From NCBI GenBank assembly GCA_041567315.1, contig JBFGCA010000005.1, positions 10,858 through 74,857 on the forward strand: a stretch of DNA of 64,000 bases, in the 5' to 3' direction. The notes under the pieces are model-generated. The model was not told the origin of the DNA. It searched no databases and saw only the letters and a program-made list of their open reading frames with translations. A program made the translations under genes and the position numbers. How positions within the stretch are numbered: the first letter of the stretch is position 1; each line of letters begins with the position of its first letter. Source of the stretch: Thermoanaerobaculia bacterium (GTDB taxonomy: Bacteria; Acidobacteriota; Thermoanaerobaculia; Multivoradales; JAHEKO01). Positions 1-64,000 of this stretch are shown in pieces.

Positions 1-897
1 GACGGCGGCACCTTCACCGACGTCGCCCCGCAGCTCGGGGTCACCGAGCCCGAGGGCCGCAGCTTCGCCTCCTGGTTCTTCGATTTCGACAACGACGGCG
101 ACCTGGATCTGTTCGTCGCCGACTACGAGGCCCCGGTGCCGGCGGTGGCCGGCTTCTATTTCGGGCTCGAGACGGTGGACAACCGCCCACGGCTGTACCG
201 CAACGACTCGGGCGCGGAGGGCGTTCGCTTCACCGACGTCTCGCGTTCGGTCGGTCTCGCCCGGCCGATGCTGCCGATGGGTGCCAACTACGGCGATCTC
301 GACGCCGACGGCTATCCGGACCTCTATCTGGGGACCGGCGAGCCCGGCTACGAGACGGTGATGCCCAACGTGATGTTCCGCAACGACGGCGGCCGGCGCT
401 TCGCCGACGTCACCTTCGCCGGCGGCTTCGGACACCTGCAGAAGGGGCACGGGGTGGCCTTCGGGGACCTCGACAACGACGGCGACCAGGACCTGTTCCA
501 CCAGCTCGGCGGCTTCTTCCCCGGCGACGCCTTCGCCAACGCCCTGTTCGAGAACCCCACCGAGGGGGCGGCGTGGATCACCCTGCGGCTCGAGGGCCGG
601 CGCGCCAACCGCTTCGGGGTCGGCGCCCGCATCGAGGTCAGGACCGTCGAGGGCGGCAAGCGGCGCTCGATCCACGCCCTCGGCGGCAGCGGCGGCACCT
701 TCGGCGGCTCGAGCTTCCAGCAGGAGATCGGCCTCGGCGGCGCCGAGGCGATCGAGGAGATCGTCGTCCGCTGGCCGGGGAACGGCACCGTGCAGCGCTT
801 TCCGGGTCCGCCGCTGCGCCGCGTCTACCGGGTGGTCGAGGGCGCGGCCGAGCTGGTCGCGGTCGAGACGCCGCGCTACAGGCTGGGAGGCCGCTGA
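1..897 (+). CDS. CRTAC1 family protein (FG-GAP/VCBS repeats + ASPIC/UnbV domain), C-terminal part; the 5' end lies upstream of the window
   Basis: Frame 1 is open from nt 1. It carries FG-GAP-like D-x-D-x-DG repeats (FDFDNDGDLDLFVAD, GDLDADGYPDLYLG, GDLDNDGDQDLF) and a C-terminal ASPIC/UnbV-like segment (GARIEVRTVEGGKRRSIHALGGSGG...). The family assignment follows from these motifs. Confidence 0.8.
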   Translation, partial: DGGTFTDVAPQLGVTEPEGRSFASWFFDFDNDGDLDLFVADYEAPVPAVAGFYFGLETVDNRPRLYRNDSGAEGVRFTDVSRSVGLARPMLPMGANYGDLDADGYPDLYLGTGEPGYETVMPNVMFRNDGGRRFADVTFAGGFGHLQKGHGVAFGDLDNDGDQDLFHQLGGFFPGDAFANALFENPTEGAAWITLRLEGRRANRFGVGARIEVRTVEGGKRRSIHALGGSGGTFGGSSFQQEIGLGGAEAIEEIVVRWPGNGTVQRFPGPPLRRVYRVVEGAAELVAVETPRYRLGGR

Positions 898-951
898 GCG
901 GCCGCCCCGGCCGCTCGCCGCGACGGCCGCGCCAGAGTCCGCAAACCGGGC

Positions 952-1395
952 TCAGGCTCCGAACTGGCGCAGGTGGTGCTCGAAGTGGATGACGTGGAGC
1001 TTGCTCCAGCCCTCGACGCCGATCGGCCCGAAGTAGGGGTGGAGCGGCGGCTCGAGGTCGCCGCTGCCGGCCCGCCGGCGGTAGTCGTCGATGGCGCGGC
1101 GCAGGGCGTCGAGGTCGCCGGGCAGGCTGGGGGCGTCGCGGTCGCCGAAGCGGACGTGACGTGGCAGCCGGACCAGGCCGTTGAGCATCAGCGGCGCCAG
1201 CACCCGGACCGTGATCCAGTTGCCGGCGAACGGCAGCTCCTCGGCGTGCTCGCCCAGCGAGTAGCGCACCACCCCGAGGAGGTGGCGGATCAGCTGGTCG
1301 CGGTCCATCCGGCCCCAGCGCGGGCGGGCGTCGGGCGGCAGCGCGGCGAGCCGGGCCAGCACCCTGTCGGCGAAGTCCTGGTCGAATCTGCGCAT
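952..1395 (-). CDS. DUF1569 domain-containing protein
   Basis: ATG at 1395 fits by codon arithmetic from the ORF-track frame (MRRFDQDFADRVL...). The ORF track begins at a GTG further upstream. The DUF1569 call rests on recalled sequence similarity, with no direct motif check. Confidence 0.6.
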   Translation of the reverse strand: MRRFDQDFADRVLARLAALPPDARPRWGRMDRDQLIRHLLGVVRYSLGEHAEELPFAGNWITVRVLAPLMLNGLVRLPRHVRFGDRDAPSLPGDLDALRRAIDDYRRRAGSGDLEPPLHPYFGPIGVEGWSKLHVIHFEHHLRQFGA

Positions 1396-1444
1396 GCGGC
1401 GCGCTGCTCGGCCGGCGGGGTCGGGGCGCCCCGGCGGTGGCGCT

Positions 1445-2128
1445 TCAGCCCGCCTGCTCGAGCTCTTCGCGGATGAACTCCTCGAGCGCCGCCAGCTGAC
1501 CGGCGGTCGGCTGGATGAACTCGATTCCCATGCGGTACTGCTGGGTGCCCTCGACGGCCCCGGCCTCTTGCACATAGACGATCCGTCCGCGCAGCCGCAG
1601 CCGGCGCCCGTCGAGCACCATCTCGAGCTCGAAAACCGATTCGGGCTGGGCGGCGACCGGCGACTGGATCAGCATCCCGGCGACGCTCAGCTGCTTGACC
1701 AGGAAGCGGTGCTTGACGTGGAGCACGATCTCCTGGCGCTCGGAGAGCTTGAAGCGGCCGAAGACCCGCCGCCTGAGGTCGAGGACGACGTTCTTCTCCA
1801 TGAAGTCGAGCAGCTCGCCGGCCCGGTCGCTCAGCACGTCGTCGAACGAGATCCCGGCCCGGTAGACCGGAATCACGTCGCCCCCCGACCGCCGCTCGGT
1901 GCGGGCCAGGTGGCACCAGACGACGTGGCCCTCGAGCAGCACCGAGACCTGCGCCCGGCCGAGGCGGAACGAGTAGCCGCGACCCACCTGGAGCTGGGTC
2001 GGGGTCTCGACCGCCAGACCCGAGAGGCTGATGTTGAGCACCCGCGCCTGGACCGCGTAGGCGAAGCTGCCGGTGACGTCGTGGACGTGGAAGCGCGGGT
2101 GCCGCCGCTCGCGGTCGTACTCGGACAT
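1445..2128 (-). CDS. PilZ domain-containing protein (tandem PilZ-like domains)
   Basis: ATG (MSEYDRERRHPRFHV...) gives 227 aa. It has PilZ-like RxxxR / D-x-S-x-GG-type segments (NISLSGLAV, IEFIQPTAGQL). The upstream 436-aa extension of the track ORF is Arg/Pro-rich junk. Confidence 0.65.
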   Translation of the reverse strand: MSEYDRERRHPRFHVHDVTGSFAYAVQARVLNISLSGLAVETPTQLQVGRGYSFRLGRAQVSVLLEGHVVWCHLARTERRSGGDVIPVYRAGISFDDVLSDRAGELLDFMEKNVVLDLRRRVFGRFKLSERQEIVLHVKHRFLVKQLSVAGMLIQSPVAAQPESVFELEMVLDGRRLRLRGRIVYVQEAGAVEGTQQYRMGIEFIQPTAGQLAALEEFIREELEQAG

Positions 2129-2184
2129 GGGCGGACCGCCGACTCTACCCCAGGCCCCTCGACCCATCGCGGGCAGGCCTCGAG

Positions 2185-3099
2185 TCAGCGCCGGAAGGCG
2201 GCGGCGTGGCCGGTGGCGACGCAGGCGGCGACGAGCTCGGGGGTCATGCCGGGGAGGGCGGCGGCGCGGGCGTGCTCGGTGCGGGCGTCGACCGCCGAGA
2301 ACAGGGTGTTGTCGGTGTTGACGCAGGCGCGGACGCCGGCCGCCAGCCAACGCGGCAGCGGGTGCGCGTCGGCGGCGGCGATGGCGCCGGTGTGGTGGTT
2401 GGAGGTGGGGCAGGCCTCGATGACCACCTCCCGCTCGCGGACCAGGTCGCAGACCGCCGGATCCTCCAGCAGGCTGGTGCCGTGGCCGATGCGCTGGGCG
2501 CCGAGCTCGAGGATGGCGGTGCGGATCTCGGCCGCCGGCCGGCCCTCGCCGGCGTGGACCGTGCGGCCGACGCCGGCGGCGCGGGCGAGGCGAAAGGCGG
2601 GGACGTAGTCGATCATCCCCCAGCGGTGGCCGGGCGCCGGCGCGCCGGCCAGGTCGAGACCGACCACGCCGGGGCGGGCGGCGGCGATCGAGGCCAGCCG
2701 CTCGGCCAGCTCGGGCGGCTCGCCGAAGAGCGCGCAGAGGATCAGCCCGGCGCACCCGCCGGCGCCGTCGAGGGCGGCGTCGACGATGCGCTCCGGCGTC
2801 GCCCCGCGATGGAGCTGGGGAGCGAACCGGATCTCGAGGGTGGTGACGCCCTCGGCCGCCGCGTCCTCGCAGATCTCGGCCGCCACCCGGCGGACCGCGG
2901 CCGGCCCCTGGAGCACCCCCAGGGTGAGGGCGAAGCGCTCGAGCGCCTGCTCGAGACCCATGCCGGGGCGGAAGGCGAGATCGGCGGGCACCTCCACCCC
3001 GGCCGCGGCCGCCAGCTCGGCCAGCGTCGCAGGCCGCAGCGAGCCGTCGAGGTGACGGTGGAGGTCGGGGAGGGCGGGGAGCTCGGGGAGCGGGGCCAG
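2185..3099 (-). CDS. add: Adenosine deaminase family protein; start codon uncertain
   Basis: Carries the metal-binding signature LHRHLDGSLRP near the N-terminus, plus HAGE and a C-terminal TDN/DD region. There is no ATG, GTG or TTG between the upstream gene's stop (3105) and the HxH motif; the only candidate is a CTG at ~3099. The 884-aa track ORF runs through the neighbouring peptidase gene in another frame. Confidence 0.7.
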   Translation of the reverse strand: MAPLPELPALPDLHRHLDGSLRPATLAELAAAAGVEVPADLAFRPGMGLEQALERFALTLGVLQGPAAVRRVAAEICEDAAAEGVTTLEIRFAPQLHRGATPERIVDAALDGAGGCAGLILCALFGEPPELAERLASIAAARPGVVGLDLAGAPAPGHRWGMIDYVPAFRLARAAGVGRTVHAGEGRPAAEIRTAILELGAQRIGHGTSLLEDPAVCDLVREREVVIEACPTSNHHTGAIAAADAHPLPRWLAAGVRACVNTDNTLFSAVDARTEHARAAALPGMTPELVAACVATGHAAAFRR

Positions 3100-3104
3100 C
3101 CCGG

Positions 3105-4844
3105 CTACTCCCCCCGTGCCGGCTCGACGGGTGCCGGCTCGACGGGCGCCAGCTCGGCGGCGGTGGGATAGAGCGGCCGGACGTCCACCGGCACGTCCTC
3201 GAGCCTCCCGATCGCCGCCATCAGCGCGCCGGAGGGTCGGCCGTAGGTCTCCAGGAACTCGGCGGTGCCCTGGTAGTCGCCGGTCGCCTGCAGCATCAGC
3301 ATGTCGTGGAGCAGCTCGCGGATGGCGCCCGGGAAGCGCTCCGAGACCGCCCGGAAGCGGCCCTCGGCGTCGACCTCCAGGGCGCCCTTTTCGAGCAGGT
3401 AGTTGAACTGCGAGATCACCCCCCGCCCGTGGGCCTCGTGGACCCCGAAGCGGGCCGAGCGGAAGAGCCCCGCCAGGTAGGTGGGCTCCAGGGTGTCGCG
3501 CAGCGCCGCCGGGATCTCGCCCTTCTCGATCAGGACCAGGATGTCGAAGACCCCCATGACGTCGGCCTTGGCCTCCTCGAGCGTCGAGTACAGCTCCTTG
3601 AGCTCGAGCCGCACCTCGGTGGCGCGGCCGCCGACGGTGATCTTGCCTGGCCCCAGCCCGTGGGCCAGCTCGTGGTGAAGCACCTCGGCCAGATAGGCGT
3701 CGAAGGAGACCCGCTGCCGCTGATCGGCGGCCAGCACCCGCTCGGCGATCGGCACCAGCACCTTCTCGTACTTGGCGCGGAGCACGTTGCGCAGCAGCAC
3801 CTTCTTCGAGCCCTTGGCCTCGCGCACCCGCTCGTCGTTGGGCAGGTTGAAGGCCAGGGTCTGGACCCCGGCCTTGGAGTCGCCGCCCACGAACAGCACG
3901 TCCACCACCCGGATCGGGCTCTCGGTGCCGCGGTTGGGGTTCTTGTGCTCGTCGGGGATCGGCAGCTCGGCCTCGAGCCACGGCAGCAGCGTCTTGAAGC
4001 GCTCGAGCGCCGCCGACTCGGCGGGCAGGTCGACGGTGACGAACGCCTCGAAGGCCGCCTTGTAGCCGAACAGCCCGTCCTCGTAGGTCTCGTAGGGGCC
4101 GATGGTCACCTCGACCGGCGAGTCGAGGTCCATCCAGGCGACGTCGCTGGCGTAGTAGTCGTCGGAGAAGAAGGCGTCGGCGCGGCTCTCGAGAAAGCGC
4201 TTCAACGAGGGGTTGGCGGTCAGCTCGGCGGCCCGGCGCAGGTGGGCGGCGGCCGGCTCCAGCCACCGGCGGTAGGTTTCGGAGTAGGGGACCGCCACCA
4301 GCGAGCCGTTGTCGCGGCGCACCACGGTGTGCAGTCCCGTCAGGTCGTCGCGGGCCTCCGGATGGGCCTCGAGCCAGGCCTCGAGCTCCTCCTTGGCGAG
4401 GTCGACCGGGTAGTAGCCGGCGCCGTCCGGGTGCTCCATGTCGCCGACGAAAGGCTCCATCTCGTCGAGCCGGTCCCAGGGACCGAAGTTGAGGTCGTAG
4501 TAGGTGACGAGCGTCTCGTCGCCGCTGGCGGCAGCGTGGGCGGCGACCCGCTGCCTGAACTCGGGGTTCCCCTCCCAGACCTGGCGCAGGAAGATCTCGT
4601 CCATCAGCCGTGCCGCCTGCACCAGCTCGGCGACCACCGCGCGCTCGCCCTCCGGCACGCCGGCGAGGTCGGCCGCCAGCTCGGTGGGCGCGTAGCGGGC
4701 CAGCCGCGCGGCGACGTCGGGGGCGACCCACGGCTCGCCCATCTCGGTCTCTCCCTCCGGTCCGGAGGCCGGAGTCTCGGTGGCGGGCGAGCAGGCCCAG
4801 CCGGCGGCGAGGGCGAGCGTGACGATGGTGGTGACGCACCGCAT
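3105..4844 (-). CDS. Zn-dependent peptidase, DPP3-like / M49-like family (HEXXH), secreted or lipoprotein
   Basis: ATG start with an N-terminal signal peptide (MRCVTTIVTLALAAGWAC). HELAHGLG zinc motif with a downstream E; overall length and motif layout resemble bacterial 'dipeptidyl-peptidase 3 family' proteins. Confidence 0.6.
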   Translation of the reverse strand: MRCVTTIVTLALAAGWACSPATETPASGPEGETEMGEPWVAPDVAARLARYAPTELAADLAGVPEGERAVVAELVQAARLMDEIFLRQVWEGNPEFRQRVAAHAAASGDETLVTYYDLNFGPWDRLDEMEPFVGDMEHPDGAGYYPVDLAKEELEAWLEAHPEARDDLTGLHTVVRRDNGSLVAVPYSETYRRWLEPAAAHLRRAAELTANPSLKRFLESRADAFFSDDYYASDVAWMDLDSPVEVTIGPYETYEDGLFGYKAAFEAFVTVDLPAESAALERFKTLLPWLEAELPIPDEHKNPNRGTESPIRVVDVLFVGGDSKAGVQTLAFNLPNDERVREAKGSKKVLLRNVLRAKYEKVLVPIAERVLAADQRQRVSFDAYLAEVLHHELAHGLGPGKITVGGRATEVRLELKELYSTLEEAKADVMGVFDILVLIEKGEIPAALRDTLEPTYLAGLFRSARFGVHEAHGRGVISQFNYLLEKGALEVDAEGRFRAVSERFPGAIRELLHDMLMLQATGDYQGTAEFLETYGRPSGALMAAIGRLEDVPVDVRPLYPTAAELAPVEPAPVEPARGE

Positions 4845-4916
4845 GACGGGTTCTCCGGATCGGGTAGAAATCGGGTAGAGGGCTCGGCCGGCCGGCCGGT
4901 CAAGGACGGTTCGAGC

Positions 4917-6800
4917 CTACCGCAGTGCGGCCGGCGCGCAGCAGGGCCGGCCCTCCAGGTAGCGAGCCAGGTTGGCCCGTAGCCGGGCCGCGAGGTCGGC
5001 GTCGCCGAGGTCTGCCGAGCGGGCCAGCAGCTCGCGCTGCCACTCGACGGCCTGCTCGAAGCGGCCGGCCTGGGCCAGGGCCATGGCCAGGATCTCGGCG
5101 TGCTCGAGGCTCTTGTCGGCGGCGACCAGCGCCAGGGCCAGCTCCAGGGCGCGTTGGCCGTCGCGCAGCTCCGGCTCCGGGGCGGCGGCGAGGGCGCGGG
5201 CCAGGGCGGCGGCGATCCGCGGGCTGGCCGGGAGGGCGCCGAGGGCGTCCTCGAGGCGCCCGACCGCCTCCCGGTGGCGGCCCAGCCGGGCCAGCGCCGC
5301 CGCCTCGCCGAGCCGCGCGCCCTCGTGCGCCGGGTCGGCGGCGACGGTTCGCGCGAACTCGGCGCGCGCCTCCTCCGCCCGGTCGAGCCGCAGCAGACCC
5401 TCGCCCAGGTAGAGACGCGCCGCCAGGTCCTCGGGGTGGTCCTCCAGGTGGCGGCGGTAGGCGTCGACCGCCTCCTGGTGGCGGCCCAGCCGGGCGAGGA
5501 CCCCGGCCAGGTTGCGCCGCGCCTCGCCGAGCGCCGGGTCGGCGGCGAGGGTGGCCTCGTAGCCCTGGATCGCCTCGCTCCAGGCGCCGCGCGCCGCCGC
5601 CAGGTTGGCGAGCCCGAGATGGGCGAGCGCCTTCGCCTCGGCCGCGAGGGGCAGCCCGGTGGCGGCCCGGTACTGTTCGGCAGCGCGGCCCGGCTCGCCC
5701 AGCCGCTGGAGCGCCTCGCCCAGGGCGAGCCGGGCGGCGCCGTTCCCCGGGTCGGCCGCGATCAGACGCTCGAGATCGGCCGCCGCCTCGCCCGGCCGGT
5801 CCAGCTCGAGCAACAGGACGGCGCGCTCCAGGCGGGCCCCCGCGTGGGCGGGGTCGCGCTCGAGGAGCGCCCCGTACTCGACGGCCGCCGCCTGGGGCTC
5901 GCCGCTCCGGGCCAGCAGCCGGGCCAGGGTGCGCCGCGCCTCCAGGTCGCCGGGGGCGGCCTCGACCGCCCGGCGGTACTCCCCGATCGCCGCCTCCGTC
6001 CGGCCCTGGGCGAGCGCCACCGCGCCCCGCTCGAGCCTCAGCGCCGGGCCCTCGGCGGCCTCGTCCACGGCCGCCGCCAGCGGGTCGGGGAAGACCACCG
6101 GGGTGGCGCCGCCCCGCGCCAGGTGGGTGGCCGCCCGCTCGGGCTCGCCGAGGGCGCGGTAGGCCTGGGCCAGCGCGTAGTGGAGGGTGCTGGCCTCGGG
6201 CTGCAGCTCCAGCGCGCGCTCGAACCGCCGGGCGGCGGTCTGCCAGTCGCCGGCCGCCGCGGCCAGGCGGCCGAGCCCGTGGTGGGCGGCCGCCGCCGCC
6301 GGCTCCAGCTCGAGGGCGCGGGCGTAGAGCGCCGCCGCCGCCTCGTTCTCTCCTTGCTCCAATCGCACCGAGGCCAGCCGCAACAGGGCCGGCAGATCTT
6401 CCGGCGCGAGCTCGAGGGCGCGCTGGAGGCCGTCCGCCGCCGCTTCTAGGCGACCCGCGGTCTGCTCCAGGAAGCCCAGGGCGTAGGGCCAGGTGAAGTC
6501 GCCCGGCGCCAGCCGCGCCGCCTCCCGATAGCAGGCGGCGGCGGCCTCGCCGAGGCCGTAGGCCTGGTAGAGCCGCCCCAGCTCCCCGGCTGCTGCCGCT
6601 AGCTCCGCGTCGGTGGCCTTCGCTTTGACGGCCAGCGAGGCTGCGGCCTCGGCGGCCTCGTCCAGCTGACGCCGCGCGGTCTCCTCCAGCCGCGCCAGCT
6701 CGGGCTTCGGCAGCGCCAGCCGCGCCACGCCGAGGTCTCTTTCCGCCGGCGGCCCGCAGGCCAGAGCCGCCAGCAACCCGAGCACGAGCACCCCGAGCAT
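4917..6800 (-). CDS. Tetratricopeptide repeat lipoprotein
   Basis: Start chosen at MLGVLVLGLLAALAC (lipobox LAAC), by codon arithmetic. More than 15 TPR-like Ala/Leu/Arg-rich repeats follow. The upstream part of the track ORF is Arg-rich junk. Confidence 0.75.
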   Translation of the reverse strand: MLGVLVLGLLAALACGPPAERDLGVARLALPKPELARLEETARRQLDEAAEAAASLAVKAKATDAELAAAAGELGRLYQAYGLGEAAAACYREAARLAPGDFTWPYALGFLEQTAGRLEAAADGLQRALELAPEDLPALLRLASVRLEQGENEAAAALYARALELEPAAAAAHHGLGRLAAAAGDWQTAARRFERALELQPEASTLHYALAQAYRALGEPERAATHLARGGATPVVFPDPLAAAVDEAAEGPALRLERGAVALAQGRTEAAIGEYRRAVEAAPGDLEARRTLARLLARSGEPQAAAVEYGALLERDPAHAGARLERAVLLLELDRPGEAAADLERLIAADPGNGAARLALGEALQRLGEPGRAAEQYRAATGLPLAAEAKALAHLGLANLAAARGAWSEAIQGYEATLAADPALGEARRNLAGVLARLGRHQEAVDAYRRHLEDHPEDLAARLYLGEGLLRLDRAEEARAEFARTVAADPAHEGARLGEAAALARLGRHREAVGRLEDALGALPASPRIAAALARALAAAPEPELRDGQRALELALALVAADKSLEHAEILAMALAQAGRFEQAVEWQRELLARSADLGDADLAARLRANLARYLEGRPCCAPAALR

Positions 6801-7036
6801 CAGCGCCCATGTTCCCTCTCTACCCAGCCTCTGAAGGGAGCGCACCACCCGCGCCGGCCTCCCGCCGGCCCGTCGGGCGGTGCAGTGACGCCGATTGCGG
6901 CCTCGCCGCTCCACCCCACGGGCTCTCCGTCGCCTCCAGCGCGGAGCCTGGGGTCCTAGTGGCAAGCGCGGTCGAGGAGGTTCGAGGGGCGGCACGGGCG
7001 CGTCTTCCGTTGGGGACCCACCGAATCTGGTGTCCC

Positions 7037-7183
7037 GTGCGGCAAGTTCCTTTACATTCGAGCGGCGCTGCATCCCGCTGGGCGGCGTTGCTCCTCGGTC
7101 ACATATGGCCTCGAGATGCTCGTTCGTCGCGCCTTGCCCAGCGGGCGCTTCGCCGCTCTCGATGTGACAAGGAACTTACCGCA
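7037..7183. promoter_or_regulatory. Long imperfect inverted repeat (predicted ~50-bp-arm hairpin) in the divergent region upstream of an ECF sigma gene
   Basis: Left arm gtgcggcaagttcctttacattcgagcggcgctgcatcccgctgggcggcg. The reverse complement of the right arm is gtgcggtaagttccttgtcacatcgagagcggcgaagcgcccgctgggcaaggcg. Shared blocks: GTGCGG(C/T)AAGTTCCTT, ACAT(T)CGAG, AGCGGCG, CCCGCTGGGC. Loop ~40 nt. Confidence 0.5.
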
Positions 7184-7239
7184 CGGAACACAAGCGAAGG
7201 ATGGGGGACAGTTGTTCATCTAAGAGGTAGGGTTCGGCC

Positions 7240-7893
7240 ATGCCGCTACTGGGAGGCACCGGTTCTAGGAGACAAGAAAAGGCGCTCGTGCGGCGCATGC
7301 TGGCCGGCGACGAGGCGGCCTTCGACGAGTTTGCCGACGACTACATCCCGGTGGTCCACCGTTTCGCCATGCGGCGGCTGGGCGGCGACCTCGAGCTGGC
7401 CCGCGAGATGGTGCAGAACACGATGTGCAAGGCGATCGCCAAGCTCCCGAGCTTCCGCGGCGAAGCGGCGCTCACCACCTGGCTGTGCGCCTGCTGCCGC
7501 AACGAGATCGCCGCCCACTTCCGGCGCCGCGGCCGCTCGATCCAGGAGGTGGGGCTGGCCAGCGACGAGGTGCTGGCCGCCGCCCCGGCGCCCGGCCGCA
7601 CGCCGCCGGAGGGTCCCGAGGAGACGACCCTGCGCGGCGAGAGCTCGCGGCTGGTGCACGACACGCTCGACGCCCTGCCCCCCCACTACGGCAAGGTGCT
7701 CGAATGGAAGTACCTCGAGGAGCTGCCGGTCAAAGAGATCGCCGCGCGCCTCGACATCGGCCCGAAGGCCGCGGAATCGCTGCTCACCCGGGCCCGCAAC
7801 TCCTTCCGGCAGGACTTCATGCGCCGGCAGGGCGGGCCGGAGCTGGCGGTGCTGGCGGCGCCGGCCGGCCGCTTGAAGGAGGCCGTCCGATGA
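7240..7893 (+). CDS. RNA polymerase ECF-type sigma-70 factor (FecI-like)
   Basis: ATG with aagagg upstream. Sigma region 2 (YIPVVHRFAMRRLGG, ALTTWLCACCRNEIAAHFRRR) and region 4 (LPVKEIAARLDIGPKAAESLLTRAR). Its TGA stop overlaps the ATG of the next gene (ATGA). Confidence 0.85.
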   Translation: MPLLGGTGSRRQEKALVRRMLAGDEAAFDEFADDYIPVVHRFAMRRLGGDLELAREMVQNTMCKAIAKLPSFRGEAALTTWLCACCRNEIAAHFRRRGRSIQEVGLASDEVLAAAPAPGRTPPEGPEETTLRGESSRLVHDTLDALPPHYGKVLEWKYLEELPVKEIAARLDIGPKAAESLLTRARNSFRQDFMRRQGGPELAVLAAPAGRLKEAVR

Positions 7894-8948
7894 GCGAATA
7901 CCAGAAGACCCCCGAGACGGGCCTCGACGCCCCGAGCGGCGAGGAGCACGCGGTCGCCACCCTGCTGCGCGACGCCGGCCCCCGTCCGGCGGTGCCGCCG
8001 GCCGACCTCGCCGTCCTCAAGGCGGCCGCCCGCGCCGAGTGGCAGGGCCTGATCGAAGAGCGCGGCGCCCGCACGCGGTTCGGTGCCCTGATGCCGCTGG
8101 CCCTCGCCGCCAGCCTGGTGCTGGCGGTGGCGCTCGCCTGGTGGTTCGTCCAGCGGCCGCCGCTGGCGGGCGCCTCGATCGCCAGCGTCGAGCTGGTGGC
8201 CGGCGCGGTGGGCCTCGAGCCCGCGGCCGCCGCGGGCGAGCTGGCGGCCGGTCTCGAGCTCGGCGCCGGCGCCGAGCTGAACACCGCCGGCCCCGACGAG
8301 AACGGCCGGGCGCCGCGCCTGGCGCTGCGGCTGTCGGGCGGCCACTCGGTGCGGCTCGACGCCCACACGCGGGCGCGGCTGGCATCGGCCAACCGTCTCG
8401 AGCTCGAGCGGGGTGCGGTCTACGTCGACTCCGGAGGCGGTCTGCCGGCCGGTGCCGGGCTCGAGATCGCGACCCCGTTCGGCAGCGTCCAGGAGATCGG
8501 CACCCAGTTCGAGGTGCGGATCAACGAGGCCGCCGACGTCGACCTCAGGGTGCGGGTGCGCGAGGGCGAGGTCGCCCTCGAGCGTGGCGGTGAGTCGCAC
8601 GCGGCGGCGGCCGGCGAGGAGCTGATCCTGCGGCGTGACGGCTCGGTGGTGCGCTCGGCGGTCGAGCCCGACGCCCCAGGTTGGGACTGGGTGCTGGCGT
8701 CGGCCCCGAGCGTCGACATCGAGGGGCTGCCGCTGGCCTCCTATCTGGCCTGGCTGTCGCGCGAGACCGGCTGGCGCGTCACCTACGACGACCCGGCGCT
8801 CCAGGCGTCGGCCCGCAGAATCCGTCTGCACGGCACCATCGCCGGGCTGCGCCCGGACGAGTCGGTGAGCCCGGTGCTGGACGGCAGCGGCCTGGGCTAC
8901 CGGATGGAGGGCCGCACCCTGCTGGTCACCGCCGGGCCCTCCGGGTAG
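7890..8948 (+). CDS. FecR family anti-sigma factor / transmembrane sensor
   Basis: ATG overlaps the sigma gene stop. N-terminal cytoplasmic segment, one TM helix (LMPLALAASLVLAVALAWWF), and a periplasmic FecR-like domain (GSVQEIGTQFEVRINEAADVDLRVRVREGEVALERGGE...). C-terminal STN-partner region. Confidence 0.8.
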   Translation: MSEYQKTPETGLDAPSGEEHAVATLLRDAGPRPAVPPADLAVLKAAARAEWQGLIEERGARTRFGALMPLALAASLVLAVALAWWFVQRPPLAGASIASVELVAGAVGLEPAAAAGELAAGLELGAGAELNTAGPDENGRAPRLALRLSGGHSVRLDAHTRARLASANRLELERGAVYVDSGGGLPAGAGLEIATPFGSVQEIGTQFEVRINEAADVDLRVRVREGEVALERGGESHAAAAGEELILRRDGSVVRSAVEPDAPGWDWVLASAPSVDIEGLPLASYLAWLSRETGWRVTYDDPALQASARRIRLHGTIAGLRPDESVSPVLDGSGLGYRMEGRTLLVTAGPSG

Positions 8949-8956
8949 GGGCGCCT

Positions 8957-11599
8957 CTAGAACTCGACGCTGATCCCGGCCGAGGGCAGGAGGCCGGCCC
9001 AGGCCTCGGCGCTGGCCTCCAGGGTCCCCGCCTCTTCGTCGATCTCGAAATCGAAGCCGGCGACGTTCTTGCGGTTGTAGGCGTTCTGGACGTCGACGTA
9101 GAGGTCGAGGGCGACCGAGCGGAGCTGCCAGCGGCGGCTGGCCCTCACGTCCAGCCGGTGGTAGTCGGGCAGCCGCTGGGCGTTGAGCGGTCCGAGCACC
9201 GGCACGAACACGACGCCGCCCTCGTCGTCGGCCTCGGGAGCGAGGCTCAGCGCCGTGGTCGGCCAGCCGGTGTGGTAGCGCCACGCGAGGTTGACCCGCC
9301 AGTGCTCGCCGAGCCGGTAGTCGAGGTCGAGGTTGAGGGTGTGGGTCTGGTCGAAGAGCCGCGGCACGGAGGTGCGCCCCGAGGGGCCGTCCACCAGGTC
9401 CTCGGTCGACGCCCAGGCGTAGTTGACCCACCAGCGGGCGCGGGTGCCGAGGCGGCCCCGCACGAAGACTTCGACGCCCTCGGCGCGGCTGCGCCGGGGG
9501 GTGATCCGCACCCGGTCGGGCTCGACCTCGGGGAAGACGTTGAGCGGCTCGTAGAGGTTCTCGTAGCGCGCGCGCGGGTTGCCCACCTCGCGCCGGTAGA
9601 GCTCCACCCGGAGCGCCACGCCTGGCTCCCCCGAGCCGGTCCGGAACAGCCGCTCGAAGCCCAGCACCCGGTGCTCGGCGCGCTCGACCGGGGCGAGCCG
9701 CCGCTCGCCGTCCTCGACCTGCAGCTCGTAGGGCCGCTGGCTCTGGTTGAACCGCCCCCAGGCGGCGCGCACTACCCCGCTCCGGCCCACTGCCCAGGCC
9801 AGGTTGAGCCGCGGGCTGAGGTGGCTCTCGCGGGTCTGCGAATGGCGGTCCCAGCGTGCCCCCAGCTCCAGGGTCAGGGGCTCGAGCAGCCGCAGACGGC
9901 CGCTCAGGTGGGCGCTGTCGTGGTCGTCCCGGAAGCCGCCCTGGAAGTCGGTCGCCTGCTGGCCGAAGTCGTGGCGGATGCGGGCCAGCGGGTTGTCGAA
10001 ATCGCGCGTCCCGGTGTAGTCGTAGTCGGTCTCGAAGCGCCGCCGCTGCCAGCCCCAATCGAGGGTATGCCGCGGCGTCAGCTGGTGGCTCCAGCTCTGG
10101 CGCAGGCCGGCGACGTCCGAGTCGCGCCGGTCGAGGATCGCGAAGCGGGCGTCGTCCTCGAGCTCGACGCCGCGCCGGTCGCGGTCGATCAAGGTCATCG
10201 AAGCGGCGCTCTCGACCAGCGCGCTGCGGCCGAGGACCGCCTGGTGGGTGAGCCACAGATAGGAGCTGTCGTACTCGGTCTCGAAGCGCTTGCTCTCCTC
10301 GCCGACGACCTCCCGGAAGTCCAGCTCGTCGCCCGAGTGCAGGGCGTTGCCGCGCAGGCTGTGCCGGTCGCCGAGCCGGTAGTCGAGCTTGCCGGCGAGG
10401 TCCCAGTAGCGCGGGTCCTCGTCGCCCAGCAGCCTGCCGACCAGGTCGGCCGAGCCGCGGCGCACCTCGGCCAGCCAGGCGCCGCGCTCGTCGCGGAAGG
10501 TGCCGGCGCCGCCGGCGTGGGCATTGAGGAAGCTGACGCCGACCCGCCCGGTGGCGGCGCCGGTGGGCCGGATGGTGGTCATCTCCAGCACCCCGCTCAT
10601 GCGATCGCCGTAGGCGGCCGCAAAGCCGCCGGTGGTGAGGTCGGCGCTGCCCAGGGTCGAGGGGGCGACGAAGCTCAGGGCGCTGTCGAAGTCCTTGAGG
10701 TGGAAGGCCTCGTACAGCTCCTGGCCGTCGAGCAGGATCTGGGTCTCGTCGCGGCGGCCGCCGCGGACGTGGAACTGCGCGGTGACGTCGTTGGCGGCGA
10801 CCCCGGGGAGCAGCGACAGGGTGCGGAAGAAGTCGTCCCCGAGGTGAGGCAGGCTGAGGATCTCGTCGCGGCTCAGGGCCAGCGGCGCCGCCGGCTCCTG
10901 GCGGAGCAGCGACACCCGGCTGGTGGTGACGATCAGCTCCTCCTCGAGCAACGGCGCCGGCGCCAGCAGGACGGTGACCTCGGCCGGCCGCCCGGCCACC
11001 ACCGCGACACCGTCCAGCCGCTCGACGACGTAGCCCTTGAGCCGCACCTCGAGGGTGTAGGTGCCGAGCCCGGGGTCGGGGACCACGAACTCGCCGCCGT
11101 CGCCGGTGGTGACCTCGACTCCACGCCCGAGCAGGCGCACCATGGCACCGGCCAGGGGCTCGGCGCTGCGGCGGGAGTAGACGCGGCCGCGGATCGCGCC
11201 CCCGTCGGCGGCTGTCGCGTGGGGCCCGCGCACCACCACCAGCACCCCGCTCGCGTCCTGCCGCGCCAGGAGTCCGTGCGGCGCCAGGATCTCGTCGAGG
11301 ATCTCCCGCGGCTCGCCGGCGGCCGGCTCGGTCTCGACCCTCATGTCGGGGCGGACGACGTTGGTCGAGAAGACGATCCTGAGGCCGCGCACGCGCAGCT
11401 CCTTGAGCGCCGCGGTCAGCGTGCGGCCGGCCCACTGGGGCCGCGCCAGGGCCGGCTCGGGGTTCTCGGCGGCCGCCGCCGGCAGGGGGCCGGGACCGCC
11501 GGCCGGAGCCAGCACCGCGAGGAGGGCGACGGCGGGCAGGAGGCCCTGCAGCCCGCGCAGCCGGTCGCCGAGGCCGAAGGATTTCGGCGCTGGCCCCAT
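8957..11599 (-). CDS. TonB-dependent transducer (N-terminal STN signalling domain + carboxypeptidase-regulatory-like domain + plug + beta-barrel)
   Basis: ATG. Signal peptide; STN-like segment TLTAALKELRVRGLRIVFSTNVV; CarboxypepD_reg-like GAIRGRVYSRRSAEPLAGAMVRL...TTGDGGEFVV; plug region (TTSRVSLL, LPGV); long beta-barrel. Lies immediately convergent with the FecI/FecR pair. Confidence 0.8.
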   Translation of the reverse strand: MGPAPKSFGLGDRLRGLQGLLPAVALLAVLAPAGGPGPLPAAAAENPEPALARPQWAGRTLTAALKELRVRGLRIVFSTNVVRPDMRVETEPAAGEPREILDEILAPHGLLARQDASGVLVVVRGPHATAADGGAIRGRVYSRRSAEPLAGAMVRLLGRGVEVTTGDGGEFVVPDPGLGTYTLEVRLKGYVVERLDGVAVVAGRPAEVTVLLAPAPLLEEELIVTTSRVSLLRQEPAAPLALSRDEILSLPHLGDDFFRTLSLLPGVAANDVTAQFHVRGGRRDETQILLDGQELYEAFHLKDFDSALSFVAPSTLGSADLTTGGFAAAYGDRMSGVLEMTTIRPTGAATGRVGVSFLNAHAGGAGTFRDERGAWLAEVRRGSADLVGRLLGDEDPRYWDLAGKLDYRLGDRHSLRGNALHSGDELDFREVVGEESKRFETEYDSSYLWLTHQAVLGRSALVESAASMTLIDRDRRGVELEDDARFAILDRRDSDVAGLRQSWSHQLTPRHTLDWGWQRRRFETDYDYTGTRDFDNPLARIRHDFGQQATDFQGGFRDDHDSAHLSGRLRLLEPLTLELGARWDRHSQTRESHLSPRLNLAWAVGRSGVVRAAWGRFNQSQRPYELQVEDGERRLAPVERAEHRVLGFERLFRTGSGEPGVALRVELYRREVGNPRARYENLYEPLNVFPEVEPDRVRITPRRSRAEGVEVFVRGRLGTRARWWVNYAWASTEDLVDGPSGRTSVPRLFDQTHTLNLDLDYRLGEHWRVNLAWRYHTGWPTTALSLAPEADDEGGVVFVPVLGPLNAQRLPDYHRLDVRASRRWQLRSVALDLYVDVQNAYNRKNVAGFDFEIDEEAGTLEASAEAWAGLLPSAGISVEF

Positions 11600-11661
11600 C
11601 CAAACAGGATAGCAGGCGGCAGGGGGCCGCCGACCGCCAAGAAGAGACAGGAGACAACGAG

Positions 11662-12450
11662 ATGCGCGAACGTCATCGTCGACGCCACGTCCCGGCGAGC
11701 ACCACCGTCCTTGCCGCCCTCGCCCTTGCCGCCGGCCTGGCGCTGGCCCCGTCGCCGGCCGGGGCCGTCGCCTTCACCACCCAGTTCCGGCTCGAGGACT
11801 GCCGGTGGTCCAACCGCGGCAGCCAGAACCCGTACTGGAGCCTCCGCCCCGGCTATCAGCAGGTGCTGCTGGGCGAGGAGGACGGCGCCGAGATCGAGGT
11901 CCACATCACCGTGCTGCGCCAGCGCGAGACGATCAGCTTCGAGAGCGCCAACGGCACCCCCGTCACCGTCAGGGCGCGGGTGGTCGAGGAGCGCGAGTGG
12001 GAGGACGGCGAGCTGATCGAGGTGTCGCGCAACTGGGTGGCGCGCTGCGTCCAGACCGGCGACGTCTACTACTTCGGCGAGGATGTCGACGACTACGAGG
12101 ACGGCGAGATCGGCGGCCACGAAGGGGCCTGGCGGGCCGGCGAGGACGGCGCGCTGCCCGGGATCCTGATGCCGGGCACCTTCCTGCTGGGCGCCAAGTA
12201 CTACCAGGAGATCGCGCCGGACGTGGCGCTCGACCGCGCCCGGCACGTCGACATGGGGCTCGACCTCGAGGTGCCGGCGGGCTCCTTCACCGACTGCGTG
12301 GTGGTCAAGGAGACCAACGCTCTCGACCCCGACTCCGAAGGGTTCAAGGTCTACTGCCCCGGCGTCGGACTGATCATGGACGAGACGCTGATGCTGATGG
12401 AGTACGGCGTGGTGCCGGCCGGCCGCCCGGCGCGGGCACGGCGGCGCTAG
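11662..12450 (+). CDS. Hypothetical secreted protein (signal peptide, no recognised domain)
   Basis: ATG with ggaga upstream. N-terminal signal peptide MRERHRRRHVPASTTVLAALALAAGLALAPSPAGA, then a non-repetitive acidic protein. Its 3' end overlaps the convergent CRTAC1 gene by ~77 nt. Confidence 0.6.
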   Translation: MRERHRRRHVPASTTVLAALALAAGLALAPSPAGAVAFTTQFRLEDCRWSNRGSQNPYWSLRPGYQQVLLGEEDGAEIEVHITVLRQRETISFESANGTPVTVRARVVEEREWEDGELIEVSRNWVARCVQTGDVYYFGEDVDDYEDGEIGGHEGAWRAGEDGALPGILMPGTFLLGAKYYQEIAPDVALDRARHVDMGLDLEVPAGSFTDCVVVKETNALDPDSEGFKVYCPGVGLIMDETLMLMEYGVVPAGRPARARRR

Positions 12451-14242
12451 CTGCGGCCCCACCCGACGCCGGCAGCACCAGGTAGCGGTCGGTGCCGAGC
12501 CCCGTCCACCGGCGATTGCCGCCGGCGGGCGGGGCGAGGCGGATCGAGACCTCGCCGCCCCGCCCGCCGAGGCCGACCACCAGCCGCGGGTCCGAGGCCG
12601 AGGCGTAGCTGCCGTCGGTGGCCAGCCGGCGGACCAGGGCGCCGCCGCCCGCCGGCTCCACGGTGACCAGGGCGCCCGCGAGGTCGGCGCCGCCGGGCAC
12701 GGTTACCGCCCGCACCCCGAGCCAGCGGTTGGCGCTGCCGCGCTGATTCGAGAACAGCCGCGCGGGGCCGTTGTTGTTGACCACCACCACGTCGGCGTCG
12801 CCGTCGTTGTCGAGGTCGCCGAAGGCGGCGCCGCGGCCGACCTCGGAGCCCGCGAAGCCCGGCCCGGCGTCGCCGCCGATCTCCTCGAAGCGGCCCGCGC
12901 CGAGGTTGCGATAGAGCTGGCGCGGCTGGTGGAGCGGGTAGGGGTCGCCGGCCTGGGCCAGCGCCTCGATGGTGCGCACCGCGCCGTTGACGATCAGCAG
13001 GTCGAGCCCGCCGTCGTTGTCGAGGTCGAAGAAGCGGGCGCCGAAGCCGGTGAGCGGCCAGCTCGGCGGCCCCAGCCCGCTGGGCGCCGAGCGCTCGACG
13101 AACAGGCCGCCCCCCTCGCTCCGGAAGAGGGCGTTGGGCTCGCCGGTCAGGTGGGTCATGAACAGGTCGAGGTCGCCGTCGCCGTCGGCGTCGGCCGCGT
13201 CCACCCCCATGCTGGCCTGCGGCAGTCCGTCGGCGCTCAGCGCGCAGCCCGCCGCCAGGCCGATCTCCTCGAAGCGGCCGTCGCCGCGGCTGGCCCACAG
13301 GAAGTTGGGCTCGCCGTCGTTGGCTACGTAGAGATCCGGCCGCCGGTCGCCGTCGAGGTCGGCGGCCAACGCCCCCAGCGCCTTGCCGGGCCGGCCGCCG
13401 ATCCCGCTCGCCGCCGAGACGTCCTCGAAGGTGCCGTCGCCGCGGTTCCGGAACAGCTTGTCGGTGACCCCCCGATAGGCCTGGGGACCGCAGTAGTCGC
13501 GGGCGCCGCCGGCGGTCCGGCACAGCTTGTGGGTCGCCAGCGTGAAGTCGAGGTAGTTGCCCACCCACAGGTCGAGCCGGCCGTCGGCGTCGGCGTCGAA
13601 GAACACCGCCGGCACGCTCCACCGCGGATCGTCCACCCCGGCCGCGGCGGTCGCGTCCTCGAAGCTGCCGTCGCCGCGGTTGCGGAGCAGCCGGTTGGAC
13701 CCGAAGGCGGTGACGTAGAGGTCGGGGAACCCGTCGTCGTCGTAGTCGCCGCTCGCCACCCCCATGCCGTAGCCGGAGCCGGGAACCAGGCCCGCCGCCG
13801 CGGTGACGTCGACGAACCGCAGCGAGGCCTCGCCTCCGGAGTTAGGGAAGTCAGGGTGAGAATCGTTGCGGTACAGGCGGTCGGTCAGAGGCAGGGGATG
13901 CCTGGGCGGAAACAGCGCCTCCGAGAGTTCGTGTTCCCCCAACATTGCTCCCTGGACCAGGTAGAGGTCCAGGTCGCCGTCGACGTCGTAGTCGACGAGC
14001 GCCCCGCCGCCCCCCATCATCTCGGGGAAGTAGTACTCGCCGGTCATGCCGTTGAAGTGCCGGAAGTCGATCCCCGAGGCCACCGCCACCTCGATGAAGA
14101 GCGGTCCGCCAGCCGGAGCGGCGCCACCGGTGTCGGCATCGGGTGTCCGCTGGTCGGACGGCGAGCAGCCCGCGGTCAGTCCAAGCAGGGCGACGGCCCG
14201 CAGCAGGTGCCGGTGGCTGAACCTACCGGGAGGGCGCAACAC
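12374..14242 (-). CDS. CRTAC1 family lipoprotein (FG-GAP/VCBS repeats + ASPIC/UnbV)
   Basis: Multiple FG-GAP-like repeats (DVDGDLDLYLV, GDYDDDGFPDLYVT, DADADGRLDLWVGN, DLDGDRRPDLYVAN, DADGDGDLDLFMT, DLDNDGGLDLLIVN, GDLDNDGDADVVVVNN) and a C-terminal UnbV-like segment. Probable lipobox LLGLTAGC. Start set at the GTG/TTG at 14242/14239; the track GTG at 14299 would give an overlong 47-aa pre-Cys leader. Confidence 0.75.
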   Translation of the reverse strand: MLRPPGRFSHRHLLRAVALLGLTAGCSPSDQRTPDADTGGAAPAGGPLFIEVAVASGIDFRHFNGMTGEYYFPEMMGGGGALVDYDVDGDLDLYLVQGAMLGEHELSEALFPPRHPLPLTDRLYRNDSHPDFPNSGGEASLRFVDVTAAAGLVPGSGYGMGVASGDYDDDGFPDLYVTAFGSNRLLRNRGDGSFEDATAAAGVDDPRWSVPAVFFDADADGRLDLWVGNYLDFTLATHKLCRTAGGARDYCGPQAYRGVTDKLFRNRGDGTFEDVSAASGIGGRPGKALGALAADLDGDRRPDLYVANDGEPNFLWASRGDGRFEEIGLAAGCALSADGLPQASMGVDAADADGDGDLDLFMTHLTGEPNALFRSEGGGLFVERSAPSGLGPPSWPLTGFGARFFDLDNDGGLDLLIVNGAVRTIEALAQAGDPYPLHQPRQLYRNLGAGRFEEIGGDAGPGFAGSEVGRGAAFGDLDNDGDADVVVVNNNGPARLFSNQRGSANRWLGVRAVTVPGGADLAGALVTVEPAGGGALVRRLATDGSYASASDPRLVVGLGGRGGEVSIRLAPPAGGNRRWTGLGTDRYLVLPASGGAAASAAVPAPGGRPAPRRTPSASASRP

Positions 14243-14253
14243 TTCGCTGAGTC

Positions 14254-14419
14254 TAGTGGCCTGTAACACCCAAATCGATAGTGCCTGAGCGGCCCTCACA
14301 GCCGATCTCGGCGTTGCGCCTCCTCGCCATAGTCCCCGCTATGACTGCGTCGGCGCGCCTGGAGCTCGGCCGCGATGGCTCGCTCATCCACCACCGATTC
14401 GAGTGTTACAGGCCACTAG
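14254..14419. repeat. Perfect 17-bp inverted repeat pair (GTGTTACAGGCCACTAG) flanking ~132 bp in the CRTAC1 gene leader
   Basis: Arms at 14254-14270 (ctagtggcctgtaacac, reverse orientation) and 14403-14419 (gtgttacaggccactag). A third related copy sits at 58333-58350. Confidence 0.6.
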
Positions 14420-14578
14420 TGCCCCGTCGAGACGGCGCCCCGAGGTTCTCGCCCTGCTGGCCGGTGATGCCCTACCCAGCTTCTGGATTGCCCGCGGTGC
14501 GGAGAACGCGCTGGGTGCAAAGAAACGGCGCCGCCGGAGCCCCGGCGGCGCCTGGATTGGACGGCTTCGCGATGCGGC

Positions 14579-17500
14579 CTACCTGAGGATCCGCACGCCG
14601 AGCTGGATCTCGCGCGGGTCGCCGGCGCCGCTGCGGACGGTGCCGTCGAAGTTGAAGATCAGCTCGGTGACCTGGGGAACCAGGAAGTTCTCCTCGTCGG
14701 TCAAGTTGAAGATGTCGAGGATCGGCTGCACGGTGTAGCCGCCGACCTGGAAGTTCTTGGACAGCCGCAGATCGACGGTCATGAACTCGTTGTCCTTCTC
14801 GCCCTGGTTGCGGCCGAAGACGGCGGCGCCGAGGTCGCACGACAGCCCGCTGCCCGACGGCACCGGCGGGATGCAGCGCCCCGTCGGTGGGAACCCCTGT
14901 ACCGGGTCGCCGTTGGGCTCGATGTCCAGCGGCTGCGCGTCGCGGTAGGTGAAGCGCGCGTTGATGTCGATGCCGTAGGGCGCGTTCCACAGCACCCAGG
15001 CGTTGAAGCGGTGCCGCTGGTGGCGGTCGGAGAGGCTGAACTCGGCGTCCAGGTCGGTGAACTTGGCGTAGCGGAAGGTGAACGGATCGCGCTCGTTGTC
15101 GTCGTCCGACTGGTCGATCGAGTTGGTGTAGTAGGCCTGGACCTGGAAGTTGTTGGAGTAGCGCTTGTTGACCCCGACGGTGACCCCGAAGTAGCGGCTC
15201 TTGCCCGACGAGCTGACCGTCCGCAGGGTGCCGATGCCGTTCGAGCCGTCGGCCCCCAGGCCGGTCGACCAGGGCGAGCCGAACAGGGCGTCGTTGCTGT
15301 TGATCCAGCGGGTGATGTGGTTGGTGGCCGCGTAGTTGACCTTGGCCAGCAGCGCCACGTTGGGCCGCACCTCACCCTCCCAGGAGAGCGCGGTCGAGAT
15401 GGTCTCGGGCAGCTCGAAGTCCTTGTCGAAGATGAAGACCTCGGGCTGGAAGGGCACCCCGGCCACGTCCGGCGGCAGCAGGTTGGGCCACTCGGGCGGC
15501 GTCACTCCGAAGTCGTTGAAGAAGCTGGCCCGGAAGATGGTCTGCCCGCGGCTGCCGTTGGTCGAGCGCACCGAGGCCAGGGTGAGGGCCGGGATGCGCG
15601 CCGCGTAGACCCCGGCGCTGCCGCGGATCACCTGCCGCAGCTTGGTGTCCGGCGACCAGGCGAAGGCGAAGCGCGGCTGCAGCGAGTCGTCGTCGGGGAT
15701 GTCGCCGTCCGAGGGGAAGGTCTGCGGGCCGATCGGCGTGTCGCGGGTCTCGCCGATGAAGTCGGCGTAGAAAACCTCGTTGGGCGGGGTGATGACGCTC
15801 GGCTGGTCGAGCCGCTCCCAGCGCAGCCCGAACTCCAGGGTCAGGTTGGCGGTCGGCTGCCACTGGTCCTGGATGAAGATCGCGGTCTCCTTCTGCTCGA
15901 TCGACTGGGTGCCGGCCTGGTTGACCGAGACGTCGCCGACCCCGGCCTGCTGGAGGAAGAGCAGCAGCGGCCCGGCGGTGCCGCCGTGGGTGCTGCAGTC
16001 GACGCCCACGCCGCTGGTGCCGTCGACGCACTCGACGTAGTTGGGACCGAGGTTCACGTAGTTCTGGAAGCCCTGGAAGGAGCTGAAGATGTAGCGCCCG
16101 TTGGCGAAGCCGATGAAGGTCTGCGACGAGGTCACCTCGTTGTACTCGAGGCCGGCCTTTATCGAGTGGTCGCCGCGCAGCAGCGAGACGTTGTTGTTGA
16201 TCTGGATGCGGTCGTCGTCGTACTCGATGGGCAGGAAGAACGGCATCCCCACCCGCCAGCCGCCGACGAAGTCGAAGGCGGTGTCGGGGAAGGGCCGGTT
16301 CTGGCCGGGCACGTTGGGACCGGGGTAGGGCCGCGGCCGCCACTCCTTGGCGTACTGGCCGCGGAACTCGTTGAGCAGCCGGTCGGAGACGGTCGAGATC
16401 AGGGTGCTGGTCAGCCCGTGGGCGTAGTCGGTCTCGATGCCGTTGGCGCTCGCCCCCCAGGTGTCGACGTCGAAGGTGCCGTTGACCTGCTGCGAGTAGT
16501 GGTAGGCCCAGCGGCCGGTCAGCAGGTTCCTGTCGTTGAGCTGCAGGTCGACCTTGCCCAGGTAGGCGTCGGCGTCGTTGGTGCGGGTGATCGGCGCGTT
16601 CTCGTTGGGCAGCCCGACGCTGGCCAGGTAGTCGACCACTTCGGGGGCGATGCGGCCGGGGTCGGTCTGCTTGGTGCTGTCGGCGTCCTGCAGATCGGCG
16701 GCGACGAAGAAGAAGGCCTTGTCCCTGCGCAGCGGCCCGCCGACGGTGAAGCCGTACTGGGCCTGGTCGAACTCGAAAGCGGTCTCGCGGCCGCCGGAGC
16801 GCAGCTGCGGGTCCTCCGACAGCGAGTCGTTCTTGAAGAAGACGTGGGCTGTGCCCTTGAGCGAGTTGGTCCCCGACTTGGTGACGACGTTGACGAAGCC
16901 GCCCGAGGAGCGACCGAACTCGGCCGGCGCGCCGTCGGTGACGATCAGCACCTCCTTGATGGCGTCGATGTTGAAGGTGTAGGGAGGCCGCTGGCCGCCG
17001 CGCTGCTCGCCGAAGAACGGGTTGTTGAAGTCCGCTCCGTCGACCATCACGTTGTTGTTGATGCCCTTCTGGCCGTTGATCGACAGCTCCTCGCCGTCGG
17101 GGCCCTGGACGATGGTCACCCCCGGGGTGAGCTTGGAGAACTCGAGGAAGTTGCGGCCGTCGTTGGGCAGCCCCTCGATCGAGCGGTCGTCGATCCGGAT
17201 CTGGCCCTCGGTGCGGCTGGTCTCGATCACCGGCCCGGCGCCGGTGACGGTGATCTCCTCGCCGACCGCCGAGATCTGCATGGTGACCTCGAGGGTGATG
17301 GTCTGACCGAGGGCGAGCTGCAGGCCCTCGCGCACCAGGGTGGCGAAGCCTTCCAGCGCGAAGGAGGTGGTGTAGGGACCGAGCGGCAGCAGGACGCCCC
17401 GGAAGCGGCCGGACTCGTCGGTCATCAGCACCTTCTCGAAGCCGGTGGCGGTGTTGCGGAGGGTGACGGTGACCCCCGGCAGGACGCCTCCGCCTTCGTC

Positions 17501-17614
17501 CTTGACGATGCCCTCGATGACACCGGTGGTGGCCTGGGACTGGGCGTCGACCCCGGGCGCCGCAAACAGCGCCAGGAGCAGAACCGCCGCGAACACACGG
17601 ACGCTTCGCACCAT
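14579..17614 (-). CDS. TonB-dependent receptor, Oar-like (CarboxypepD_reg-like domain + plug + barrel)
   Basis: ATG at 17614 is preceded by aaaggaggtcccc (AGGAGG Shine-Dalgarno). Signal peptide MVRSVRVFAAVLLLALFAAPGVDAQ; TGVIEGIVKDEGGGVLPGVTVTLRNTATGFEKVLMTDESGRFRGVLLPLGPY (CarboxypepD_reg); plug motifs (IDDRSIEGLPNDGRNFLEF). ~1011 aa, typical of Oar-like TBDRs in Acidobacteria and Myxobacteria. Confidence 0.8.
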   Translation of the reverse strand: MVRSVRVFAAVLLLALFAAPGVDAQSQATTGVIEGIVKDEGGGVLPGVTVTLRNTATGFEKVLMTDESGRFRGVLLPLGPYTTSFALEGFATLVREGLQLALGQTITLEVTMQISAVGEEITVTGAGPVIETSRTEGQIRIDDRSIEGLPNDGRNFLEFSKLTPGVTIVQGPDGEELSINGQKGINNNVMVDGADFNNPFFGEQRGGQRPPYTFNIDAIKEVLIVTDGAPAEFGRSSGGFVNVVTKSGTNSLKGTAHVFFKNDSLSEDPQLRSGGRETAFEFDQAQYGFTVGGPLRRDKAFFFVAADLQDADSTKQTDPGRIAPEVVDYLASVGLPNENAPITRTNDADAYLGKVDLQLNDRNLLTGRWAYHYSQQVNGTFDVDTWGASANGIETDYAHGLTSTLISTVSDRLLNEFRGQYAKEWRPRPYPGPNVPGQNRPFPDTAFDFVGGWRVGMPFFLPIEYDDDRIQINNNVSLLRGDHSIKAGLEYNEVTSSQTFIGFANGRYIFSSFQGFQNYVNLGPNYVECVDGTSGVGVDCSTHGGTAGPLLLFLQQAGVGDVSVNQAGTQSIEQKETAIFIQDQWQPTANLTLEFGLRWERLDQPSVITPPNEVFYADFIGETRDTPIGPQTFPSDGDIPDDDSLQPRFAFAWSPDTKLRQVIRGSAGVYAARIPALTLASVRSTNGSRGQTIFRASFFNDFGVTPPEWPNLLPPDVAGVPFQPEVFIFDKDFELPETISTALSWEGEVRPNVALLAKVNYAATNHITRWINSNDALFGSPWSTGLGADGSNGIGTLRTVSSSGKSRYFGVTVGVNKRYSNNFQVQAYYTNSIDQSDDDNERDPFTFRYAKFTDLDAEFSLSDRHQRHRFNAWVLWNAPYGIDINARFTYRDAQPLDIEPNGDPVQGFPPTGRCIPPVPSGSGLSCDLGAAVFGRNQGEKDNEFMTVDLRLSKNFQVGGYTVQPILDIFNLTDEENFLVPQVTELIFNFDGTVRSGAGDPREIQLGVRILR

Positions 17615-17728
17615 GGGGACCTCCTTTGAGTCGAAGGAAGGGCTCACCGCACCAAATGCTTTTGGGGGATTATACGACGGGGCCGCGGCGGGGCAAGGGG
17701 CCGCGGAAGCCGCCGCCGGTGCCGTCCA

Positions 17729-18619
17729 CTAGGGCCGCAGATGCCGGTCGAAGAAGGCCAGGGTCTTGGCCCAGGCGTCCTCGGCGGCGGTGGCGTTGTA
17801 GCGCCCGCCGGAGGGGTTGGCGAAGGCGTGGTCGGCGTTTTCGTAGACGTGGATCGAGGCGGTCTTGCCGAGCCCTTCGAGAGCGTGCTGGAACTCGCGG
17901 ACGGCGCTCACCGGGATGCCGCCGTCGAGGGCGCCGAAGAGCCCCAGGACCGGCGCCTCGAGGGCGGCCAGCTCCTCGCGTCCGGTGACCAGGCGGCCGT
18001 AGTAGATGACCGCGGCGTCGATCGCCGGCCCCTGGTCGAGGGCGGCGCGCAGCGACCAGCCGCCGCCGAAGCACCAGCCGACGACGCCGATCCGCGGCGC
18101 CCCCAGCCGCTGCTCGAGGTAGGTCGTCGCCGCCCGCAGGTTGGCCAGCGCGTCGGCGGGGCGCTCGCCGGCGGCGCGGGCCAGGCGCGCGGCGGTCTCG
18201 CGGTCGCTCGCCGCCTCGCCGCCGTAGAGGTCGACCGCCAGCGCCGCGTAGCCCTCGCCGGCCAGCCGCCGGGCCACCGCGCGGATGTTGTCGTTGAGGC
18301 CCCACCACTCGTGGATCAGGATCACCCCGGGGAGCGGGCCCTCGGCCCCCTCCGGCCGCGCCAGGTAGCCCGCCACCGCCTGCTCGCCGACCACCGCGTA
18401 GTCCACCGGACCGGCGCTCACCGGCGCCGCCGGCTCGGTCTCGGCGGCCGGGCTGGCCAGCGGCCGGTCGCCGGCGTGCTCGCGCTCCATCCGGGCGACG
18501 AAGTCGTCGGTGGCGGTTGTGGCGGCGGTGGCGGGCAGCGGCCCGCCGGCGAGGGCGGGCACCGGCAGGGCCACCAGCAGCGAAAGCACCAGGAGTCGAG
18601 CGGCGGCAGGTCGCGTCAT
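17729..18619 (-). CDS. Dienelactone hydrolase family protein (secreted)
   Basis: ATG. Signal peptide; LPGVILIHEWWGLNDNIRAVARRLAGEGYAALAVDLYGG and GVVGWCFGG (nucleophile elbow), ending with DHAF. Confidence 0.75.
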   Translation of the reverse strand: MTRPAAARLLVLSLLVALPVPALAGGPLPATAATTATDDFVARMEREHAGDRPLASPAAETEPAAPVSAGPVDYAVVGEQAVAGYLARPEGAEGPLPGVILIHEWWGLNDNIRAVARRLAGEGYAALAVDLYGGEAASDRETAARLARAAGERPADALANLRAATTYLEQRLGAPRIGVVGWCFGGGWSLRAALDQGPAIDAAVIYYGRLVTGREELAALEAPVLGLFGALDGGIPVSAVREFQHALEGLGKTASIHVYENADHAFANPSGGRYNATAAEDAWAKTLAFFDRHLRP

Positions 18620-18660
18620 CGGGTCACCTCGTCTTGGGATCGCCGCACCCTATCCGATCC

Positions 18661-19893
18661 TCACTGCTCGCGCGCGTAGACCAGCCGGTTGGGCCCGTCG
18701 CCGTGGTTGCGGACCACCCCCTCGGTGGCCCGCGACTCGACCAGCCCCTTGACCTCGGCCGGGGTGCTGCCGGGGGCACGCTCCAAGGTGAGGGCGGCCA
18801 CCCCGGCGGCGTGCGGCGAGGCCATCGAGGTGCCGCTCAGCACGTTGTCGCCGCCGCCGCGCCAGGCCGACAGCACGTCGACCCCGGGGCCGAAGACGTC
18901 GACGCACTGCCCCTGGTTGGAGAAGAAGGCGCGCCGGTCGCTGCGGTCGGTGGCGCCGGTGCCGATCGCCTGCTTCACCCGCGACGGCGAGCCGTCGCAG
19001 GCGTTCGAGGAGTCGTTGCCGGCCGCCACCACGTGCATCACGCCGGCCTCCAGCGAGCGGCAGACCGCGGTGTCGAGGCTGCGCGAGGGGTCGCCGCCGA
19101 GGCTCATGTTGGCGACCGCCGGCCAGCCGTTGGCCTCGACGTGGCCGGTCACCCAGTCGATGCCCTCGATGACGTCGGAGTCGGCGCCGGTGCCGTCGCG
19201 GAGCACCCTCACCGGGTGGATCACCACCTCGCGGGCCACCCCGAAGGTGCTGCCGCCGAGGGTGCCGGCGACGTGGGTGCCGTGCCCGTGGTCGTCGTCG
19301 AAGCGGTCGCCGAAGACGTTGTGCGCCTCGCCGAGGCGGCCGGCGAACTCCGGATGGTCGGCATCCACCCCGGTGTCGATGACGTAGGCGTGGACGCCGG
19401 CGCCGGTGGCGCCGGGCTCGTAGATCCCGTCGAGCGGCAGCTGGCGCTGATCGATGCGGTCCAGCCCCCAGGTGGAGGCGGCGCTCCCGGGCAGCGGGCC
19501 GATCGTCTTGCGGCCGTCCTCCTCGACGAAGAGCACCCGCTCGTCCCGGCGCAGCCGGTAGAGCTGGTCGGCGGTCAGGGTGGCGGCGAACTGGTCGACC
19601 GCGGCGTAGGCGTCGAGCGTCCGGATGCCGTACGAGGCGGCGAGGGCGCTCATCTCGGCGCCGATCTGGGCCGCGGTCCGCGCCCCCGGGCCGCCGCCGG
19701 GCCAGCCGGGCTTGAGGGTCACCACGTAGCGCCCCGGCTGGCGCTGCTTGACGCGGTAGAGGCGCGCTTTCTGCCGGCCGTCGCGCTCGGCGACGGCCTG
19801 CAGCTCGGTGGCGCAGTCGAAGGGCTCGGGCCCGGGGCAGCTGCCGCCGGCGGTCAACAGGCAGACGAGAACGAAAAGCGGAATGCGCGGCAT
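18661..19893 (-). CDS. S8 family serine peptidase (proteinase K/subtilisin-like with N-terminal I9 inhibitor propeptide)
   Basis: ATG at 19893 preceded by ggagg. Signal peptide [17 protein letters not shown]. Catalytic triad motifs: VIDTGV (Asp), HGTHVAGT (His), [11 protein letters not shown] (Ser). Confidence 0.85.
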
Positions 19894-20238
19894 GGACGGT
19901 TCCTCCACGGAGCAGGTGCGGGGGCGACGCGAGGGACCCACCGCCCCGGGGAAAGCGGCACCACCATTCTGACAGCTCCTCTCAGAGGCTCGCATTGTTC
20001 ACTTTGTGACTCGGCGCCGCGGCAGCGTCGAGACGCCGCAGTGGGTACAGGCACCGCGGGTGACGGTCCCCACCGGCTGGCCGGCCGGGCGAAACCCCGG
20101 CCGCTCGACCGCCGTAGAGGCCGATGAGTCACCTGGCGGCCGCCCCGCGGGCGCCGATTCGTGTCCTCGCGTCGCGCCAGCCGGGCTGGCGCCCGGTCTC
20201 GCCGATCGCCCGGCCGAGAGCCCAAGGAGGTCCCTTCC

Positions 20239-22098
20239 ATGCGCAGAGTCGTCATCGCTATCCTCGCCGCCGTGCTGACTGCAGGCAACGCCGCCGCCGC
20301 CGACCTCGAGGCCGGGCGCCGCGCCCTCGCCGAGCGCCTCGACGCCCTCCACGCCAACCCCGAGGGGCTGTCGGCGAGCGAGCGCCTGGAGGCCTACGTC
20401 GACCTCTTCTACGACTGGGTGATGTTCGAGCACCCCGAGTTCGCCACCTCGATCGGCCACCCCGAGGGCCACGACCGGTGGACCGACAACACCCTCGAAG
20501 GCATCGCCTGGCGCGAAGCCGAGACGGCACGGGCTCTCGAGGCGCTGCGGTCGATCGACCGCGCCGCGCTGACGGACGAGGAGCGGCTGAACTACGACCT
20601 GCTGCTCCGCGACCTGGAGCTCAACGTCGCCGGCGACCGCTTCCCCGGCAAGTACCTGGCCATCAACCAGATGGGCGGCGTGCAGCAGAACGTGGCGCGG
20701 ATGCTGGCCATCATGCAGGCCGGCACCGTCGAGCAGTACGAGGACGTCCTGGCCCGGCTGCGCGGCGTCCCGGCGCTGGTCGACCAGACCATCGTGCGCC
20801 TCGAGAAGGGGCTCGAGACCGGGGTCACCCCGCCCAGGGTGACGCTCCGCGACCTGCCCCAGCAGGTCCGCAACCTGCTGGTCGAGGAGCCGCTCGAGAG
20901 CCCGATGCTCAAGGCCTTCAACGAGTTTCCCGCCGACCTGCCGGCCGCCGAGCAGACGCGGCTGCGCGACGAGGCCGTCGAGGTCTTCCGCGACCAGGTC
21001 GCGCCGGCCTACCGGCGGCTCCTGGCCTACGTCGAGGAGACCTACCTGCCAGGCGCCCGCGAGGAGATCGCGATGAGCGCGCTCCCCGACGGCGAGGCCT
21101 GGTACGCCCTGCGGGTCAGGGAGATGACCACCACCGACCTCAACCCGCGCCAGATCCACGAGATCGGGCTCGCCGAGGTGGCCCGCATCCGCGCCGAGAT
21201 GGACCGGGTGATCGCCGAGTCCGGCTTCGAGGGCACCTTCGAGGAGTTCACCGAGTTCCTGCGCACCGACCCGCGCTTCTACTTCGAGACCCCCGAGGAG
21301 CTGCTCCGTGCCTACCGCGACATCGCCAAGCGCGCCGACGCCGAGCTGCCCGCCCTGTTCCGCACCCTGCCGCGGCTGCCCTACGGCATCGTGCCGGTGC
21401 CGGCCTACGCCGAGAAGTCGCAGACCACCGCCTACTACGAGCGCGGCTCGCTCGAGGCCGGGCGCCCCGGCCGCTTTTTCGCCAACACCTACGACCTGCC
21501 CAGCCGGCCGAGCTGGGAGATGGAGGCGCTGACCCTCCACGAGGCGGTGCCCGGGCACCACCTGCAGATCGCCATTGCCCAGGAGCTCGAGGACCTGCCC
21601 TGGTTCCGGCGCTTCGGCGGCGAGACCGCCTTCATCGAGGGCTGGGGCCTCTATGCCGAGAGCCTGGGCGAGGAGATGGGCTTCTACCAGGACCCCTACG
21701 CCAAGTTCGGGCAGCTCACCTACGAGATCTGGCGCGCCATCCGCCTGGTGGTCGACACCGGCATGCACGCCCTGGGCTGGAGCCGCCAGCAGGCGATCGA
21801 CTACTTCCGCGAGAACACCGGCAAGGCCGAGCACGACATAACAGTCGAAGTCGACCGCTACATCGTCTGGCCCGGCCAGGCCCTGGCCTACAAGATCGGC
21901 GAGCTCAAGATCAAAGAGCTCCGCGCCATGGCCAAGCAGGAGCTCGGCGAGCGCTTCGACCTCCGCGCCTTCCACGACCGCCTGCTCGCCAACGGCGCCC
22001 TCCCCCTCTCGGTCCTCGAGACCCACGTCGAAGAGTGGGTCACCGCCCAGAAGGCGGCCGCGGACGGCGACGTCCAGCTAGCCGCCGGCGGCGGCTAG
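20239..22098 (+). CDS. DUF885 domain-containing protein (secreted)
   Basis: ATG at 20239 preceded by aaggagg. Signal peptide MRRVVIAILAAVLTAGNAAAA. Conserved DUF885 core with HEAVPGHHLQ and GWGLYAE motifs. Confidence 0.75.
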   Translation: MRRVVIAILAAVLTAGNAAAADLEAGRRALAERLDALHANPEGLSASERLEAYVDLFYDWVMFEHPEFATSIGHPEGHDRWTDNTLEGIAWREAETARALEALRSIDRAALTDEERLNYDLLLRDLELNVAGDRFPGKYLAINQMGGVQQNVARMLAIMQAGTVEQYEDVLARLRGVPALVDQTIVRLEKGLETGVTPPRVTLRDLPQQVRNLLVEEPLESPMLKAFNEFPADLPAAEQTRLRDEAVEVFRDQVAPAYRRLLAYVEETYLPGAREEIAMSALPDGEAWYALRVREMTTTDLNPRQIHEIGLAEVARIRAEMDRVIAESGFEGTFEEFTEFLRTDPRFYFETPEELLRAYRDIAKRADAELPALFRTLPRLPYGIVPVPAYAEKSQTTAYYERGSLEAGRPGRFFANTYDLPSRPSWEMEALTLHEAVPGHHLQIAIAQELEDLPWFRRFGGETAFIEGWGLYAESLGEEMGFYQDPYAKFGQLTYEIWRAIRLVVDTGMHALGWSRQQAIDYFRENTGKAEHDITVEVDRYIVWPGQALAYKIGELKIKELRAMAKQELGERFDLRAFHDRLLANGALPLSVLETHVEEWVTAQKAAADGDVQLAAGGG

Positions 22099-23975
22099 AA
22101 CTCGTCGCACTGGGTAACCCCTTCGCACCAGTTGGCCAGGGTGGCCCAGTTGGACCAGGTGGTGCCGAATTCACTGGTCACCACACAGCGGTATCTGCCG
22201 AAGTCCTGTTCCTGGACGTTGTGGACCTGCAAGAAGGTCGTCGTGGTGCCGGAGAAGGTCCCGTTCCCGTCGACGAGATTGACCGGCAGTCCGCCCTTGA
22301 CCTCCTGCTGCCACTGGTAGGCAAGCGTGCCTTCACCGGTGGCGCGGACCTCGAACCACCCCAAGCCGCCGTAGGGGGCCAGGACGTCCTGGGGCTGCAT
22401 CGTGATGACCGGTGCGAGCGACACCTCGAGGTGGAGCGCCGCCGGGGTGGACGACCACGGGCTCGAGAGGGTCACGGTCGTGCCTGCCGGAGTGACCGTG
22501 CCGGTCGAGGTCGCGCCGTCGGTGACCCGAAACCACTGGTAGTCATAGACGACGCCGCTCTGGACGGCCGACAGCGAGACGACCGCCTGGTTCGCCGGCT
22601 TGTACGCCAGGTACTCGTCGCCCGGGTCGGCGAGCGCGAAGTTCGTGCTCGAGAGATTTCCGCGGGGCGCCATCGCCGCGAGGCCGATCTGCTCGGACCA
22701 TCCCTTGATGTGGCTCATGCTGTCGCGCAGCGCCAGGTGATGCGGCAGCTCGACGAGACCCCACGGGTTGTCCTCGAAGTGAGAGTCCATGAACGCGAAG
22801 TGGTACCCGCGCGTGAAGGCCTTCCAGCTCCAGCCTCGCGGGTCGGTGATGATCGGTGGTGGGTTGCCGCCGCCCTGACAGCCGCCGCAGATGTGATCGG
22901 TGTCGAGGATGATGATCCGACCCAGCGCGGCCGACCCGGGGTACCGGAAGTTGTTGGGCGGTGGCCCGCCGTTCTGACCGTTGAAGTCTCCTGACACCCC
23001 GGGTGCCGATCGCCCGTTCGGGGACAGCACCTCCGCATCGGTGCTCAGCAGCAGGCCGTTCACCAGGTGGTTCCTGCCCGGCTGGACCATCGCGCTCATC
23101 CACACCGGATGGGGGTCGTAGCCCTGGGTCGTCTCCCAGCTTCGGATCTCGGCCATGATCTGCTCCTGCCATTCGAAGCCCTCCCAGGGTGCGGCGTTGC
23201 CGACCCAGCCCTCGTTGCCGACCTCCCAGATCACCGGCAGGTGGTGCAGCTCGTCGACGACCTGCCGCAGGTAGTGCCGCTGCTGGTCGAACAGGTCGGA
23301 GTCCACCGGCGGGTAGGTCGACGTCTCCCATCCCTCGCAGTCGTTGTTCGGGTCCCCGTCGATGCCGTTGACGTTGTTGTCGCGCTGGAACCCGTGGGTG
23401 TACCAGTCGAAATCCTCCTCGGCCAGGTTGCCTCCCACCAGCACGCAGTTCTGCTGGCGGTCGCCGTAGGTGATCGGCTCGAAGAACATGACGCTCATGG
23501 AGACGCCCCGCTGGAGGGCGTCGCCGACGCGGGAGTCGACCCTGTTGATGTAGCTCAGGTTCAGCAGGTCCAGGTTGACCTTCGGGCGGCCGTCGTTGCC
23601 GGTCCCCGACTGCCGCTGCCAGATCGGCGGGTCGAATCGCATGTCCACCTGGGCCAGGATCGTCGTCTCCCAGGCCCAGCCCCGCATGAAGTTGAAGTCG
23701 TTGTCGATCGTCAGGTAGTCCAGCAGGTCGTTGAAGTCGAGACGGGTCGCATTGGTCGGCCAGGCCCCCTGGCGCCAGTCCTGGAAGTTGTTCCAGACGT
23801 GTGATCCCACCATCAGAACGGCCTTCTGGTCGGGATCGCCCTCCACCATGAAGTACCGCGGGTTGGCCGGGTGGACGATCAAACGGCCGGAGGTCTCGGC
23901 GGCAAAGGCCTCTGCGGCGACGGCCCCCAGGCAGAGGCCGAGTAAGAGCATGATCCGCTGGCATCTCGAGAGCAT
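22095..23975 (-). CDS. Secreted TIM-barrel glycoside-hydrolase-like protein (GH5-like NEGW motif) with a C-terminal immunoglobulin I-set-like domain
   Basis: ATG preceded by gggagg. Signal peptide MLSRCQRIMLLLGLCLGAVAAEAFA. IWEVGNEGW resembles the GH5-type catalytic NE(P) motif. C-terminal ~100 aa carries a canonical Ig-fold D-x-G-x-Y-x-C motif (QEQDFGRYRCVVTSEFG) plus an earlier W (AYQWQQ). Codon usage and GC (~60-62%) are clearly lower than the flanks (~72%). The coordinates are the ORF track's 1881-nt frame (22095-23975). My line count puts the ATG (MLSRCQRI) at 23972-23974, which is out of frame by 1 nt, so the 5' end is uncertain by 1 nt. Confidence 0.6.
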   Translation of the reverse strand: MLSRCQRIMLLLGLCLGAVAAEAFAAETSGRLIVHPANPRYFMVEGDPDQKAVLMVGSHVWNNFQDWRQGAWPTNATRLDFNDLLDYLTIDNDFNFMRGWAWETTILAQVDMRFDPPIWQRQSGTGNDGRPKVNLDLLNLSYINRVDSRVGDALQRGVSMSVMFFEPITYGDRQQNCVLVGGNLAEEDFDWYTHGFQRDNNVNGIDGDPNNDCEGWETSTYPPVDSDLFDQQRHYLRQVVDELHHLPVIWEVGNEGWVGNAAPWEGFEWQEQIMAEIRSWETTQGYDPHPVWMSAMVQPGRNHLVNGLLLSTDAEVLSPNGRSAPGVSGDFNGQNGGPPPNNFRYPGSAALGRIIILDTDHICGGCQGGGNPPPIITDPRGWSWKAFTRGYHFAFMDSHFEDNPWGLVELPHHLALRDSMSHIKGWSEQIGLAAMAPRGNLSSTNFALADPGDEYLAYKPANQAVVSLSAVQSGVVYDYQWFRVTDGATSTGTVTPAGTTVTLSSPWSSTPAALHLEVSLAPVITMQPQDVLAPYGGLGWFEVRATGEGTLAYQWQQEVKGGLPVNLVDGNGTFSGTTTTFLQVHNVQEQDFGRYRCVVTSEFGTTWSNWATLANWCEGVTQCDEF

Positions 23976-24184
23976 CGAAACCTCCCTTCGTAGCGTGTGC
24001 CAAGAATCTGGCAGTGGCGGGGCCCTTGGGTCGTGACGAAGGTGTGACGGTCTTGCGCAGTTGGCTGACGGTTGCCCGTCGAGGCGGTTGGCGCTCTAAC
24101 TCGGCTCCGCGACGGTGTCGGCTGGCAACGGTCCTCGATGGGGTGAAACGAGCCGCCGTTGGGCCTCCGGTGGCTTGCCGGCTG

Positions 24185-24201
24185 GTACAGCTTTCTGTAC
24201 A
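24185..24201. promoter_or_regulatory. Putative YefM-YoeB operator: GTACAG-N4-CTGTACA inverted repeat 8 nt upstream of the yefM ATG
   Basis: Sequence ggtacagctttctgtacaattgagtcATG. The E. coli yefM-yoeB operator repeats are built around a TGTACA core (recalled from the literature). Confidence 0.5.
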
Positions 24202-24209
24202 ATTGAGTC

Positions 24210-24491
24210 ATGGCCCGCGTCACCACCTACAGCGACGCCCGCGCCCACCTCAAGAGCTACTGCGACGAGGTCGCCGAGAGCGGCGAGCCGCTGATCATCA
24301 AGCGCCGCTCCGGCGCCGACGTCGCCCTGGTCAGCGTCGACGAGCTGGCCGGCCTGGAAGAGACGGCCCACCTGCTGCGCTCGCCGAAGAGCGTTAAGCG
24401 CCTGTTCGAGTCCCTCGAAGAGGTCCGCTCGGGCGGCGGGGCCGTGCTGACGATCGAGGAGCTGCAGCACAAGCTCGGCCTCGATGGCTGA
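24210..24491 (+). CDS. yefM: Type II toxin-antitoxin system Phd/YefM family antitoxin
   Basis: 93 aa, MARVTTYSDARAHLKSYCDEVAESGEPLIIKRRSGADVALVSVDELAGLEETAHLLRSP, a typical YefM fold sequence. Overlaps the downstream toxin gene by 8 nt. Confidence 0.85.
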   Translation: MARVTTYSDARAHLKSYCDEVAESGEPLIIKRRSGADVALVSVDELAGLEETAHLLRSPKSVKRLFESLEEVRSGGGAVLTIEELQHKLGLDG

Positions 24492-24747
24492 GCGCCGGGC
24501 GGTCTTCTCGACCCACTTTCTCGACGACCTCGACTTCTGGGTGCGGACCGACCGTAAGGTCGCGCGGCGCCTCCTCGCCATCGTCCGGCAGACCCTTCGC
24601 GATCCCTTCCAAGGGATCGGCAAGCCCGAGCCCCTCCGCCGCCGCCTCGCCGGTCTCTGGTCGCGGCGCCTGACCCAGGAGCACCGGGTCGTCTACGAGG
24701 TCACCGCCGACGCGGTCAACTTCCTCCAGGCGCGGTACCACTACTGA
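24484..24747 (+). CDS. yoeB: Txe/YoeB family addiction module toxin (ribosome-dependent mRNA interferase)
   Basis: 87 aa, FSTHFLDDLDFWVRTDRKVARRLLAIVRQTLRDPFQGIGKPEPLRRRLAGLWSRRLTQEHRVVYEV, ending ...RYHY with YoeB catalytic residues. Confidence 0.85.
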   Translation: MAERRAVFSTHFLDDLDFWVRTDRKVARRLLAIVRQTLRDPFQGIGKPEPLRRRLAGLWSRRLTQEHRVVYEVTADAVNFLQARYHY

Positions 24748-24807
24748 GGAAGACCCGAGCCCTGCGGTCCCTTCGGTGCGCAGCCGGACGACCTGCGGCG
24801 GGCGAGC

Positions 24808-25626
24808 TCAGTGCAGCTCGTCGAGGTCGGCCACGCACCGCTCCAGCTCACCCAGGAGCGCTAGGCCGGCGTCGGTCAGGAGATGGTCCTTGGAGCGCAG
24901 CTCTGCGACGGTGGGCTTCAGCGGCTCGAGGAACTTGCGCGACCGCTCGGGCGTCGCCGCCTTGGCGAAGAAATCAGCCAGCGCGGCCGCGACACAGGCC
25001 GAATGGAAGGCGAGGTCGTAGGGTCGCCGCGTCTTGAGAACGGCGCTGAGCACCAGCGCGTCCTGGCCCGTCATCTCGCGCGGCTCGCGGACGAACAGGC
25101 GCCGGACCATGTCGCGGAGAAACACGCCCTGGTGCGTCGCCTCGTGGAGGATGGTCTCGGCGTAGTCCACGGCGTCCCACGAGGGGGACGGATCGAACCA
25201 GACGACCCCCAGCGAGTCCCCGAAGCTGCCGCCGCCGACCCCGGACTCCCTGGCGCACAGGAAGCAGCCGACCAGCAGGTCGATCGCCTCGACGACCCGG
25301 GGGTCGTACCGCTCCAGCAGCTCGAACCCGGCCCGGGCCTCCTCGCGGATCTCGGCCTGCTCGTCTTCGCTGAAGGCATGCTCCTCGGTCACCTGATCGA
25401 CCTTCAGGAAGTGCCGGACGATCGGGAGGTTGACGGGATGGAGAACCTCGAAATCGAAGAAAGGACCGCCACCATCCGCCGATGTCCGGAACGGCCGCGG
25501 CTGCACCCGGTTGAGAGCGGCGAAGTACCCAGCCGGCAGCTCCGGCCGCGCCGACTCCGGCTTCACGAACTCGACGAGGAGATGGGCGCTGCCCCTCACC
25601 TCGTCGGGATCGAGAACAGTCAACAT
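24808..25626 (-). CDS. HEXXH motif domain-containing protein (possible aKG-HExxH-type peptide-modifying enzyme; not a classical zincin)
   Basis: ATG at 25626. 272 aa with a single HEATH motif in AETILHEATHQGVF. No signal peptide, and no other protease motifs recognised. Family assignment (mod_HExxH-like, TIGR04267) is from recalled similarity only. Confidence 0.5.
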   Translation of the reverse strand: MLTVLDPDEVRGSAHLLVEFVKPESARPELPAGYFAALNRVQPRPFRTSADGGGPFFDFEVLHPVNLPIVRHFLKVDQVTEEHAFSEDEQAEIREEARAGFELLERYDPRVVEAIDLLVGCFLCARESGVGGGSFGDSLGVVWFDPSPSWDAVDYAETILHEATHQGVFLRDMVRRLFVREPREMTGQDALVLSAVLKTRRPYDLAFHSACVAAALADFFAKAATPERSRKFLEPLKPTVAELRSKDHLLTDAGLALLGELERCVADLDELH

Positions 25627-25714
25627 CGAAGGCTCAGGAGCCTCGGCCGGCGCTAAACGCAGGCGGTGTCCGGCGCTGCGCGCGACAGCGTCGAATCGCG
25701 AGCAGAGACCTCCG

Positions 25715-25990
25715 CTAGCCCTGCGGCTCGGGCTTCGCGGGCGTCACCTCGCTCACGCTCTCCCGCTGCAGCCTCAAGAACCGCTTGATGTTGACGGCGG
25801 TCATCTCGGCCGACGCCGCGGTCTCCTCGGCCGCCTCGACCAGCACGGGGGGCAGGATGATGACCTGCGTCGCTTCCGCCTGCTGCACCCTCAGGTACCG
25901 GCGAATGTTCGCCGCCGCCCTCTCGGCGGCCCGTCTCGCCGCCTCGGCCGCTCTGAGCGCCTCCTTCGCCGCCTCTTCGGCGTTGCTCAT
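25715..25990 (-). CDS. Small Ala/Glu/Arg-rich protein (91 aa) with an internal tandem repeat (NIRRYLRVQ / NIKRFLRLQ); function unknown, possible peptide substrate
   Basis: ATG at 25990 (codon arithmetic), preceded by ggaaggaggcgtgcg (strong Shine-Dalgarno). Sequence MSNAEEAAKEALRAAEAARRAAERAAANIRRYLRVQQAEATQVIILPPVLVEAAEETAASAEMTAVNIKRFLRLQRESVSEVTPAKPEPQG. Sits 88 nt upstream of, and co-directional with, the HEXXH protein gene. Confidence 0.55.
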   Translation of the reverse strand: MSNAEEAAKEALRAAEAARRAAERAAANIRRYLRVQQAEATQVIILPPVLVEAAEETAASAEMTAVNIKRFLRLQRESVSEVTPAKPEPQG

Positions 25991-26307
25991 CGCACGCCTC
26001 CTTCCAAAGCCATTCAGTTGGAGCGACCCGGCCAAGGTACCACAGGCCCGACGCCCTTCGCGTCCACGGCGAGCGGTACCATCGGCGGAGGAGCCACGAA
26101 GGGCCAGGTTCTGAAACGGAGGATCCATCTCGCTCGCACCCACGAAGCGCACGCCCTGGGCGAAGACCACCTCCACCGGGAAGCGGTCACGCGCGCGGCC
26201 CCGCCGCGCTCGCCAGCCGACCCAACGGACTTACACCACGGGCTGCTAGGCGGAGCGGGCCGCCGGGGCGGCCGCGCACCCCTTGAACGGCCGGGCCGGC
26301 GGCCGGC

Positions 26308-27294
26308 TCAGGCGAGGTGGCGCTGCTCGCCGACCGCGTAGGCCTCGCGGACCCAGTCCAGCACTTCCTTGTCGAGGTCCTCGGCCCTCGTCACCCGCAG
26401 CAGGTGGACGTGGTCGGTGGGGGTCAGGGTCTCGACCTTGCGGAAGCGCGGGCTCTCGACCCGCTTGGGGAGCCAGAAGCCGACGTCGAGCCAGCGCTTC
26501 TTCGGCGTCGCGCCGAGGAAGCGCACCCGGACCAGGAAGGCGACGTGGTCACGGTAGGCCTGGACGTGGACCGGCCCCACGGATTCGACCATCGTTCGCA
26601 GGTGCTGGAAGAGCCGACGGACCGCCGGCATGCTGCGGGCGAAGGGCTCGTCGAGCGAGTAGTGCCGGCAGCTGTGCCACTGGTTGGGGTTGACGAAGAC
26701 GTGGCCACACTTCGGGCAGGTCCACAGCGGTCGCCGCCGCAGCGCGGCCCGGCCCGTCTTGACTGGGCCCTTCTTGACGGGCCCGGTCTCGCCCTTGACC
26801 TGGGCCACGAGGACCTCGATCCGCTGGGCTCGTCGCTCGGCGGTCTCGGCTACGTCCACCCAGCGCTGCAGCTCGTGCCGGTGGCTGGCGCTCTTGGCGG
26901 CGAAGGCGGCGGTCGCCCCGGCCTTCCGTAGCGCCGCCGCCATGTCCCGGGCGACCGGCACCTCCTCCCAGGGCACGGCCCGCAGCACGAGCTCCACCCG
27001 GTCGCCGGCCGCGATCCTGGCGCCGGCGGCGGATCGGCCGGCGCCACGGACTCGTCTGCCGAACCCCGCCCGCGCCGCCGCGCGCATCCCGGCGTGGAGG
27101 AACAGCCAGTGTCCGCCGCCGCGCGGCACCAGGCTCCCGCGGATCTCGGTCCCCTCGAGCGTCCCGAAGACCCGCACGCGGCCGCGGTCGGCGTAGCGCG
27201 AGAAGACCGTGGCCACCGAGGCGGGAACGACCACGTAGAAGTTGGGTCCCTGCTTCAGGACCTCCGCAGTGAAGCGCTGGGGTCGGGAGGGCAC
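26308..27294 (-). CDS. DUF1905 / YdeI-OmpD-associated / DUF5655 multi-domain protein
   Basis: N-terminal DUF1905-like segment (VVVPASVATVFSRYADRGRVRVFGTLEGTEIRGSLVPRGGGHWLFLH). Middle YdeI/OmpD-associated-like region. C-terminal CPKCGHVF...WHSCRHYS Cys/His cluster, DUF5655-like. Confidence 0.6.
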   Translation of the reverse strand: MPSRPQRFTAEVLKQGPNFYVVVPASVATVFSRYADRGRVRVFGTLEGTEIRGSLVPRGGGHWLFLHAGMRAAARAGFGRRVRGAGRSAAGARIAAGDRVELVLRAVPWEEVPVARDMAAALRKAGATAAFAAKSASHRHELQRWVDVAETAERRAQRIEVLVAQVKGETGPVKKGPVKTGRAALRRRPLWTCPKCGHVFVNPNQWHSCRHYSLDEPFARSMPAVRRLFQHLRTMVESVGPVHVQAYRDHVAFLVRVRFLGATPKKRWLDVGFWLPKRVESPRFRKVETLTPTDHVHLLRVTRAEDLDKEVLDWVREAYAVGEQRHLA

Positions 27295-27390
27295 GGGCTC
27301 GATTCTAGGGGCGCCGGGTTGACTTCCAATTGGACCTGTAGCATACTAGTTTGCAACACAAACTTTAGATCGAGCCGCCAGCGAGACGCC

Positions 27391-27996
27391 ATGAGCCGAG
27401 CCCAGGACCTCCGCCACCTCACCCAGCTCTTCCCGACCTTCCTGGGCCTGCGGCTCGTGCCCGTAGGTCTGTGGTTCCTCGCCGTGGCGCTGGTCTCGCC
27501 CCTCCCGGGGCTCCACGAGGGACTCCTCGGGGCCCTGGCGGCGCTGGCGGCCGGGGCGATCTGGTGGGTCCATCTCTGGTACCGGCGCGAGTTCGGGGTG
27601 GTGGAGCCGCGCCGGCTGGGGATGGGCCGGAGCTGGGCCTTCCTGCTCGGTCTCGGCGTGGCGGTGGCGGCGTTCGGCCTGGGCGCCAGCCGGCTCGGCG
27701 GCACCGCCTCGCTCGTGCTGGTGCTGGTGCTCGTGCTCTTCGTGACCGCCGTGCTGTTCGCCCTGCCGCGGGTGTTTGGCGGCGGCTTGAAGGTCATCGC
27801 CCTGCTGGCCGGGGTCGTCCTGCTGGGCGCCGTGGTGCTGCTCGCGGCCGGACGCGACCCCGTCCGGTTCAACCACCTCGGCGCCCTCTTCAGCCTGTCG
27901 GTCGGGGCCATACTCATCGCGGCCGGCGCGATCGAGCACCGGCTGATGACGCGGGCGCTCGACCGGCTCGCAGGGTCGCCGCGGGAGTCGGAGTGA
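27391..27996 (+). CDS. Hypothetical integral membrane protein (4-5 TM helices)
   Basis: ATG at 27391 (in frame with the track ORF). Hydrophobic segments LVPVGLWFLAVALV, LLGALAALAAGAIWWV, WAFLLGLGVAVAAFGL, LVLVLVLVLFVTAVLFAL, VIALLAGVVLLGAVVLLAAG. Its stop overlaps the next gene's GTG. Confidence 0.6.
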   Translation: MSRAQDLRHLTQLFPTFLGLRLVPVGLWFLAVALVSPLPGLHEGLLGALAALAAGAIWWVHLWYRREFGVVEPRRLGMGRSWAFLLGLGVAVAAFGLGASRLGGTASLVLVLVLVLFVTAVLFALPRVFGGGLKVIALLAGVVLLGAVVLLAAGRDPVRFNHLGALFSLSVGAILIAAGAIEHRLMTRALDRLAGSPRESE

Positions 27997-28343
27997 CCGA
28001 GGTCTTCGAGCGGCTGAGCGGCCTCGACCGCCTGGTCCACGAGCCGGCGCGCCTGGCGGTGCTGACCGCGCTGTCGGTCTGCCGCAAGGCCGACTTCATG
28101 TACCTGCTGCGCCTGACCGGCCTCAGCCGCGGCAACCTGTCGACCCATCTCTCGAAGCTCGAGGCCGGCGGTCTGGTCCGGGTCGAGAAGCGGTTCGTGG
28201 GGCGCAAGCCCAACACCCTGCTGGCCCTCACCCGCAAGGGCGAGAGGGCCATCGAGAGCCACTGGCGTCGGCTCGACGAGCTCCGTGCCGATTCCCGGCA
28301 GTGGAGCCCGGCCGCCGACGAGAAGAAAGGAGAGAGCGAATGA
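27993..28343 (+). CDS. Winged-helix transcriptional regulator (ArsR/SmtB-like HTH)
   Basis: GTG start overlaps the upstream TGA (GTGA). LVHEPARLAVLTALSVCRKADFMYLLRLTGLSRGNLSTHLSKLEAGGLVRVEKRFVGRKPNTLLALTRKGERA is a typical wHTH. Confidence 0.7.
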   Translation: MTEVFERLSGLDRLVHEPARLAVLTALSVCRKADFMYLLRLTGLSRGNLSTHLSKLEAGGLVRVEKRFVGRKPNTLLALTRKGERAIESHWRRLDELRADSRQWSPAADEKKGESE

Positions 28344-28675
28344 ACTACCTGAACGACGCCGGTCCCCTGATCTGGCTGGTTCTGATCCTCGGCCTCCTGG
28401 CCCTGGTCGCCGCCGTCCGGTTCGTCACCCGCCGTCAGCCCGGGCAAGCCACGACGGCCCTCGGCTCGACGGTCGCCTCGGTGATCGTCGCCCTGCTGGC
28501 CACCGTCGTCGGCTTCCAGAAATCCGTCGGCGGCCTCCGCGAGGTCGCCGCCGACGATCGCTGGATCTACCTCTTCGGCCTCCAGGAGTCGCTCAACAAC
28601 CTCGTCGTCGCCGGGGTGTTCGCCTTCATCGTCACCGTCTTGTTGACGATCGGGCGCAGCCGGCAGACGGCCTGA
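28340..28675 (+). CDS. Small membrane protein (3 TM helices)
   Basis: ATG overlaps the regulator's TGA (ATGA), preceded by aaaggagagagcga. MNYLNDAGPLIWLVLILGLLALVAAV..., 111 aa. Confidence 0.6.
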   Translation: MNYLNDAGPLIWLVLILGLLALVAAVRFVTRRQPGQATTALGSTVASVIVALLATVVGFQKSVGGLREVAADDRWIYLFGLQESLNNLVVAGVFAFIVTVLLTIGRSRQTA

Positions 28676-28801
28676 GCCTCGGTTCGAGGAACGACCACGT
28701 GTCGGCTTGGCCGGCGTGTAGGGTCTCCCGGGTCGCCGGCGGGCCACCGCAGACGCCGTGTCCAGGTGCGAAGATCGCAGGCGGCGGCCGGTGGCTCACG
28801 C

Positions 28802-29713
28802 ATGGCGAATCGGACGGGTGGCGGCTTGATCCTGGTCACGGGCGCAGCGGGCAAGACCGGCCGGGCGATCATCCGCCGGCTCCTCGAGCGCGACCTCGCG
28901 GTCAAGGCGTTCGTGCATCGGCCCGCACAACGGAGCGCGGTCCAGGAGCTCGGGGTGAATCAGGTGGTCGTGGGGGATCTCGGGGACCGGGAGACGGTCG
29001 GGGTGGCGATGAGCGGGGCCGATGCGGTCTACCACATCTGCCCCAACGTCCATCCCGGCGAGCTGGCGATCGGTCGCGCGGTCGTCTCGGCCGCGCACCG
29101 CGCGAGGCTCCCGCGGATCGTCTTCCATTCCGTGCTCCATCCCCAGATCGAGGCGATGCCCCATCATTGGGCCAAGCTACGGGTGGAGGAGCTGCTCTTC
29201 GAGTCGGGACTCGAGTTCACGATCCTGCAGCCGACGGCCTACATGCAGAACGTCCTGGGGCAGTGGCGCTCCATCACCGAGCAGGGCATCTACGAGGTGC
29301 CCTACGCCCTGGGCACACGAGTGGCGATGGTCGACCTCGAGGACGTCGCCGAGGCCGCGGCACGGGTCCTCGCCGGACCCGGACACGCCGGGGCCACCTA
29401 CGAGCTCTGCGGGCCGGAACTGCTGGATCAGACCGAGATCGCGGAAGCGCTCGGCCGGGCCCTGCGCCGTCCGGTCCGCGCCCGGGCGATGCCGCTCGAG
29501 GACTGGAGGGAAGGCGCCGCCGCGGCCGGCATGAGCCGCTACGCGACGGAGACGCTCTCCGTCATGTTCCGCTACTACGAACGCTTTGGAATGGCCGGTA
29601 GCCCCCGCGTCCTGGAGTGGCTCCTCGCCCGCCCGCCGACGAGCTTCTCCGCTTTCGCCAGACGGCTGGCCGATTCGGCCGCACGCTCCCGCCCCACCGG
29701 CAGTGTGCCCTGA
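28802..29713 (+). CDS. NmrA family NAD(P)-binding protein (SDR-type oxidoreductase)
   Basis: ATG at 28802. Rossmann motif ILVTGAAGKTGRAIIRRLL; NmrA-like length and layout. Confidence 0.7.
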   Translation: MANRTGGGLILVTGAAGKTGRAIIRRLLERDLAVKAFVHRPAQRSAVQELGVNQVVVGDLGDRETVGVAMSGADAVYHICPNVHPGELAIGRAVVSAAHRARLPRIVFHSVLHPQIEAMPHHWAKLRVEELLFESGLEFTILQPTAYMQNVLGQWRSITEQGIYEVPYALGTRVAMVDLEDVAEAAARVLAGPGHAGATYELCGPELLDQTEIAEALGRALRRPVRARAMPLEDWREGAAAAGMSRYATETLSVMFRYYERFGMAGSPRVLEWLLARPPTSFSAFARRLADSAARSRPTGSVP

Positions 29714-29749
29714 CTGCCAGAACGGACTGCTACTCTCCGGCGCCAGCCG

Positions 29750-30667
29750 GTGGATCCACTGACTCCAGGCGCTTCCGGGCTTGAGCCGCCGTCGCCGGCG
29801 GCGCCGGGGCCGCCCGCCCGGCCCGCGCCGCGGCCGTTTCCGGGCTTCTGGCAGGCCGCCGTGCTGGTGGTCGGCTTCTGGATCCTGCTCGGCCTCGGCG
29901 GGGCCGTGCTGACGGTGGTCCTGCTGATCCTCGAGCCCGTCCTCGGGCTGGGGCCGGACAGCGGCCTCTTCGTGGGGCTGACCGGGGTCCTCCAGATCGT
30001 CGTCTGCGCGGCGCTGGTGGCGGCGGGCTGGACCGTTGCGCGACGGCCGCTCGCCACCCTGGTGCCGCTGCGACCCTTCTCACCGCGCCTGCTGGCGCCG
30101 ATCGCCGTCTTCGCGATCGGCGCCGGCATCGTCGCTTCCGAGCTGGACAACCTGCTGCGGCACCTGTTGCCGGCTCCCGACTTCCTGCTCCAGATGAGGG
30201 TCGAGCTGCTGACCGGCGGACTTGGGGCGCTCTTCGCTCTGGCGGTGGCGGCGCCGCTGTCCGAGGAGCTGCTCTTCCGCGGCCTGATCCTCGACGGTCT
30301 CCGGCGCCGCTACCCGGCCGGCAAGGCGATCGTCCTGTCGGCGGTGCTCTTCGCCCTCGCCCACCTCAACCCCTACCAGCTCGCCATCGCCTTCGGCCTC
30401 GGCCTCTTTCTCGCCTGGCTGGTGCTGCGCACCGGCTCGCTGTGGCCGGCGATCTGGGCCCACGCCGGCGCCAACGGCTTCGGCTGGGTCACCGGCAACT
30501 GGCTGCCGGGCGACATTCCAGGGCTCACCGACTTCGCCGAGGTCGCCTTCCACCCCTGGTGGCTCGACGCCGCCGGCCTGCTGCTCCTCGTCCTCGGCTT
30601 CCTCGCCGTCCGTGCCGCGCTGCCGTCGCCACGAGGTGAGACGCCACAGGCCAATAGCTGGCGCTGA
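29750..30667 (+). CDS. CPBP family intramembrane glutamic endopeptidase (CAAX protease-like)
   Basis: GTG start. Multiple TM helices; motif 1 SEELLFRGLI and motif 2 FALAHL, followed by a conserved His (WAHAGANG). Confidence 0.75.
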   Translation: MDPLTPGASGLEPPSPAAPGPPARPAPRPFPGFWQAAVLVVGFWILLGLGGAVLTVVLLILEPVLGLGPDSGLFVGLTGVLQIVVCAALVAAGWTVARRPLATLVPLRPFSPRLLAPIAVFAIGAGIVASELDNLLRHLLPAPDFLLQMRVELLTGGLGALFALAVAAPLSEELLFRGLILDGLRRRYPAGKAIVLSAVLFALAHLNPYQLAIAFGLGLFLAWLVLRTGSLWPAIWAHAGANGFGWVTGNWLPGDIPGLTDFAEVAFHPWWLDAAGLLLLVLGFLAVRAALPSPRGETPQANSWR

Positions 30668-30720
30668 GGTCGCGCGCCCGCTACGGTGCTTCACCGCGGC
30701 TCTGAGCTCGCTGCTGGTGC

Positions 30721-31149
30721 TCAGGCGGCGAGGTGCCGCCAGCGCAGGCCGGGGAAGCGGTCGAAGCCGCCGTCGGTGGTCCACCACTCGCAGTTCTGCT
30801 CGATGGCGAGGGCGGCCAGGTAGGCGTCGGTGGTGTCGGCGCCGCGGACGTCGCCGCCGAGGACCAGGTCGCGGAAGATCCGCCAGTGACGGGGCCCCGG
30901 TGAGACTCGCCGGACCTCGGCGGGCGCCCGCAGGGCGTCGACGAAGGAGAAGACCTCGGCCGGGGTCGGGGAGGGCCGGAAGACCCTGGGGTTGGTGGCG
31001 ATGCGGACTACCGCGGCGAGGATCAGCTCGCTGACCGCCATCTCCCGCGGCGTGGCCCGCAGCCGCTCGAGCGCGCGGCGGCAGACGGCGTGATGAGGGG
31101 TGCGCTCGACCAGTGCGTTGAGCAGCACTCCAACGTCGCAGAGGATCAC
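30721..31149 (-). CDS. vapC: Type II toxin-antitoxin system VapC family toxin (PIN domain)
   Basis: GTG start (M)ILCDVGVLLNAL with the first PIN Asp; later acidic residues (ADTTDAYLAALAIEQN). Its GTG overlaps the antitoxin TGA (GTGA). Confidence 0.75.
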   Translation of the reverse strand: MILCDVGVLLNALVERTPHHAVCRRALERLRATPREMAVSELILAAVVRIATNPRVFRPSPTPAEVFSFVDALRAPAEVRRVSPGPRHWRIFRDLVLGGDVRGADTTDAYLAALAIEQNCEWWTTDGGFDRFPGLRWRHLAA

Positions 31150-31379
31150 TCGAGCTCCCACAGCCGGCTGGTGTCGTCGAGATCGATCCCCGCGCGCAAA
31201 GCCGGCTCCCGCAGCAGCGGCAGGGGCGGCGGCTCGGGGCCCGCGCGCCGCGCGCGCTGCTCGCTCAGGTAGAGGCGGACGCTCTCCTCGACGAGGCGTG
31301 TGAAGGAGAGGTGCCGCTCGGCCGCGAGCTGCTTGGCCTCCACCAGCAGGTGGTCCGGAAGGTCGATCGTGGTTCTCAT
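31146..31379 (-). CDS. vapB: Type II toxin-antitoxin system VapB family antitoxin (ribbon-helix-helix-like)
   Basis: ATG at 31379 by codon arithmetic (MRTTIDLPDHLLVEAKQLAAERHLSFTRLVEESVRLYLSEQ). The upstream MMYDISI codons of the track ORF lie in the AT-rich promoter/operator and are probably not translated. Confidence 0.7.
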   Translation of the reverse strand: MRTTIDLPDHLLVEAKQLAAERHLSFTRLVEESVRLYLSEQRARRAGPEPPPLPLLREPALRAGIDLDDTSRLWELE

Positions 31380-31402
31380 GATGCTAATATCATACATCAT
31401 GA
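31376..31402. promoter_or_regulatory. Perfect 8-bp inverted repeat TCATGATG-N11-CATCATGA in an AT-rich patch at the vapB start: candidate vapBC operator and -10 region
   Basis: Sequence tcatgatgctaatatcatacatcatga. It is the only AT-rich stretch for several kb, and vapBC operons are commonly autoregulated via palindromes overlapping the promoter. Confidence 0.55.
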
Positions 31403-31526
31403 TGACATTCGGACGTTTCCGCGGAAGCGGCGCCTTCCGCGGAGCTGTCCTTCGGCGTGCTCCCCGGGCGGGGACGGCCGCCGTCTACGACACGAACGCG
31501 GCAGGGCGGCTCGAGTGACCGAGAAC

Positions 31527-33830
31527 TCAGAGGGCGCCCGGTAACGGCACGAGCCTTACCGGAACGTACTTGTGGTACGGGGTCTTGGCCAGAGGGTCGC
31601 AGTGGTCGGACGAGGTGAGGAAGTTGATGCGCGGGCCGCTCTGGGTCTCGCCGCCGTTGCCGTCGGGGGCGACCTGCCCGTAGCCGTGGGGGAGGGACAG
31701 GCAGCCGGGCCGGACGGTGTCGTCGGGCTGGACGAGGACCTCGACGGCGCCGGTCCGGGACTCGCACCGCACCCGCTGGCCGGCGGCGAGGCCCAGCCGC
31801 GCGGCGTCCTCCGGGTGGATGCGGAGGGCGCCCTCGGGGTCCTGGCGACGCCAGGCGGGGTCGCGGTAGATCTGGTTGGCGTTGTAGGAGCGGCGCTCGC
31901 CCGACGAGAGGACGAAGGGGAACTCCGGGGTGAGATGCGGATCGGGCGCCTCGCTCTCGAGCGCCGCCAGCTCGGCGAGCATCTCGGGGATCGCCAGGTG
32001 GACCCGACGATCCGGGTGGCGCACGAGCTGCCACATCTCGTGGTAGGCGTGGGTGCTGATCGGCACCGCGGTGTCGCTCTCGAGGATGGCGCGGAAGAGC
32101 GACTCGCCGAGCGCCGCGCCGTCGCCGCGGTGGCCGGCGCGACGCACCTGGCGGGAGTGGCGATCGGCGTAGAACCGGCACGAGGCCCAGATCGCCGCGG
32201 CCGCCGCGGCGCCATCGGGCAGCGCCTTGCCGAGGGTGGCGTAGAGCACCATGCCGGCGAGCGCGCGCAGCCGCGGGCGCAGGGCCAGGGTCGCGGCCAA
32301 GGCCTTCGGGAAGAGGCCGAGCGCCGGCGCTCGGTGGTCGAGCCGCGCCACCGCCTCGAGCAGCGGAAAGCGCGCCGGCAGCGCCCCCATCGCCACCATC
32401 AGCCGGCGGTAGATCTCGGGCTCGGGCAGGGTGTCGCCGCGCGGCTCGACGATCGGGCGGCGCAGGTGGAAGTAGTTGGTCGGGAAGCTCAGGGTGAAGA
32501 AGGTCGCCTCCCACTTCTCGTACTGCGACGAGGCGGGCAGGACGTAGTCGGCCAGGCGCGTGGTCTCGGTGTCGGCGACGTCGATCGCCACCAGTAGCTC
32601 GAGCTTCTCGAAGGCGCGGCGGTAGGCCCGGGTGTCGGCGCCGGTCTGCATCGGGTTGGCGCTGTCGACCACCAGCGCGCGGACCCGCTCCGGGTGGTCG
32701 GTGTCGATCTCGGCCGGCAGGACGTTGGGCGGGAAGAGCCTCGAGATCTCCCGCATGCCGGTGACCCGGGTGGTCACGCCGCCGGCCCCGGGCTCGGGCG
32801 AGTGACCGATCAGCGGCACCAGCTGGGTGTGCAGGTTGTTGCCGCCTTCGACCCCGAGGTTGCCGGTGACCAGGCTGAGGAGCTTCTCGAGATAGGTGTT
32901 GAGCGTGCTGTGGAGGCTGTGCTCGACGCCGAGGTCGTGGCGCGTGCAGGCGGACCCGGCGGCGGCGAAGCCGCGCGCCACCCGGCGCACGGTCTCGGCC
33001 TCGACGCCGGCGCGCTCGGCGTACCCCTCGACCGGCACCGCCCGCAGGATCGCGAACAGCTCCTCGTGACCCGAAGTGCGCTCGGACAGGAACCGGCGGT
33101 CTTCCAGGCCCTCCTGGACGATCGTGCCGAGCATCGCCGCCATCAGGAAGGCGTCGGTCCCCGGTTTGACCTGCAGATGGACGTCGGCCAGCTCGGCGGT
33201 CTCGGTGCGCCGCGGATCGACCACCACCAGGGTGCGCCGCGGATCGCGGCCGATCTCGCGGATCACCTGGCGCGCCCGCGGCACCCCGTGCGCTTGCCAG
33301 GGATTGGCGCCGAGAATGACGACGTAGTCGCTCTCCTCGATCCCCTCGGTCAAGTGACAGGTCTGCCGCCCGAAGAGCCGCCCGTTGACCCAGAAGTCGC
33401 CGGTCTTCTCCTGGGCCAGCGAGTTGTAGATATACGGCGTGCCGAGCGCGGCGCGGAACGGCACCGCGTAGGCGCCGCCGAGGTGGTTCCCCTGGCCCCC
33501 GCCGCCGTAGTAGGCGATGGCGTGACCGCCGTGCTCGTCGCGGATCCGCGCGAGCTTCTCCGCCACCTCACCGATCGCGGTCTCCCAGTCGATCGCCTCG
33601 AAGCCGCCGTCCGGCCGGCGCCGCAGCGGCCGGGTCAGCCGGCCCGCGTGGTTCTGGTAGTAGTCGAGCCGCGACGCCTTCTGGCAGAGATAGCCCCGCG
33701 ACGAGGGATGGTCGCGATCCCCCCGCACCCGCGCAAACCGCCCGCCCTCGTCGACCTCGATCTCGATCCCGCAGTTGAGGCTGCAGAGGTTGCAGGCCGT
33801 GGCCTGCCACGTCGCTTCGTCGGCTTGCAT
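31527..33830 (-). CDS. Molybdopterin-dependent oxidoreductase (MopB superfamily, formate dehydrogenase/assimilatory nitrate reductase-like) with an N-terminal 4Fe-4S motif
   Basis: ATG at 33830 (arithmetic). CNLCSLNCGIEI...C cluster (MopB Fe-S N-terminus); conserved MGD-binding segments (VVILGANPWQAHG, LVVVDPRRTETAELADVHL); C-terminal MopB_CT-like region. Confidence 0.75.
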   Translation of the reverse strand: MQADEATWQATACNLCSLNCGIEIEVDEGGRFARVRGDRDHPSSRGYLCQKASRLDYYQNHAGRLTRPLRRRPDGGFEAIDWETAIGEVAEKLARIRDEHGGHAIAYYGGGGQGNHLGGAYAVPFRAALGTPYIYNSLAQEKTGDFWVNGRLFGRQTCHLTEGIEESDYVVILGANPWQAHGVPRARQVIREIGRDPRRTLVVVDPRRTETAELADVHLQVKPGTDAFLMAAMLGTIVQEGLEDRRFLSERTSGHEELFAILRAVPVEGYAERAGVEAETVRRVARGFAAAGSACTRHDLGVEHSLHSTLNTYLEKLLSLVTGNLGVEGGNNLHTQLVPLIGHSPEPGAGGVTTRVTGMREISRLFPPNVLPAEIDTDHPERVRALVVDSANPMQTGADTRAYRRAFEKLELLVAIDVADTETTRLADYVLPASSQYEKWEATFFTLSFPTNYFHLRRPIVEPRGDTLPEPEIYRRLMVAMGALPARFPLLEAVARLDHRAPALGLFPKALAATLALRPRLRALAGMVLYATLGKALPDGAAAAAAIWASCRFYADRHSRQVRRAGHRGDGAALGESLFRAILESDTAVPISTHAYHEMWQLVRHPDRRVHLAIPEMLAELAALESEAPDPHLTPEFPFVLSSGERRSYNANQIYRDPAWRRQDPEGALRIHPEDAARLGLAAGQRVRCESRTGAVEVLVQPDDTVRPGCLSLPHGYGQVAPDGNGGETQSGPRINFLTSSDHCDPLAKTPYHKYVPVRLVPLPGAL

Positions 33831-33901
33831 CGCGATCCTCTCGGGGACGCTGCTTGGCGGCGGCGGGATTGTAGCGTGTGGCCGTCTGCCATCATCTGGC
33901 C

Positions 33902-34114
33902 ATGCGGCGCACATCACTGGAGATCGACGAGGTGCGGCTGGCGCGGGCCCAAAAGGCCCTGGGCACCAAGGGGATCAAAGACACCGTGGATCGCGCCCTG
34001 GAGGAGGTCTACCGGGCCGAGCTGAGACGACGCCTCGCTCAGCGCGTCCGATCCGGCGACGGCGTCGACCTCGGCGAGGAGGTGCTCGAGGCCAGCCGCC
34101 GGTGGCAGCGCTGA
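33902..34114 (+). CDS. VapB-like/RHH-like antitoxin-family small protein (orphan; no adjacent toxin gene)
   Basis: 70 aa, MRRTSLEIDEVRLARAQKALGTKGIKDTVDRALEEVYRAELRRRLAQR, resembles VapB/antitoxin N-termini. The downstream 150 nt are non-coding. Confidence 0.5.
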   Translation: MRRTSLEIDEVRLARAQKALGTKGIKDTVDRALEEVYRAELRRRLAQRVRSGDGVDLGEEVLEASRRWQR

Positions 34115-34262
34115 CCCTCTACTGAGCGAGCGGGCAAGGCGACGTCCACGCCTTGCCGACCAGACAAATTGAGGATTGGATCTTCAATTTGCTCACTCTG
34201 TGTTTCGGCGGAAACGTCCCAGTGGTTTGTTTCCTGCCGGAGGCCGTCCAGGCCCGGTGCCG

Positions 34263-35225
34263 CTAGGCCGGCGCCGCCGCCAGCGAGTTCGCCGCCGCCC
34301 GCCCGGCCTCCCAGGCCAGGAGCGCCTTCTTGCGGGCGGTGCCCCAGCGGTATTGGCCGAAGGCGGCGGTGGAGCGGATGACCCGGTGGCAGGGGATGAG
34401 GTAGGCGACCGGGTTGCGGGCGACGGCGGAGCCGACGGCGCGGACGGCGCCTGGGCGGCCGATGCGGCGGGCCAGGTCGCCGTAGGTGGTGAGGGCGCCG
34501 GCCGGCACCTGGAGCAGGGCCTGCCAGACCTGGAGCTGGAAGTTGGTGCCGGGCACCTGGAGATGGAGTGGGCGGCGGTCGCCGTTGCCGGCGCCGGCGA
34601 AGGCGCGGGCGGCCCAGGCGGCGGTGCCGGCCGTGTCTTCGATCAGCTCGGCCCGCGGCCAGCGCTCGGCCAGCTCGTCGGCGGCCGCGGCGGGCCGGCG
34701 CCCGGCCAGGAACTGGAGCGCCGCGATGCCGCGGTCGGTGCGGGCCAGGAAGCAGTCGCCGAAGGGGCTGGGGTGGACGCCCCAGCGCAGCTCGACGCCG
34801 CCTCCCTGCTGCTTGAGCTCGCCGGGCGAGACGCCCTCGAGGGTGATCAGCAGGTCGTGGAGCCGCCCGGGGCCCGAAAGGCCGGTCTCCCAGGCCGCCT
34901 CCATGACGCTCGCCGAGCGGTCGAGCGCGCGGCGCGCTTCGGCGGCGGTCAGGAACTGCAGGAAGCGCTTGGGGGTGGTCCCGGCCCAGCGGCTGAACAG
35001 CCGGTGGAAATGCGACTCGCTGAGGCCGGCGGCGCGCGCCAGGTCGGCGAGCGAGGGCTGGTCGTGGACCCGCGACTCGAGATGGCGGATCGCCTGCTCG
35101 ACCCGCCGGTAGTCGTCGCGCGCCTGCTCCAGGCTGCGGGCGATCCGGGCCTGGTGGTCCCGGCCGCCGTCGGGGGCTGGGCTCTGAGTCGTGCGGCTGC
35201 GTGGTGTGTGGCTCATGAGCGCCAA
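34263..35225 (-). CDS. AraC-family HTH domain fused to methylated-DNA-protein-cysteine methyltransferase (Ada/Ogt-like)
   Basis: N-terminal AraC HTH (LADLARAAGLSESHFHRLFSRWAGTTPKRFLQF). C-terminal MGMT with active site IPCHRVI and YGDLA motifs. No Ada-type N-terminal Cys4 zinc domain seen. Confidence 0.8.
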   Translation of the reverse strand: MALMSHTPRSRTTQSPAPDGGRDHQARIARSLEQARDDYRRVEQAIRHLESRVHDQPSLADLARAAGLSESHFHRLFSRWAGTTPKRFLQFLTAAEARRALDRSASVMEAAWETGLSGPGRLHDLLITLEGVSPGELKQQGGGVELRWGVHPSPFGDCFLARTDRGIAALQFLAGRRPAAAADELAERWPRAELIEDTAGTAAWAARAFAGAGNGDRRPLHLQVPGTNFQLQVWQALLQVPAGALTTYGDLARRIGRPGAVRAVGSAVARNPVAYLIPCHRVIRSTAAFGQYRWGTARKKALLAWEAGRAAANSLAAAPA

Positions 35226-35354
35226 ACTAGCCGGCAGCGCCGCCGCGCTGCAACCCGGATCTTGCTGTGTAGCAGGGCCTCGCCGGCCGCCGGCCCGAAG
35301 CCTGGCGGATGGCGGATGGGCCGGCCAGGCGGCGCCGGTCGCGCCGCCGAGGGG

Positions 35355-36365
35355 CTACGCGACCTTCCAGTAGTAGGTCTCGAGCGCCACCCACTCGCCG
35401 TCCTGGAGGGCGCGCAGCTCGAGGGTGTAGCTGCCGCGCTCGAGCAGCCGTCCGGGCAGGGCGACGGTGAAGACCCCGTGGCGGGTCCGCTGGAGGCCGT
35501 CGAGCGACCACCGGGTGCGGCCGGTCTCGTCCAGCAGCACCAGCCGCGGCTCTAGGCCGGGGCCGGCGAGCTGGCTGTTGAGGATCAGCGTCACGCCGCC
35601 GACGCCGGCCGGGATCTCGACCCGCCCGGGCTCGTCGGCCTCGCCGCGCAGCACCATCTCGGCCGGCTGCAGGTCCTCGACCAGCACGTTGGGCAGCGGC
35701 GCCGAGAGCGCCGCGACCTGCTCGGTCAGCTGCCGGCTCTGCGCCTGCTGCGCTTCGACCTGCTGGCGCAGACCGCGCTCGGCCTCCTGGAGGCGCTGGT
35801 TCTCGGCCGCCAGCGCCTCGACCCGCGCCGAGAGGCCGTCTCCGGCGCCGCCACTGGCGCCGCCGCCGGCGGGCGGTGCGGTCTCGACCTCGCGCAGCGC
35901 GGTCTCGAGCCGGGCCACGTCCTGCTGGGCGCGGTCGAGAAGCAGACCGGTCCACACCCAGCCGCTGAGGGCCACCACCCCGGCCAGCGAGGCGGCGAGC
36001 GCCAGGTAGCGGCGCCGCGGCATCGGGACCGGCGTGGGGGCCGGCAGCTCAAGGCCCTCGGCTTCGAGGGCGCCGCGGCTGTCGCGCACCATCTCGAGCT
36101 CCTCGCGGCAGCGCGCGCAGGCCGCCAGGTGGCGCTCGACCAGCTCGGCCGGCATCTCTGCGGGCGACCGCCCGAAGGCATGGTCGACCAGGACGCTCGA
36201 CGGCAGGTGGGAGCCGTGGACGCCGAAGACGTCCCGCGTGGCGCCCAGCTCGGCGGCGCACTGCGGGCAGCTGCCCAGGTGCTCCCGGACCTGCCGGCGC
36301 TCGTCGGGCTCGAGGGTGCCGTTCAGGTACCAGGGCAGAAATTCGCTGACGCTGCTGCAGTCCAT
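35355..36365 (-). CDS. Anti-sigma factor with an N-terminal zf-HC2 zinc finger, one TM segment and a coiled-coil/beta C-terminal domain
   Basis: ATG at 36365 (arithmetic). zf-HC2 motif MDCSSVSEFLPWYLNGTLEPDERRQVREHLGSCPQCAAEL; TM helix YLALAASLAGVVALSGWVW; lies downstream of an ECF sigma gene on the same strand. Confidence 0.75.
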   Translation of the reverse strand: MDCSSVSEFLPWYLNGTLEPDERRQVREHLGSCPQCAAELGATRDVFGVHGSHLPSSVLVDHAFGRSPAEMPAELVERHLAACARCREELEMVRDSRGALEAEGLELPAPTPVPMPRRRYLALAASLAGVVALSGWVWTGLLLDRAQQDVARLETALREVETAPPAGGGASGGAGDGLSARVEALAAENQRLQEAERGLRQQVEAQQAQSRQLTEQVAALSAPLPNVLVEDLQPAEMVLRGEADEPGRVEIPAGVGGVTLILNSQLAGPGLEPRLVLLDETGRTRWSLDGLQRTRHGVFTVALPGRLLERGSYTLELRALQDGEWVALETYYWKVA

Positions 36366-36501
36366 ACCCGTTCCCTCGATCACAGTAGGCGTCCCGTGCC
36401 GCTCTCTGTTACATGGTTGCGGGCAGGGCCTGATTTCTGACGCCGGTTCGGCAGAAAGATACCGCGGGGGCCGGCGGTCGGCGGAAAATATCCGCCGCTG
36501 C

Positions 36502-37056
36502 TCATATGTCGGCTTGACCCAACAGCAGATCCCGGATCTCGGTCGCTTTCTTGCGGCAGCGCAGCACCCGGACCCGCAAGGTGCCCTCGGAAGCGCCCTC
36601 GATCCGGCTCATCTCCCGGTAGCTGCGGCCGTCGAGGATCATCTGCCAGAGCCGGCGGCACTCCTCGCTGGTCCGCTCCAGCACCCGGGTGATCAGGTCG
36701 ATCGTCTCGTTCGACGGGTCGGCCTTGTGCTCGCGGTGCCGCGTGACGGTCTCGAGCTCGGGGGCGCCGTCGAGGTCGGTCCACTGCCAGCGCTCGCCCT
36801 GCCGGATGCGGTCCAGGCAGCTGTGGGCGACGACCCGCCACAGATAGGTCTTGAGCCGCGCCTCGCCGCGGAACTGACCCTTCTGCAGCAGGCGGAACAC
36901 CTCCAGCCGGATGTCCTGGAGGACGTCCTCCCAGTGATCGCCCAGCCGGCGGGCGTAGGAGCGCGCCGCCTTCTCGATCCAGCGGTCGATCTGCGCCACC
37001 TCCTCGGGGTCGCCCCGGAGATAGGCGGCGATGAAGGCCTCCTGCGTTGCGCTCAC
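36502..37056 (-). CDS. RNA polymerase ECF-type sigma-70 factor
   Basis: GTG start at 37056 (in frame; gggag ~9 nt upstream) gives ~184 aa. Sigma region 2 (EAFIAAYLRGDPEEVAQIDRWIEKAARSYARRL, LQDIRLEVFRLL) and region 4 (SYREMSRIEGASEGTLRVRVLRCRKK). The 508-aa track ORF upstream is Arg/Gly-rich junk. Confidence 0.75.
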   Translation of the reverse strand: MSATQEAFIAAYLRGDPEEVAQIDRWIEKAARSYARRLGDHWEDVLQDIRLEVFRLLQKGQFRGEARLKTYLWRVVAHSCLDRIRQGERWQWTDLDGAPELETVTRHREHKADPSNETIDLITRVLERTSEECRRLWQMILDGRSYREMSRIEGASEGTLRVRVLRCRKKATEIRDLLLGQADI

Positions 37057-37157
37057 GTCCCCAAGCTCCCGTTCGAGCGATACCCGGATGGTGTCGGAGG
37101 TGTTGCACGAAGTCAACGCGCAGCACGCCGTCGCCGACCTCTCGCCGGCTAGCGCTG

Positions 37158-38099
37158 CTACGCGTCGCCGCGCCAGTCGCTCCAGCTCTGGTCGCTCCAG
37201 CCGCCGGCGGCCTCCGCCCGCGCCGCCTCCTCGGCCTCCCAGCGCGCGGCCATCTCGGCGTCGCGCCGCCGGCGCCGCCGGATGGCGACCAGCGCCAGCA
37301 GGGTGATGCCCAGCCACAGGGTGGCCGAGCTGGTGAGCACCGGCAGCCACCGGTACCACAGCGAGTGGCGGCGCCAGAAGGAGGCCTCGGCGCGGTCGAG
37401 GGGCAGACCGGTGACGTCGCGGAAGGCGTCGTCGAACGGCCGGCCGAGCGCCACCGCGGCGAGGATTCGGCCCGGCGCGTCGATCCCGTGGCGGCGGATC
37501 AGGTCGTTGAGGAAGGCACCGGCGAAGGCGTAGGCGCGCCCGGCCTCGGCGCGGCCGCCGGCGAAGCCCTCCTCGACCGCGGCCAGCTCCAGCCGCCGGT
37601 CCAGGAGCAGCGCCCAGGTCAGCCGCGAGCGGTCCCCCAGCCGCCAGGAGCGCCCGGCGAACATCGCCAGCCCCTCGTTGAACCAGCGCGGCACCTCCCG
37701 CCCACCCGCCGCCCGCGACACCAGCACGTGGGCCAGCTCGTGGAGCACCACCTCCTCGAACGAGCCGTCCGGATAGGCCGGCGAGCGCTCCGGAAAGAGC
37801 ACCACGACCCCCAGGGCGCCCCAGGCGTAGCCCGCCACCCAGGAGGGCGCCTGGCGGGCGAGCTGCGAGTCCTCGGCGGCCAGCACCACCCTCACAGGCG
37901 GGCCCGGGCGCCGCAGACCGGTGAGGCGCACCGGCTGCTCGAGCCGGCGGCGGTCGAGGCGCTCGATGCGCGCCGCCGCCCCGGCGAGCGACGCCGGGGC
38001 CTCGACCACCAGCTCGGGGGGCGGCCACGGGCCGTCGGGCTCCACCGCCGTCGCCGGCAGCAGGGCCAATGCCAGCACCGCCGCGCGCCAGGAGCTCAC
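37158..38099 (-). CDS. Peptidase MA-like (gluzincin, HEXXH + NEGLA) protein with a C-terminal TM anchor
   Basis: VVLHELAHVLVS (HEXXH) and WFNEGLAMFAG (third zinc ligand Glu), typical of the Peptidase_MA_2 family. C-terminal hydrophobic segment, then a basic RRRRRR tail. Confidence 0.65.
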   Translation of the reverse strand: MSSWRAAVLALALLPATAVEPDGPWPPPELVVEAPASLAGAAARIERLDRRRLEQPVRLTGLRRPGPPVRVVLAAEDSQLARQAPSWVAGYAWGALGVVVLFPERSPAYPDGSFEEVVLHELAHVLVSRAAGGREVPRWFNEGLAMFAGRSWRLGDRSRLTWALLLDRRLELAAVEEGFAGGRAEAGRAYAFAGAFLNDLIRRHGIDAPGRILAAVALGRPFDDAFRDVTGLPLDRAEASFWRRHSLWYRWLPVLTSSATLWLGITLLALVAIRRRRRRDAEMAARWEAEEAARAEAAGGWSDQSWSDWRGDA

Positions 38100-38121
38100 G
38101 GCGGCATGTTAGCGGCGCGCT

Positions 38122-38502
38122 TCAGGCCTCGGCGTCGGGCGCGGGGTCGCGGTGGGCCAGCTCGGGCGCGAAGGCAGGCAGGCAGAGCGCGTAGTACTCG
38201 CTCTCCTCGTCGTAGGGGTTTGCATAGTGGACGCGGGTGCCGGGCTCCACCCACAGCGCCTGGCCGGCCGCAACCACCACCTCCTCGCCGCCGACCTCGA
38301 TCCGCAGCCGGCCGCGGACCACCAGGGTCAGCTCGCCGAACTGGGGGGTCTGCGGTGGCTCCGACCACCCGCCGGGGGCCACCATGTGGGCGAGGCTGAA
38401 CTGCTCGGTGCCGGTGTTCACCCGCCCGAACAGTTCCTCGATGGTCTTGCCTCCCGGCACCGGAATGCGGGTGGGGCGGGTGACCAGTCGGTAGTCGGAC
38501 AT
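38122..38502 (-). CDS. Cupin domain-containing protein
   Basis: ATG at 38502 (arithmetic) preceded by gggagg. 126 aa; cupin-like GxxxxxH...E...G...H-type segments ([42 protein letters not shown]). Confidence 0.65.
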
Positions 38503-38623
38503 CGCGGAATCCTCCCTGGGGCGCGGGGAGTGTAACCGCCCCCCGTCCCCACTACCCGTCCAGGCCGCTCGCCCGCCGGGGTGTAAGATCCTCGTTGCCT
38601 CCGACCGCCTGCGGCGGGACCCC

Positions 38624-39226
38624 ATGACCGACTGGTGGAACTCCCTGGACACCGCCCTCAGGGTGTTCTACGCCATCGCCATCGCCACCTCGGCGGCGAT
38701 GCTGCTGCAGCTGCTGCTGATGGTCTTCGGTCTCGACGGCGACGGCGACGTCGATCTCGACGTCGACGTGGACGCCGACGGGGGCGGCGGCGTCGGCATC
38801 CTCTCGGTTCGCACCGTCACCGCCTTCTTCGCCGGTTTCGGCTGGGCGGGAGTGGCCGCCCTCGAGAGCGGGCTGGCGCTGCCCCCCACCCTGCTCATCG
38901 CCACTGCCGTCGGCGGCGCCTTCATGGCCGGCGTCTTCTTCCTGATGCGTACCCTCTACGGGCTGCGCTACAGCGGTACGCTCGACTATCGCAACGCCGT
39001 TGGCCAGGTGGGCAACGTCTATCTCCGGGTGCCCGCCGCGATGGCCGGACCCGGCCAGATCGAGGTGATGATCCAGGGCCGGCTGTGCACGGTGCAGGCC
39101 TTCACCCGCGCGGCGCAGCCGCTCGAGAGCCGCTCGCGGGTCAAGGTCGTCGACCTGGTCGACCAGGGCACCCTGCTGGTCGAGCCGCTGGCCACGGCGC
39201 CGCCCGCCACCGGAAAGGAGAGCTGA
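38624..39226 (+). CDS. NfeD-like membrane protein (OB-fold C-terminus; flotillin partner)
   Basis: ATG. N-terminal TM helices, acidic linker ([18 protein letters not shown]), C-terminal OB-fold-like [34 protein letters not shown]. Its stop overlaps the flotillin GTG. Confidence 0.7.
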
Positions 39227-39228
39227 TC

Positions 39229-40635
39229 GTGCTCGCCAGCCTGTTCCTGGTCTTCACCGGCATCCTCATCTTCTTCATCACCTTTTTCGCCTTCACCCGG
39301 CGCTACAAGCGCTGCCCCTCGGACAAGATCCTGGTGGTCTTCGGCAAGATCGCCGGCGGCGGCCGCGGGCTGTCGGCCAAGTGCTACCACGGCGGCGCCG
39401 CCTTCATCTGGCCGCTGCTCCAGGACTACCGCTTCCTCGACCTCGTGCCGATGGCGATCGACATCAACCTGCAGGGAGCGCTGTCGCTGCAGAACATCCG
39501 GGTCAACACCCCCTCCACTTTCACGGTCGGCATCTCGACCGAGCCGGGGGTGATGGAGAACGCCGCCGAACGCCTGCTCCACATGGAGATGAAACACGTC
39601 GCCGAGCTGGCCCGCGACATCATCTTCGGGCAGATGCGCGTGGTCATGGCGACCATGCCGATCGAGGAGATCAACGCCGACCGCGACAAGCTGATCGAGA
39701 ACATCTCCTCCGGGGTCGAGGTCGAGCTCAAGAAGGTCGGCCTGCGGCTGATCAACGTCAACATCCAGGACATCACCGACGAGTCGGGCTACATCGACGC
39801 CCTCGGCAAGGAAGCGGCGGCGCGGGCCATCAACGAGGCCAAGATCAAGGTCGCCGAGCAGGTGCGCGACGGCTCGATCGGCGCCGCCAACGCCGAGCGC
39901 GACCAGCGGGTGCAGGTGGCGCAGGCGGGGGCGACGGCGGTGGAGGGCGAGAACCTGTCGAAGATCAAGATCGCCCAGTCCAATGCCCAGCGCCGCGAGC
40001 AGGAGGCCGAGGCCGAGCGGCTGGCCAGCGCCGCCGAGAAGGTCAAGAGCGCCCAGGCCCTGGAGGAGGCCTACCGGGCCGAAGAGACCGCCGAGCGCCA
40101 GCGCGCCAAGCGCGAGGAGGCCACCCAGGCCGCCAACGTGGTGGTGCCCGCCGAGATCAAGAAGCGCGAGATCGAGACCCTGGCCGAGGCCGAGGCCGAG
40201 CGCACCCGGCGCCTCAAGAAGGGCGAGGCCGACGGTCTGCTGTCGGTGATGGAGGCCGAGGCCGCCGGCCTGCTGGCCATCTTGACGCAGAAAGCCGCGG
40301 GCTTCGACCGCATCGTGGCCGCCGCCGCCGGTGCCCCCGAGCTGGCCTCGCTGCTGCTGATCACCGAGCAGCTCCCCAAGCTGGTCGAAGAGCAGGTCAA
40401 GGCGATCTCCAACCTCAAGATCGACAACGTCACCGTCTGGGAGGGCGGCCGCAACGCCAACGGCCGCACCGCCACCGCCGACTTCCTGTCGGGTCTGGTC
40501 GCTTCGCTGCCGCCGCTCCACGACCTGGCGCGCAACGTCGGGGTCAGACTCCCCGAGTACCTGGGCGCCGCCGAGAAGCCGCCGTCGTCGTCGCCGCCCG
40601 CCCCCGCCGGCCCGCCTCCCGAGCCGGAAGGCTGA
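39229..40635 (+). CDS. Flotillin family protein (SPFH/Band-7 domain, YqiK/FloA-like)
   Basis: GTG start with aaaggagag upstream. N-terminal TM helix; SPFH domain (DINLQGALSLQNIRVNTPSTFTVGISTEPG...); long EA-rich flotillin coiled-coil repeats; low-complexity C-terminal tail. Confidence 0.8.
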   Translation: MLASLFLVFTGILIFFITFFAFTRRYKRCPSDKILVVFGKIAGGGRGLSAKCYHGGAAFIWPLLQDYRFLDLVPMAIDINLQGALSLQNIRVNTPSTFTVGISTEPGVMENAAERLLHMEMKHVAELARDIIFGQMRVVMATMPIEEINADRDKLIENISSGVEVELKKVGLRLINVNIQDITDESGYIDALGKEAAARAINEAKIKVAEQVRDGSIGAANAERDQRVQVAQAGATAVEGENLSKIKIAQSNAQRREQEAEAERLASAAEKVKSAQALEEAYRAEETAERQRAKREEATQAANVVVPAEIKKREIETLAEAEAERTRRLKKGEADGLLSVMEAEAAGLLAILTQKAAGFDRIVAAAAGAPELASLLLITEQLPKLVEEQVKAISNLKIDNVTVWEGGRNANGRTATADFLSGLVASLPPLHDLARNVGVRLPEYLGAAEKPPSSSPPAPAGPPPEPEG

Positions 40636-40768
40636 GGCGCCGGTTGCCGCGCCGGCCTTCGGGCCGGTCGTCGGGCCGCCTGCCCACCCGGGTGGCGGCC
40701 GCCCACCCCGCCGGGTCTGGCAGTGAGGCGCCGCCGCGCCCAGACTCGGCGCAACAAGGGAACACGCC

Positions 40769-42370
40769 TTGATCGAGATTCGACCGGCGGTCGAGGACGA
40801 CGCCGCCGCCATCCGCGACATCTTCCAGGCCACCTACGGCGAGGACTACACCTATCGGGATTTCTACGACCTCCAGCACCTCAAGAAGCTGATCTACAGC
40901 GACGACACCCTGGTGCTGGTGGCCGAGGACCCGAGCGACGGCGTGGTCGGCACCGCCTCGGTGGTGCTGGAGAGCGGTGCCTACACCGATCTGGTGGGCG
41001 AGTTCGGGCGGCTGGCGGTTCATCCCAAGGCCTGGGGACGCGGCCTCGGCCGCCGCCTGCTCGAGGAGCGGCTGTGGCAGGTCCAGGACCGGCTCCACGT
41101 CGGCTACATGGAGGCGCGGGTCGTCCGCCACCACTCGCTGATCGACGCCGGCGACCACGGCTTCTCGCCGGTCGGCTTCCTGCCGCTCAAGCTCCGCTTC
41201 GGGGCGCGGCGCGAGAGCACCGCGCTGCTGATCCGCTATTTCGGCGAGGCCCTGGCGCTGCGCCGCAACCACCCGCGGATCGTGCCCGAGGTCTACCCCC
41301 TGGCCGGCGCCGCCATGGCTCAGGTGGGCCTCGAACTCGACGTAGTGGTGGACGAGGAGTCGGCCTCCTATCCTGAGGGCGACGAGTACTCGCTCCACGA
41401 GCTGACCGCCACCGGCTATGCGGCGCTGCTGAGGATCGAGCGCGGCCGGCTCCGACGGCGCGAGGTCTTCGGGCCGCTGCGTCTCCACTACGGGTTCTTC
41501 AAGCTGCAGGCCGGACACTCCAACTACCTTCTCGCCCGCCGCGACGGGCTGATCGCCGCCGCCCTTGGGTTCACCGTCGACCGCGACGAGGGCAACGTGC
41601 GGATCTTCGAGCTGATCCACCTCGACGACGGCGCCATCCGCTGTCTGCTCGCCGAGCTTGAGCGCCGCGGCCGCGAGGAGCTCGGGGCGTCGTGCATCGA
41701 GATCGACGTCGGCGCCGACGCCCCGCGGATGCAGCGCACGCTGCTCGAGCTGGGCTATCTGCCGGTGGCCTACGTGCCGGCGCTCGCCTTCCACCAGGTG
41801 GAGCGCCGCGACGTGGTCAAGATGGAGCGTCTGCTGGTGCCCTTCGAGCTGGGCGCCATGGACCTGGTGTCACCCACCCGCGAGATCGCCGAGCTGGTCA
41901 TCCGCAGCTTCGAGCTGCGCGAGGTGCTGCCGCGGATCGGCGAAGTGGTCCACCGCGGGGTGCTGTTCTCGGGGCTCAACGCCGAGCAGCTCCAGCGGCT
42001 GGCGGCACTCTGCCGGCCGGTGACCTTCGAGGTCGGCGAGCAGGTCTTCGCCGACGGCGACTCCTGTTCGGAGACCTACCTGCTGCTCGACGGCGAGGTG
42101 GCGGTCGAGGTCGGCGACCGCCCCCGGCCGGTCGGCACCGTGGGGCCCGGCGAATGCCTGGGCGAGGTGGCGCTGCTGACCGGCACGGCGCACTCGGCGC
42201 GGGCCACGGTCACCCGCGCCGTAAGGGCCGCGGTGCTGACCCGCGCCGACATCGTCGACCTGGTGCGCCGGCGGCCCGACATCGGGGTGGTGCTCTACCG
42301 CAACCTGGCCAAGGGGCTGGGCGAGAAGCTCCGCCGCACCGACCTCGCCGGTCTGCCGGCCAGCTCCTAG
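40769..42370 (+). CDS. Tandem GNAT N-acetyltransferase domains fused to a C-terminal cyclic-nucleotide-binding (CAP-effector) domain
   Basis: TTG start (track) with aaggga upstream. GNAT motif A (LAVHPKAWGRGLGRRLLEE), a second degenerate GNAT-like region, and a cNMP-binding domain with a PBC-like motif (GEVALLTGTAHSARATVTRAVRAAV) and FSGLNAEQLQRLAALCRPVTFEVGEQVFADGD. Confidence 0.7.
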   Translation: MIEIRPAVEDDAAAIRDIFQATYGEDYTYRDFYDLQHLKKLIYSDDTLVLVAEDPSDGVVGTASVVLESGAYTDLVGEFGRLAVHPKAWGRGLGRRLLEERLWQVQDRLHVGYMEARVVRHHSLIDAGDHGFSPVGFLPLKLRFGARRESTALLIRYFGEALALRRNHPRIVPEVYPLAGAAMAQVGLELDVVVDEESASYPEGDEYSLHELTATGYAALLRIERGRLRRREVFGPLRLHYGFFKLQAGHSNYLLARRDGLIAAALGFTVDRDEGNVRIFELIHLDDGAIRCLLAELERRGREELGASCIEIDVGADAPRMQRTLLELGYLPVAYVPALAFHQVERRDVVKMERLLVPFELGAMDLVSPTREIAELVIRSFELREVLPRIGEVVHRGVLFSGLNAEQLQRLAALCRPVTFEVGEQVFADGDSCSETYLLLDGEVAVEVGDRPRPVGTVGPGECLGEVALLTGTAHSARATVTRAVRAAVLTRADIVDLVRRRPDIGVVLYRNLAKGLGEKLRRTDLAGLPASS

Positions 42371-42385
42371 CGGGCTGGCCCACGC

Positions 42386-42817
42386 CTACCAGTCGCCGGG
42401 AGGGCGCCGCTGCCGCTTGAGCTCGGCACGCCGCCGCTTGCCCTCCAGACGGCGGCGCTCGGCGGCGGCCGGGGGCCGGGTCGGCCGGCGCGGCCGCCGG
42501 CGCTCCAGGGCGGCGGCCAGCAGCCGCGCGAACCGTTCGGTCGCCTCGCGGCGGTTGGCCGCCTGGGTGCGGTGCTTCTGGCAGACCACGCGCAGCACGC
42601 CCGCCTTGCTGATGCGGGTGGCCAGCCGCCCGCGCAGCAGCGCCTTGTCCTCGGCCGCCAGGCTCGGCGAGGCCTCCAGATCGAAGCGCAGGGTGACCCG
42701 CGTCTCCACCTTGTTGACGTTCTGGCCGCCCGGACCCGAGCTGGGGCCGGCGACCACCTCGAGCTCGGCCTCGGGGATCACCAGCCGCTCGTTGATGCGG
42801 ATCAGCGGACCGTCCAT
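42386..42817 (-). CDS. arfB: Alternative ribosome rescue factor ArfB (peptidyl-tRNA hydrolase, class I release-factor-like GGQ domain)
   Basis: ATG at 42817 (arithmetic). GGQ motif in GPGGQNVNKVETRV; basic C-terminal tail (RRRPRRPTRPPAAAERRRLEGKRRRAELKRQRR) typical of ArfB/YaeJ. Confidence 0.85.
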   Translation of the reverse strand: MDGPLIRINERLVIPEAELEVVAGPSSGPGGQNVNKVETRVTLRFDLEASPSLAAEDKALLRGRLATRISKAGVLRVVCQKHRTQAANRREATERFARLLAAALERRRPRRPTRPPAAAERRRLEGKRRRAELKRQRRPPGDW

Positions 42818-42947
42818 CGCCGGCAAGCTTAGTATCGCCACCGGCGCCGCCTGAGGGCGGCCGGCGTGGCGCCCGCGTAAGGCGCTTTGTTAGCATTCGC
42901 GGGATCTTGACTCGGGGGAAGCGCTTCCGAGCCTTCGGTTCGCGCAC

Positions 42948-43682
42948 GTGGACGGCAAGGGGAACAGGCGGGCCGCCCTGGCGGCGGGCCTGGCGTTGAC
43001 CGGCTTCGCGCTGGCGGCCGCCGCCATCGGGGTGCCGCGGGTCGAGCGGCACCTGACGCTGCGGGTGGCCGCGGCGCTGGCGGCCGCCGACGTGGCGCTC
43101 GAGCCACCCACCGTCAGCGGCCGCGAGGTGACGCTCGCCGGCGAGGTCCGGTCGGCGGCGGCGGCCGCGCGTGCGGCCGAGGTGGTGGCGGCCGTGGGCG
43201 GCGTGCGGCGGGTGGTCGACCGTCTGGCCGTCCGTGCCGCCAGCGAGCGGGAGGCAGGGACGGCGGCGGCGCTCGCCGCCGCCCCGCCGCCCGCCCCGTC
43301 CCTCGACCCGCCCCACGACCCGGGGACCGAGCTGGCGGCGCTGGTCGAGGGCCGGCGCATCGACTTCCCCCGTTACCGGTTGGAGCTGACCCCCGAAGCG
43401 CGGCGGGTGGTCGACGACGTCTACGACTTCCTGCTCCGCCATCCCGAGGCCCGACTCGAGATCGGTGGTCACACCGACGGCCGCGGGGATCCGGCCGGCA
43501 ACCTGGAGCTCAGCGCCGGGCGGGCCGCGGCGGTGCGCGACTATCTGGTGGAGCGCGGCATCGCCGGCGACCGGTTGCGCGCCGCCGGCTACGGCTCCTC
43601 CCGGCCGCTGGCCGACGAGGCCACCGCCGCCGGCCGCCGCGCCAACCGGCGGGTCGAGTTCCACCTGCTGCCGGGGGACTGA
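42948..43682 (+). CDS. OmpA family protein (BON-like N-terminal region + OmpA_C peptidoglycan-binding domain)
   Basis: GTG start. N-terminal TM/signal segment; BON-like region (VRSAAAAARAAEVVAAVGGVRRVVDRLAV); OmpA_C motifs (LEIGGHTDGRGDPAGNLELSAGRAAAVRDYLVERGIAGDRLRAAGYGSSRPLADEATAAGRRANRRVEF). Confidence 0.75.
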   Translation: MDGKGNRRAALAAGLALTGFALAAAAIGVPRVERHLTLRVAAALAAADVALEPPTVSGREVTLAGEVRSAAAAARAAEVVAAVGGVRRVVDRLAVRAASEREAGTAAALAAAPPPAPSLDPPHDPGTELAALVEGRRIDFPRYRLELTPEARRVVDDVYDFLLRHPEARLEIGGHTDGRGDPAGNLELSAGRAAAVRDYLVERGIAGDRLRAAGYGSSRPLADEATAAGRRANRRVEFHLLPGD

Positions 43683-43685
43683 GCG

Positions 43686-45161
43686 GTGTGGCGGCTGTTC
43701 ACCGAGCTGTTCCTCGCCCTGGCGGCGGCCGGCCTGCTGGGCGCCGCCGTCGGCTGGTTCCTGGCCCGGGCCCGCGAGTCCGATCGCATGGGAGGAATGG
43801 CCGCCGGCTACCGCAAGGAGCTCGACGAGCGCGTCGGTGAGGTCAAGGAGCGGCTGGAGACCGCCCGCGCCACCCTCCGCGAGCAGCAGCTCGACCTCGA
43901 CGAGGGCGCCGAGAAGCTGGCGCGCGCCCTGTCCCGGCGCGAGGAGGCGCTCTCCGAGAGGGACGCCGCCGTCGAGCGGACGAAGCTCCTCGATCGGGAG
44001 CTGGCGGGCCGGCGCGACGAGCTGTCCGCCGGTCGCGACCAGCTCGCCGAGGCCGGTCGAGAGCTCGAAAGCCTGCGCCGCCGGCTGGAGGAGAGCGAGG
44101 CGGGGCGCGGGCGGCTGGAGGAGGAGCTGGCCGAGCGCGAGCGGCTTCTCGGCGAGGCGGCGACCGACCTGGAGCGGGCCGGCGCCACCGTCGAGGAGCA
44201 GGGCAAGAGGCTGGCCGAGCTGGACGACCGGCTGGCCGGCCTCCTGGAGCGGCTCGACGAGGCCGACGGTCAGCTCGAGCAGCGCCGGGCCCGCGTCGCC
44301 GCTCTCGAGGCCGAGCTGGCCGAATCCGGCGCCCGCGCCGGGGAGCTCGAGACCGAGCTGGCCGCCGGCGCCGCACGGATCGAGGAGCTCGAGCAGCGGG
44401 GGCGCGAAGCGGCGGCGGCCGGCCAGGCGCTCGAGCGCCAGCTCGAGGACCGGCAGCAGCGGCTGGCCGACCTGGGGGGCGAGCTGGCCGAGCGCGACCG
44501 GAAGCTGCGGGCGGCCGGCGAGGACGGGGCGCGGGCGGCGGCGCGGGTCGAAGAGCTGGAGCGGCGGCTGGCGGCGGCGGGCGGCGAGAAGGAGACGCTG
44601 GACGCCGAGCTGACGGCGGCCCGGGGGCAGGTGGCCGAGGCCGAGCAGCGGCTGGCCCAGGCCGGCGAGGAGCTCGAGCGCAGCCGCGGGGAGGTCGAGG
44701 CCGCGGCCGGCCGGATGGCGGCCCTGGAGGAGGACCAGGCACGCCTGCATGGGAAGCTCGAACAGGCCGGCGCCGCCCACGCCGAGCTCGAGCAGCGTCT
44801 GGAGCGCGAGCTGGCGGCGGCGCAGGAGCGCGAGGGGCGGCTGGGCGAGCAGCTCGAAGAGGCGCGGGCGCGCGCCGCCGAGGCCGAGCGGGCGGTGACC
44901 GACGACCAGGGCGAGCGGCAGCGGCTCGCCGAGGCGCTCGACGCCGCGCGCGACCGGCGCCGTGACGAGCGGGCCGAGCTCGAGCGCGAGCTGGGGGCGC
45001 GGCGCGCGGAGCTCGAGGCGGCGGCGGCGCGCATCGCCGAGCTGGAGGCACGGGTCGAGCAGCTCGAGGGCCAGACCGGGCCGCCGCGCGACCTGGTCCA
45101 GGACGACGATCCCCGGTTTCTGACCATCAAGGCGTCCTCCGGCCGCGAAACGGGCGATTGA
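43686..45161 (+). CDS. Membrane-anchored long coiled-coil protein (Ala/Glu/Arg/Leu-rich)
   Basis: GTG start 3 nt after the OmpA gene stop. N-terminal TM helix (LFTELFLALAAAGLLGAAVGWFLA) followed by ~440 aa of heptad-like ELxxRxxELE repeats. No enzymatic motifs found. Confidence 0.55.
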   Translation: MWRLFTELFLALAAAGLLGAAVGWFLARARESDRMGGMAAGYRKELDERVGEVKERLETARATLREQQLDLDEGAEKLARALSRREEALSERDAAVERTKLLDRELAGRRDELSAGRDQLAEAGRELESLRRRLEESEAGRGRLEEELAERERLLGEAATDLERAGATVEEQGKRLAELDDRLAGLLERLDEADGQLEQRRARVAALEAELAESGARAGELETELAAGAARIEELEQRGREAAAAGQALERQLEDRQQRLADLGGELAERDRKLRAAGEDGARAAARVEELERRLAAAGGEKETLDAELTAARGQVAEAEQRLAQAGEELERSRGEVEAAAGRMAALEEDQARLHGKLEQAGAAHAELEQRLERELAAAQEREGRLGEQLEEARARAAEAERAVTDDQGERQRLAEALDAARDRRRDERAELERELGARRAELEAAAARIAELEARVEQLEGQTGPPRDLVQDDDPRFLTIKASSGRETGD

Positions 45162-45268
45162 ATCGGGCAGACCGCCGATTCCGGACGGAAGCCCGGGGGC
45201 CGGGTGTTACACTCTTTCAGGGACACCCCGCGCAGGCTCGGATTTTCTCGAACCGGAGAGGAGGTTCT

Positions 45269-45586
45269 ATGGAGCAGCTCGGAAAATGGGCGTTTATCCT
45301 GGGGTTGGTCATCGCGGTCGTCGGGGGGCTGGGCTTCGAGCAGGCCTGGTTCGTCTGGGTGCTGGCGATCCTTGGCCTCGTGGTCGGCTTTCTCAACGTG
45401 ACCGGGGAGGAGAGCAGAGGCTTCCTACTTGCCGCCATCGGTCTGATCGTCTCGGCCAACGCGGTCGCTTCGATCCCCTACGTCGGCGGCGCCATTACCC
45501 AGATCCTCAGCAACATCGTCGCCTTCATCGCGGCCGCGGTGCTGATCGTGGCATTGAAGGCGCTCTTCGAAACCGCCAGAAACTGA
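45269..45586 (+). CDS. Small integral membrane protein (3 TM helices)
   Basis: ATG at 45269 (arithmetic) preceded by ggagaggagg. MEQLGKWAFILGLVIAVVGGLGF..., 105 aa. Confidence 0.6.
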   Translation: MEQLGKWAFILGLVIAVVGGLGFEQAWFVWVLAILGLVVGFLNVTGEESRGFLLAAIGLIVSANAVASIPYVGGAITQILSNIVAFIAAAVLIVALKALFETARN

Positions 45587-45718
45587 AGCGCCGCGGCGCG
45601 GGGTGTCCATCCTCCGGGCGCCGCCGGCACCAGCGGGTGCGGACCGTCCGGACCCCGACCACCGTCCGCTAACATCGCCCGCCATGGAGCGGGTCGGGTC
45701 CGGGCCGGGCGACGGCCG

Positions 45719-46528
45719 ATGAGTCGCGCGCTCCGCGCGGCGGCGCGGCTGGTCGGGGTGGCGGCGGTCACCGTGTTCTGGTACTCGGCCTGGCTGGTCG
45801 GTGCCCTGACGGTGGCGCGCTCGCCGGTCCGGCGCGGGCGCTGGCGGCACCGCATCTTCCTGGGCTGGGGCCGCGCCATGGTCCGGGTGATGGCGGTCGA
45901 GGTCGAGGTCCGCGGCCGGCAGCCGGCGCCGCCCTTCTTTCTGGTCACCAACCACCTGAGCACCCTCGACGTGCCGGTGCTCGCCGCCCGCTTGGGGGCG
46001 GTCTTCGTCGCCAAGGCGGAGATGGCCGGGTGGCCGCTCTTCGGGGCGATGTGCCGCTCAGTGGGCACGGTGTTCATCGACCGCGGGCGGCGGCGCGACG
46101 TGGTGCGGGTGATGCCGGTGATCGAGGGCTTCCTGGATCGCGGCGAGGGGGTGGTGGTGTTCCCCGAGGGCACCAGCACCTCGGGCGAGGGCGTCGAGCC
46201 CTTCTATCCGCCCCTGCTCGAGGTGGCGGCGCGGCGGCCCTTTCCGGTCTCCTACGCGACGCTGAGCTATTCGACCCCGCCCGGCGAGTCGCCGGCCCGC
46301 GAGGCGGTCTGCTGGTGGGGCGACCTGCCCTTCGCCGAGCACATGTGGCGGGTGCTGCGGGTGCGGCGGATCCACGCCACGCTGGCCTTCGGCGCCGAGA
46401 GCGTCACCGCCGGCGACCGCAAGGAGCTGGCAGTGCGTCTGCAGCAGTCGGTGGCGGAGCAGTATCCGGGCCACGCCGTGGCGCCCCCGGCGCCGCGGGC
46501 GGTGGCCGGCCGGGCGGGCACACGGTGA
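45719..46528 (+). CDS. Lysophospholipid acyltransferase (1-acyl-sn-glycerol-3-phosphate acyltransferase, PlsC family)
   Basis: NHLSTLD (the HX4D variant of acyltransferase motif I), FVAKAEMAGWPLFG, VFPEGTST (motif III/FPEGT). Its stop overlaps the lgt GTG. Confidence 0.75.
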   Translation: MSRALRAAARLVGVAAVTVFWYSAWLVGALTVARSPVRRGRWRHRIFLGWGRAMVRVMAVEVEVRGRQPAPPFFLVTNHLSTLDVPVLAARLGAVFVAKAEMAGWPLFGAMCRSVGTVFIDRGRRRDVVRVMPVIEGFLDRGEGVVVFPEGTSTSGEGVEPFYPPLLEVAARRPFPVSYATLSYSTPPGESPAREAVCWWGDLPFAEHMWRVLRVRRIHATLAFGAESVTAGDRKELAVRLQQSVAEQYPGHAVAPPAPRAVAGRAGTR

Positions 46529-47364
46529 AGCGCGGCGACCTGCTCTGGGGCCTCGGCCTGGCGGCGGTCATCGCCTGGCTGGTGACCCGCAACTTCTTCC
46601 TCGCCCAGCCCGAGTTCCCGCTGCTGCGCTGGGGGCCGCTCCAGCTCACCAGCTTCGGGCCGCTGGTCGCCCTCGATCTGCTCTTCGCCTTCTACCTGGT
46701 GCGGCGCTGGTGTCTGCGCTTCGACCTCGACTGGGAGGCACTGGCCGGCGGGCTGGTGTGGATCGCCGGCCTGGGTCTCTACATCTCGCACCTGGTGTCG
46801 ATCGCCTTCTACTTCCCGGAGGAGCTGACCGACCTGGTGGCGCTGCTCGACTTCCGGACCCGCATCTCCTCGTTCGGTGGGATCTACGGCGGCGCCCTGG
46901 TGGCGATCCTGTATCTGCGGCGCCAGGGGCTCGAGGTCTGGCGCTACGCCGACGCCCTGGCCTACGGCTTCGTCGGCGGCTACGTCTTCGGCCGCGCCGG
47001 CTGCTTCTCGGTGCACGACCACCCGGGTCGGGCGACCGATTTCTTGCTCGGGGTCGAGATCGGCGGCGTCCGGCGCCACGACCTGGGCTTCTACGAGATG
47101 TGGTTGATGCTCGCCCTGCTGCTGGCGATCACCTGGCTGGCGCGGCGGCGCCGGCCGGCCGCCGGCACGGTGGTGGCGTTCGCCGCCACCCTCTACGCGC
47201 CGGTCCGCTTCCTTTTCGACTTCCTGAGGATCGAGGACCCGACCTACGCCGGACTCACCCCGGGCCAGTGGATGGCGATCCCGCTCTTCCTGATCGGGCT
47301 GTGGGCCTGGCGCCGGGCGGCCGCCAACCGCCGCGCCGAGGGTCGGGCTCAGGCCATGCCGTAG
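46525..47364 (+). CDS. lgt: Prolipoprotein diacylglyceryl transferase
   Basis: GTG start overlapping the upstream TGA. Multiple TM helices and the Lgt signature region YGFVGGYVFGRAGCFSVHDHPGRATDF (G-x-x-R-x-G-C-F). Length 279 aa. Confidence 0.75.
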   Translation: MKRGDLLWGLGLAAVIAWLVTRNFFLAQPEFPLLRWGPLQLTSFGPLVALDLLFAFYLVRRWCLRFDLDWEALAGGLVWIAGLGLYISHLVSIAFYFPEELTDLVALLDFRTRISSFGGIYGGALVAILYLRRQGLEVWRYADALAYGFVGGYVFGRAGCFSVHDHPGRATDFLLGVEIGGVRRHDLGFYEMWLMLALLLAITWLARRRRPAAGTVVAFAATLYAPVRFLFDFLRIEDPTYAGLTPGQWMAIPLFLIGLWAWRRAAANRRAEGRAQAMP

Positions 47365-47876
47365 AGATGCATGGTGTTGACCGGTTTGCCCTGGAGCTTG
47401 AGGTAGTAGAAGAGCTGGTTCCTGTGGTTGCCGAGGTGGTTGACCATCTGGAGCATCCGCTGGCCCAGCATGATGGGGGTCGGGTCCCAGGGGGCCGGCG
47501 CCGGCTGGCTGGCGAGCTTCTCCTCCCCCGCCTGGTCGACGGTCTGGTAGGCCAGCTTCTTGTCCTCGGCGAGCAGCCGGCGGGCCTCGGCGACGCTCTT
47601 GGCGGCCGGCATCTTGTCGGCCTGGGGCAGCATCTCGTCGGGCGGCAGGTCCTCCATGTTGACGCCCTCGGGCAGGCCCCAGTCGCCGGTCAGGAAGCCG
47701 CGGCAGGGCATGCCGCAGGCGTTGCTCAGGTGCTGCAGCAGCTGCCCGGTGGTCATCCAGTTGTCGCCGGCCGCCGGCTTCCAGTCGAGTGAGCCGTCGT
47801 CCACCATCCCCATCAAGCCGTCGGCGGCCTTGTAGGTCGCGTCGATCTCGGATTTCAGCAGCTCGGTCCAGTTCAT
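47349..47876 (-). CDS. DinB/YfiT-like (DinB_2 four-helix bundle) family protein
   Basis: 175 aa with DinB_2-like His-containing segments (QLLQHLSN, MLQMVNHLGNHRNQLFYYLK). GC lower than the flanks. Convergently overlaps the lgt 3' end by ~16 nt. Confidence 0.55.
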   Translation of the reverse strand: MNWTELLKSEIDATYKAADGLMGMVDDGSLDWKPAAGDNWMTTGQLLQHLSNACGMPCRGFLTGDWGLPEGVNMEDLPPDEMLPQADKMPAAKSVAEARRLLAEDKKLAYQTVDQAGEEKLASQPAPAPWDPTPIMLGQRMLQMVNHLGNHRNQLFYYLKLQGKPVNTMHLYGMA

Positions 47877-47943
47877 CCGTCGTTGCCTCCCGTTTGAGAT
47901 TATCGAGCGCCTACTCTAGCAAGGCACCGCGAGGAGCTCCGTT

Positions 47944-49563
47944 ATGAAAAAAGTGAAGATCGCCGACTGGTCGAAGCTCGAAGACCGCCGCCCGCGGCAT
48001 GCGCTGGTGGCCGGGGTGGACCTGGTGATCGTGCGCTGGGACGACCAGGTCTCGGTGCTCTACGGCCGCTGCCAGCACCGCGGAGCGCTGATGGCCGACG
48101 GCTCGATCCGCGGCGGCGACATCGTCTGCGGGGTCCACGACTGGGACTACCAGTTCCGCACCGGGATCAGCTCCTACAACCCCGAGGAGCGGCTCCACAA
48201 GTTTGGCGGTTGGGTCGAAGACGGCGCGGTGTGGGCCGACGAGGAGGAGATCGCCGCCTGGGAGCGCGAGAACCCGCAGCCCTGGGTCCGCGACGCCTAT
48301 CAGGGAACCTACCAGGACCACTCCAAGGGGTCGCCGGCCGAGCCCCACGTCAAGCTGATCCGCAAGCTGGCCGGCGAGGGGCTCGAAAAGGTGGGGCATC
48401 ACGGTCCGGTGGCGGCGATGGGGGTGCCACGCCAGGAGCTGCCGACCTGGGACGACCTGCAGTTCGTCACCGCCCAGCTCGCCCGGGTGCCGCAGCTCGA
48501 CGAGGTGCCGGTCGACACCCGGCTGGTGGTCGGCCCCGAGGCCGCCAAGCCGCTCGAGCTCGACCTCCCGATCATCGTCTCGGACATGAGCTTCGGGTCG
48601 CTCTCCTTCGAGGCCAAGGTGGCGCTCGCCAAGGGCGCCGAGCTGGCCGGCACCGGCATCTGCTCGGGCGAGGGCGGCATGTTGCCCGACGAGCAGGAGG
48701 CCAACCGCCGCTACTTCTACGAGCTGGCCTCGGCGCGCTTCGGTTTCTCGATGGAGAAGCTCGACAAGGTCCAGGCTTTTCACTTCAAGGGCGGCCAGGG
48801 CTCCAAGACCGGCACCGGCGGCCACCTGCCGGGGAGCAAGGTACGGGGCCGGATCGCCCAGGTGCGCGGTCTCGAGGAGGGCAAGCCGGCGGTCTCCCCG
48901 GCCCGCTTCCCGGAGTGGGAGGACGAGGACGGCTTCCGCCACTTCGCCGACGAGGTGCGGGAGCGGACCGGCGGCATCCCGATCGGCTTCAAGCTCTCGG
49001 CCCAGCACGTCGAGGACGACATCGACGCGGCGCTGAGGGTCGGGGTCGACTACCTGATCCTCGACGGCCGCGGCGGCGGCACGGGGGCGGCGCCGCTGCT
49101 CTTCCGCGACAATATTTCAGTGCCGACGCTGCCGGCCCTCGCCCGCGCCCGCCGCCATCTCGACCGCCGCCACCAGAGCGGCCGGGTGACGCTGTTCGTG
49201 ACCGGCGGGCTGCGCACCCCGGCCGACTTCGCCAAGGCGCTGGCGCTGGGTGCCGACGGCGTGGCGGTGGCCAACTCGGCGATGCAGGCGATCGGCTGTA
49301 TCGCGATGCGCGCCTGCCACACCAACAAGTGTCCGGTGGGGATCGCCACCCAGGACGAGACGCTGCGCCGGCGGCTGCCGGTGGACGAAGCGGCCGAACG
49401 GCTGGCCCGCTTTTTCGGCGCCTCGGTGGAGCTGATGAAGCTGCTGGCCCGCGCCTGTGGCCACACCCGGCTGGCCGACCTGCGCCGCGAGGACCTGACC
49501 ACCTGGAAGCGCGACGTGGCCTATCTGACCGGGGTGGCCTACGGCGGCGTGGTGCCGCTGTAG
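47944..49563 (+). CDS. Rieske [2Fe-2S] domain fused to a glutamate-synthase-like FMN/Fe-S domain (GltS FMN-binding domain family)
   Basis: ATG. N-terminal Rieske motifs CQHRGALMADGSI...CGVHDWDY (CxH...CxxH). C-terminal region matches the GltB domain-2 type (SDMSFGSLSFEAKVALAKGAELAGTGICSGEGG, GGQGSKTGTGGHLPG, LILDGRGGGTGAAP, CHTNKCPVGIATQDE). Confidence 0.7.
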   Translation: MKKVKIADWSKLEDRRPRHALVAGVDLVIVRWDDQVSVLYGRCQHRGALMADGSIRGGDIVCGVHDWDYQFRTGISSYNPEERLHKFGGWVEDGAVWADEEEIAAWERENPQPWVRDAYQGTYQDHSKGSPAEPHVKLIRKLAGEGLEKVGHHGPVAAMGVPRQELPTWDDLQFVTAQLARVPQLDEVPVDTRLVVGPEAAKPLELDLPIIVSDMSFGSLSFEAKVALAKGAELAGTGICSGEGGMLPDEQEANRRYFYELASARFGFSMEKLDKVQAFHFKGGQGSKTGTGGHLPGSKVRGRIAQVRGLEEGKPAVSPARFPEWEDEDGFRHFADEVRERTGGIPIGFKLSAQHVEDDIDAALRVGVDYLILDGRGGGTGAAPLLFRDNISVPTLPALARARRHLDRRHQSGRVTLFVTGGLRTPADFAKALALGADGVAVANSAMQAIGCIAMRACHTNKCPVGIATQDETLRRRLPVDEAAERLARFFGASVELMKLLARACGHTRLADLRREDLTTWKRDVAYLTGVAYGGVVPL

Positions 49564-50477
49564 GCCGCCGGCCGCGCGCCCTCCTCCTCGAGCGCCGCAC
49601 GGAGCGCCGCCGCGGTGCGCTCGAGGTTGGCCAGCCAGTCGCGGGCCAGCGGATCGAGGGTGACCAGCCGGGCACCGACCTGGCGGGCGATCGCCGCGGC
49701 GCCGGGCCGGGGGAAGCCGGGCTGGACGAACAGTGTTTTCAGGCGCCGCCGGCGCGCCTCCTCGACCAGCGCCACCAGCCGCGCCGGGCCGGGCTCCTTG
49801 CCCTCGTGCTCGATCGCCACCTGCTCCAGCCCGTAGCGGCGCGCGAAGTGGCCCCAGGCCGGATGGAAGACCACGAAGCTGCGGCCCGCGAAGCCGGCGA
49901 GGGCGGCGCCGATCCTCGCCTCGGCGGCCTCGACGTCGGTCAAGAAGGCGGCCAGCCGGCGCTGGTACTCGCCGGCGCGCCCGGGATCGATCGCCGCCAG
50001 CGCGGCCGCCAGCCGCTGGGCCGCGCCGGTCATCGCCGGCGGCGCCATCCACAGGTGCGGATCGTCGCCGCCGGCGCCGGGGAGCCCGATCTCGCGCGCC
50101 ACGGCGAGGAGATCGATCACCACCAGCTCCGGGCTCTGCGCCGCGATCCGCTCGAGGTGGGTGCGCTCGAAGGCGAGCGCCGGATGGCCCACCCGCAGGT
50201 AGGCCCGGGCGGTGGCCAGCGCCACCAGCCGGCGCGGCGAGGGCTCGTAGGTCTCGGGGCTGAAGCCGGCGGGGACCATCACCACCAGCTCGACCCGCTC
50301 GCCACCGATCCGCTCCACCGGCTCGGCCAGCGGCGGCACGCTGACCGCCACCCGGAGCGGCGGCTGCTCGGCCCGTATCGGTGGCGCCGCTGGCAGCAGC
50401 GGAAGCATGAGCAGCGCCAGGCCCAGGGTGCCCCAGGGTGCCCGCGCTTTGCGCGGCGCCCGGCCGGACGGCGTCAC
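49539..50477 (-). CDS. Metal (Zn/Mn) ABC transporter substrate-binding protein (ZnuA/TroA family)
   Basis: GTG start at 50477 in frame, overlapping the permease gene stop (GTGA). Signal peptide MTPSGRAPRKARAPWGTLGLALLMLPLLPAAPP. TroA-fold segments (RVAVSVPPLAEPVERIGGERVEL, DPHLWMAP, FVVFHPAWGHFARRYGL, LKTLFVQPGF). Convergently overlaps the Rieske-GltS gene end by 25 nt. Confidence 0.7.
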   Translation of the reverse strand: MTPSGRAPRKARAPWGTLGLALLMLPLLPAAPPIRAEQPPLRVAVSVPPLAEPVERIGGERVELVVMVPAGFSPETYEPSPRRLVALATARAYLRVGHPALAFERTHLERIAAQSPELVVIDLLAVAREIGLPGAGGDDPHLWMAPPAMTGAAQRLAAALAAIDPGRAGEYQRRLAAFLTDVEAAEARIGAALAGFAGRSFVVFHPAWGHFARRYGLEQVAIEHEGKEPGPARLVALVEEARRRRLKTLFVQPGFPRPGAAAIARQVGARLVTLDPLARDWLANLERTAAALRAALEEEGARPAAYSGTTPP

Positions 50478-51340
50478 GGCGGCTCCGGCACGCTGGCCTG
50501 CGCGCCGCCGCGACGCGCTCGCGCGCGGCGCAGCGCCAGGGCGCGGCCTCCGCGCACGAAGATCAGCAGCAGGGCGCCCAGCAGCACGATGCAGGGACCG
50601 GAGGGCAGGTCGAGGAGGTAGGACAGCCAGATCCCGCCCAGCGACACCACCGCTCCGATCACGGTCGAGAGCGCCATCACCCCGGCCAGCGAGCGGCTGA
50701 GCGCCAGCGCCGCCACCGGCGGGATGGTCAGCAGCGCCAGCACCAGGAGGATCCCGACCAGCCGCAGCAGCAGCACCACGGCCAGCGCCACCAGCACCAG
50801 CAGCAGATTCCGGAAGGCCCCCACCGGCACGCCCTGCACGCGGGCGTACTCCTCGTCGAAGCCCACCGCCACCAGCTCCTTGAAGAACAGCACCAGCAGC
50901 GCCATGACGACGGCGGTGAAGCCCAGGGTCCACACCACGCCGCTGCGCTCGACGGTGAGGATGTTGCCGAACAGATAGGAGGCGAGGTCGGGACCGTAGC
51001 CCGGGGTGCGGGCGATGAACACCATGCCCACCGCCATGCCCACCGCCCACAGGATGCCGATCACCGCGTCCTCCGACCGCGACCGCCGGTCGCCGGTGCC
51101 GGCCAGGGCCAGCGCCGCCACCACGGCGACGGCGGCGGCTCCCAGCAGCGGCTCGACCCCCAGGAAGTAGCAGACGCCGAGCCCGCCGAAGGCCGCGTGG
51201 CTCAAGCCGCCGCTGATGAACACCAGCCGCTTGACGACCACCAGCGTGCCGAGCACCCCGCACAGCACGCTGGCCAGCAGCGCCGCCCACACCGCGTTGC
51301 GCAGGAAGTCGTAGGACAGCAGGTCGACGAGAGCGTCCAC
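50474..51340 (-). CDS. Metal ABC transporter permease (ZnuB/TroCD family)
   Basis: GTG start. ~8 TM helices, typical ABC-3 permease composition. Confidence 0.7.
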   Translation of the reverse strand: MDALVDLLSYDFLRNAVWAALLASVLCGVLGTLVVVKRLVFISGGLSHAAFGGLGVCYFLGVEPLLGAAAVAVVAALALAGTGDRRSRSEDAVIGILWAVGMAVGMVFIARTPGYGPDLASYLFGNILTVERSGVVWTLGFTAVVMALLVLFFKELVAVGFDEEYARVQGVPVGAFRNLLLVLVALAVVLLLRLVGILLVLALLTIPPVAALALSRSLAGVMALSTVIGAVVSLGGIWLSYLLDLPSGPCIVLLGALLLIFVRGGRALALRRARARRGGAQASVPEPP

Positions 51341-51423
51341 GGCGCCGGGTCTCGGTTGAGGAGCTGCGACTGCGGCTTCGAGTATGCCCTTCGAGGGTGG
51401 CCGAGCGGGTGCGCGGCGGCCGG

Positions 51424-52230
51424 CTAGGGCGGGGCCGGCCCACCGCCGCCGGGACCGCCCCCGGGGTGGCGGTGCTCGCCCAGCACCCGGTGCGGCACCC
51501 CGCCGTGGGTGACCAGCTCCACCGGGCAGCCGTAGACCTGCTCCAGCATCTCGGCGGTGACCTCACCCCGCGGGTGATAGTGCAGCCGCCGGTTGACGCA
51601 CGCCACCTGCTTCATCAGCCCGCCGAAGAGGGTCACGTCGTGGGTCACCACCACTACCGGCGCCCGCCGGTTGAGCTCGGCGAGGAGCGACAGCACCACC
51701 TCCCGCGACTCGCTGTCGATCGAGCCCATCGGCTCGTCGAGCAGCAGGATGCGGGGATCGGCGACCAGCGCCCGGGCGATCAGGGTGCGCTGGAGCTGCC
51801 CCCCGGACAGATCGGCGAGCGGCACCCGGGCGAGGGCGGCGAGCCCCAGCCGCTCGAGCCAGCGCCCGACCGCCAGCTCGTCCTCGCGGGCGTAGCTGCG
51901 CAGCAGTCCGCGGCCGCCCAGCCGCCCGGTGCGCACCGCCTCGAACACCGAGATCGGGAACGAGCGGTCGAAGCCCGCGAACTGCGGCACGTAGCCCACC
52001 GCCCCGGCCCGCCGGTCGAAGCTCCAGCCGACGCTCCCCGACCGCGGCTCGAGCAGACCGAGCAGCACCTTGAGCAGCGTCGTCTTGCCGCCGCCGTTGG
52101 GGCCGATCACCGCCAGGAAGTCGCGCTCGCCGATCTCCAGCGAGACCCGATCGAGCACCACCTCCGGCCCGTAGCCGAAGGTCACCTCGCGGACGCTGAC
52201 TAGCGGATTCGTTGCGGATGGTGACGGCAC
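51424..52230 (-). CDS. Metal ABC transporter ATP-binding protein (ZnuC-like)
   Basis: GTG start (track). Walker A GPNGGGKTT, ABC signature LSGGQLQR, Walker B ILLLDEP. Confidence 0.75.
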   Translation of the reverse strand: MPSPSATNPLVSVREVTFGYGPEVVLDRVSLEIGERDFLAVIGPNGGGKTTLLKVLLGLLEPRSGSVGWSFDRRAGAVGYVPQFAGFDRSFPISVFEAVRTGRLGGRGLLRSYAREDELAVGRWLERLGLAALARVPLADLSGGQLQRTLIARALVADPRILLLDEPMGSIDSESREVVLSLLAELNRRAPVVVVTHDVTLFGGLMKQVACVNRRLHYHPRGEVTAEMLEQVYGCPVELVTHGGVPHRVLGEHRHPGGGPGGGGPAPP

Positions 52231-52480
52231 GGCGGCGAGCCGATGATAGCCCGCACTAATGCTTCATGTTCGATTGCTGCGGCTGTGGAGCCGCAGAGCA
52301 GCGCCGGCGCTGCGCACCTCGAGCGGGGCCATCCGACGACGGCGAGAAGCCAGAATGCCGTTAAGCTCGGGGCCGGGAAGCCAAGCGAGCTCACGAGGGG
52401 AAGCCCAGGCGAGTGACGGACCGTCGACGGGCGGTCACTCGCCCGCCGGCGTCACCCGAGTCTTTAGGAGCGATTCAATA

Positions 52481-54490
52481 ATGTCCGACAACAATCCCCA
52501 AAAGGCGAGCGGCGGCAACGGCGGCGGGCGGCCCGCGCGGCGGGTGTGGCGCAAGGCGCTCGAGCCCGGCGAGTTGCCCGAGGGCCGGGTCAAGCCCGTC
52601 ACCTGCGAACGGGTGACGGTGTGCATGACCCACTTCGAGGGCCGCTACGCGGCGCTCGACAACAAGTGCCCCCACCAGGGCGGGCCGCTGGGCGAGGGCT
52701 CGATCGAGAACGGGCTGCTGCGCTGTCCGTGGCACGGCTGGGACTTCGACCCGCTGACCGGCAAGGCGCCGGGCTACGACGACGGGGTGGCCACCTACCC
52801 GGTCGAGGAGCGCGAGGACGGCGTCTGGGTGGGCTTCGACGAGGAGGCGCTCCACGTCCGCACGGTCTCCGACCTGATGGCCGAGACCATGGCCGCCTGG
52901 GGGGTGCGCCACGTCTGGGGGATGGTGGGTCACTCCAATCTCGGGCTGGCCGACGCCCTGCGGCGGCTCGAGGCCGACGGGCGGCTGGCCTACTACGGCA
53001 TCCGCCACGAGGGCGCCGCGGCCTTCGCCGCCTCGGCCTACGGCAAGCTCACCGGCCGGCCGGCGGCCTGCCTGTCGATCGCCGGTCCCGGCGCCACCAA
53101 CCTGCTCACCGGGCTGTGGGACGCCAACGTCGACCGCTCGCCGGTGCTGGCGCTGACCGGCCAGGTGGACACCCAGGTGCTGGGCCCCGGCGCCTTCCAG
53201 GAGGTCGACCTGTCGGCCGCCTTCGGCAGGGTGGCGCGCTGGAGCCAGCCGGTGCTCCACACCTCGCGCCACGCCGAGCTGGTCAACCTGGCGCTCAAGA
53301 GCGCCATCCTCGAGCGCGGCGTCGCCCACCTGATCTTCCCCGACGAGGTGCAGAAGCTGCCGGCCCCGGAGGGCGCCAAGCCCGGCGGACCCGAGGGGCG
53401 GGTGACGGCGCGCGAGATCGCGCCGCCGGCCGGGGCGCTGGAGCGGGCGGCGGCGCTGCTCGCCCGCTCGCGGCGGCCGGGGATCATCGTCGGCCACGGC
53501 GCCCGCTTCCACATGGAGCCGGTGCTCGAGCTGGCCGAGCGGCTGCGCTGCCCGGTGCTCACCACCTTCAAGGGCAAGGGGCTGGTCTCCGACCGCCACC
53601 CGCTGGGCTGCGGCGTCCTGGGCCGCAGCGGCACGCCGATCGCCAGCTACTTCATGAACGAGTCCGACTGTCTGCTGGTGTTCGGCGCCAGTTTCTCCGA
53701 CCACACCGGGATCACCCCCAAGAAGCCCACCATCCAGGTGGACTGGGACCCGATGACGCTCGGCAAGTTCCACCAGGTCGAGGTGCCGGTGTGGGGCGAG
53801 ATCGGGGTCACCGCCCGGCTGCTGGCGGCGGCCCTCGACGGCGGCGGTGCGGCGGTCGACCGGCGCGACGAGATCGCCGAGCGCTGGGCGATCTGGCGCC
53901 GTGAGAAGGAGCGCCGCGAGGGCGAGGAGCGCGGCCGCGGCATCTCCTCGGCCGCCCTCTTCGCCGCCCTCAACCGGGCGGTGCCCGAGGACGCCATCCT
54001 CGCCGTCGACGTCGGCAACAACACCTACTCCTTCGGCCGCTACTTCGAGTGCGCCCGCCAGGCGGTGCTGATGTCCGGCTACCTGGGCTCGATCGGCTTC
54101 GGCTACCCGGCGGCGATGGGGGCCTGGGCGGCGACCCGCGAAGAAGACCCGCGCTTCGCCGGCCGCCCGGTGCTCTCGATCTCGGGCGACGGCGGCTTCG
54201 GCCAGTACATGGGCGAGCTGACCACCGCCGTCAAGTACGGGATGAAGATCACCCACGTGCTGCTCAACAACGGCGAGCTGGGCAAGATCTCCAAGGAGCA
54301 GCGCTCGGGCAACTGGGAGGTCTGGCAGACCTCGCTCCACAACCCCGACTTCGCCGCCTACGCCGAGCTGTGCGGCGCCCTCGGTCTCCGGGTCCGCCAC
54401 CGCGACGAGCTGGACGCCGCCCTCGGCCGCGCCCTCGCCCACGACGGCCCCAGCCTGGTCGAAGTCCTCACCGACCCCGAGCTGGTCTGA
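52481..54490 (+). CDS. Rieske [2Fe-2S] domain fused to a thiamine-pyrophosphate-dependent enzyme (acetolactate synthase/pyruvate oxidase family)
   Basis: ATG at 52481 with taggag 10 nt upstream. N-terminal Rieske CPHQGGPL...CPWHGWDF. Then the three-domain TPP fold: Pyr domain (GMVGHSNLGLADAL, SIAGPGATNLLTGLWDANVD), middle domain, PP domain with GSIGFGYPAAMGA and the TPP-binding GDGGFGQYMGELTTAVKYGMKITHVLLNNGELG motif (GDG...NN). Confidence 0.7.
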   Translation: MSDNNPQKASGGNGGGRPARRVWRKALEPGELPEGRVKPVTCERVTVCMTHFEGRYAALDNKCPHQGGPLGEGSIENGLLRCPWHGWDFDPLTGKAPGYDDGVATYPVEEREDGVWVGFDEEALHVRTVSDLMAETMAAWGVRHVWGMVGHSNLGLADALRRLEADGRLAYYGIRHEGAAAFAASAYGKLTGRPAACLSIAGPGATNLLTGLWDANVDRSPVLALTGQVDTQVLGPGAFQEVDLSAAFGRVARWSQPVLHTSRHAELVNLALKSAILERGVAHLIFPDEVQKLPAPEGAKPGGPEGRVTAREIAPPAGALERAAALLARSRRPGIIVGHGARFHMEPVLELAERLRCPVLTTFKGKGLVSDRHPLGCGVLGRSGTPIASYFMNESDCLLVFGASFSDHTGITPKKPTIQVDWDPMTLGKFHQVEVPVWGEIGVTARLLAAALDGGGAAVDRRDEIAERWAIWRREKERREGEERGRGISSAALFAALNRAVPEDAILAVDVGNNTYSFGRYFECARQAVLMSGYLGSIGFGYPAAMGAWAATREEDPRFAGRPVLSISGDGGFGQYMGELTTAVKYGMKITHVLLNNGELGKISKEQRSGNWEVWQTSLHNPDFAAYAELCGALGLRVRHRDELDAALGRALAHDGPSLVEVLTDPELV

Positions 54491-54497
54491 GCCGGGG

Positions 54498-55803
<1,306 letters not shown>

Positions 55804-55814
<11 letters not shown>

Positions 55815-57204
55815 CGCCTGCCCCGGCCTGCTCGGCCGTCGCGCGGCCCACGGCGAACAGATGATGCCGCCCGCGGACGAGCATCAGGCCGCCGCCGCGC
55901 GTCCCGGCGAGCGCCGGCGTCGCCATCAGGCGCTCGCCCATCGGGTAGGTGGCCAGGAGCCTGAACTCGGGTCCGGCCGCGACGACGAAGACCTCGCCGT
56001 CCTCGCTGGGCAGGTAGATCCGGCCGTCGGCGGCGACCGGCGAAGCCGAGAAGCCCGCCCCGCGGTGCGAGATCCGCTCGTAGTAGGCCTCCTCGCCGGT
56101 CCGCAGCCGGTAGCAGCCCAGCACCCCGTTGTTGGCGCAGACGTACAGGTAGTCGCCGTAGATGAGCGGCGTCGGCATGTAGGAGCCGCGGCCTTCGCTC
56201 CGCCACAGGACGAAGCTGCTCGAGGTCGCCCCCTCCGGCAGGGTGATGTCGCCGCGCGCGCCGCGCCGCAGGACGAAGAGCGGTTTCTCGGGTCGCCGGC
56301 CGCTGGCCACGACGATCAACTCGCCGCTGTAGACCGGGGTCGGGGCGGTGATCTTGGAGCTGCCGCCCAGCCGCCACAGCTCGCGGCCCGAGGCCGGGTC
56401 GTAGCCGCGGATGAAGTTGGCGCCGTTGGTCACCAGCTCGGGCCGCTCGGGGTGCGGGTAGATGGTGGGCGTCCCCCACGACGGCAGCTCGTCGCGCCCG
56501 GTCCGCCAGACGGTCTCGCCGGTCGCCGCGTCGAGCGCGATCAGGAAGTCCTCGCCCTGGGTGTCGCACTGCAGGATGACCATCCCGTTCCACAGGATCG
56601 GCGAGCTGGCGGACCCCCACTCGTAGTCCGGCACGTCGTAGGCGCCGGCGTCGAGCCGCCCGAGGTCGCGGTGCCAGAGCCGGTCGCCGTCGACCGAGTA
56701 GCCGAACACCCCCTCGGAGCCGAAGAAGGCGACCACCACCCGGCCGTCGGTGGCCGGCGTCGAGTTGGCGTAGGTCGCCTTGATGTGGCGCTTGTCGCGC
56801 GGCACCCCGCGGTGGGCCTCGCGCTCCCAGACCACCCGGCCGGTGGCGAGGTCGAGCGCCAGCAGCAGCCAGCGCTGCTCCGAGCGGTCGGCCGAGGCGG
56901 TGCCCTCGCCGTAGAGCCCCTCCTTGAAATCGGCGTCGGCGCGCGAGCTGACCGCGGTGGTCACGAACACCCGATCGCCCCACACCACCGGGCTCGAGTG
57001 GGCGAGCCCGGGGATCGGCGTCTTCCAGCGGACGTTCTCGCCCGTCGTCCCGTCCCAGCGCTCGGGCAGGTCCAGCCCGTCGGCCACCCCCGAGGCGCCG
57101 GGGCCGCGGAACGATGGCCAGTCGGCGGCCAGCGCCGGCCACGCCATGGCGGCGACGAGGAGCGCCAGCCAGGCGAAGCGAGGGGTCGGGGATCGTCGGA
57201 ACAT
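55804..57204 (-). CDS. PQQ-like beta-propeller repeat protein (outer-membrane-assembly BamB-like fold), secreted
   Basis: ATG at 57204 (arithmetic). Signal peptide [27 protein letters not shown]. Repeated W/G-containing blades ([30 protein letters not shown], ...). Confidence 0.7.
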
Positions 57205-57344
57205 GGGAAGGCGCCGGCCGTGCTGAATCGCGCATTCTACCCGGCCCTCTGGGCGGGTTAGCCTCGTCGGCCAAGAGCCGGGGACGGAGCGCAGCGGTGA
57301 TCGGCGCGGTCCCCGGGGGCCCCGGGGGCTGTCCGCCCAGCGCA

Positions 57345-58334
57345 ATGTTCCTTCTCGGAGAACTACTGCTGCTCTTCCTGGCGCCGCCGCCGGTCTGCGG
57401 CACCGACCCGGGTGAGGCCGAGCGGCGGGCGCTGCTGGCCGAGGCCAACCGGCTGCGGGTCGTCGAGGGCCTGCTGCCGGTGCGGCCCCACCCGGCTCTC
57501 TGTCAGGTGGCCCGCGACCGTGCCCTCGAGGTCGCTGCCAGCGGCGAGCTGGAGCCCAGCGTGTCGGCCCTCCAGGCCCTCACCCGCGCCGTCTACCGCC
57601 AGGGCTACCGGCCCCACGCCTGGCGCGAGAGCAGTCTGTTGACCGAGGCGAGTGCCGGCGAGGCGAAGGCCGTCGACCGGGATGCCGACGACGGGGATGC
57701 CGACGACGGGCGCGTCGCCGGCCGGGGAGCCGACCGCTGGCCAGCTCGCAGCCGGGGCCCCGCGCTTCTGGGGCGCTGGCTGGTGGTCCAGCCCTCGCTG
57801 CGCGAGCTGCTGCTGGGCGACTTCGAGGACGCGGGCGTCGCCTTCGTCAGCGCCGGGGGCGGCGCCGCCGCAAGCCTGGTGGTGGGCCTTCCCAAGCTCA
57901 CCTGGGAGCGCCGGCTGGCGGCGCCGCTGGCCGATCTGGAGGCGGTCCGCCGGGCGGCGCTGGCGGCGGCCAATGCACGCCGTCGCGCCGCCGGCCGCGG
58001 TCCGCTGCGGGCCGACCCGCGGCTCGACCGCGCGGCCCAGGCCCACGCCGAGGACATGGTCCGCCGCGGCTTCTACGCGCACCGCGGCCCGGAGGGGTCG
58101 AGCCCCCTGGTCCGTGCACGCCGCGCCGGCTACCGGGGCGTCGGAGCGGTGGGCGAGAACATCGCCAAGGGCCTGTTCACGCCCAAGGAGGCGGTGGAGC
58201 GCTGGATGAACAGCAGCGGCCACCGCCGCAACCTGCTGCGCCGCGGCGCCACCGCGACCGGCTTCGGGGTGGCGGTGGGCGACGACGGGCGCGAGGTCGA
58301 GGTGGTCTGGGTACAGCTCGTTGCCGGCGGCTAG
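57345..58334 (+). CDS. CAP domain (SCP/PR-1-like) secreted protein
   Basis: ATG at 57345 with a hydrophobic signal. C-terminal CAP domain motifs ([37 protein letters not shown]). Confidence 0.65.
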
Positions 58335-58350
58335 TACAGGCCACTAGTGG
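58333..58350. repeat. Third copy of the TACAGGCCACTAG motif, here as the perfect palindrome GGCCACTAGTGGCC, overlapping the lipase gene start
   Basis: Sequence agtacaggccactagtggcc. Shares 15/17 nt with the copies at 14254-14270 and 14403-14419. Confidence 0.55.
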
Positions 58351-60257
58351 CCGTCGACTACACTTTCGGTCCGTTGGTGCCGCTTTCGCGCGTCGTTCCC
58401 ACCCTGGCCCTGGCGGCGATCTTCGCCGCCTGCGTCTCACCGGTCCGCATCAAGACGGTCGCCGCCCCCGAGGCGCCGGTCGCGCCGCCGCTCGGCGAGG
58501 GCCTGAGCGAGAGCTCGCTCCAGACCCTGCGTCTGCTGGGCCTCGAAGAGCGGCTGGAGTCCCACCCGGTCGAGGTGGTGGCGGTGCTCCACGGGCTGGG
58601 ACGCCACGGGCCGGACGGCGGCGGACTGGCCGTGGTCGAGGCCGAGATGCTGTCGCTGCTCGCCCACGCGACCGAGGGCCGCGACGCCGAGCGCGCCGCC
58701 GACCTCCACCTGCTGACCGTCGTCCGGGCGTGGGAGTTCCTGTTCGGGGGCCGGCCCGACGACCCGGCGCGGGCCTTCGACCCTCGCGTCCACCGGGCGC
58801 GCGAGCTGTACAACCACGCGCTGGGCTCCTACCTGCTGTATCTCAAGACGAGCGGCCGGGGCCTGGTCGGGCACGAGCGCGAGACGATGTTCGGGACCTA
58901 TCGGGTGCGGATCGCGGGCGGCGGAGAAGGCGTCGACCCGGCCTCCTGCGAGGACCTGCTGGTGTCGCGCGCCGTCGAGGTCCGCGGGCTCCGCAACCGC
59001 TACCGCCGCGACGGTCTGGGGGCGGCGCTGGTCACCTTCCGAGAGAACGCCGGCGGCGGCCCGCTGGACCGCTTCCTGCCGCCCGAGGGGATCGTCGGCG
59101 CCGCCACCGCGCTGCTCCGGGTCGAGCCGCGCTCCGGCCCCTCCGCCGAGCCCGTCGAGCTGACCCTGTCCTTCTACGACCCCCGCCGCGCCGAGACGGT
59201 CGAGCAGGGTGGCCTCGAGGTGCCGCTCGACGCCGACCTGACCACCCCCTTCGCCTACCTGGCGAGCCTCACCGACCACGGCCGGCTGGCTCTCCAGGGG
59301 CTGCTGGTGCCCGGCCGCGAGCCCCGCGAGGGCCTCTCCCTGCTCGAGCCCTACGACCCCGGGAAGATCCCGGTGGTCATGATCCACGGCCTGCGCTCGA
59401 GCCCGCTCGCCTGGATGGAGCTCACCAACGACCTGGCCGGCCACCCCGAGCTCGGGCGGCGCTACCAGATCTGGCACTACGCCTATCCCACCGGGCTGCC
59501 CTATCTGTTCTCGGGACTTACCCTGCGGCGGGCGCTCGAGGAGGTGCGCGCCGCGCTCGACCCCGAGGGCGACGACCCCGCCAGCGCCGGCATCGTGGTC
59601 GTGGCCCACAGCATGGGCGGGCTGCTGGCCCGCACCCTGATCTCGGACAGTGGCCTGACCCTCTGGAACGCCGCCTTCCGGGTGCCGCCCGGTGCGCTCG
59701 CCGGCTCGGCGGCGGACATCGCCTGGCTCGAGGAGATGTTCGTCTTCAAGCCGCTGCCCTTCGTCCGGCGGGTGGTCTTCATCTCGACCCCGCACCGCGG
59801 CAGCGCCACCGCCGAGGGGATCATCGGCCGGCTGAGCGCCAGCCTGGTCGAGCTGCCCGAGGAGGCGCTCCTCGACCGCGTCCGCCGCCTGCTCGAGCCC
59901 AATCGCGAAGCGGTCCAGCCCGATCTGCTCAAGATCCTGGAGAAGGGCCGGATGACCAGCATCCGGGCGCTGCGGCCGGACAGTCCGATCCTGGCGGCGC
60001 TGAACACCATTCCCATCGCCCGAGGCGTCCGCTACCACACCATCCTCGGCGACCGCGGCCGCGGCGACGCGGATCCGGTCTCCGACGGCTTCGTCACCCT
60101 GGAGAGCGCGCGGCTCGGCGGCGCTGCCTCCGAGCGCCTGGTCCCCTCGGGTCACGCCGCCTACGCCCACCCGGCGGCCATCTTCGAGATCCAGCGCATC
60201 CTCCGCGAGCACCTGGCGGAGATCGAGCTGGCGGGCTCTTCCGCCGCTCAGGAGTAG
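58347..60257 (+). CDS. Alpha/beta hydrolase lipoprotein (lipase/esterase-like, GxSxG nucleophile elbow)
   Basis: GTG start. Lipobox-like AAIFAAC. VVMIHGLRSSPLAW, VVAHSMGG (GxSxG), and a later His candidate. Confidence 0.65.
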   Translation: MAVDYTFGPLVPLSRVVPTLALAAIFAACVSPVRIKTVAAPEAPVAPPLGEGLSESSLQTLRLLGLEERLESHPVEVVAVLHGLGRHGPDGGGLAVVEAEMLSLLAHATEGRDAERAADLHLLTVVRAWEFLFGGRPDDPARAFDPRVHRARELYNHALGSYLLYLKTSGRGLVGHERETMFGTYRVRIAGGGEGVDPASCEDLLVSRAVEVRGLRNRYRRDGLGAALVTFRENAGGGPLDRFLPPEGIVGAATALLRVEPRSGPSAEPVELTLSFYDPRRAETVEQGGLEVPLDADLTTPFAYLASLTDHGRLALQGLLVPGREPREGLSLLEPYDPGKIPVVMIHGLRSSPLAWMELTNDLAGHPELGRRYQIWHYAYPTGLPYLFSGLTLRRALEEVRAALDPEGDDPASAGIVVVAHSMGGLLARTLISDSGLTLWNAAFRVPPGALAGSAADIAWLEEMFVFKPLPFVRRVVFISTPHRGSATAEGIIGRLSASLVELPEEALLDRVRRLLEPNREAVQPDLLKILEKGRMTSIRALRPDSPILAALNTIPIARGVRYHTILGDRGRGDADPVSDGFVTLESARLGGAASERLVPSGHAAYAHPAAIFEIQRILREHLAEIELAGSSAAQE

Positions 60258-61591
60258 GCGACGCCGCGGTGGGGCGGCAGGTAGAAGTCGGGCAGCAGGC
60301 GATCGACCCGCAGCAGGCCGGCCCGGGTCAACCGGATGGCGGCGCCGTCCACCGTCGCCCAGCCGCGGGCCGCCAGCCGGGCGAGCGGCGCGGCGAACGC
60401 CTCGGTCACGTCGACGCCGAACTTGGCGCCCAGCGCCCGCACGTCCACCTCGCCCAGCTTGAGCTGGAGCACCAGCTCGCGCACCAGCCGCTCTCGCGGC
60501 GACAGGGCGTAGGCGCGGCCCAGCGGCAGCCGGCCCGCCTCGAGGCTGTCGAGATAGCTGCCCAGCTCGGCCAGGTTCTGCTGGTGGATGCCGTCGAGGT
60601 AGGAGAAGGACGAGACCCCCACCCCCAGCAGATCGGCGCCCCGGTACTGCGCATCCTGGTAGGCGAACGGATGGCGGGCCGGGTCGCGCACCGCCGCGTA
60701 GCCGCTCCGCACCACGTAGCCGGCCGCCTCGAGCCGCGCGAAGCCGCCCTCCAGCCGGGCGCGCTTGGCCGACCAGTCGGGCAGCGGGGCGGTCAGCCGG
60801 CCGTTGCCCAGGGCGCGGAAGAGCGGCGTGTTGTGCGGGATCTCGAGCAGATAGATGGTCACGCACTCGGGCTCGAGCTCGAGGACCCGCCCGAGGCTGT
60901 CGAAGAACGACCGGTCGGTCTCGCCCAGGAGCCCGGCGATGAGATCGACGTTGACCACCGGGAAGCCGGTCCGGCGGATCGCCGTCCACGCCCGCTCGAC
61001 GTCGGCCACCCGGTGGATCCGCCGGTTGAGCTCCAGCACCCGGTCGTCGAGCTGCTGGACGCCGAGGCTGACCCGGGTCACGCCGTGCTCGCGGAGGACG
61101 GCGAGCTTGGCCGCGGTCACCGTCTTGGGCGCGCACTCGACGGTCACCTCCGAGGGCGCCCAGCACAGCCGGTGGCGGAGCCCGCCGAGCAGCCGGTCGA
61201 GCTGCGGCGCGGTCAGCATCGTGGGCGTGCCGCCGCCCACGTAGGCGAAGGTCACCGGCCGGGCGGCCAGCGCCGGCGCCGCGGCGTAGAGCTCGATCTC
61301 ACGGAGCATCGCCTCCAGGTAGCGGTCGATCTCCGCGCCGCGGTCGTCGTAGCACAGGTAGTAGCAGTAGTCGCAGCGCTTGACGCAGAACGGCACGTGG
61401 ACGTAGAGCCCGAGCCCCAGCTCGCCGGCCGCGCCGGGGGCCTCCTCGAGCCGCCCGCGGAACGCCGGCACCGCCTCCGCCCGCCAGCACGAGAACGGCG
61501 GATAGGCCGAGACGAAGTAGCTGCCGACCGGCGGCTCGGGCTCGTCGGGCAGGACCTCGAGCTTGCGCGACGATGCCGTTCCTCGAGCCAT
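60248..61591 (-). CDS. Radical SAM protein, HemN/HemW-like (coproporphyrinogen III oxidase family; heme chaperone HemW or a class C radical-SAM enzyme)
   Basis: Start MARGTASS... (in frame at ~61591; my line-count coordinates are 1 nt off here). CxxxCxxC in LYVHVPFCVKRCDYCYY; GGGTPTML; HemN_C-like C-terminal domain. 447 aa. Confidence 0.7.
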   Translation of the reverse strand: MARGTASSRKLEVLPDEPEPPVGSYFVSAYPPFSCWRAEAVPAFRGRLEEAPGAAGELGLGLYVHVPFCVKRCDYCYYLCYDDRGAEIDRYLEAMLREIELYAAAPALAARPVTFAYVGGGTPTMLTAPQLDRLLGGLRHRLCWAPSEVTVECAPKTVTAAKLAVLREHGVTRVSLGVQQLDDRVLELNRRIHRVADVERAWTAIRRTGFPVVNVDLIAGLLGETDRSFFDSLGRVLELEPECVTIYLLEIPHNTPLFRALGNGRLTAPLPDWSAKRARLEGGFARLEAAGYVVRSGYAAVRDPARHPFAYQDAQYRGADLLGVGVSSFSYLDGIHQQNLAELGSYLDSLEAGRLPLGRAYALSPRERLVRELVLQLKLGEVDVRALGAKFGVDVTEAFAAPLARLAARGWATVDGAAIRLTRAGLLRVDRLLPDFYLPPHRGVAYS

Positions 61592-61704
61592 CGGTCCCGC
61601 CCCGACCGGCCCGGCCTCTCGCCTGCCGAGGCGCGGCGCGGAGGCGATCGACGGTAGCAGCCGCGGGGCAGCCGGCGCGCCGCCCGTTGGGGCGGGATTG
61701 CCTA

Positions 61705-61734
61705 TTGAAGCGGGCCGGCACCGGGCGTATAGTC
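61705..61734 (+). promoter_or_regulatory. Near-consensus sigma70-type promoter TTGAAG-N17-TATAGT flanked by a GGGGCGG / CCGCCGCCCC inverted repeat, ~30 nt upstream of the small ORF
   Basis: Sequence ttggggcgggattgccTATTGAAGcgggccggcaccgggcgTATAGTccgccgccccatgagataAGGAGGaaccaaccATG. The -35 and -10 are separated by exactly 17 nt. The strongest promoter-like sequence seen in the window. Confidence 0.55.
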
Positions 61735-61765
61735 CGCCGCCCCATGAGATAAGGAGGAACCAACC

Positions 61766-62053
61766 ATGGGACACAGAAGCCTGGTGACCAAGATCGGCGC
61801 GCTCCAGCTCAACACGGCGGGGCTGCTCTCGCTGTTGGGCGGAGACGAGGAAGACCGGAACCGCTTCCTGGAGATCTACCGGGGGATCACGACCCCGGCC
61901 CAGTGGCGGGTCATCGAGAACTTCTTCGAGTCCATGAACGCGGAGGTCGAGGGCCTGCAGCGCAACCTCAAGGCCCTCAACGGTCTGGCCAAGGACATCA
62001 AGACCCCGACGGCGGCCCCGGTCGCCAAGCCGGCGCTGCGGGCGGCCAAGTAG
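61766..62053 (+). CDS. Small hypothetical protein (95 aa) with a consensus promoter and strong Shine-Dalgarno, immediately upstream of a YcaO gene; candidate RiPP precursor or accessory protein
   Basis: ATG 6 nt after AAGGAGG. MGHRSLVTKIGALQLNTAGLLSLLGGDEEDRNRFLEIYRGITTPAQWRVIENFFESMNAEVEGLQRNLKALNGLAKDIKTPTAAPVAKPALRAAK. No recognised domain. Confidence 0.55.
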   Translation: MGHRSLVTKIGALQLNTAGLLSLLGGDEEDRNRFLEIYRGITTPAQWRVIENFFESMNAEVEGLQRNLKALNGLAKDIKTPTAAPVAKPALRAAK

Positions 62054-62180
62054 TCCGGGCCTTCCGGCACCGCAACTGAGTCGACAGTCCGCAAGACCCG
62101 CGAGGGAGCGCCGGGTGCAGCCAGCGAGCCGCGCCCGGCGCTCCCCCGGCGGCATCTCCGGTGCTCTCCTCATCCTCGGC

Positions 62181-64000
62181 GTGGGACCGGACGATCCTCT
62201 GGCGGCGCGGCTTGCAAGCGCCGCGGAGGGGGCAGTTCGCTTCCTGCCCGAGTGGCCGGATCTTCACGAAGCCGCGGAGAATGCGAACGCCGGTACGCTG
62301 CAACTCCCGGATGGGCTGCTGGGAGGCGCGGGTCGCCAGCCGGAAGACCCCGTAGGAGGCGCCTTTCGGGTAGCCGTGGGCTTCTTCCAGGTAGAGGAGC
62401 CTGCGCCACAGTCCGCGTTCGCGCAGTGGCCGCGCGACGCGGACCTGGCGACCCTCCCCGTGGTGCTGGAGCCGGGCGGGGCGCGGATCGGACCGCTCGC
62501 GTTACCTGGTCGGGTAGGGTGCGGCCACTGCGCGCTACGGCGCATGGCCGCGGCGGCTAGCGCGCACGGCTTGATCGCCGGGGGAGTGTCCCTCGGCGAG
62601 GTCGAGCCGGCCGACGGCGGCGGTGCCGTCGGGCAAGAGCCCTCGGCCGGTCCCGGGTCGTCGCGGGGCGAGGTCGAGCCGTCACCGAGCGGGCGAAGGG
62701 CAAGTCGAGGTGCTGTCGGTTCCGTGGCGGCCGCCGGGCCGTCTCGGGGTCGCGGCGTCGAGCGACGGTGGCGTGCGATTCCGGCAGGGGGCGCGAGGCT
62801 GGAGCGCGAGATCCGGACGATCCTGCGCCGCGGCCCGCAGGCATCGCCCCTGCTCGATCACGTGCTGCTGATCGACTCGAGCGGTCAGTCGGCTCTCCAC
62901 CGCGTGATTCCCCTGCCGCAGTGCCCCGTCTGCGGCGGTGCGGTGGAGCTGCCGCCTTCCACGGCGCCTCGAGCCGACGAGCTCTCGCTGGACGACCCAC
63001 CGGAAACCGTGCTCGCTGCGCTCGCCGGCTGGGTGGACCCGCTGACCGGCGTCATCCCCGCGGTGTTCGTCGAGCCGCCGGTCGAGGGCGGCGCGGGCCT
63101 GCCGATCGTCGCCACCGCCGCCCCTCCGCACACGGTCGGCGCGGACGGCGCGCTGCGCCCGCTGCCGCTCGGCTGGGGCAAGGGTCTGACCCTCTCCGGC
63201 GCCCTCCTCTCGGCCGTCGGCGAGGCGATCGAGCGCTACGCCCCTTCGCTGCCCGACCCGGCGCGGATCGTCTGGAGCCGTCCCGACGACCTCGAAGGCG
63301 ACCGCCTCGATCCCCGCGAGTTCGCGCTCTACACCGGCGAGCAGTACGCCCGCGACGGCTTCCCCTACGTCCGCTTCGACCCGGCCGTGCGCCACCCCTG
63401 GGTGCGCGGCTGGTGGCTCAGTGGGGGGTCCGAAACGCTACCCAGCGAGCCCTCCGCGAGCTTCGTCCGCGGGCTCAGCGACGGCTCCAACGTGGTACCC
63501 ACCGGCAGCGCCCCGGTCTGGGTCCCCGCCATCTTCGCCTACCTCGCCCTCGACCTCGGCCGCGAGCACCTCGTCTGCCAGGGCACCTCCAACGGCCTCG
63601 CCGCCTCGACCAGCCTCGAAGACGCCGCCCTCCGCGCCATCCTCGAGCTGCTCGAGCGCGACGCCTTCATGACCGCCTGGCTGACCGGCACCCCCGGCCG
63701 CCGGATCGCCATCGACGACGCCCTCGACCCCGCGCTCCGCCGCGTCCTCGCCGCCCTCGAGTCCCTCGCCGCCGCCGTCGAGCTCTACCTGCTCCCGACC
63801 AGCGTCTGTGCGACCACGGCCCTCGCTCTCGCACTCGGCGACGGCCACCGCTGGCCCGGCGTCACCCTCGGCCTCGGCGCCGACCTCGACCCCCACCAGG
63901 CCGTCCGCCAGGCCGTCCTCGAGCTCGGCCAGACCGGCCCCTACCTCCGCGACCTGATGCGCTCCGGCGCCCTGCCCCGACAGGCGGCGCGCCGGGCGCG
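62181..64000 (+). CDS. Fused E1-like (ThiF/ocin-type, zinc CxxC...CPxCGG) + YcaO domain protein: PatD/TruD-type azoline-forming cyclodehydratase candidate, 3' end beyond the window
   Basis: Not in the ORF track (no stop before the window end). Frame 0 is open from 61938. GTG candidates at 62115 and 62181. Translation: ...LLILGVGPDDPLAARL...GRVGCGHCALRR...(low-complexity insert with a duplicated GEVEP)...LLDHVLLIDSSGQSALHRVIPLPQCPVCGG...PLPLGWGKGLTLSGALLSAVGEAIERYAP...GTSNGLAASTSLEDAALRAILELLERDAF.... Compare PatD: GCWHCLAQRL / RPQCPTCGD / GKGKT...LCEAIERYSG / SNGNAAGNTLEEAILQGFMELVERDS. Confidence 0.75.
   Translation, partial: MGPDDPLAARLASAAEGAVRFLPEWPDLHEAAENANAGTLQLPDGLLGGAGRQPEDPVGGAFRVAVGFFQVEEPAPQSAFAQWPRDADLATLPVVLEPGGARIGPLALPGRVGCGHCALRRMAAAASAHGLIAGGVSLGEVEPADGGGAVGQEPSAGPGSSRGEVEPSPSGRRASRGAVGSVAAAGPSRGRGVERRWRAIPAGGARLEREIRTILRRGPQASPLLDHVLLIDSSGQSALHRVIPLPQCPVCGGAVELPPSTAPRADELSLDDPPETVLAALAGWVDPLTGVIPAVFVEPPVEGGAGLPIVATAAPPHTVGADGALRPLPLGWGKGLTLSGALLSAVGEAIERYAPSLPDPARIVWSRPDDLEGDRLDPREFALYTGEQYARDGFPYVRFDPAVRHPWVRGWWLSGGSETLPSEPSASFVRGLSDGSNVVPTGSAPVWVPAIFAYLALDLGREHLVCQGTSNGLAASTSLEDAALRAILELLERDAFMTAWLTGTPGRRIAIDDALDPALRRVLAALESLAAAVELYLLPTSVCATTALALALGDGHRWPGVTLGLGADLDPHQAVRQAVLELGQTGPYLRDLMRSGALPRQAARRA

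Follow-up and report, generated by a model that had tools for sequence, protein, structure and literature searches.

The analysis of a 64,000-nucleotide stretch of bacterial DNA (the window) revealed a pair of adjacent minus-strand genes that probably form a minimal cassette of the RiPP type, in which a peptide built of two tandem units would be the substrate of a stand-alone oxygenase that belongs to the aKG-HExxH family and depends on Fe(II) and 2-oxoglutarate, with a helix in each unit serving as the docking element and the tail behind it being hydroxylated. The cassette is undescribed, and most likely it is a peptide-modification pair rather than a zinc protease next to an unrelated neighbor; a literature search found no publications on it. 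A preliminary description of the same DNA had proposed a substrate and its modifying enzyme, and this proposal is supported by the family model, the linkage of the two genes in all seven close loci that can be compared and the coding signal of the small gene, while the modification itself is a prediction.

Enzymes of the aKG-HExxH type were recognized only in 2024, and each one characterized since then has brought a new target residue or a new reaction. The cassette would come close to the simplest test bed for this family, with one enzyme, one peptide and no prerequisite modification. It represents a lead for genome mining and a clean test system, and no surprise in kind. It would work like the characterized aKG-HExxH systems.

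Gene arrangement, linkage and selection

The peptide gene (25715..25990, minus strand; ATG at 25990, stop at 25715, stop codon included) encodes 91 amino acids and is preceded by the Shine-Dalgarno sequence AGGAGG (25997..26002, minus strand), which was read from the sequence 6 nt 5' of the ATG, in agreement with the strong ribosome binding site previously ascribed to this reading frame. A spacer of 88 nt (25627..25714, minus strand) separates it from the enzyme gene (24808..25626, minus strand, stop codon included), which encodes 272 amino acids and has a weak GAGG motif about 16 nt upstream. The combination of a strong site on the peptide gene and a weak one on the enzyme gene suggests that the substrate would be produced in excess over the catalyst. 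A sequence scan of the spacer detected neither a terminator nor a sigma-70 promoter consensus, and the RNA structure of the spacer is nothing unusual compared with shuffled sequences (z = 0.8); an attenuator or terminator between the two genes was rejected because no signal exceeded that of the shuffles. In the relatives, the spacer is 46-100 nt long.

Downstream of the cassette and convergent with it, the plus strand carries a genuine toxin-antitoxin pair, YefM (24210-24491) and YoeB (24484-24747), as had been noted before, and a DUF1905/OmdA/DUF5655 protein (26308-27294) is encoded upstream of the peptide gene on the same strand. The notion that the pair lies in an island of lower conservation receives no support from base composition: the GC content of the pair (0.68-0.70) does not stand out from that of its surroundings (0.70-0.75) or of the whole window (0.728), and a compositional island was therefore rejected.

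Close homologues of the enzyme are very rare, with 9 clusters among 5.8 billion. In every one of the seven close loci for which upstream sequence is available (the window, L050, L048, L049, L006/L001, L002 and L009), a peptide gene is located directly upstream of the enzyme gene on the same strand, and the two-repeat peptides of these loci are 88-93 amino acids long. The locus L050 is 99.6% identical to the window in DNA. L006/L007 derives from a Bryobacterales MAG, which among the named relatives stands closest to the cassette, and L001 represents the L006 locus as found in another assembly, where an IS separates the peptide gene from the enzyme gene. The apparently truncated enzyme of L002 (P0006, 151 aa) results from a scaffold gap of Ns and is not a pseudogene.

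The arrangement by which a RiPP pair can be judged, namely a short, co-oriented and adjacent precursor that is co-inherited with the modifying enzyme, is thus present in all seven loci, and the proposed tie between the small reading frame and the enzyme holds throughout. The flanking genes differ between loci, with genes for a Ser/Thr kinase and a PSD-domain protein at L006, GGDEF/EAL genes at L002 and the toxin-antitoxin pair and the DUF1905 protein in the window, and no gene beyond the pair is shared among the window, L006, L002 and L049; therefore, the conserved unit is just the pair of peptide and enzyme genes. A protease, exporter or immunity gene conserved beside the pair was not found among the compared loci, and thus the product need not be a secreted natural product. 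It should be noted that genes for a leader peptidase and an exporter may be located elsewhere in the genome, as is the case for the pfl and pos clusters (PMC12636437).

The preliminary description had made the coding nature of the small reading frame a decisive point. Synonymous sites of the peptide gene are saturated in comparisons with the window, with dN values of 0.22-0.27, and dN/dS is 0.10 between the window and L006 and 0.36-0.38 between L006 and both L002 and L009, so that a Ka/Ks signal (0.10-0.38) is present. The dN values of peptide and enzyme run in parallel (0.22/0.23, 0.27/0.26 and 0.17/0.17). A spurious small reading frame is rejected by these ratios and by conservation. Judged from the substitution pattern, both genes are under purifying selection, which indicates that the reduced cassette (see below) is functional. 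The GC content spans 0.30-0.73 in the wider family and 0.60-0.73 in the clade of the window, which indicates that the cassette occurs in unrelated lineages, though rarely; the value of 0.62 in the Bryobacterales MAG, as against 0.73 in the window, suggests that these two belong to different lineages.

Family and fold of the enzyme

The neighbor encoded co-directionally with the peptide gene contains the lone HEATH motif at residues 161-165 that had led to its comparison with peptide-modifying enzymes of the HExxH type, and profile and structure searches bear this comparison out. The model TIGR04267 (mod_HExxH, "aKG-HExxH-type peptide beta-hydroxylase"; IPR026337) matches the enzyme with 62.3 bits, above its curated cut-off of 40 (E 5.6e-17), and the match spans profile positions 2-176 of 177, whereas a Pfam search found no family, and hence no peptidase model, at E <= 1. 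An AlphaFold2 model built with an alignment of ten relatives (pLDDT 93.4, pTM 0.92) was compared with known structures using Foldseek, and the HExxH-domain oxygenase of ChlB was retrieved first (8s5f, E 2.5e-8), followed by SjiH (22ob), while the best zinc peptidase structure (4l7a) scored an E value of 0.42 and a TM score of 0.35. The fold is that of the ChlB HExxH domain and not the ordinary fold of zincin peptidases, and with high confidence the enzyme belongs to the aKG-HExxH family by both sequence and fold.

The HExxH metal-binding motif, H161-E-A-T-H165 (25132..25146, minus strand), is located inside helix 152-175 of the model, which adjoins a sheet of the strands 121-124, 131-133 and 141-145, and it is invariant in all aligned relatives. 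A second conserved block, R201-P-Y-D-L-A-F-H208 (25003..25026, minus strand), contains candidate residues for the binding of 2-oxoglutarate and metal. The residues Y34, S134, G140, P146, W150, H161, E162, H165, F169, S194, R201, P202, D204 and H208 are invariant in ten diverse relatives. In the family, a third metal ligand and one or more positively charged residues for 2-oxoglutarate lie near the HExxH pair (PMC12614342, citing Morishita 2024), and the conservation pattern makes R201, D204 and H208 candidates for such roles as 2-oxoglutarate or metal ligands. When a profile of the enzyme relatives was compared with all PDB sequences, ChlH was the sole match, a weak one (E 0.075), in which HEATHQ is aligned with HEHRHQ, and R201-P...H208 with R-P...H.

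The aKG-HExxH family comprises iron/2-oxoglutarate oxygenases that are built on a zincin-like scaffold and act on ribosomal peptides (PMC12636437, PMC13060819, PMC12707348). The residues that they beta-hydroxylate in their precursors are His, Asp, Phe, Gln and Pro, and one subgroup also cleaves the backbone oxidatively (PMC12636437, PMC13060819). The HExxH domain of ChlB (ChlH, 8s5f) is the founding oxygenase of the family and takes part in the biosynthesis of triceptides (Morishita et al., Nat Chem 2024, cited in PMC12636437 and PMC13060819). ChlH and the window enzyme have the H-E-x-x-H-Q motif, the R-P pair and a downstream His in common, and ChlH acts on a ribosomal peptide encoded next door, as the window enzyme probably does. 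However, ChlBH is fused to a radical SAM cyclophane synthase, needs a prior cyclophane and hydroxylates Asp and His, whereas the window enzyme, which is 16% identical to ChlH, stands alone without a radical SAM partner, and its peptide has neither a cyclophane motif nor His or Asp in its tails.

The two-unit peptide and its relatives

The peptide (MSNAEEAAKEALRAAEAARRAAERAAANIRRYLRVQQAEATQVIILPPVLVEAAEETAASAEMTAVNIKRFLRLQRESVSEVTPAKPEPQG) contains both copies of the motif that had been recognized before, A26-A-N-I-R-R-Y-L-R-V-Q36 and A65-V-N-I-K-R-F-L-R-L-Q75, but the repeat is longer than previously noted, with about 37 residues. Residues 11-48 align with residues 50-87 with a Smith-Waterman score of 67, compared with 25 +/- 4.8 for shuffled sequences, none of which reached 67 in 5000 trials. 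In each unit, a helix with the sequence N-I-x-R-[YF]-L-x-[LV]-Q precedes a tail that is not helical (QVIILPP in the first unit and EVTPAKP in the second). The AlphaFold2 model of the peptide (pLDDT 80.5) predicts a long helical hairpin of the helices 2-39 and 48-81, leaving residues 40-47 (ATQVIILP) and 82-91 (VTPAKPEPQG) non-helical, so that structure prediction, which had been proposed for both proteins, yields two helices with non-helical tails for the peptide next to the ChlB HExxH-domain fold of the enzyme.

Both motif copies fall within the predicted helices. The first, N28-I-R-R-Y-L-R-V-Q36 (25883..25909, minus strand), is part of helix 1 and would provide the docking face, and the second, N67-I-K-R-F-L-R-L-Q75 (25766..25792, minus strand), lies inside helix 2. 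The first tail, A40-T-Q-V-I-I-L-P-P48 (25847..25873, minus strand), is the proposed region of modification and is non-helical in the model, as is the C-terminal second tail, V82-T-P-A-K-P-E-P-Q-G91 (25718..25747, minus strand). A signal sequence is absent from the peptide. Comparison with NCBIfam and PADLOC yielded no model for it, the matches to Pfam and NCBIfam being chance matches far below threshold, and the same kind of chance match was all that was obtained when seven related precursors were compared with Pfam, NCBIfam and PADLOC; the peptide family is rare and is contained in none of the domain libraries searched (Pfam, NCBIfam).

With the Asn of the motif counted as position 0, the 26 units of the window clade are invariant at A-2, N0, I+1, R+3, [YF]+4 and Q+8. 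Conservation extends into the tails, with V+15, [TI]+16 and [PI]+17 each found in 25 of the 26 units, and P+20 in 16 of the 19 units that are long enough to reach this position. Most peptides of the clade end with V-T-P-[VAI].

A scan of metagenomes with the enzyme alignment yielded 35 loci, and a scan of genomes added one Solirubrobacterales locus. At all nine loci with a tblastn E value of at most 1e-30 and enough upstream DNA (L008, L011, L012, L014-L017, L019 and L020), at which the enzymes are 30-38% identical, a small upstream ORF on the same strand encodes the motif N-I-x-x-[YF]-h (h, hydrophobic residue). These equivalent ORFs comprise 34-69 amino acids and exhibit the typical leader-core layout with hypervariable C-terminal cores. 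The downstream cores vary by clade and are usually of the type h-M-x-x-H: the tail is ...ALIMKAHEQ in L012, L015 and L017, which likewise encode two-unit peptides, PVVMLLHEDASDESG in L011, HLIMVIHE in L014 and L019, and NMHIHEDEDDED in L008. A His is found at position +20 in six loci (L011, L012, L014, L015, L017 and L019). In the more distant L004, L028 and L031, R-I-x-x-F is followed by N-[AV]-S-M-M-G-G-W-T.

A search with the peptide profile retrieved 25 two-unit peptides, and an exhaustive HMMER search, which covered 1.84 billion representatives, returned 42 matches at E <= 1e-3, about 35 of which are genuine small peptides. Two large proteins were among the matches of the peptide profile; P0057 is a leucine-rich repeat protein and a false positive, and P0041 is probably a false positive as well. 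In 78 units from other clades, N was found 68 times, I 69 times, R/K 69 times and F/Y in all 78 at the motif positions, and the best conserved core residues were Met+17 (54 units) and His+20 (43 units). The window clade does not have the Met/His core that is conserved in most of the wider family, and therefore the target residue is not transferable from the relatives. Some family members contain a second C-terminal motif helix with no core behind it.

The motif is conserved throughout the family, it is helical, its positions 0, +1, +4, +5 and +8 share one helix face, and it is followed at a fixed distance by an extended segment that is specific to the clade, and thus the motif is taken for a docking helix and the tail for the core. 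This layout, which is derived from sequence comparison and the structural model, is moderately probable. The division into leader and core, that is, into a helical motif that is conserved and tails that differ by clade but keep their distance from it, would occur twice in one peptide, and to our knowledge a recognition element before each core inside one peptide is unusual for RiPP precursors.

In a sister clade, for which the literature search found no publications either, a conserved five-gene cluster encodes the precursor, two HExxH enzymes (A and B), a cytochrome P450 and an SDR (L012, L044/L045, with positions 4451-8516 in L044, and a JGI contig); L046 is a cluster of the same type without a called SDR. 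The two-unit architecture, the motif and the spacing are common to both clades, and in the alignment the first tail of the window peptide coincides, at equal spacing, with the L-I-M-x-A-H core of the sister peptides; the two-unit peptides of that clade have L-I-M-[KR]-A-H cores. The window enzyme groups with the B paralogues of the sister clade in a neighbor-joining tree and in BLAST classing, and its nearest outgroup, L011, has both A and B enzymes and a single-unit peptide. In contrast to the sister clade, the window clade is devoid of paralogue A, P450 and SDR, it has Q-V-(T-P|I-I)-x-x-P in place of L-I-M-x-A-H, and its position +6 has changed from acidic to basic. On this phylogenetic and gene-content pattern, the window clade is a reduced form from which these three genes were lost.

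Proposed mode of action, alternatives and known systems

It is quite likely that the 91-aa peptide is the substrate of the enzyme, based on the strict linkage, the stronger ribosome binding site of the upstream gene and the leader-core layouts of the relatives. In the proposed mechanism, the amphipathic helix face of each unit (N0, I+1, R+3, Y/F+4, L+5 and Q+8) would dock on the enzyme, and in the docked state the non-helical stretch 13-20 residues further on ([ST]-[QER]-V-[TI]-[PI]-x-x-P) would come to lie along the edge strand and the helix that bears the HExxH motif. In proteins with a zincin fold, the substrate lies against the edge strand and the active-site helix, and the model suggests that the beta-branched tail may pair with the edge strand of the zincin-like sheet. 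An iron-oxo species would then hydroxylate a single side chain in each unit, with a beta carbon as the most likely position. The rule that follows, with an N-I-x-R-[YF]-L helix face as the recognition element and a target about 15-20 residues downstream, is testable and could serve genome mining and the directed hydroxylation of engineered peptides.

Candidate sites would be Pro at +17 or +20, for which PesO offers a precedent, Val at +15, Thr or Ile at +16, and Gln at +14. The tails contain no His or Asp, which points to hydroxylation of Pro or possibly of an aliphatic residue or Thr, but confidence in the identity of the modified residue is low. The co-occurrence of paralogues and residues (His with A, R/K+3 with B) was also considered as a guide to the target and was discarded as a weak hint only; the sample is too small, the boundary between the classes B and C is not clean and L016 is a counter-example.

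An unlikely alternative to the hydroxylation of the tails is that the motif N-I-x-R-[YF]-L-x-[LV]-Q is itself hydroxylated, at Asn0, Tyr/Phe+4 or Gln+8, the tails being irrelevant or the targets of other enzymes. The motif is the sole feature common to both repeats and all clades, it was kept by the window clade while the Met/His core, the A paralogue, the P450 and the SDR were lost, and Phe and Gln are known targets of the family (PMC13060819). However, its conserved positions form a single face of a predicted helix, as is usual for a binding element, whereas an oxidized residue is normally located in an extended chain, and not only the spacing between motif and core but also V at +15 and P at +20 have been retained, the latter two in the window clade itself.

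In addition to the proposed modification of a precursor, the fate of the product has to be considered. A small probability is assigned to the possibility that the hydroxylated product is the full-length helical-hairpin protein, rather than a natural product that is processed and exported, and acts inside the cell, as part of a bacterial small-protein hydroxylation switch that depends on O2, iron and 2-oxoglutarate. This reading would be compatible with the missing conservation of a protease, exporter or immunity gene at the compared loci, with the lack of a signal sequence and with the occurrence of the self-contained pair in unrelated settings.

The absence of a conserved protease gene beside the pair would also fit an enzyme that mainly cuts the peptide, by oxidative backbone cleavage or hydrolysis, and thereby frees units or tails without a separate protease. 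The two-unit architecture would be compatible with a separation of the units, and the family members PflC and PosC cleave the backbone oxidatively at an ARMD motif, PflC also being capable of hydrolysis (PMC12636437). Cutting is nevertheless improbable: only a single subgroup of the family is known to cleave, the window peptide has no ARMD-like motif, and most members of the clade stop right behind V-T-P-x, so that nothing is left to trim in the second unit.

It is very improbable that the peptide serves the enzyme as a partner or regulates it, as a scaffold, chaperone or inhibitor would, and that the enzyme acts on an unlinked substrate. Such a role would be in line with the predicted helical hairpin, with a length of 91 amino acids, which is long for a precursor, and with the N-terminal helix of the enzyme itself, which bears the similar sequence Y-[FL]-x-x-L-N-x-[ILV]-Q; yet a small upstream gene with the stronger ribosome binding site is the standard arrangement for a precursor, the ORFs of the relatives are shorter and have leader-core layouts with hypervariable cores, and no other candidate substrate is conserved nearby. 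An ordinary zinc metallopeptidase beside an unrelated or spurious small ORF, which had been named as the outcome that would overturn the pair, is effectively excluded, for although the HExxH motif and a distant resemblance in the arrangement of zincin-like sheet and active-site helix would allow it, the enzyme matches TIGR04267 and no Pfam peptidase family, its fold is remote from that of the best zinc peptidase, and the small ORF is conserved, selected and strictly linked.

Returning to the proposed pair of precursor and tail hydroxylase, its closest functional analogy would be PosA/PosC. The Pseudomonas enzymes PflC and PosC are likewise stand-alone aKG-HExxH enzymes, and the precursor is a long, folded protein of about 85-90 amino acids as in the window (PosA, Os1348, 85 aa; PMC12636437, PMC7726476). 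The PosA/PosC cluster contains no protease, and the full-length protein is detectable in cells (PMC7726476, PMC12636437). In contrast to the window pair, the clusters in Pseudomonas comprise additional genes for a GNAT, an MNIO-nitroreductase fusion and transporters. The Pseudomonas precursor combines a leader of the NHLP type with one C-terminal core made of a Gln run and ARMD, whereas the window peptide consists of two units of motif and tail. From the characterized aKG-HExxH systems compared here, the cassette differs in having no second modifying enzyme, two complete units of recognition element and core, and a precursor of an uncatalogued family. With regard to the candidate Pro sites, the aKG-HExxH enzyme PesO of the nitrilobacillin pathway beta-hydroxylates Pro in its precursor (PMC13060819), and Pro is among the few conserved tail residues of the window clade, although the pes cluster, unlike the window, comprises an MNIO, an Asn-synthetase-like nitrile synthetase, M16 peptidases and a transporter, and its precursor is unrelated.

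Sequence features of peptide and enzyme

The residues that follow the N-I-x-R-[YF]-L-x-[LV]-Q motif of the peptide (positions N+6 to N+12, counted from the motif asparagine; 25871-25891 and 25754-25774 on the reverse strand for the two units of the window) undergo a switch of charge between clades. They are basic in the clade of the window, with arginine or lysine at +6 in all 26 units and at +9 in 23 of the 26, and acidic in the other clades, where 50 of 78 units carry glutamate or aspartate at +6. This switch may co-vary with the surface of the enzyme.

The N-terminal helix of the hydroxylase itself contains the sequence Y-F-A-A-L-N-R-V-Q (residues 34-42; 25501-25527, reverse strand), which resembles the [YF]-L-x-[LV]-Q part of the peptide motif. 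The HExxH paralogue groups A, B and C share the pattern Y-[FL]-x-x-L-N-x-[ILV]-Q, and Y34 is invariant. The likeness could be a coincidence, or the enzyme could here imitate the substrate helix within its own chain.

The motif is also found outside its usual setting. In P0060, a protein of 237 aa matched by the peptide profile, the 16-residue unit A-A-I-N-I-K-R-Y-L-S-L-N-S-G-x-x-C occurs five times in tandem at the very start, and the chain then continues into an unrelated Ser/Pro-rich stretch. N-I-K-R-Y-L is repeated here without the usual helix or core.

Related loci

A conserved cluster of the sister clade (L012 610-4732, L044 4451-8516 and L046 4675-7647) comprises a two-unit precursor with the core L-I-M-[KR]-A-H, two aKG-HExxH paralogues, a cytochrome P450 and a short-chain dehydrogenase, a combination that is apparently new to the literature. 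A VapBC-like pair lies nearby in L012 (6307-7016). In a Solirubrobacterales MAG (DASSHE010000035.1; L008 1474-4264), a single-unit precursor ending in the core ...NIARFVEEHEMHAANRRNMHIHEDEDDED, which abounds in His, Asp and Glu, is followed by three tandem aKG-HExxH paralogues.

A near-identical Bryobacterales locus is present in two assemblies (L001 4806-5822 versus L006 8271-8316), which differ by an IS encoding a DDE_3 transposase. In L001 the element separates the peptide gene from the hydroxylase gene and shortens the enzyme at its N-terminus (242 aa versus 282 aa in L006), a polymorphism that disrupts the cassette.

Neighbouring genes in the window

On the same strand, the peptide gene is directly preceded by a gene for a 328-aa DUF1905/OmdA/DUF5655 protein with a CxxC...C/H cluster (26308-27294, reverse strand). 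The label of its OmdA domain, "bacteriocin-protection, YdeI/OmpD-associated", is suggestive, but no connection with the cassette was found, and the gene is not conserved at related cassette loci. On its other side, the hydroxylase gene converges with genes for the antitoxin YefM (24210-24491) and its partner toxin YoeB (24484-24747), which overlap by 8 nt on the forward strand (24210-24747), the convergent stop codons being 60 nt apart; this pair is absent from the other loci of the cassette. The stretch with the region's lowest GC content (0.64-0.67) contains the gene for a 626-aa protein with a signal-like N-terminal segment and a C-terminal Ig-like domain (22095-23975, reverse strand), which is adjoined by the gene for a 645-aa protein containing HEAVPGHH (20161-22098, forward strand).

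Follow-up and report, generated by a model that had tools for sequence, protein, structure and literature searches.

Known enzymes of the pyruvate-oxidase family pass their electrons to O2 or to a membrane quinone. Lactobacillus POX (EC 1.2.3.3) transfers them to O2, and E. coli PoxB, like C. glutamicum PQO an enzyme of EC 1.2.5.1, transfers them to the membrane quinone via a lipid-binding C-terminal tail. A different exit is known from the 2-oxoacid:ferredoxin oxidoreductases, in which electrons move directly from ThDP to Fe-S clusters. The Rieske [2Fe-2S] ferredoxins of oxygenase systems are free-standing proteins of about 105-115 aa. They accept electrons one by one from an NAD(P)H-dependent flavoprotein reductase and carry them to the Rieske domain of a terminal enzyme, which in three-component systems is a non-haem-iron oxygenase.

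Here we analyzed a stretch of 64,000 nucleotides from a Thermoanaerobaculia bacterium (hereafter the window, meaning the whole stretch), in which a ferredoxin-like Rieske domain is joined to the N-terminus of a ThDP enzyme. The ThDP part shares with PoxB, PQO and POX the Pyr/middle/PP fold, the catalytic Glu, the GDG-X24-NN motif and the FQE active-site loop. The Rieske module has about 100 residues and the CXH-X16-CXXH ligands, as do NDO ferredoxin, T4moC, BphF and CarAc.

The Rieske-TPP fusion and its distribution

The following features were assigned to the fusion gene, and its Rieske, TPP_N, TPP_M and TPP_C matches were all well over the Pfam gathering cut-offs.

52466..52470, + strand: Shine-Dalgarno-like AGGAG, read from the sequence, 10 nt 5' of the ATG at 52481
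52481..54490, + strand: complete Rieske-TPP fusion CDS, 669 aa plus stop (ORF table, Pfam; 100% identical to database protein P0001)
52538..52840, + strand: Rieske [2Fe-2S] ferredoxin-like domain, residues 20-120 (Pfam PF00355 at 23-96, E 1.4e-14)
52667-52669, 52673-52675, 52724-52726 and 52733-52735, + strand: codons of the Rieske ligands C63, H65, C82 and H85, invariant in 26 sequences
52862..53215, + strand: ThDP pyrimidine-binding (Pyr) domain, TPP_enzyme_N PF02776, residues 128-245, containing Glu177 (Pfam E 5e-33)
53438..53818, + strand: central nucleotide-binding domain, TPP_enzyme_M PF00205, residues 320-446 (Pfam E 1.9e-32)
54008..54466, + strand: ThDP diphosphate-binding (PP) domain, TPP_enzyme_C PF02775, residues 510-662 (Pfam E 4.9e-34)
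54185-54271, + strand: GDG-X24-NN motif, residues 569-597, within TPP_enzyme_C (alignments)

The coding sequence is one unbroken ORF, lying within a longer stop-to-stop frame that begins at 52259. Homologues of the fusion are 646-673 aa long and their alignment begins at about residue 20, supporting the ATG at 52481 as the start. Neither a sigma-70-like promoter nor a convincing terminator was found around the gene, and no Rfam family was matched across the whole window.

The reading made from the sequence alone (the sequence-only reading) had described both Rieske ligating motifs as intact and the TPP enzyme as having all three domains with a GDG-X-NN motif, and both descriptions agree with the comparative data. 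The ligands C63-P-H65 and C82-P-W-H85 fit the CXH-X16-CXXH pattern and are invariant among 26 diverse homologues. In the same homologues, the catalytic Glu177 in RHEGAA, which pairs with RHEE of EcPoxB, is invariant, as are G569-D-G-G (569-572) and Asn597 of the ThDP motif; Asn596 is conserved in at least 90% of a 25-sequence alignment. Glu177, GDGG and the Asn residues align with their EcPoxB counterparts. The middle domain is conserved similarly to the catalytic domains, with 28% of its columns invariant. Its counterpart in POX/PoxB is the FAD domain, and the middle domain of the fusion may likewise bind FAD.

Could the fusion be an artefact, caused by a frameshift or mis-assembly or by reading two genes as one? 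A single in-frame stop in each of two of the 81 loci would fit such an origin, one (L031) located exactly at the Rieske/TPP linker and the other (L022) within TPP_N. Against it, the fusion is intact in the other 79 independent loci from many phyla, and the Rieske and TPP parts share one reading frame in 80/80 best genome loci and 120/120 best database proteins, at 66-81% identity. The ORF of the window is continuous, the linker between the two parts is only 7 residues long, and constraint on the Rieske domain equals that on the remaining protein (32% of its columns are invariant, as in the catalytic domains). We therefore rejected the artefact, whose probability is close to nil; the fusion thus survived the frameshift check.

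A total of 582 matching stretches were found in species-representative genomes. At 66-81% identity, the family spans Planctomycetota, Gammaproteobacteria, Acidobacteriota, Gemmatimonadota, Myxococcota, Poribacteria and Nitrospirales. The carriers are mostly uncultured bacteria whose record names point largely to marine or sponge-associated sources, and genomes from sediments, sponges and bivalve symbionts often encode the family; one cultured carrier is Engelhardtia mirabilis Pla133, whose fusion gene lies at about 632,222-634,273 of NZ_CP036287. No curated family model, solved structure or paper on the Rieske-TPP fusion was found in NCBIfam, the PDB and the full-text literature. The literature likewise gave nothing relevant linking Rieske or rubredoxin with pyruvate oxidase, ThDP enzymes or glutamate synthase, and no residue-level data on POX flavin contacts. 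The earlier statement that this is not a standard annotated architecture is therefore accurate as regards curated models, structures and papers, but the architecture is far from a singular case, and its members already receive generic pipeline labels, either 'TPP-binding protein' or 'pyruvate oxidase'. The Rieske-TPP architecture is a large, highly conserved family for which no studied member was found.

The ThDP core and its N-terminal carriers

Among the NCBIfam models, POX (PRK08611) ranked first with 372 bits (cut-off 742) and PoxB (PRK09124) second with 303 (cut-off 792); TIGR02720 also stayed below its threshold (261 versus 638). None of the POX/PoxB equivalog cut-offs was reached, the scores being about half of them or less, and the acetohydroxyacid/acetolactate synthase cut-offs were not reached either (TIGR00118, 270 versus 538; PRK08322, 272 versus 509; AlsS, 216 versus 510). 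The best PDB sequence match was EcPoxB (3ey9/3eya, E 1e-70, ~29-30% identity), and the next-best were the ThDP-dependent HKA synthases BbmA/CsmA. Foldseek with the AF2 model returned the C-terminally shortened EcPoxB chain 3eya as its top match (TM 0.89 over the target). The earlier assignment to the ALS/POX family is upheld by these comparisons, which place the ThDP core in the ALS/POX superfamily, nearest to the pyruvate oxidases.

Beyond the extra N-terminal Rieske domain, which neither PoxB, PQO nor POX has, the fusion differs from these enzymes at its C-terminus and in the active site. It stops 7 residues past TPP_C and lacks the ~45-residue C-terminal tail of PoxB/POX, which spans 35-55 residues among such enzymes and serves as a membrane anchor or lid. 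Counted from window residue 655, its tail has 15 residues, compared with 44-57 in PoxB/PQO/POX-type representatives, and Rieske-fused and rubredoxin-fused proteins terminate 13-23 residues past this position; the NCBIfam POX and PoxB profiles were matched only up to about position 530 of 574-576. In the alignment, Lys602 (LGKIS) stands where EcPoxB has Phe465 (LGFV), with no aromatic residue there. We take EcPoxB Phe465 and LpPOX Phe479 to be the active-site Phe between ThDP and the flavin, so the internal electron path of the fusion may differ from that of POX. The predicted acceptor differs as well, being the protein's own Fe-S domain in place of quinone or O2.

This predicted route resembles that of PFOR/OFOR as a functional analogy only, in that ThDP-dependent oxidative decarboxylation would send electrons out via Fe-S clusters of the same enzyme. 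Homology between the two is limited to the generic ThDP fold, and no POR/PFOR domain was matched in Pfam at E up to 0.01. PFOR combines [4Fe-4S] clusters with CoA and is typically oxygen-sensitive, whereas the fusion combines a POX scaffold with a [2Fe-2S] Rieske domain.

The TPP core is most closely related to rubredoxin-fused POX-like enzymes (37-49% identity), in which a one-electron carrier occupies the corresponding N-terminal position and which, like the window fusion, have no long C-terminal tail. Among the nearest 50%-identity cluster representatives, N-terminal rubredoxin was found in P0127, P0134, P0135, P0145, P0154 and P0247, and P0121 bears the modules CDGSH + Fer4_19 + CDGSH + Rieske. 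A neighbor-joining tree places the rubredoxin-fused P0127/P0134 as the sister group of the Rieske clade, and both of these proteins also have Lys at the Phe465 position. The carriers themselves are distinct, rubredoxin (FeCys4) in these relatives and Rieske [2Fe-2S] in the window fusion, and no GltS-like neighbour of the rubredoxin-fused relatives was seen in the few contigs available, which were short or uninformative. In these sequences, the N-terminal position of this POX-like clade holds interchangeable one-electron carriers. That Rieske, rubredoxin and a CDGSH/4Fe-4S chain were fused independently to one clade speaks for a role in bulk electron transfer. The sequence-only reading had already taken the Rieske domain for an intramolecular electron-transfer module; this idea thereby gains comparative backing, and it is further backed by the loss of the C-terminal tail, the conservation of the Rieske domain and the linkage to a second Rieske-fused redox enzyme described below.

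The Rieske domain itself is alignable over most of its length with the soluble ferredoxins of oxygenase systems. Its best PDB matches were NDO ferredoxin 2qpz (E 6.4e-10, residues 3-90 of 105) and T4moC (3e-9), and BphF, CarAc and TodB were also matched. The bc1-type disulfide cysteines are absent and no Ser follows the second His, which is suggestive of a low midpoint potential of the cluster (about -150 mV). The proposed role is also that of the oxygenase ferredoxins, delivering single electrons from a flavoprotein to the Rieske domain of a terminal enzyme. In contrast to those free-standing proteins, the module is covalently joined to its 'reductase' in 79/81 loci; this 'reductase', a ThDP enzyme, would draw its electrons from a 2-oxo acid, and the proposed terminal enzyme is a GltS-like FMN/Fe-S protein.

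A second Rieske-fused gene and its neighbourhood

A gene for such a protein lies 2.9 kb upstream of the fusion gene, a linkage on which the sequence-only reading was silent.

47944..49563, + strand: Rieske + glutamate-synthase-like FMN/[3Fe-4S] protein, 539 aa (Pfam Rieske 1.6e-11, Glu_synthase 1.9e-90)
49539..52230, - strand: znuCBA-like ABC transporter operon (Pfam ABC_tran, ABC-3, ZnuA), between the two Rieske-fusion genes

A Rieske + GltS-FMN gene was found near the fusion gene in 39/81 loci. The distance is no more than 1.2 kb in 37 of them, the strand is shared in 37, and gene order varies across phyla. The 2.9 kb gap was seen only in this window and is due to the intervening znuCBA-like operon, which is outside the Rieske system. 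The Cx5Cx4C cluster motif of the partner aligns with GltS, as do a Lys and an Arg, whose GltS equivalents we assume to be 2-oxoglutarate-site residues. Its Rieske domain is matched about equally well by oxygenase-subunit Rieske domains (KshA) and by the ferredoxin T4moC. The linkage is partial: in 16 of the 40 loci with flanks of at least 7 kb, neither a GltS-like nor a DUF5996-like gene was nearby, and the TPP fusion was nearby in only 8 of the 24 partner-centred metagenome loci. The DUF5996-like neighbour had no NCBIfam or PDB match.

A third Rieske-fused protein, in which the domain is combined with a membrane Ferric_reduct (haem b-type) domain, is encoded in the cluster in 12 of ~160 loci, including that of the cultured E. 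mirabilis, and is absent from this window. This membrane protein and the TPP fusion both have ferredoxin-like Rieske domains, with 40% identity between the two, whereas that of the GltS fusion is of a different subtype (25% identity).

Several other neighbours were set aside. The M48 peptidase, molybdopterin oxidoreductase, PPK2 and HemB genes reflect lineage-specific synteny (judged from sequences only). PlsC-type acyltransferases (8 plus 6 loci, including 45587-46528 in the window) and Na+/H+ exchangers (6 loci) are too sporadic to be system members, and the downstream aminotransferase gene of the window is convergent and did not recur in related loci.

A candidate electron route and its alternatives

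We give slightly better than even credence to the reading that the fusion is a 2-oxo-acid-oxidising 'reductase-ferredoxin' whose Rieske domain is the electron exit and whose likeliest acceptor is the co-encoded GltS-like protein; we infer its FAD content, substrate, electron direction and acceptor identity. The protein would be soluble and would belong to the pyruvate-oxidase branch of the ALS/POX superfamily of ThDP enzymes. It would probably contain a flavin too and would oxidatively decarboxylate a small 2-oxo acid. The ~30% identity to characterised enzymes is too low to assign the substrate; pyruvate, from which POX/PoxB-type enzymes form acetate or acetyl phosphate, is the default guess and 2-oxoglutarate an alternative. 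The two electrons on hydroxyalkyl-ThDP would go neither to O2 nor, via a tail, to a membrane quinone, but would leave singly, by way of the middle-domain flavin if present, through the N-terminal Rieske-ferredoxin domain. With such an exit, the fusion would be driven by a 2-oxo acid and not by NAD(P)H. Electrons should flow outward, since no Rieske cluster comes close to the reducing power of 2-oxo-acid oxidation. The Rieske-[3Fe-4S]-FMN protein encoded at 47944..49563 would then spend them on an imine or a 2-oxo-acid-derived substrate at its FMN, and in some genomes the membrane Ferric_reduct + Rieske protein may be part of the same network. Counting against this reading are Lys602 at the Phe465 position, the partial linkage, the lack of a GltS-like neighbour in the few rubredoxin-fused relatives inspected and, in the window, the unrelated opposite-strand operon between the two genes. 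If true, built-in Fe-S carriers in place of a membrane tail would represent a third electron exit in the POX family. They would link the chemistry of POX with that of PFOR on a scaffold known from enzymes that function in air.

The same genes could instead encode two consecutive dehydrogenases with a common acceptor, the Rieske-GltS-like protein oxidising a glutamate-like amino acid and the Rieske-TPP fusion oxidatively decarboxylating the resulting 2-oxo acid (e.g., 2-oxoglutarate to succinate), with both Rieske domains serving as exits to the membrane Ferric_reduct + Rieske protein or to some other respiratory acceptor. A GltS-type FMN site yields 2-imino or 2-oxo acids, the type of compound on which POX-type enzymes act. 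The aligned Lys and Arg are retained in the partner, the two soluble enzymes have modules of one kind, and in the 12 loci mentioned the membrane protein is encoded in the cluster as well. Moreover, ALS/POX-superfamily enzymes acting on 2-oxoglutarate exist, e.g., MenD and the cyanobacterial 2-OG decarboxylase. However, these 12 loci are few and exclude the window, GltS FMN domains normally run reductively, and the difference in Rieske subtype is easier to reconcile with a donor and its acceptor than with two donors acting in parallel, making this arrangement rather unlikely. An alternative at the level of the enzyme itself is a flavin-free, PFOR-like route, in which the Rieske domain would take single electrons straight from the hydroxyalkyl-ThDP enamine/radical and the middle domain would be a structural or nucleotide-binding remnant. 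The replacement of Phe465 by Lys602 and the precedent of the 2-oxoacid:ferredoxin oxidoreductases speak for it, but the middle domain is conserved like the catalytic ones; in addition, the highest curated scores all belong to flavoenzymes, namely pyruvate oxidases or dehydrogenases, with the FAD-independent AlsS far lower (216 versus 372 bits), and the Rieske domain sits at the far N-terminus and not near the active site. We consider this route improbable.

The score below every curated cut-off means that the chemistry is not fixed by homology, and it also leaves room for ThDP chemistry of a non-redox type, carboligase or lyase, as in AHAS, Xsc or glyoxylate carboligase. The Rieske domain would then be a redox/oxygen sensor or would keep a structural flavin reduced and would not carry catalytic electrons. 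Several FAD-containing members of the superfamily carry out no net redox reaction, and the HKA synthases ranked second in the PDB sequence search. This explanation also has little probability, given the three carrier types independently fused to the same clade, the concomitant loss of the PoxB/POX C-terminal tail and the linkage to further Rieske-fused redox proteins.

Returning to the 'reductase-ferredoxin' reading, a broader extension of it can be put forward tentatively, with more doubt than belief. The Rieske-TPP, Rieske-[3Fe-4S]-FMN GltS-like and DUF5996-like proteins, together in some genomes with the Ferric_reduct-Rieske protein, may constitute an undescribed 'Rieske-wired' module, apparently spreading horizontally among uncultured, largely marine bacteria, that would couple 2-oxo-acid oxidation directly to FMN-dependent reduction or wire both reactions to the membrane. 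Such a module could, for example, perform pyruvate-driven reductive amination of 2-oxoglutarate, acting as a glutamate synthase without NAD(P)H or soluble ferredoxin. The strong conservation and wide occurrence of the fusion, together with an equally conserved Rieske-FMN partner, suggest that it may belong to an unrecognised carbon/nitrogen metabolism of uncultured bacteria, and the cultured carrier E. mirabilis Pla133 makes the hypothesis open to direct test.

Architecture and distribution of the fusion

We examined the gene at window positions 52481-54490 (+ strand), whose 669-aa product had been read from the sequence alone as a Rieske domain fused to a TPP-dependent enzyme. Its + strand frame stays open between 52259 and 54490, and the ATG at 52481 is separated by a 10-nt spacer from an AGGAG at 52466-52470. 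Homologues, 646-673 aa in length, can be aligned to the query only from about residue 20, while the 74 in-frame codons upstream of 52481 fall within the 250-bp divergent intergenic region facing a znuC-like gene. The correct start is 52481, where the sequence-only reading had placed it. Pfam identified four domains in the fusion protein:

Residues 23-96: Rieske (E = 1.4e-14)
Residues 128-245: TPP_enzyme_N (E = 5e-33)
Residues 320-446: TPP_enzyme_M (E = 1.9e-32)
Residues 510-662: TPP_enzyme_C (E = 4.9e-34)

C63-P-H65 and C82-P-W-H85 supply the Rieske ligands (pattern CXH-X16-CXXH), the ThDP signature comprises G569-D-G followed after 24 residues by N596-N597, and the cofactor-activating glutamate is E177, within RHEGAA. 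No substitution occurs at the four Rieske ligands, E177, GDGG569-572 or N597 across 26 aligned homologues (58-80% identity), and N596 is at least 90% conserved in a 25-sequence alignment. Because frame, start, domains and motifs all check out, the original observation of two intact Rieske motifs and a three-domain TPP enzyme with a GDG-X-NN motif is confirmed in every detail. Invariant columns account for 32% of the Rieske, 30% of the Pyr, 28% of the middle and 34% of the PP domain, which puts conservation of the Rieske domain level with that of the other three; the linker and N-terminal tail are variable.

All of the 120 best proteins from a 5.8-billion-sequence database combined PF00355 with the three TPP domains, at 74-81% identity to the query. 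A scan of one genome per species revealed at least 582 stretches encoding a relative, and the best 80 of these loci all span the query from about residue 1-25 through 669 with 66-81% identity. As labelled, these 80 derive from Acidobacteriota/Thermoanaerobaculia, Gemmatimonadota/Longimicrobiales, Myxococcota, Candidatus Poribacteria, Nitrospirales, Planctomycetota (including the cultured Engelhardtia mirabilis Pla133), Gammaproteobacteria (Thiodiazotropha symbionts and Woeseiaceae), Calditrichia, Rhodothermales and Trueperaceae. The whole Rieske-fused family collapsed into about four clusters at 50% identity. Database labels for these proteins are only generic: "thiamine pyrophosphate-binding protein", "pyruvate oxidase" or "ALS large subunit-like/nitrite reductase...". 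Identity this high between phyla may mean that the sequence is under strong constraint, has spread horizontally, or both.

The possibility that a frameshift had joined two separate proteins was dismissed: the window ORF is continuous, and 79 of 81 loci (window included) carry the fusion in a single intact frame. The two exceptions are L031, with an in-frame TGA exactly at the Rieske/TPP linker (8337-8339; IYV*LEEE, TTG next), and L022, with one in-frame stop inside TPP_N near position 1221. Both stops are probably sequencing errors or pseudogenes, although the L031 copy could also be a naturally split version. We regard an artefactual fusion as almost inconceivable.

Pyruvate oxidase-like core and its putative electron carriers

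The top NCBIfam model for the fusion was pyruvate oxidase PRK08611 (372 bits), followed by PoxB, the ubiquinone-dependent pyruvate dehydrogenase (303 bits), PRK08273 (300) and PRK06457 (288). The AHAS models (~270 bits) and FAD-free AlsS (216 bits) scored lower than all four. The best solved relative was E. coli PoxB (EcPoxB; 3ey9/3eya, E = 1e-70), and the AF2 model (pLDDT 79, pTM 0.74) matched most closely 3eya, a C-terminally truncated, shorter EcPoxB chain (TM 0.89 over the target, rmsd 3.3 Å). No entry in the PDB structure search spanned the Rieske and TPP parts together. The TPP core is nearest to the flavoenzyme pyruvate oxidases.

Every NCBIfam score was about half of the curated cut-off. 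The fusion ends 7 residues past TPP_C, and the POX and PoxB profiles were matched only to ~530 of 574-576 positions; beyond residue 655 in a common alignment, the fusion has 15 residues and POX/PoxB/PQO-type representatives have 44-57. The C-terminal tail of PoxB is a lipid-binding, auto-inhibitory element. In addition, Lys602 (LGKIS), at least 90% conserved across the family, aligns with EcPoxB Phe465 (LGFV), which we take to lie between ThDP and flavin. The protein falls outside the curated POX, PoxB and AHAS families: it scores under all their cut-offs and lacks both the tail and Phe465. Its likeness to PFOR is by analogy only, with no PFOR domains found in the Pfam scan.

Taken by itself, the Rieske domain could be aligned for the greater part with the soluble Rieske ferredoxins that serve multicomponent oxygenases; its PDB matches include naphthalene dioxygenase ferredoxin 2qpz (6.4e-10), T4moC (3e-9), BphF, CarAc and TodB. 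High-potential bc1-type Rieske proteins typically have additional disulfide cysteines and a Ser, none of which is present here; the cluster is predicted to be of low potential.

We searched 1.84 billion cluster representatives exhaustively with HMMER and scanned the relatives with Pfam. Outside the Rieske-fused family, the proteins most similar to the TPP core (37-49% identity; P0127, P0134, P0135, P0145, P0154 and P0247) have an N-terminal rubredoxin in place of the Rieske domain. Within the Rieske clade, P0121 (873 aa; L082:8001-10622) additionally has CDGSH, Fer4_19 (a single [4Fe-4S]) and CDGSH modules ahead of its Rieske domain and TPP core, so that a POX-like enzyme here bears a chain of four clusters. 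In a neighbour-joining tree built from the trimmed core, the Rieske clade came out as sister to the rubredoxin-fused P0127 and P0134, a second rubredoxin-fused group fell among unfused enzymes, and the clades of PoxB/PQO and POX were placed elsewhere. All Fe-S-fused proteins compared lack the long C-terminal tail, and each has "pyruvate oxidase" as its best, sub-threshold NCBIfam model. Repeated recruitment of different one-electron carriers to one position, with loss of the quinone/membrane element, would be expected if the N-terminal module were the enzyme's electron port. These carrier swaps and tail losses are the strongest, though indirect, support for the intramolecular electron transfer proposed earlier.

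Genes linked to the fusion

The fusion gene is monocistronic in the window, with the following neighbours:

47944-49563, + strand: second Rieske fusion (the GltS-like partner), an N-terminal Rieske joined to a glutamate-synthase-type FMN/[3Fe-4S] domain, 539 aa (Pfam Rieske 1.6e-11, Glu_synthase 1.9e-90), 2.9 kb upstream of the fusion
49539-52230, - strand: znuC/znuB/znuA-like metal ABC transporter operon (ABC_tran, ABC-3, ZnuA), divergent, filling the 2.9-kb gap between the two fusion genes
54498-55814, - strand: class I/II aminotransferase, convergent, ending 7 nt downstream of the fusion; best NCBIfam match GntC-like, far under cut-off
55804-57345, - strand: PQQ-like beta-propeller protein, upstream of the aminotransferase gene with an 11-nt overlap

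The last two genes probably form one operon and were not recurrent neighbours in related loci. Elsewhere, the window encodes a GNAT acetyltransferase fused to a cyclic-nucleotide-binding domain (40727-42370, +), a 492-aa coiled-coil protein after an OmpA/BON protein (43683-45161, +) and a 641-aa HemN-like radical SAM protein (60248-62173, -). No Rfam family reached its gathering score in the whole 64 kb.

We clustered the ORFs of the 81 loci and then applied HMM searches. The recurrent neighbour is the GltS-like partner (~540 aa): 39 of the 81 loci have it near the fusion, as do 18 of the 40 loci whose flanks reach at least 7 kb on each side. In 37 of the 39 cases the two genes are no more than 1.2 kb apart, and in 37 they share a strand. 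Gene orders vary across phyla (G-T, T-G, G-D-T, T-G-D and T-D-G, where G is the partner, T the TPP fusion and D a DUF5996-like gene). The partner retains a Cx5Cx4C motif aligned with the GltS [3Fe-4S] site, together with a Lys and an Arg 20 residues apart, aligned with GltS positions that we assume form the 2-oxoglutarate site. Identity to its best 120 matches is 77-85%, a range that holds for hundreds of proteins labelled "glutamate synthase-related"; it is as conserved and widespread as the fusion. The linkage is asymmetric and incomplete: 16 of the 40 well-flanked fusion loci had neither this partner nor the DUF5996-like gene nearby, and only 8 of 24 partner-centred metagenome loci (flanks of at least 3 kb) carried the TPP fusion. 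No GltS-like neighbour was seen on the 16-kb P0121 contig or on the few rubredoxin-fusion contigs inspected.

In 30 of the 81 loci the DUF5996-like protein (~300 aa, weak DUF5996 match; e.g., L006:9951-10826 and L031:7043-7924) is encoded next to the two Rieske-fusion genes or in the space separating them; NCBIfam and the PDB gave no match for it, and the window lacks it. A third Rieske fusion (~360 aa), in which a Ferric_reduct (PF01794) transmembrane domain of a haem b-binding type precedes a C-terminal Rieske domain, belongs to these clusters in 12 loci (E. mirabilis Pla133, L073:10907-12019; L044, L066, L071, L075, L091, L094, L095, L096, L102, L133 and L141) but not in the window. Its Rieske domain shares 40% identity with the one in the TPP fusion, whereas the Rieske domain of the GltS-like partner shares only ~25% with either. 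A gamma-glutamyltranspeptidase gene adjoins the partner in eight metagenome loci (L104, L107-L111, L113 and L133), in most of them on the other strand, which might hint at glutamate-related metabolism.

Predicted electron path and alternatives

The fusion is predicted to work like a pyruvate oxidase/dehydrogenase joined to a Rieske ferredoxin. By homology, a 2-oxo acid would be decarboxylated at the ThDP site to the hydroxyalkyl-ThDP enamine, whose two electrons would pass to a putative middle-domain flavin and then, one by one, to the Rieske cluster of the same protein. Electrons would have to flow outward, since every Rieske centre is far less reducing than the 2-oxo-acid/acyl couple. The proposal mirrors three-component Rieske oxygenase systems, in which a flavoprotein reductase reduces a Rieske ferredoxin and this the Rieske domain of a terminal enzyme; here the reductase would be a POX-like enzyme joined to its own ferredoxin, and the terminal enzyme the Rieske-[3Fe-4S]-FMN GltS-like partner, whose Rieske domain matched oxygenase-subunit domains (KshA) about as strongly as ferredoxin T4moC. 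Function, substrate and flavin content are all predicted in this scheme. We lean, at slightly better than even confidence, towards the Rieske domain as the electron exit of an oxidative 2-oxo-acid decarboxylase, and less firmly towards the partner as its specific acceptor.

Alternatively, the two fusions may be consecutive dehydrogenases, converting an amino acid to a 2-oxo acid and this to an acid and CO2, both feeding the membrane Ferric_reduct-Rieske protein. That protein is missing from the window, and the partner's Rieske domain differs from the other two; we consider this reading unlikely. Flavin-free, PFOR-like direct transfer, at which Lys602 hints, is rather improbable given the flavoenzyme-like core, and we would put similarly little weight on a non-redox enzyme, carboligase or lyase, whose Rieske domain is regulatory, a reading set against the carrier swaps among the relatives.

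In the literature searched, which covered few subscription journals, no Rieske- or rubredoxin-fused POX-family enzyme and no Rieske-GltS protein was described. The domains and their chemistry are known, and what appears undescribed is the electron-exit design and the multi-Rieske gene cluster. The Rieske-TPP fusion is real, widespread and highly conserved, and can be tested in a cultured organism. The linker joining the middle to the PP domain of the E. mirabilis copy (L073:8001-10052) contains a ~40-residue Gly/Ser/Ala/Asp-rich insertion (alignment columns 460-500), found in this copy alone among those aligned.
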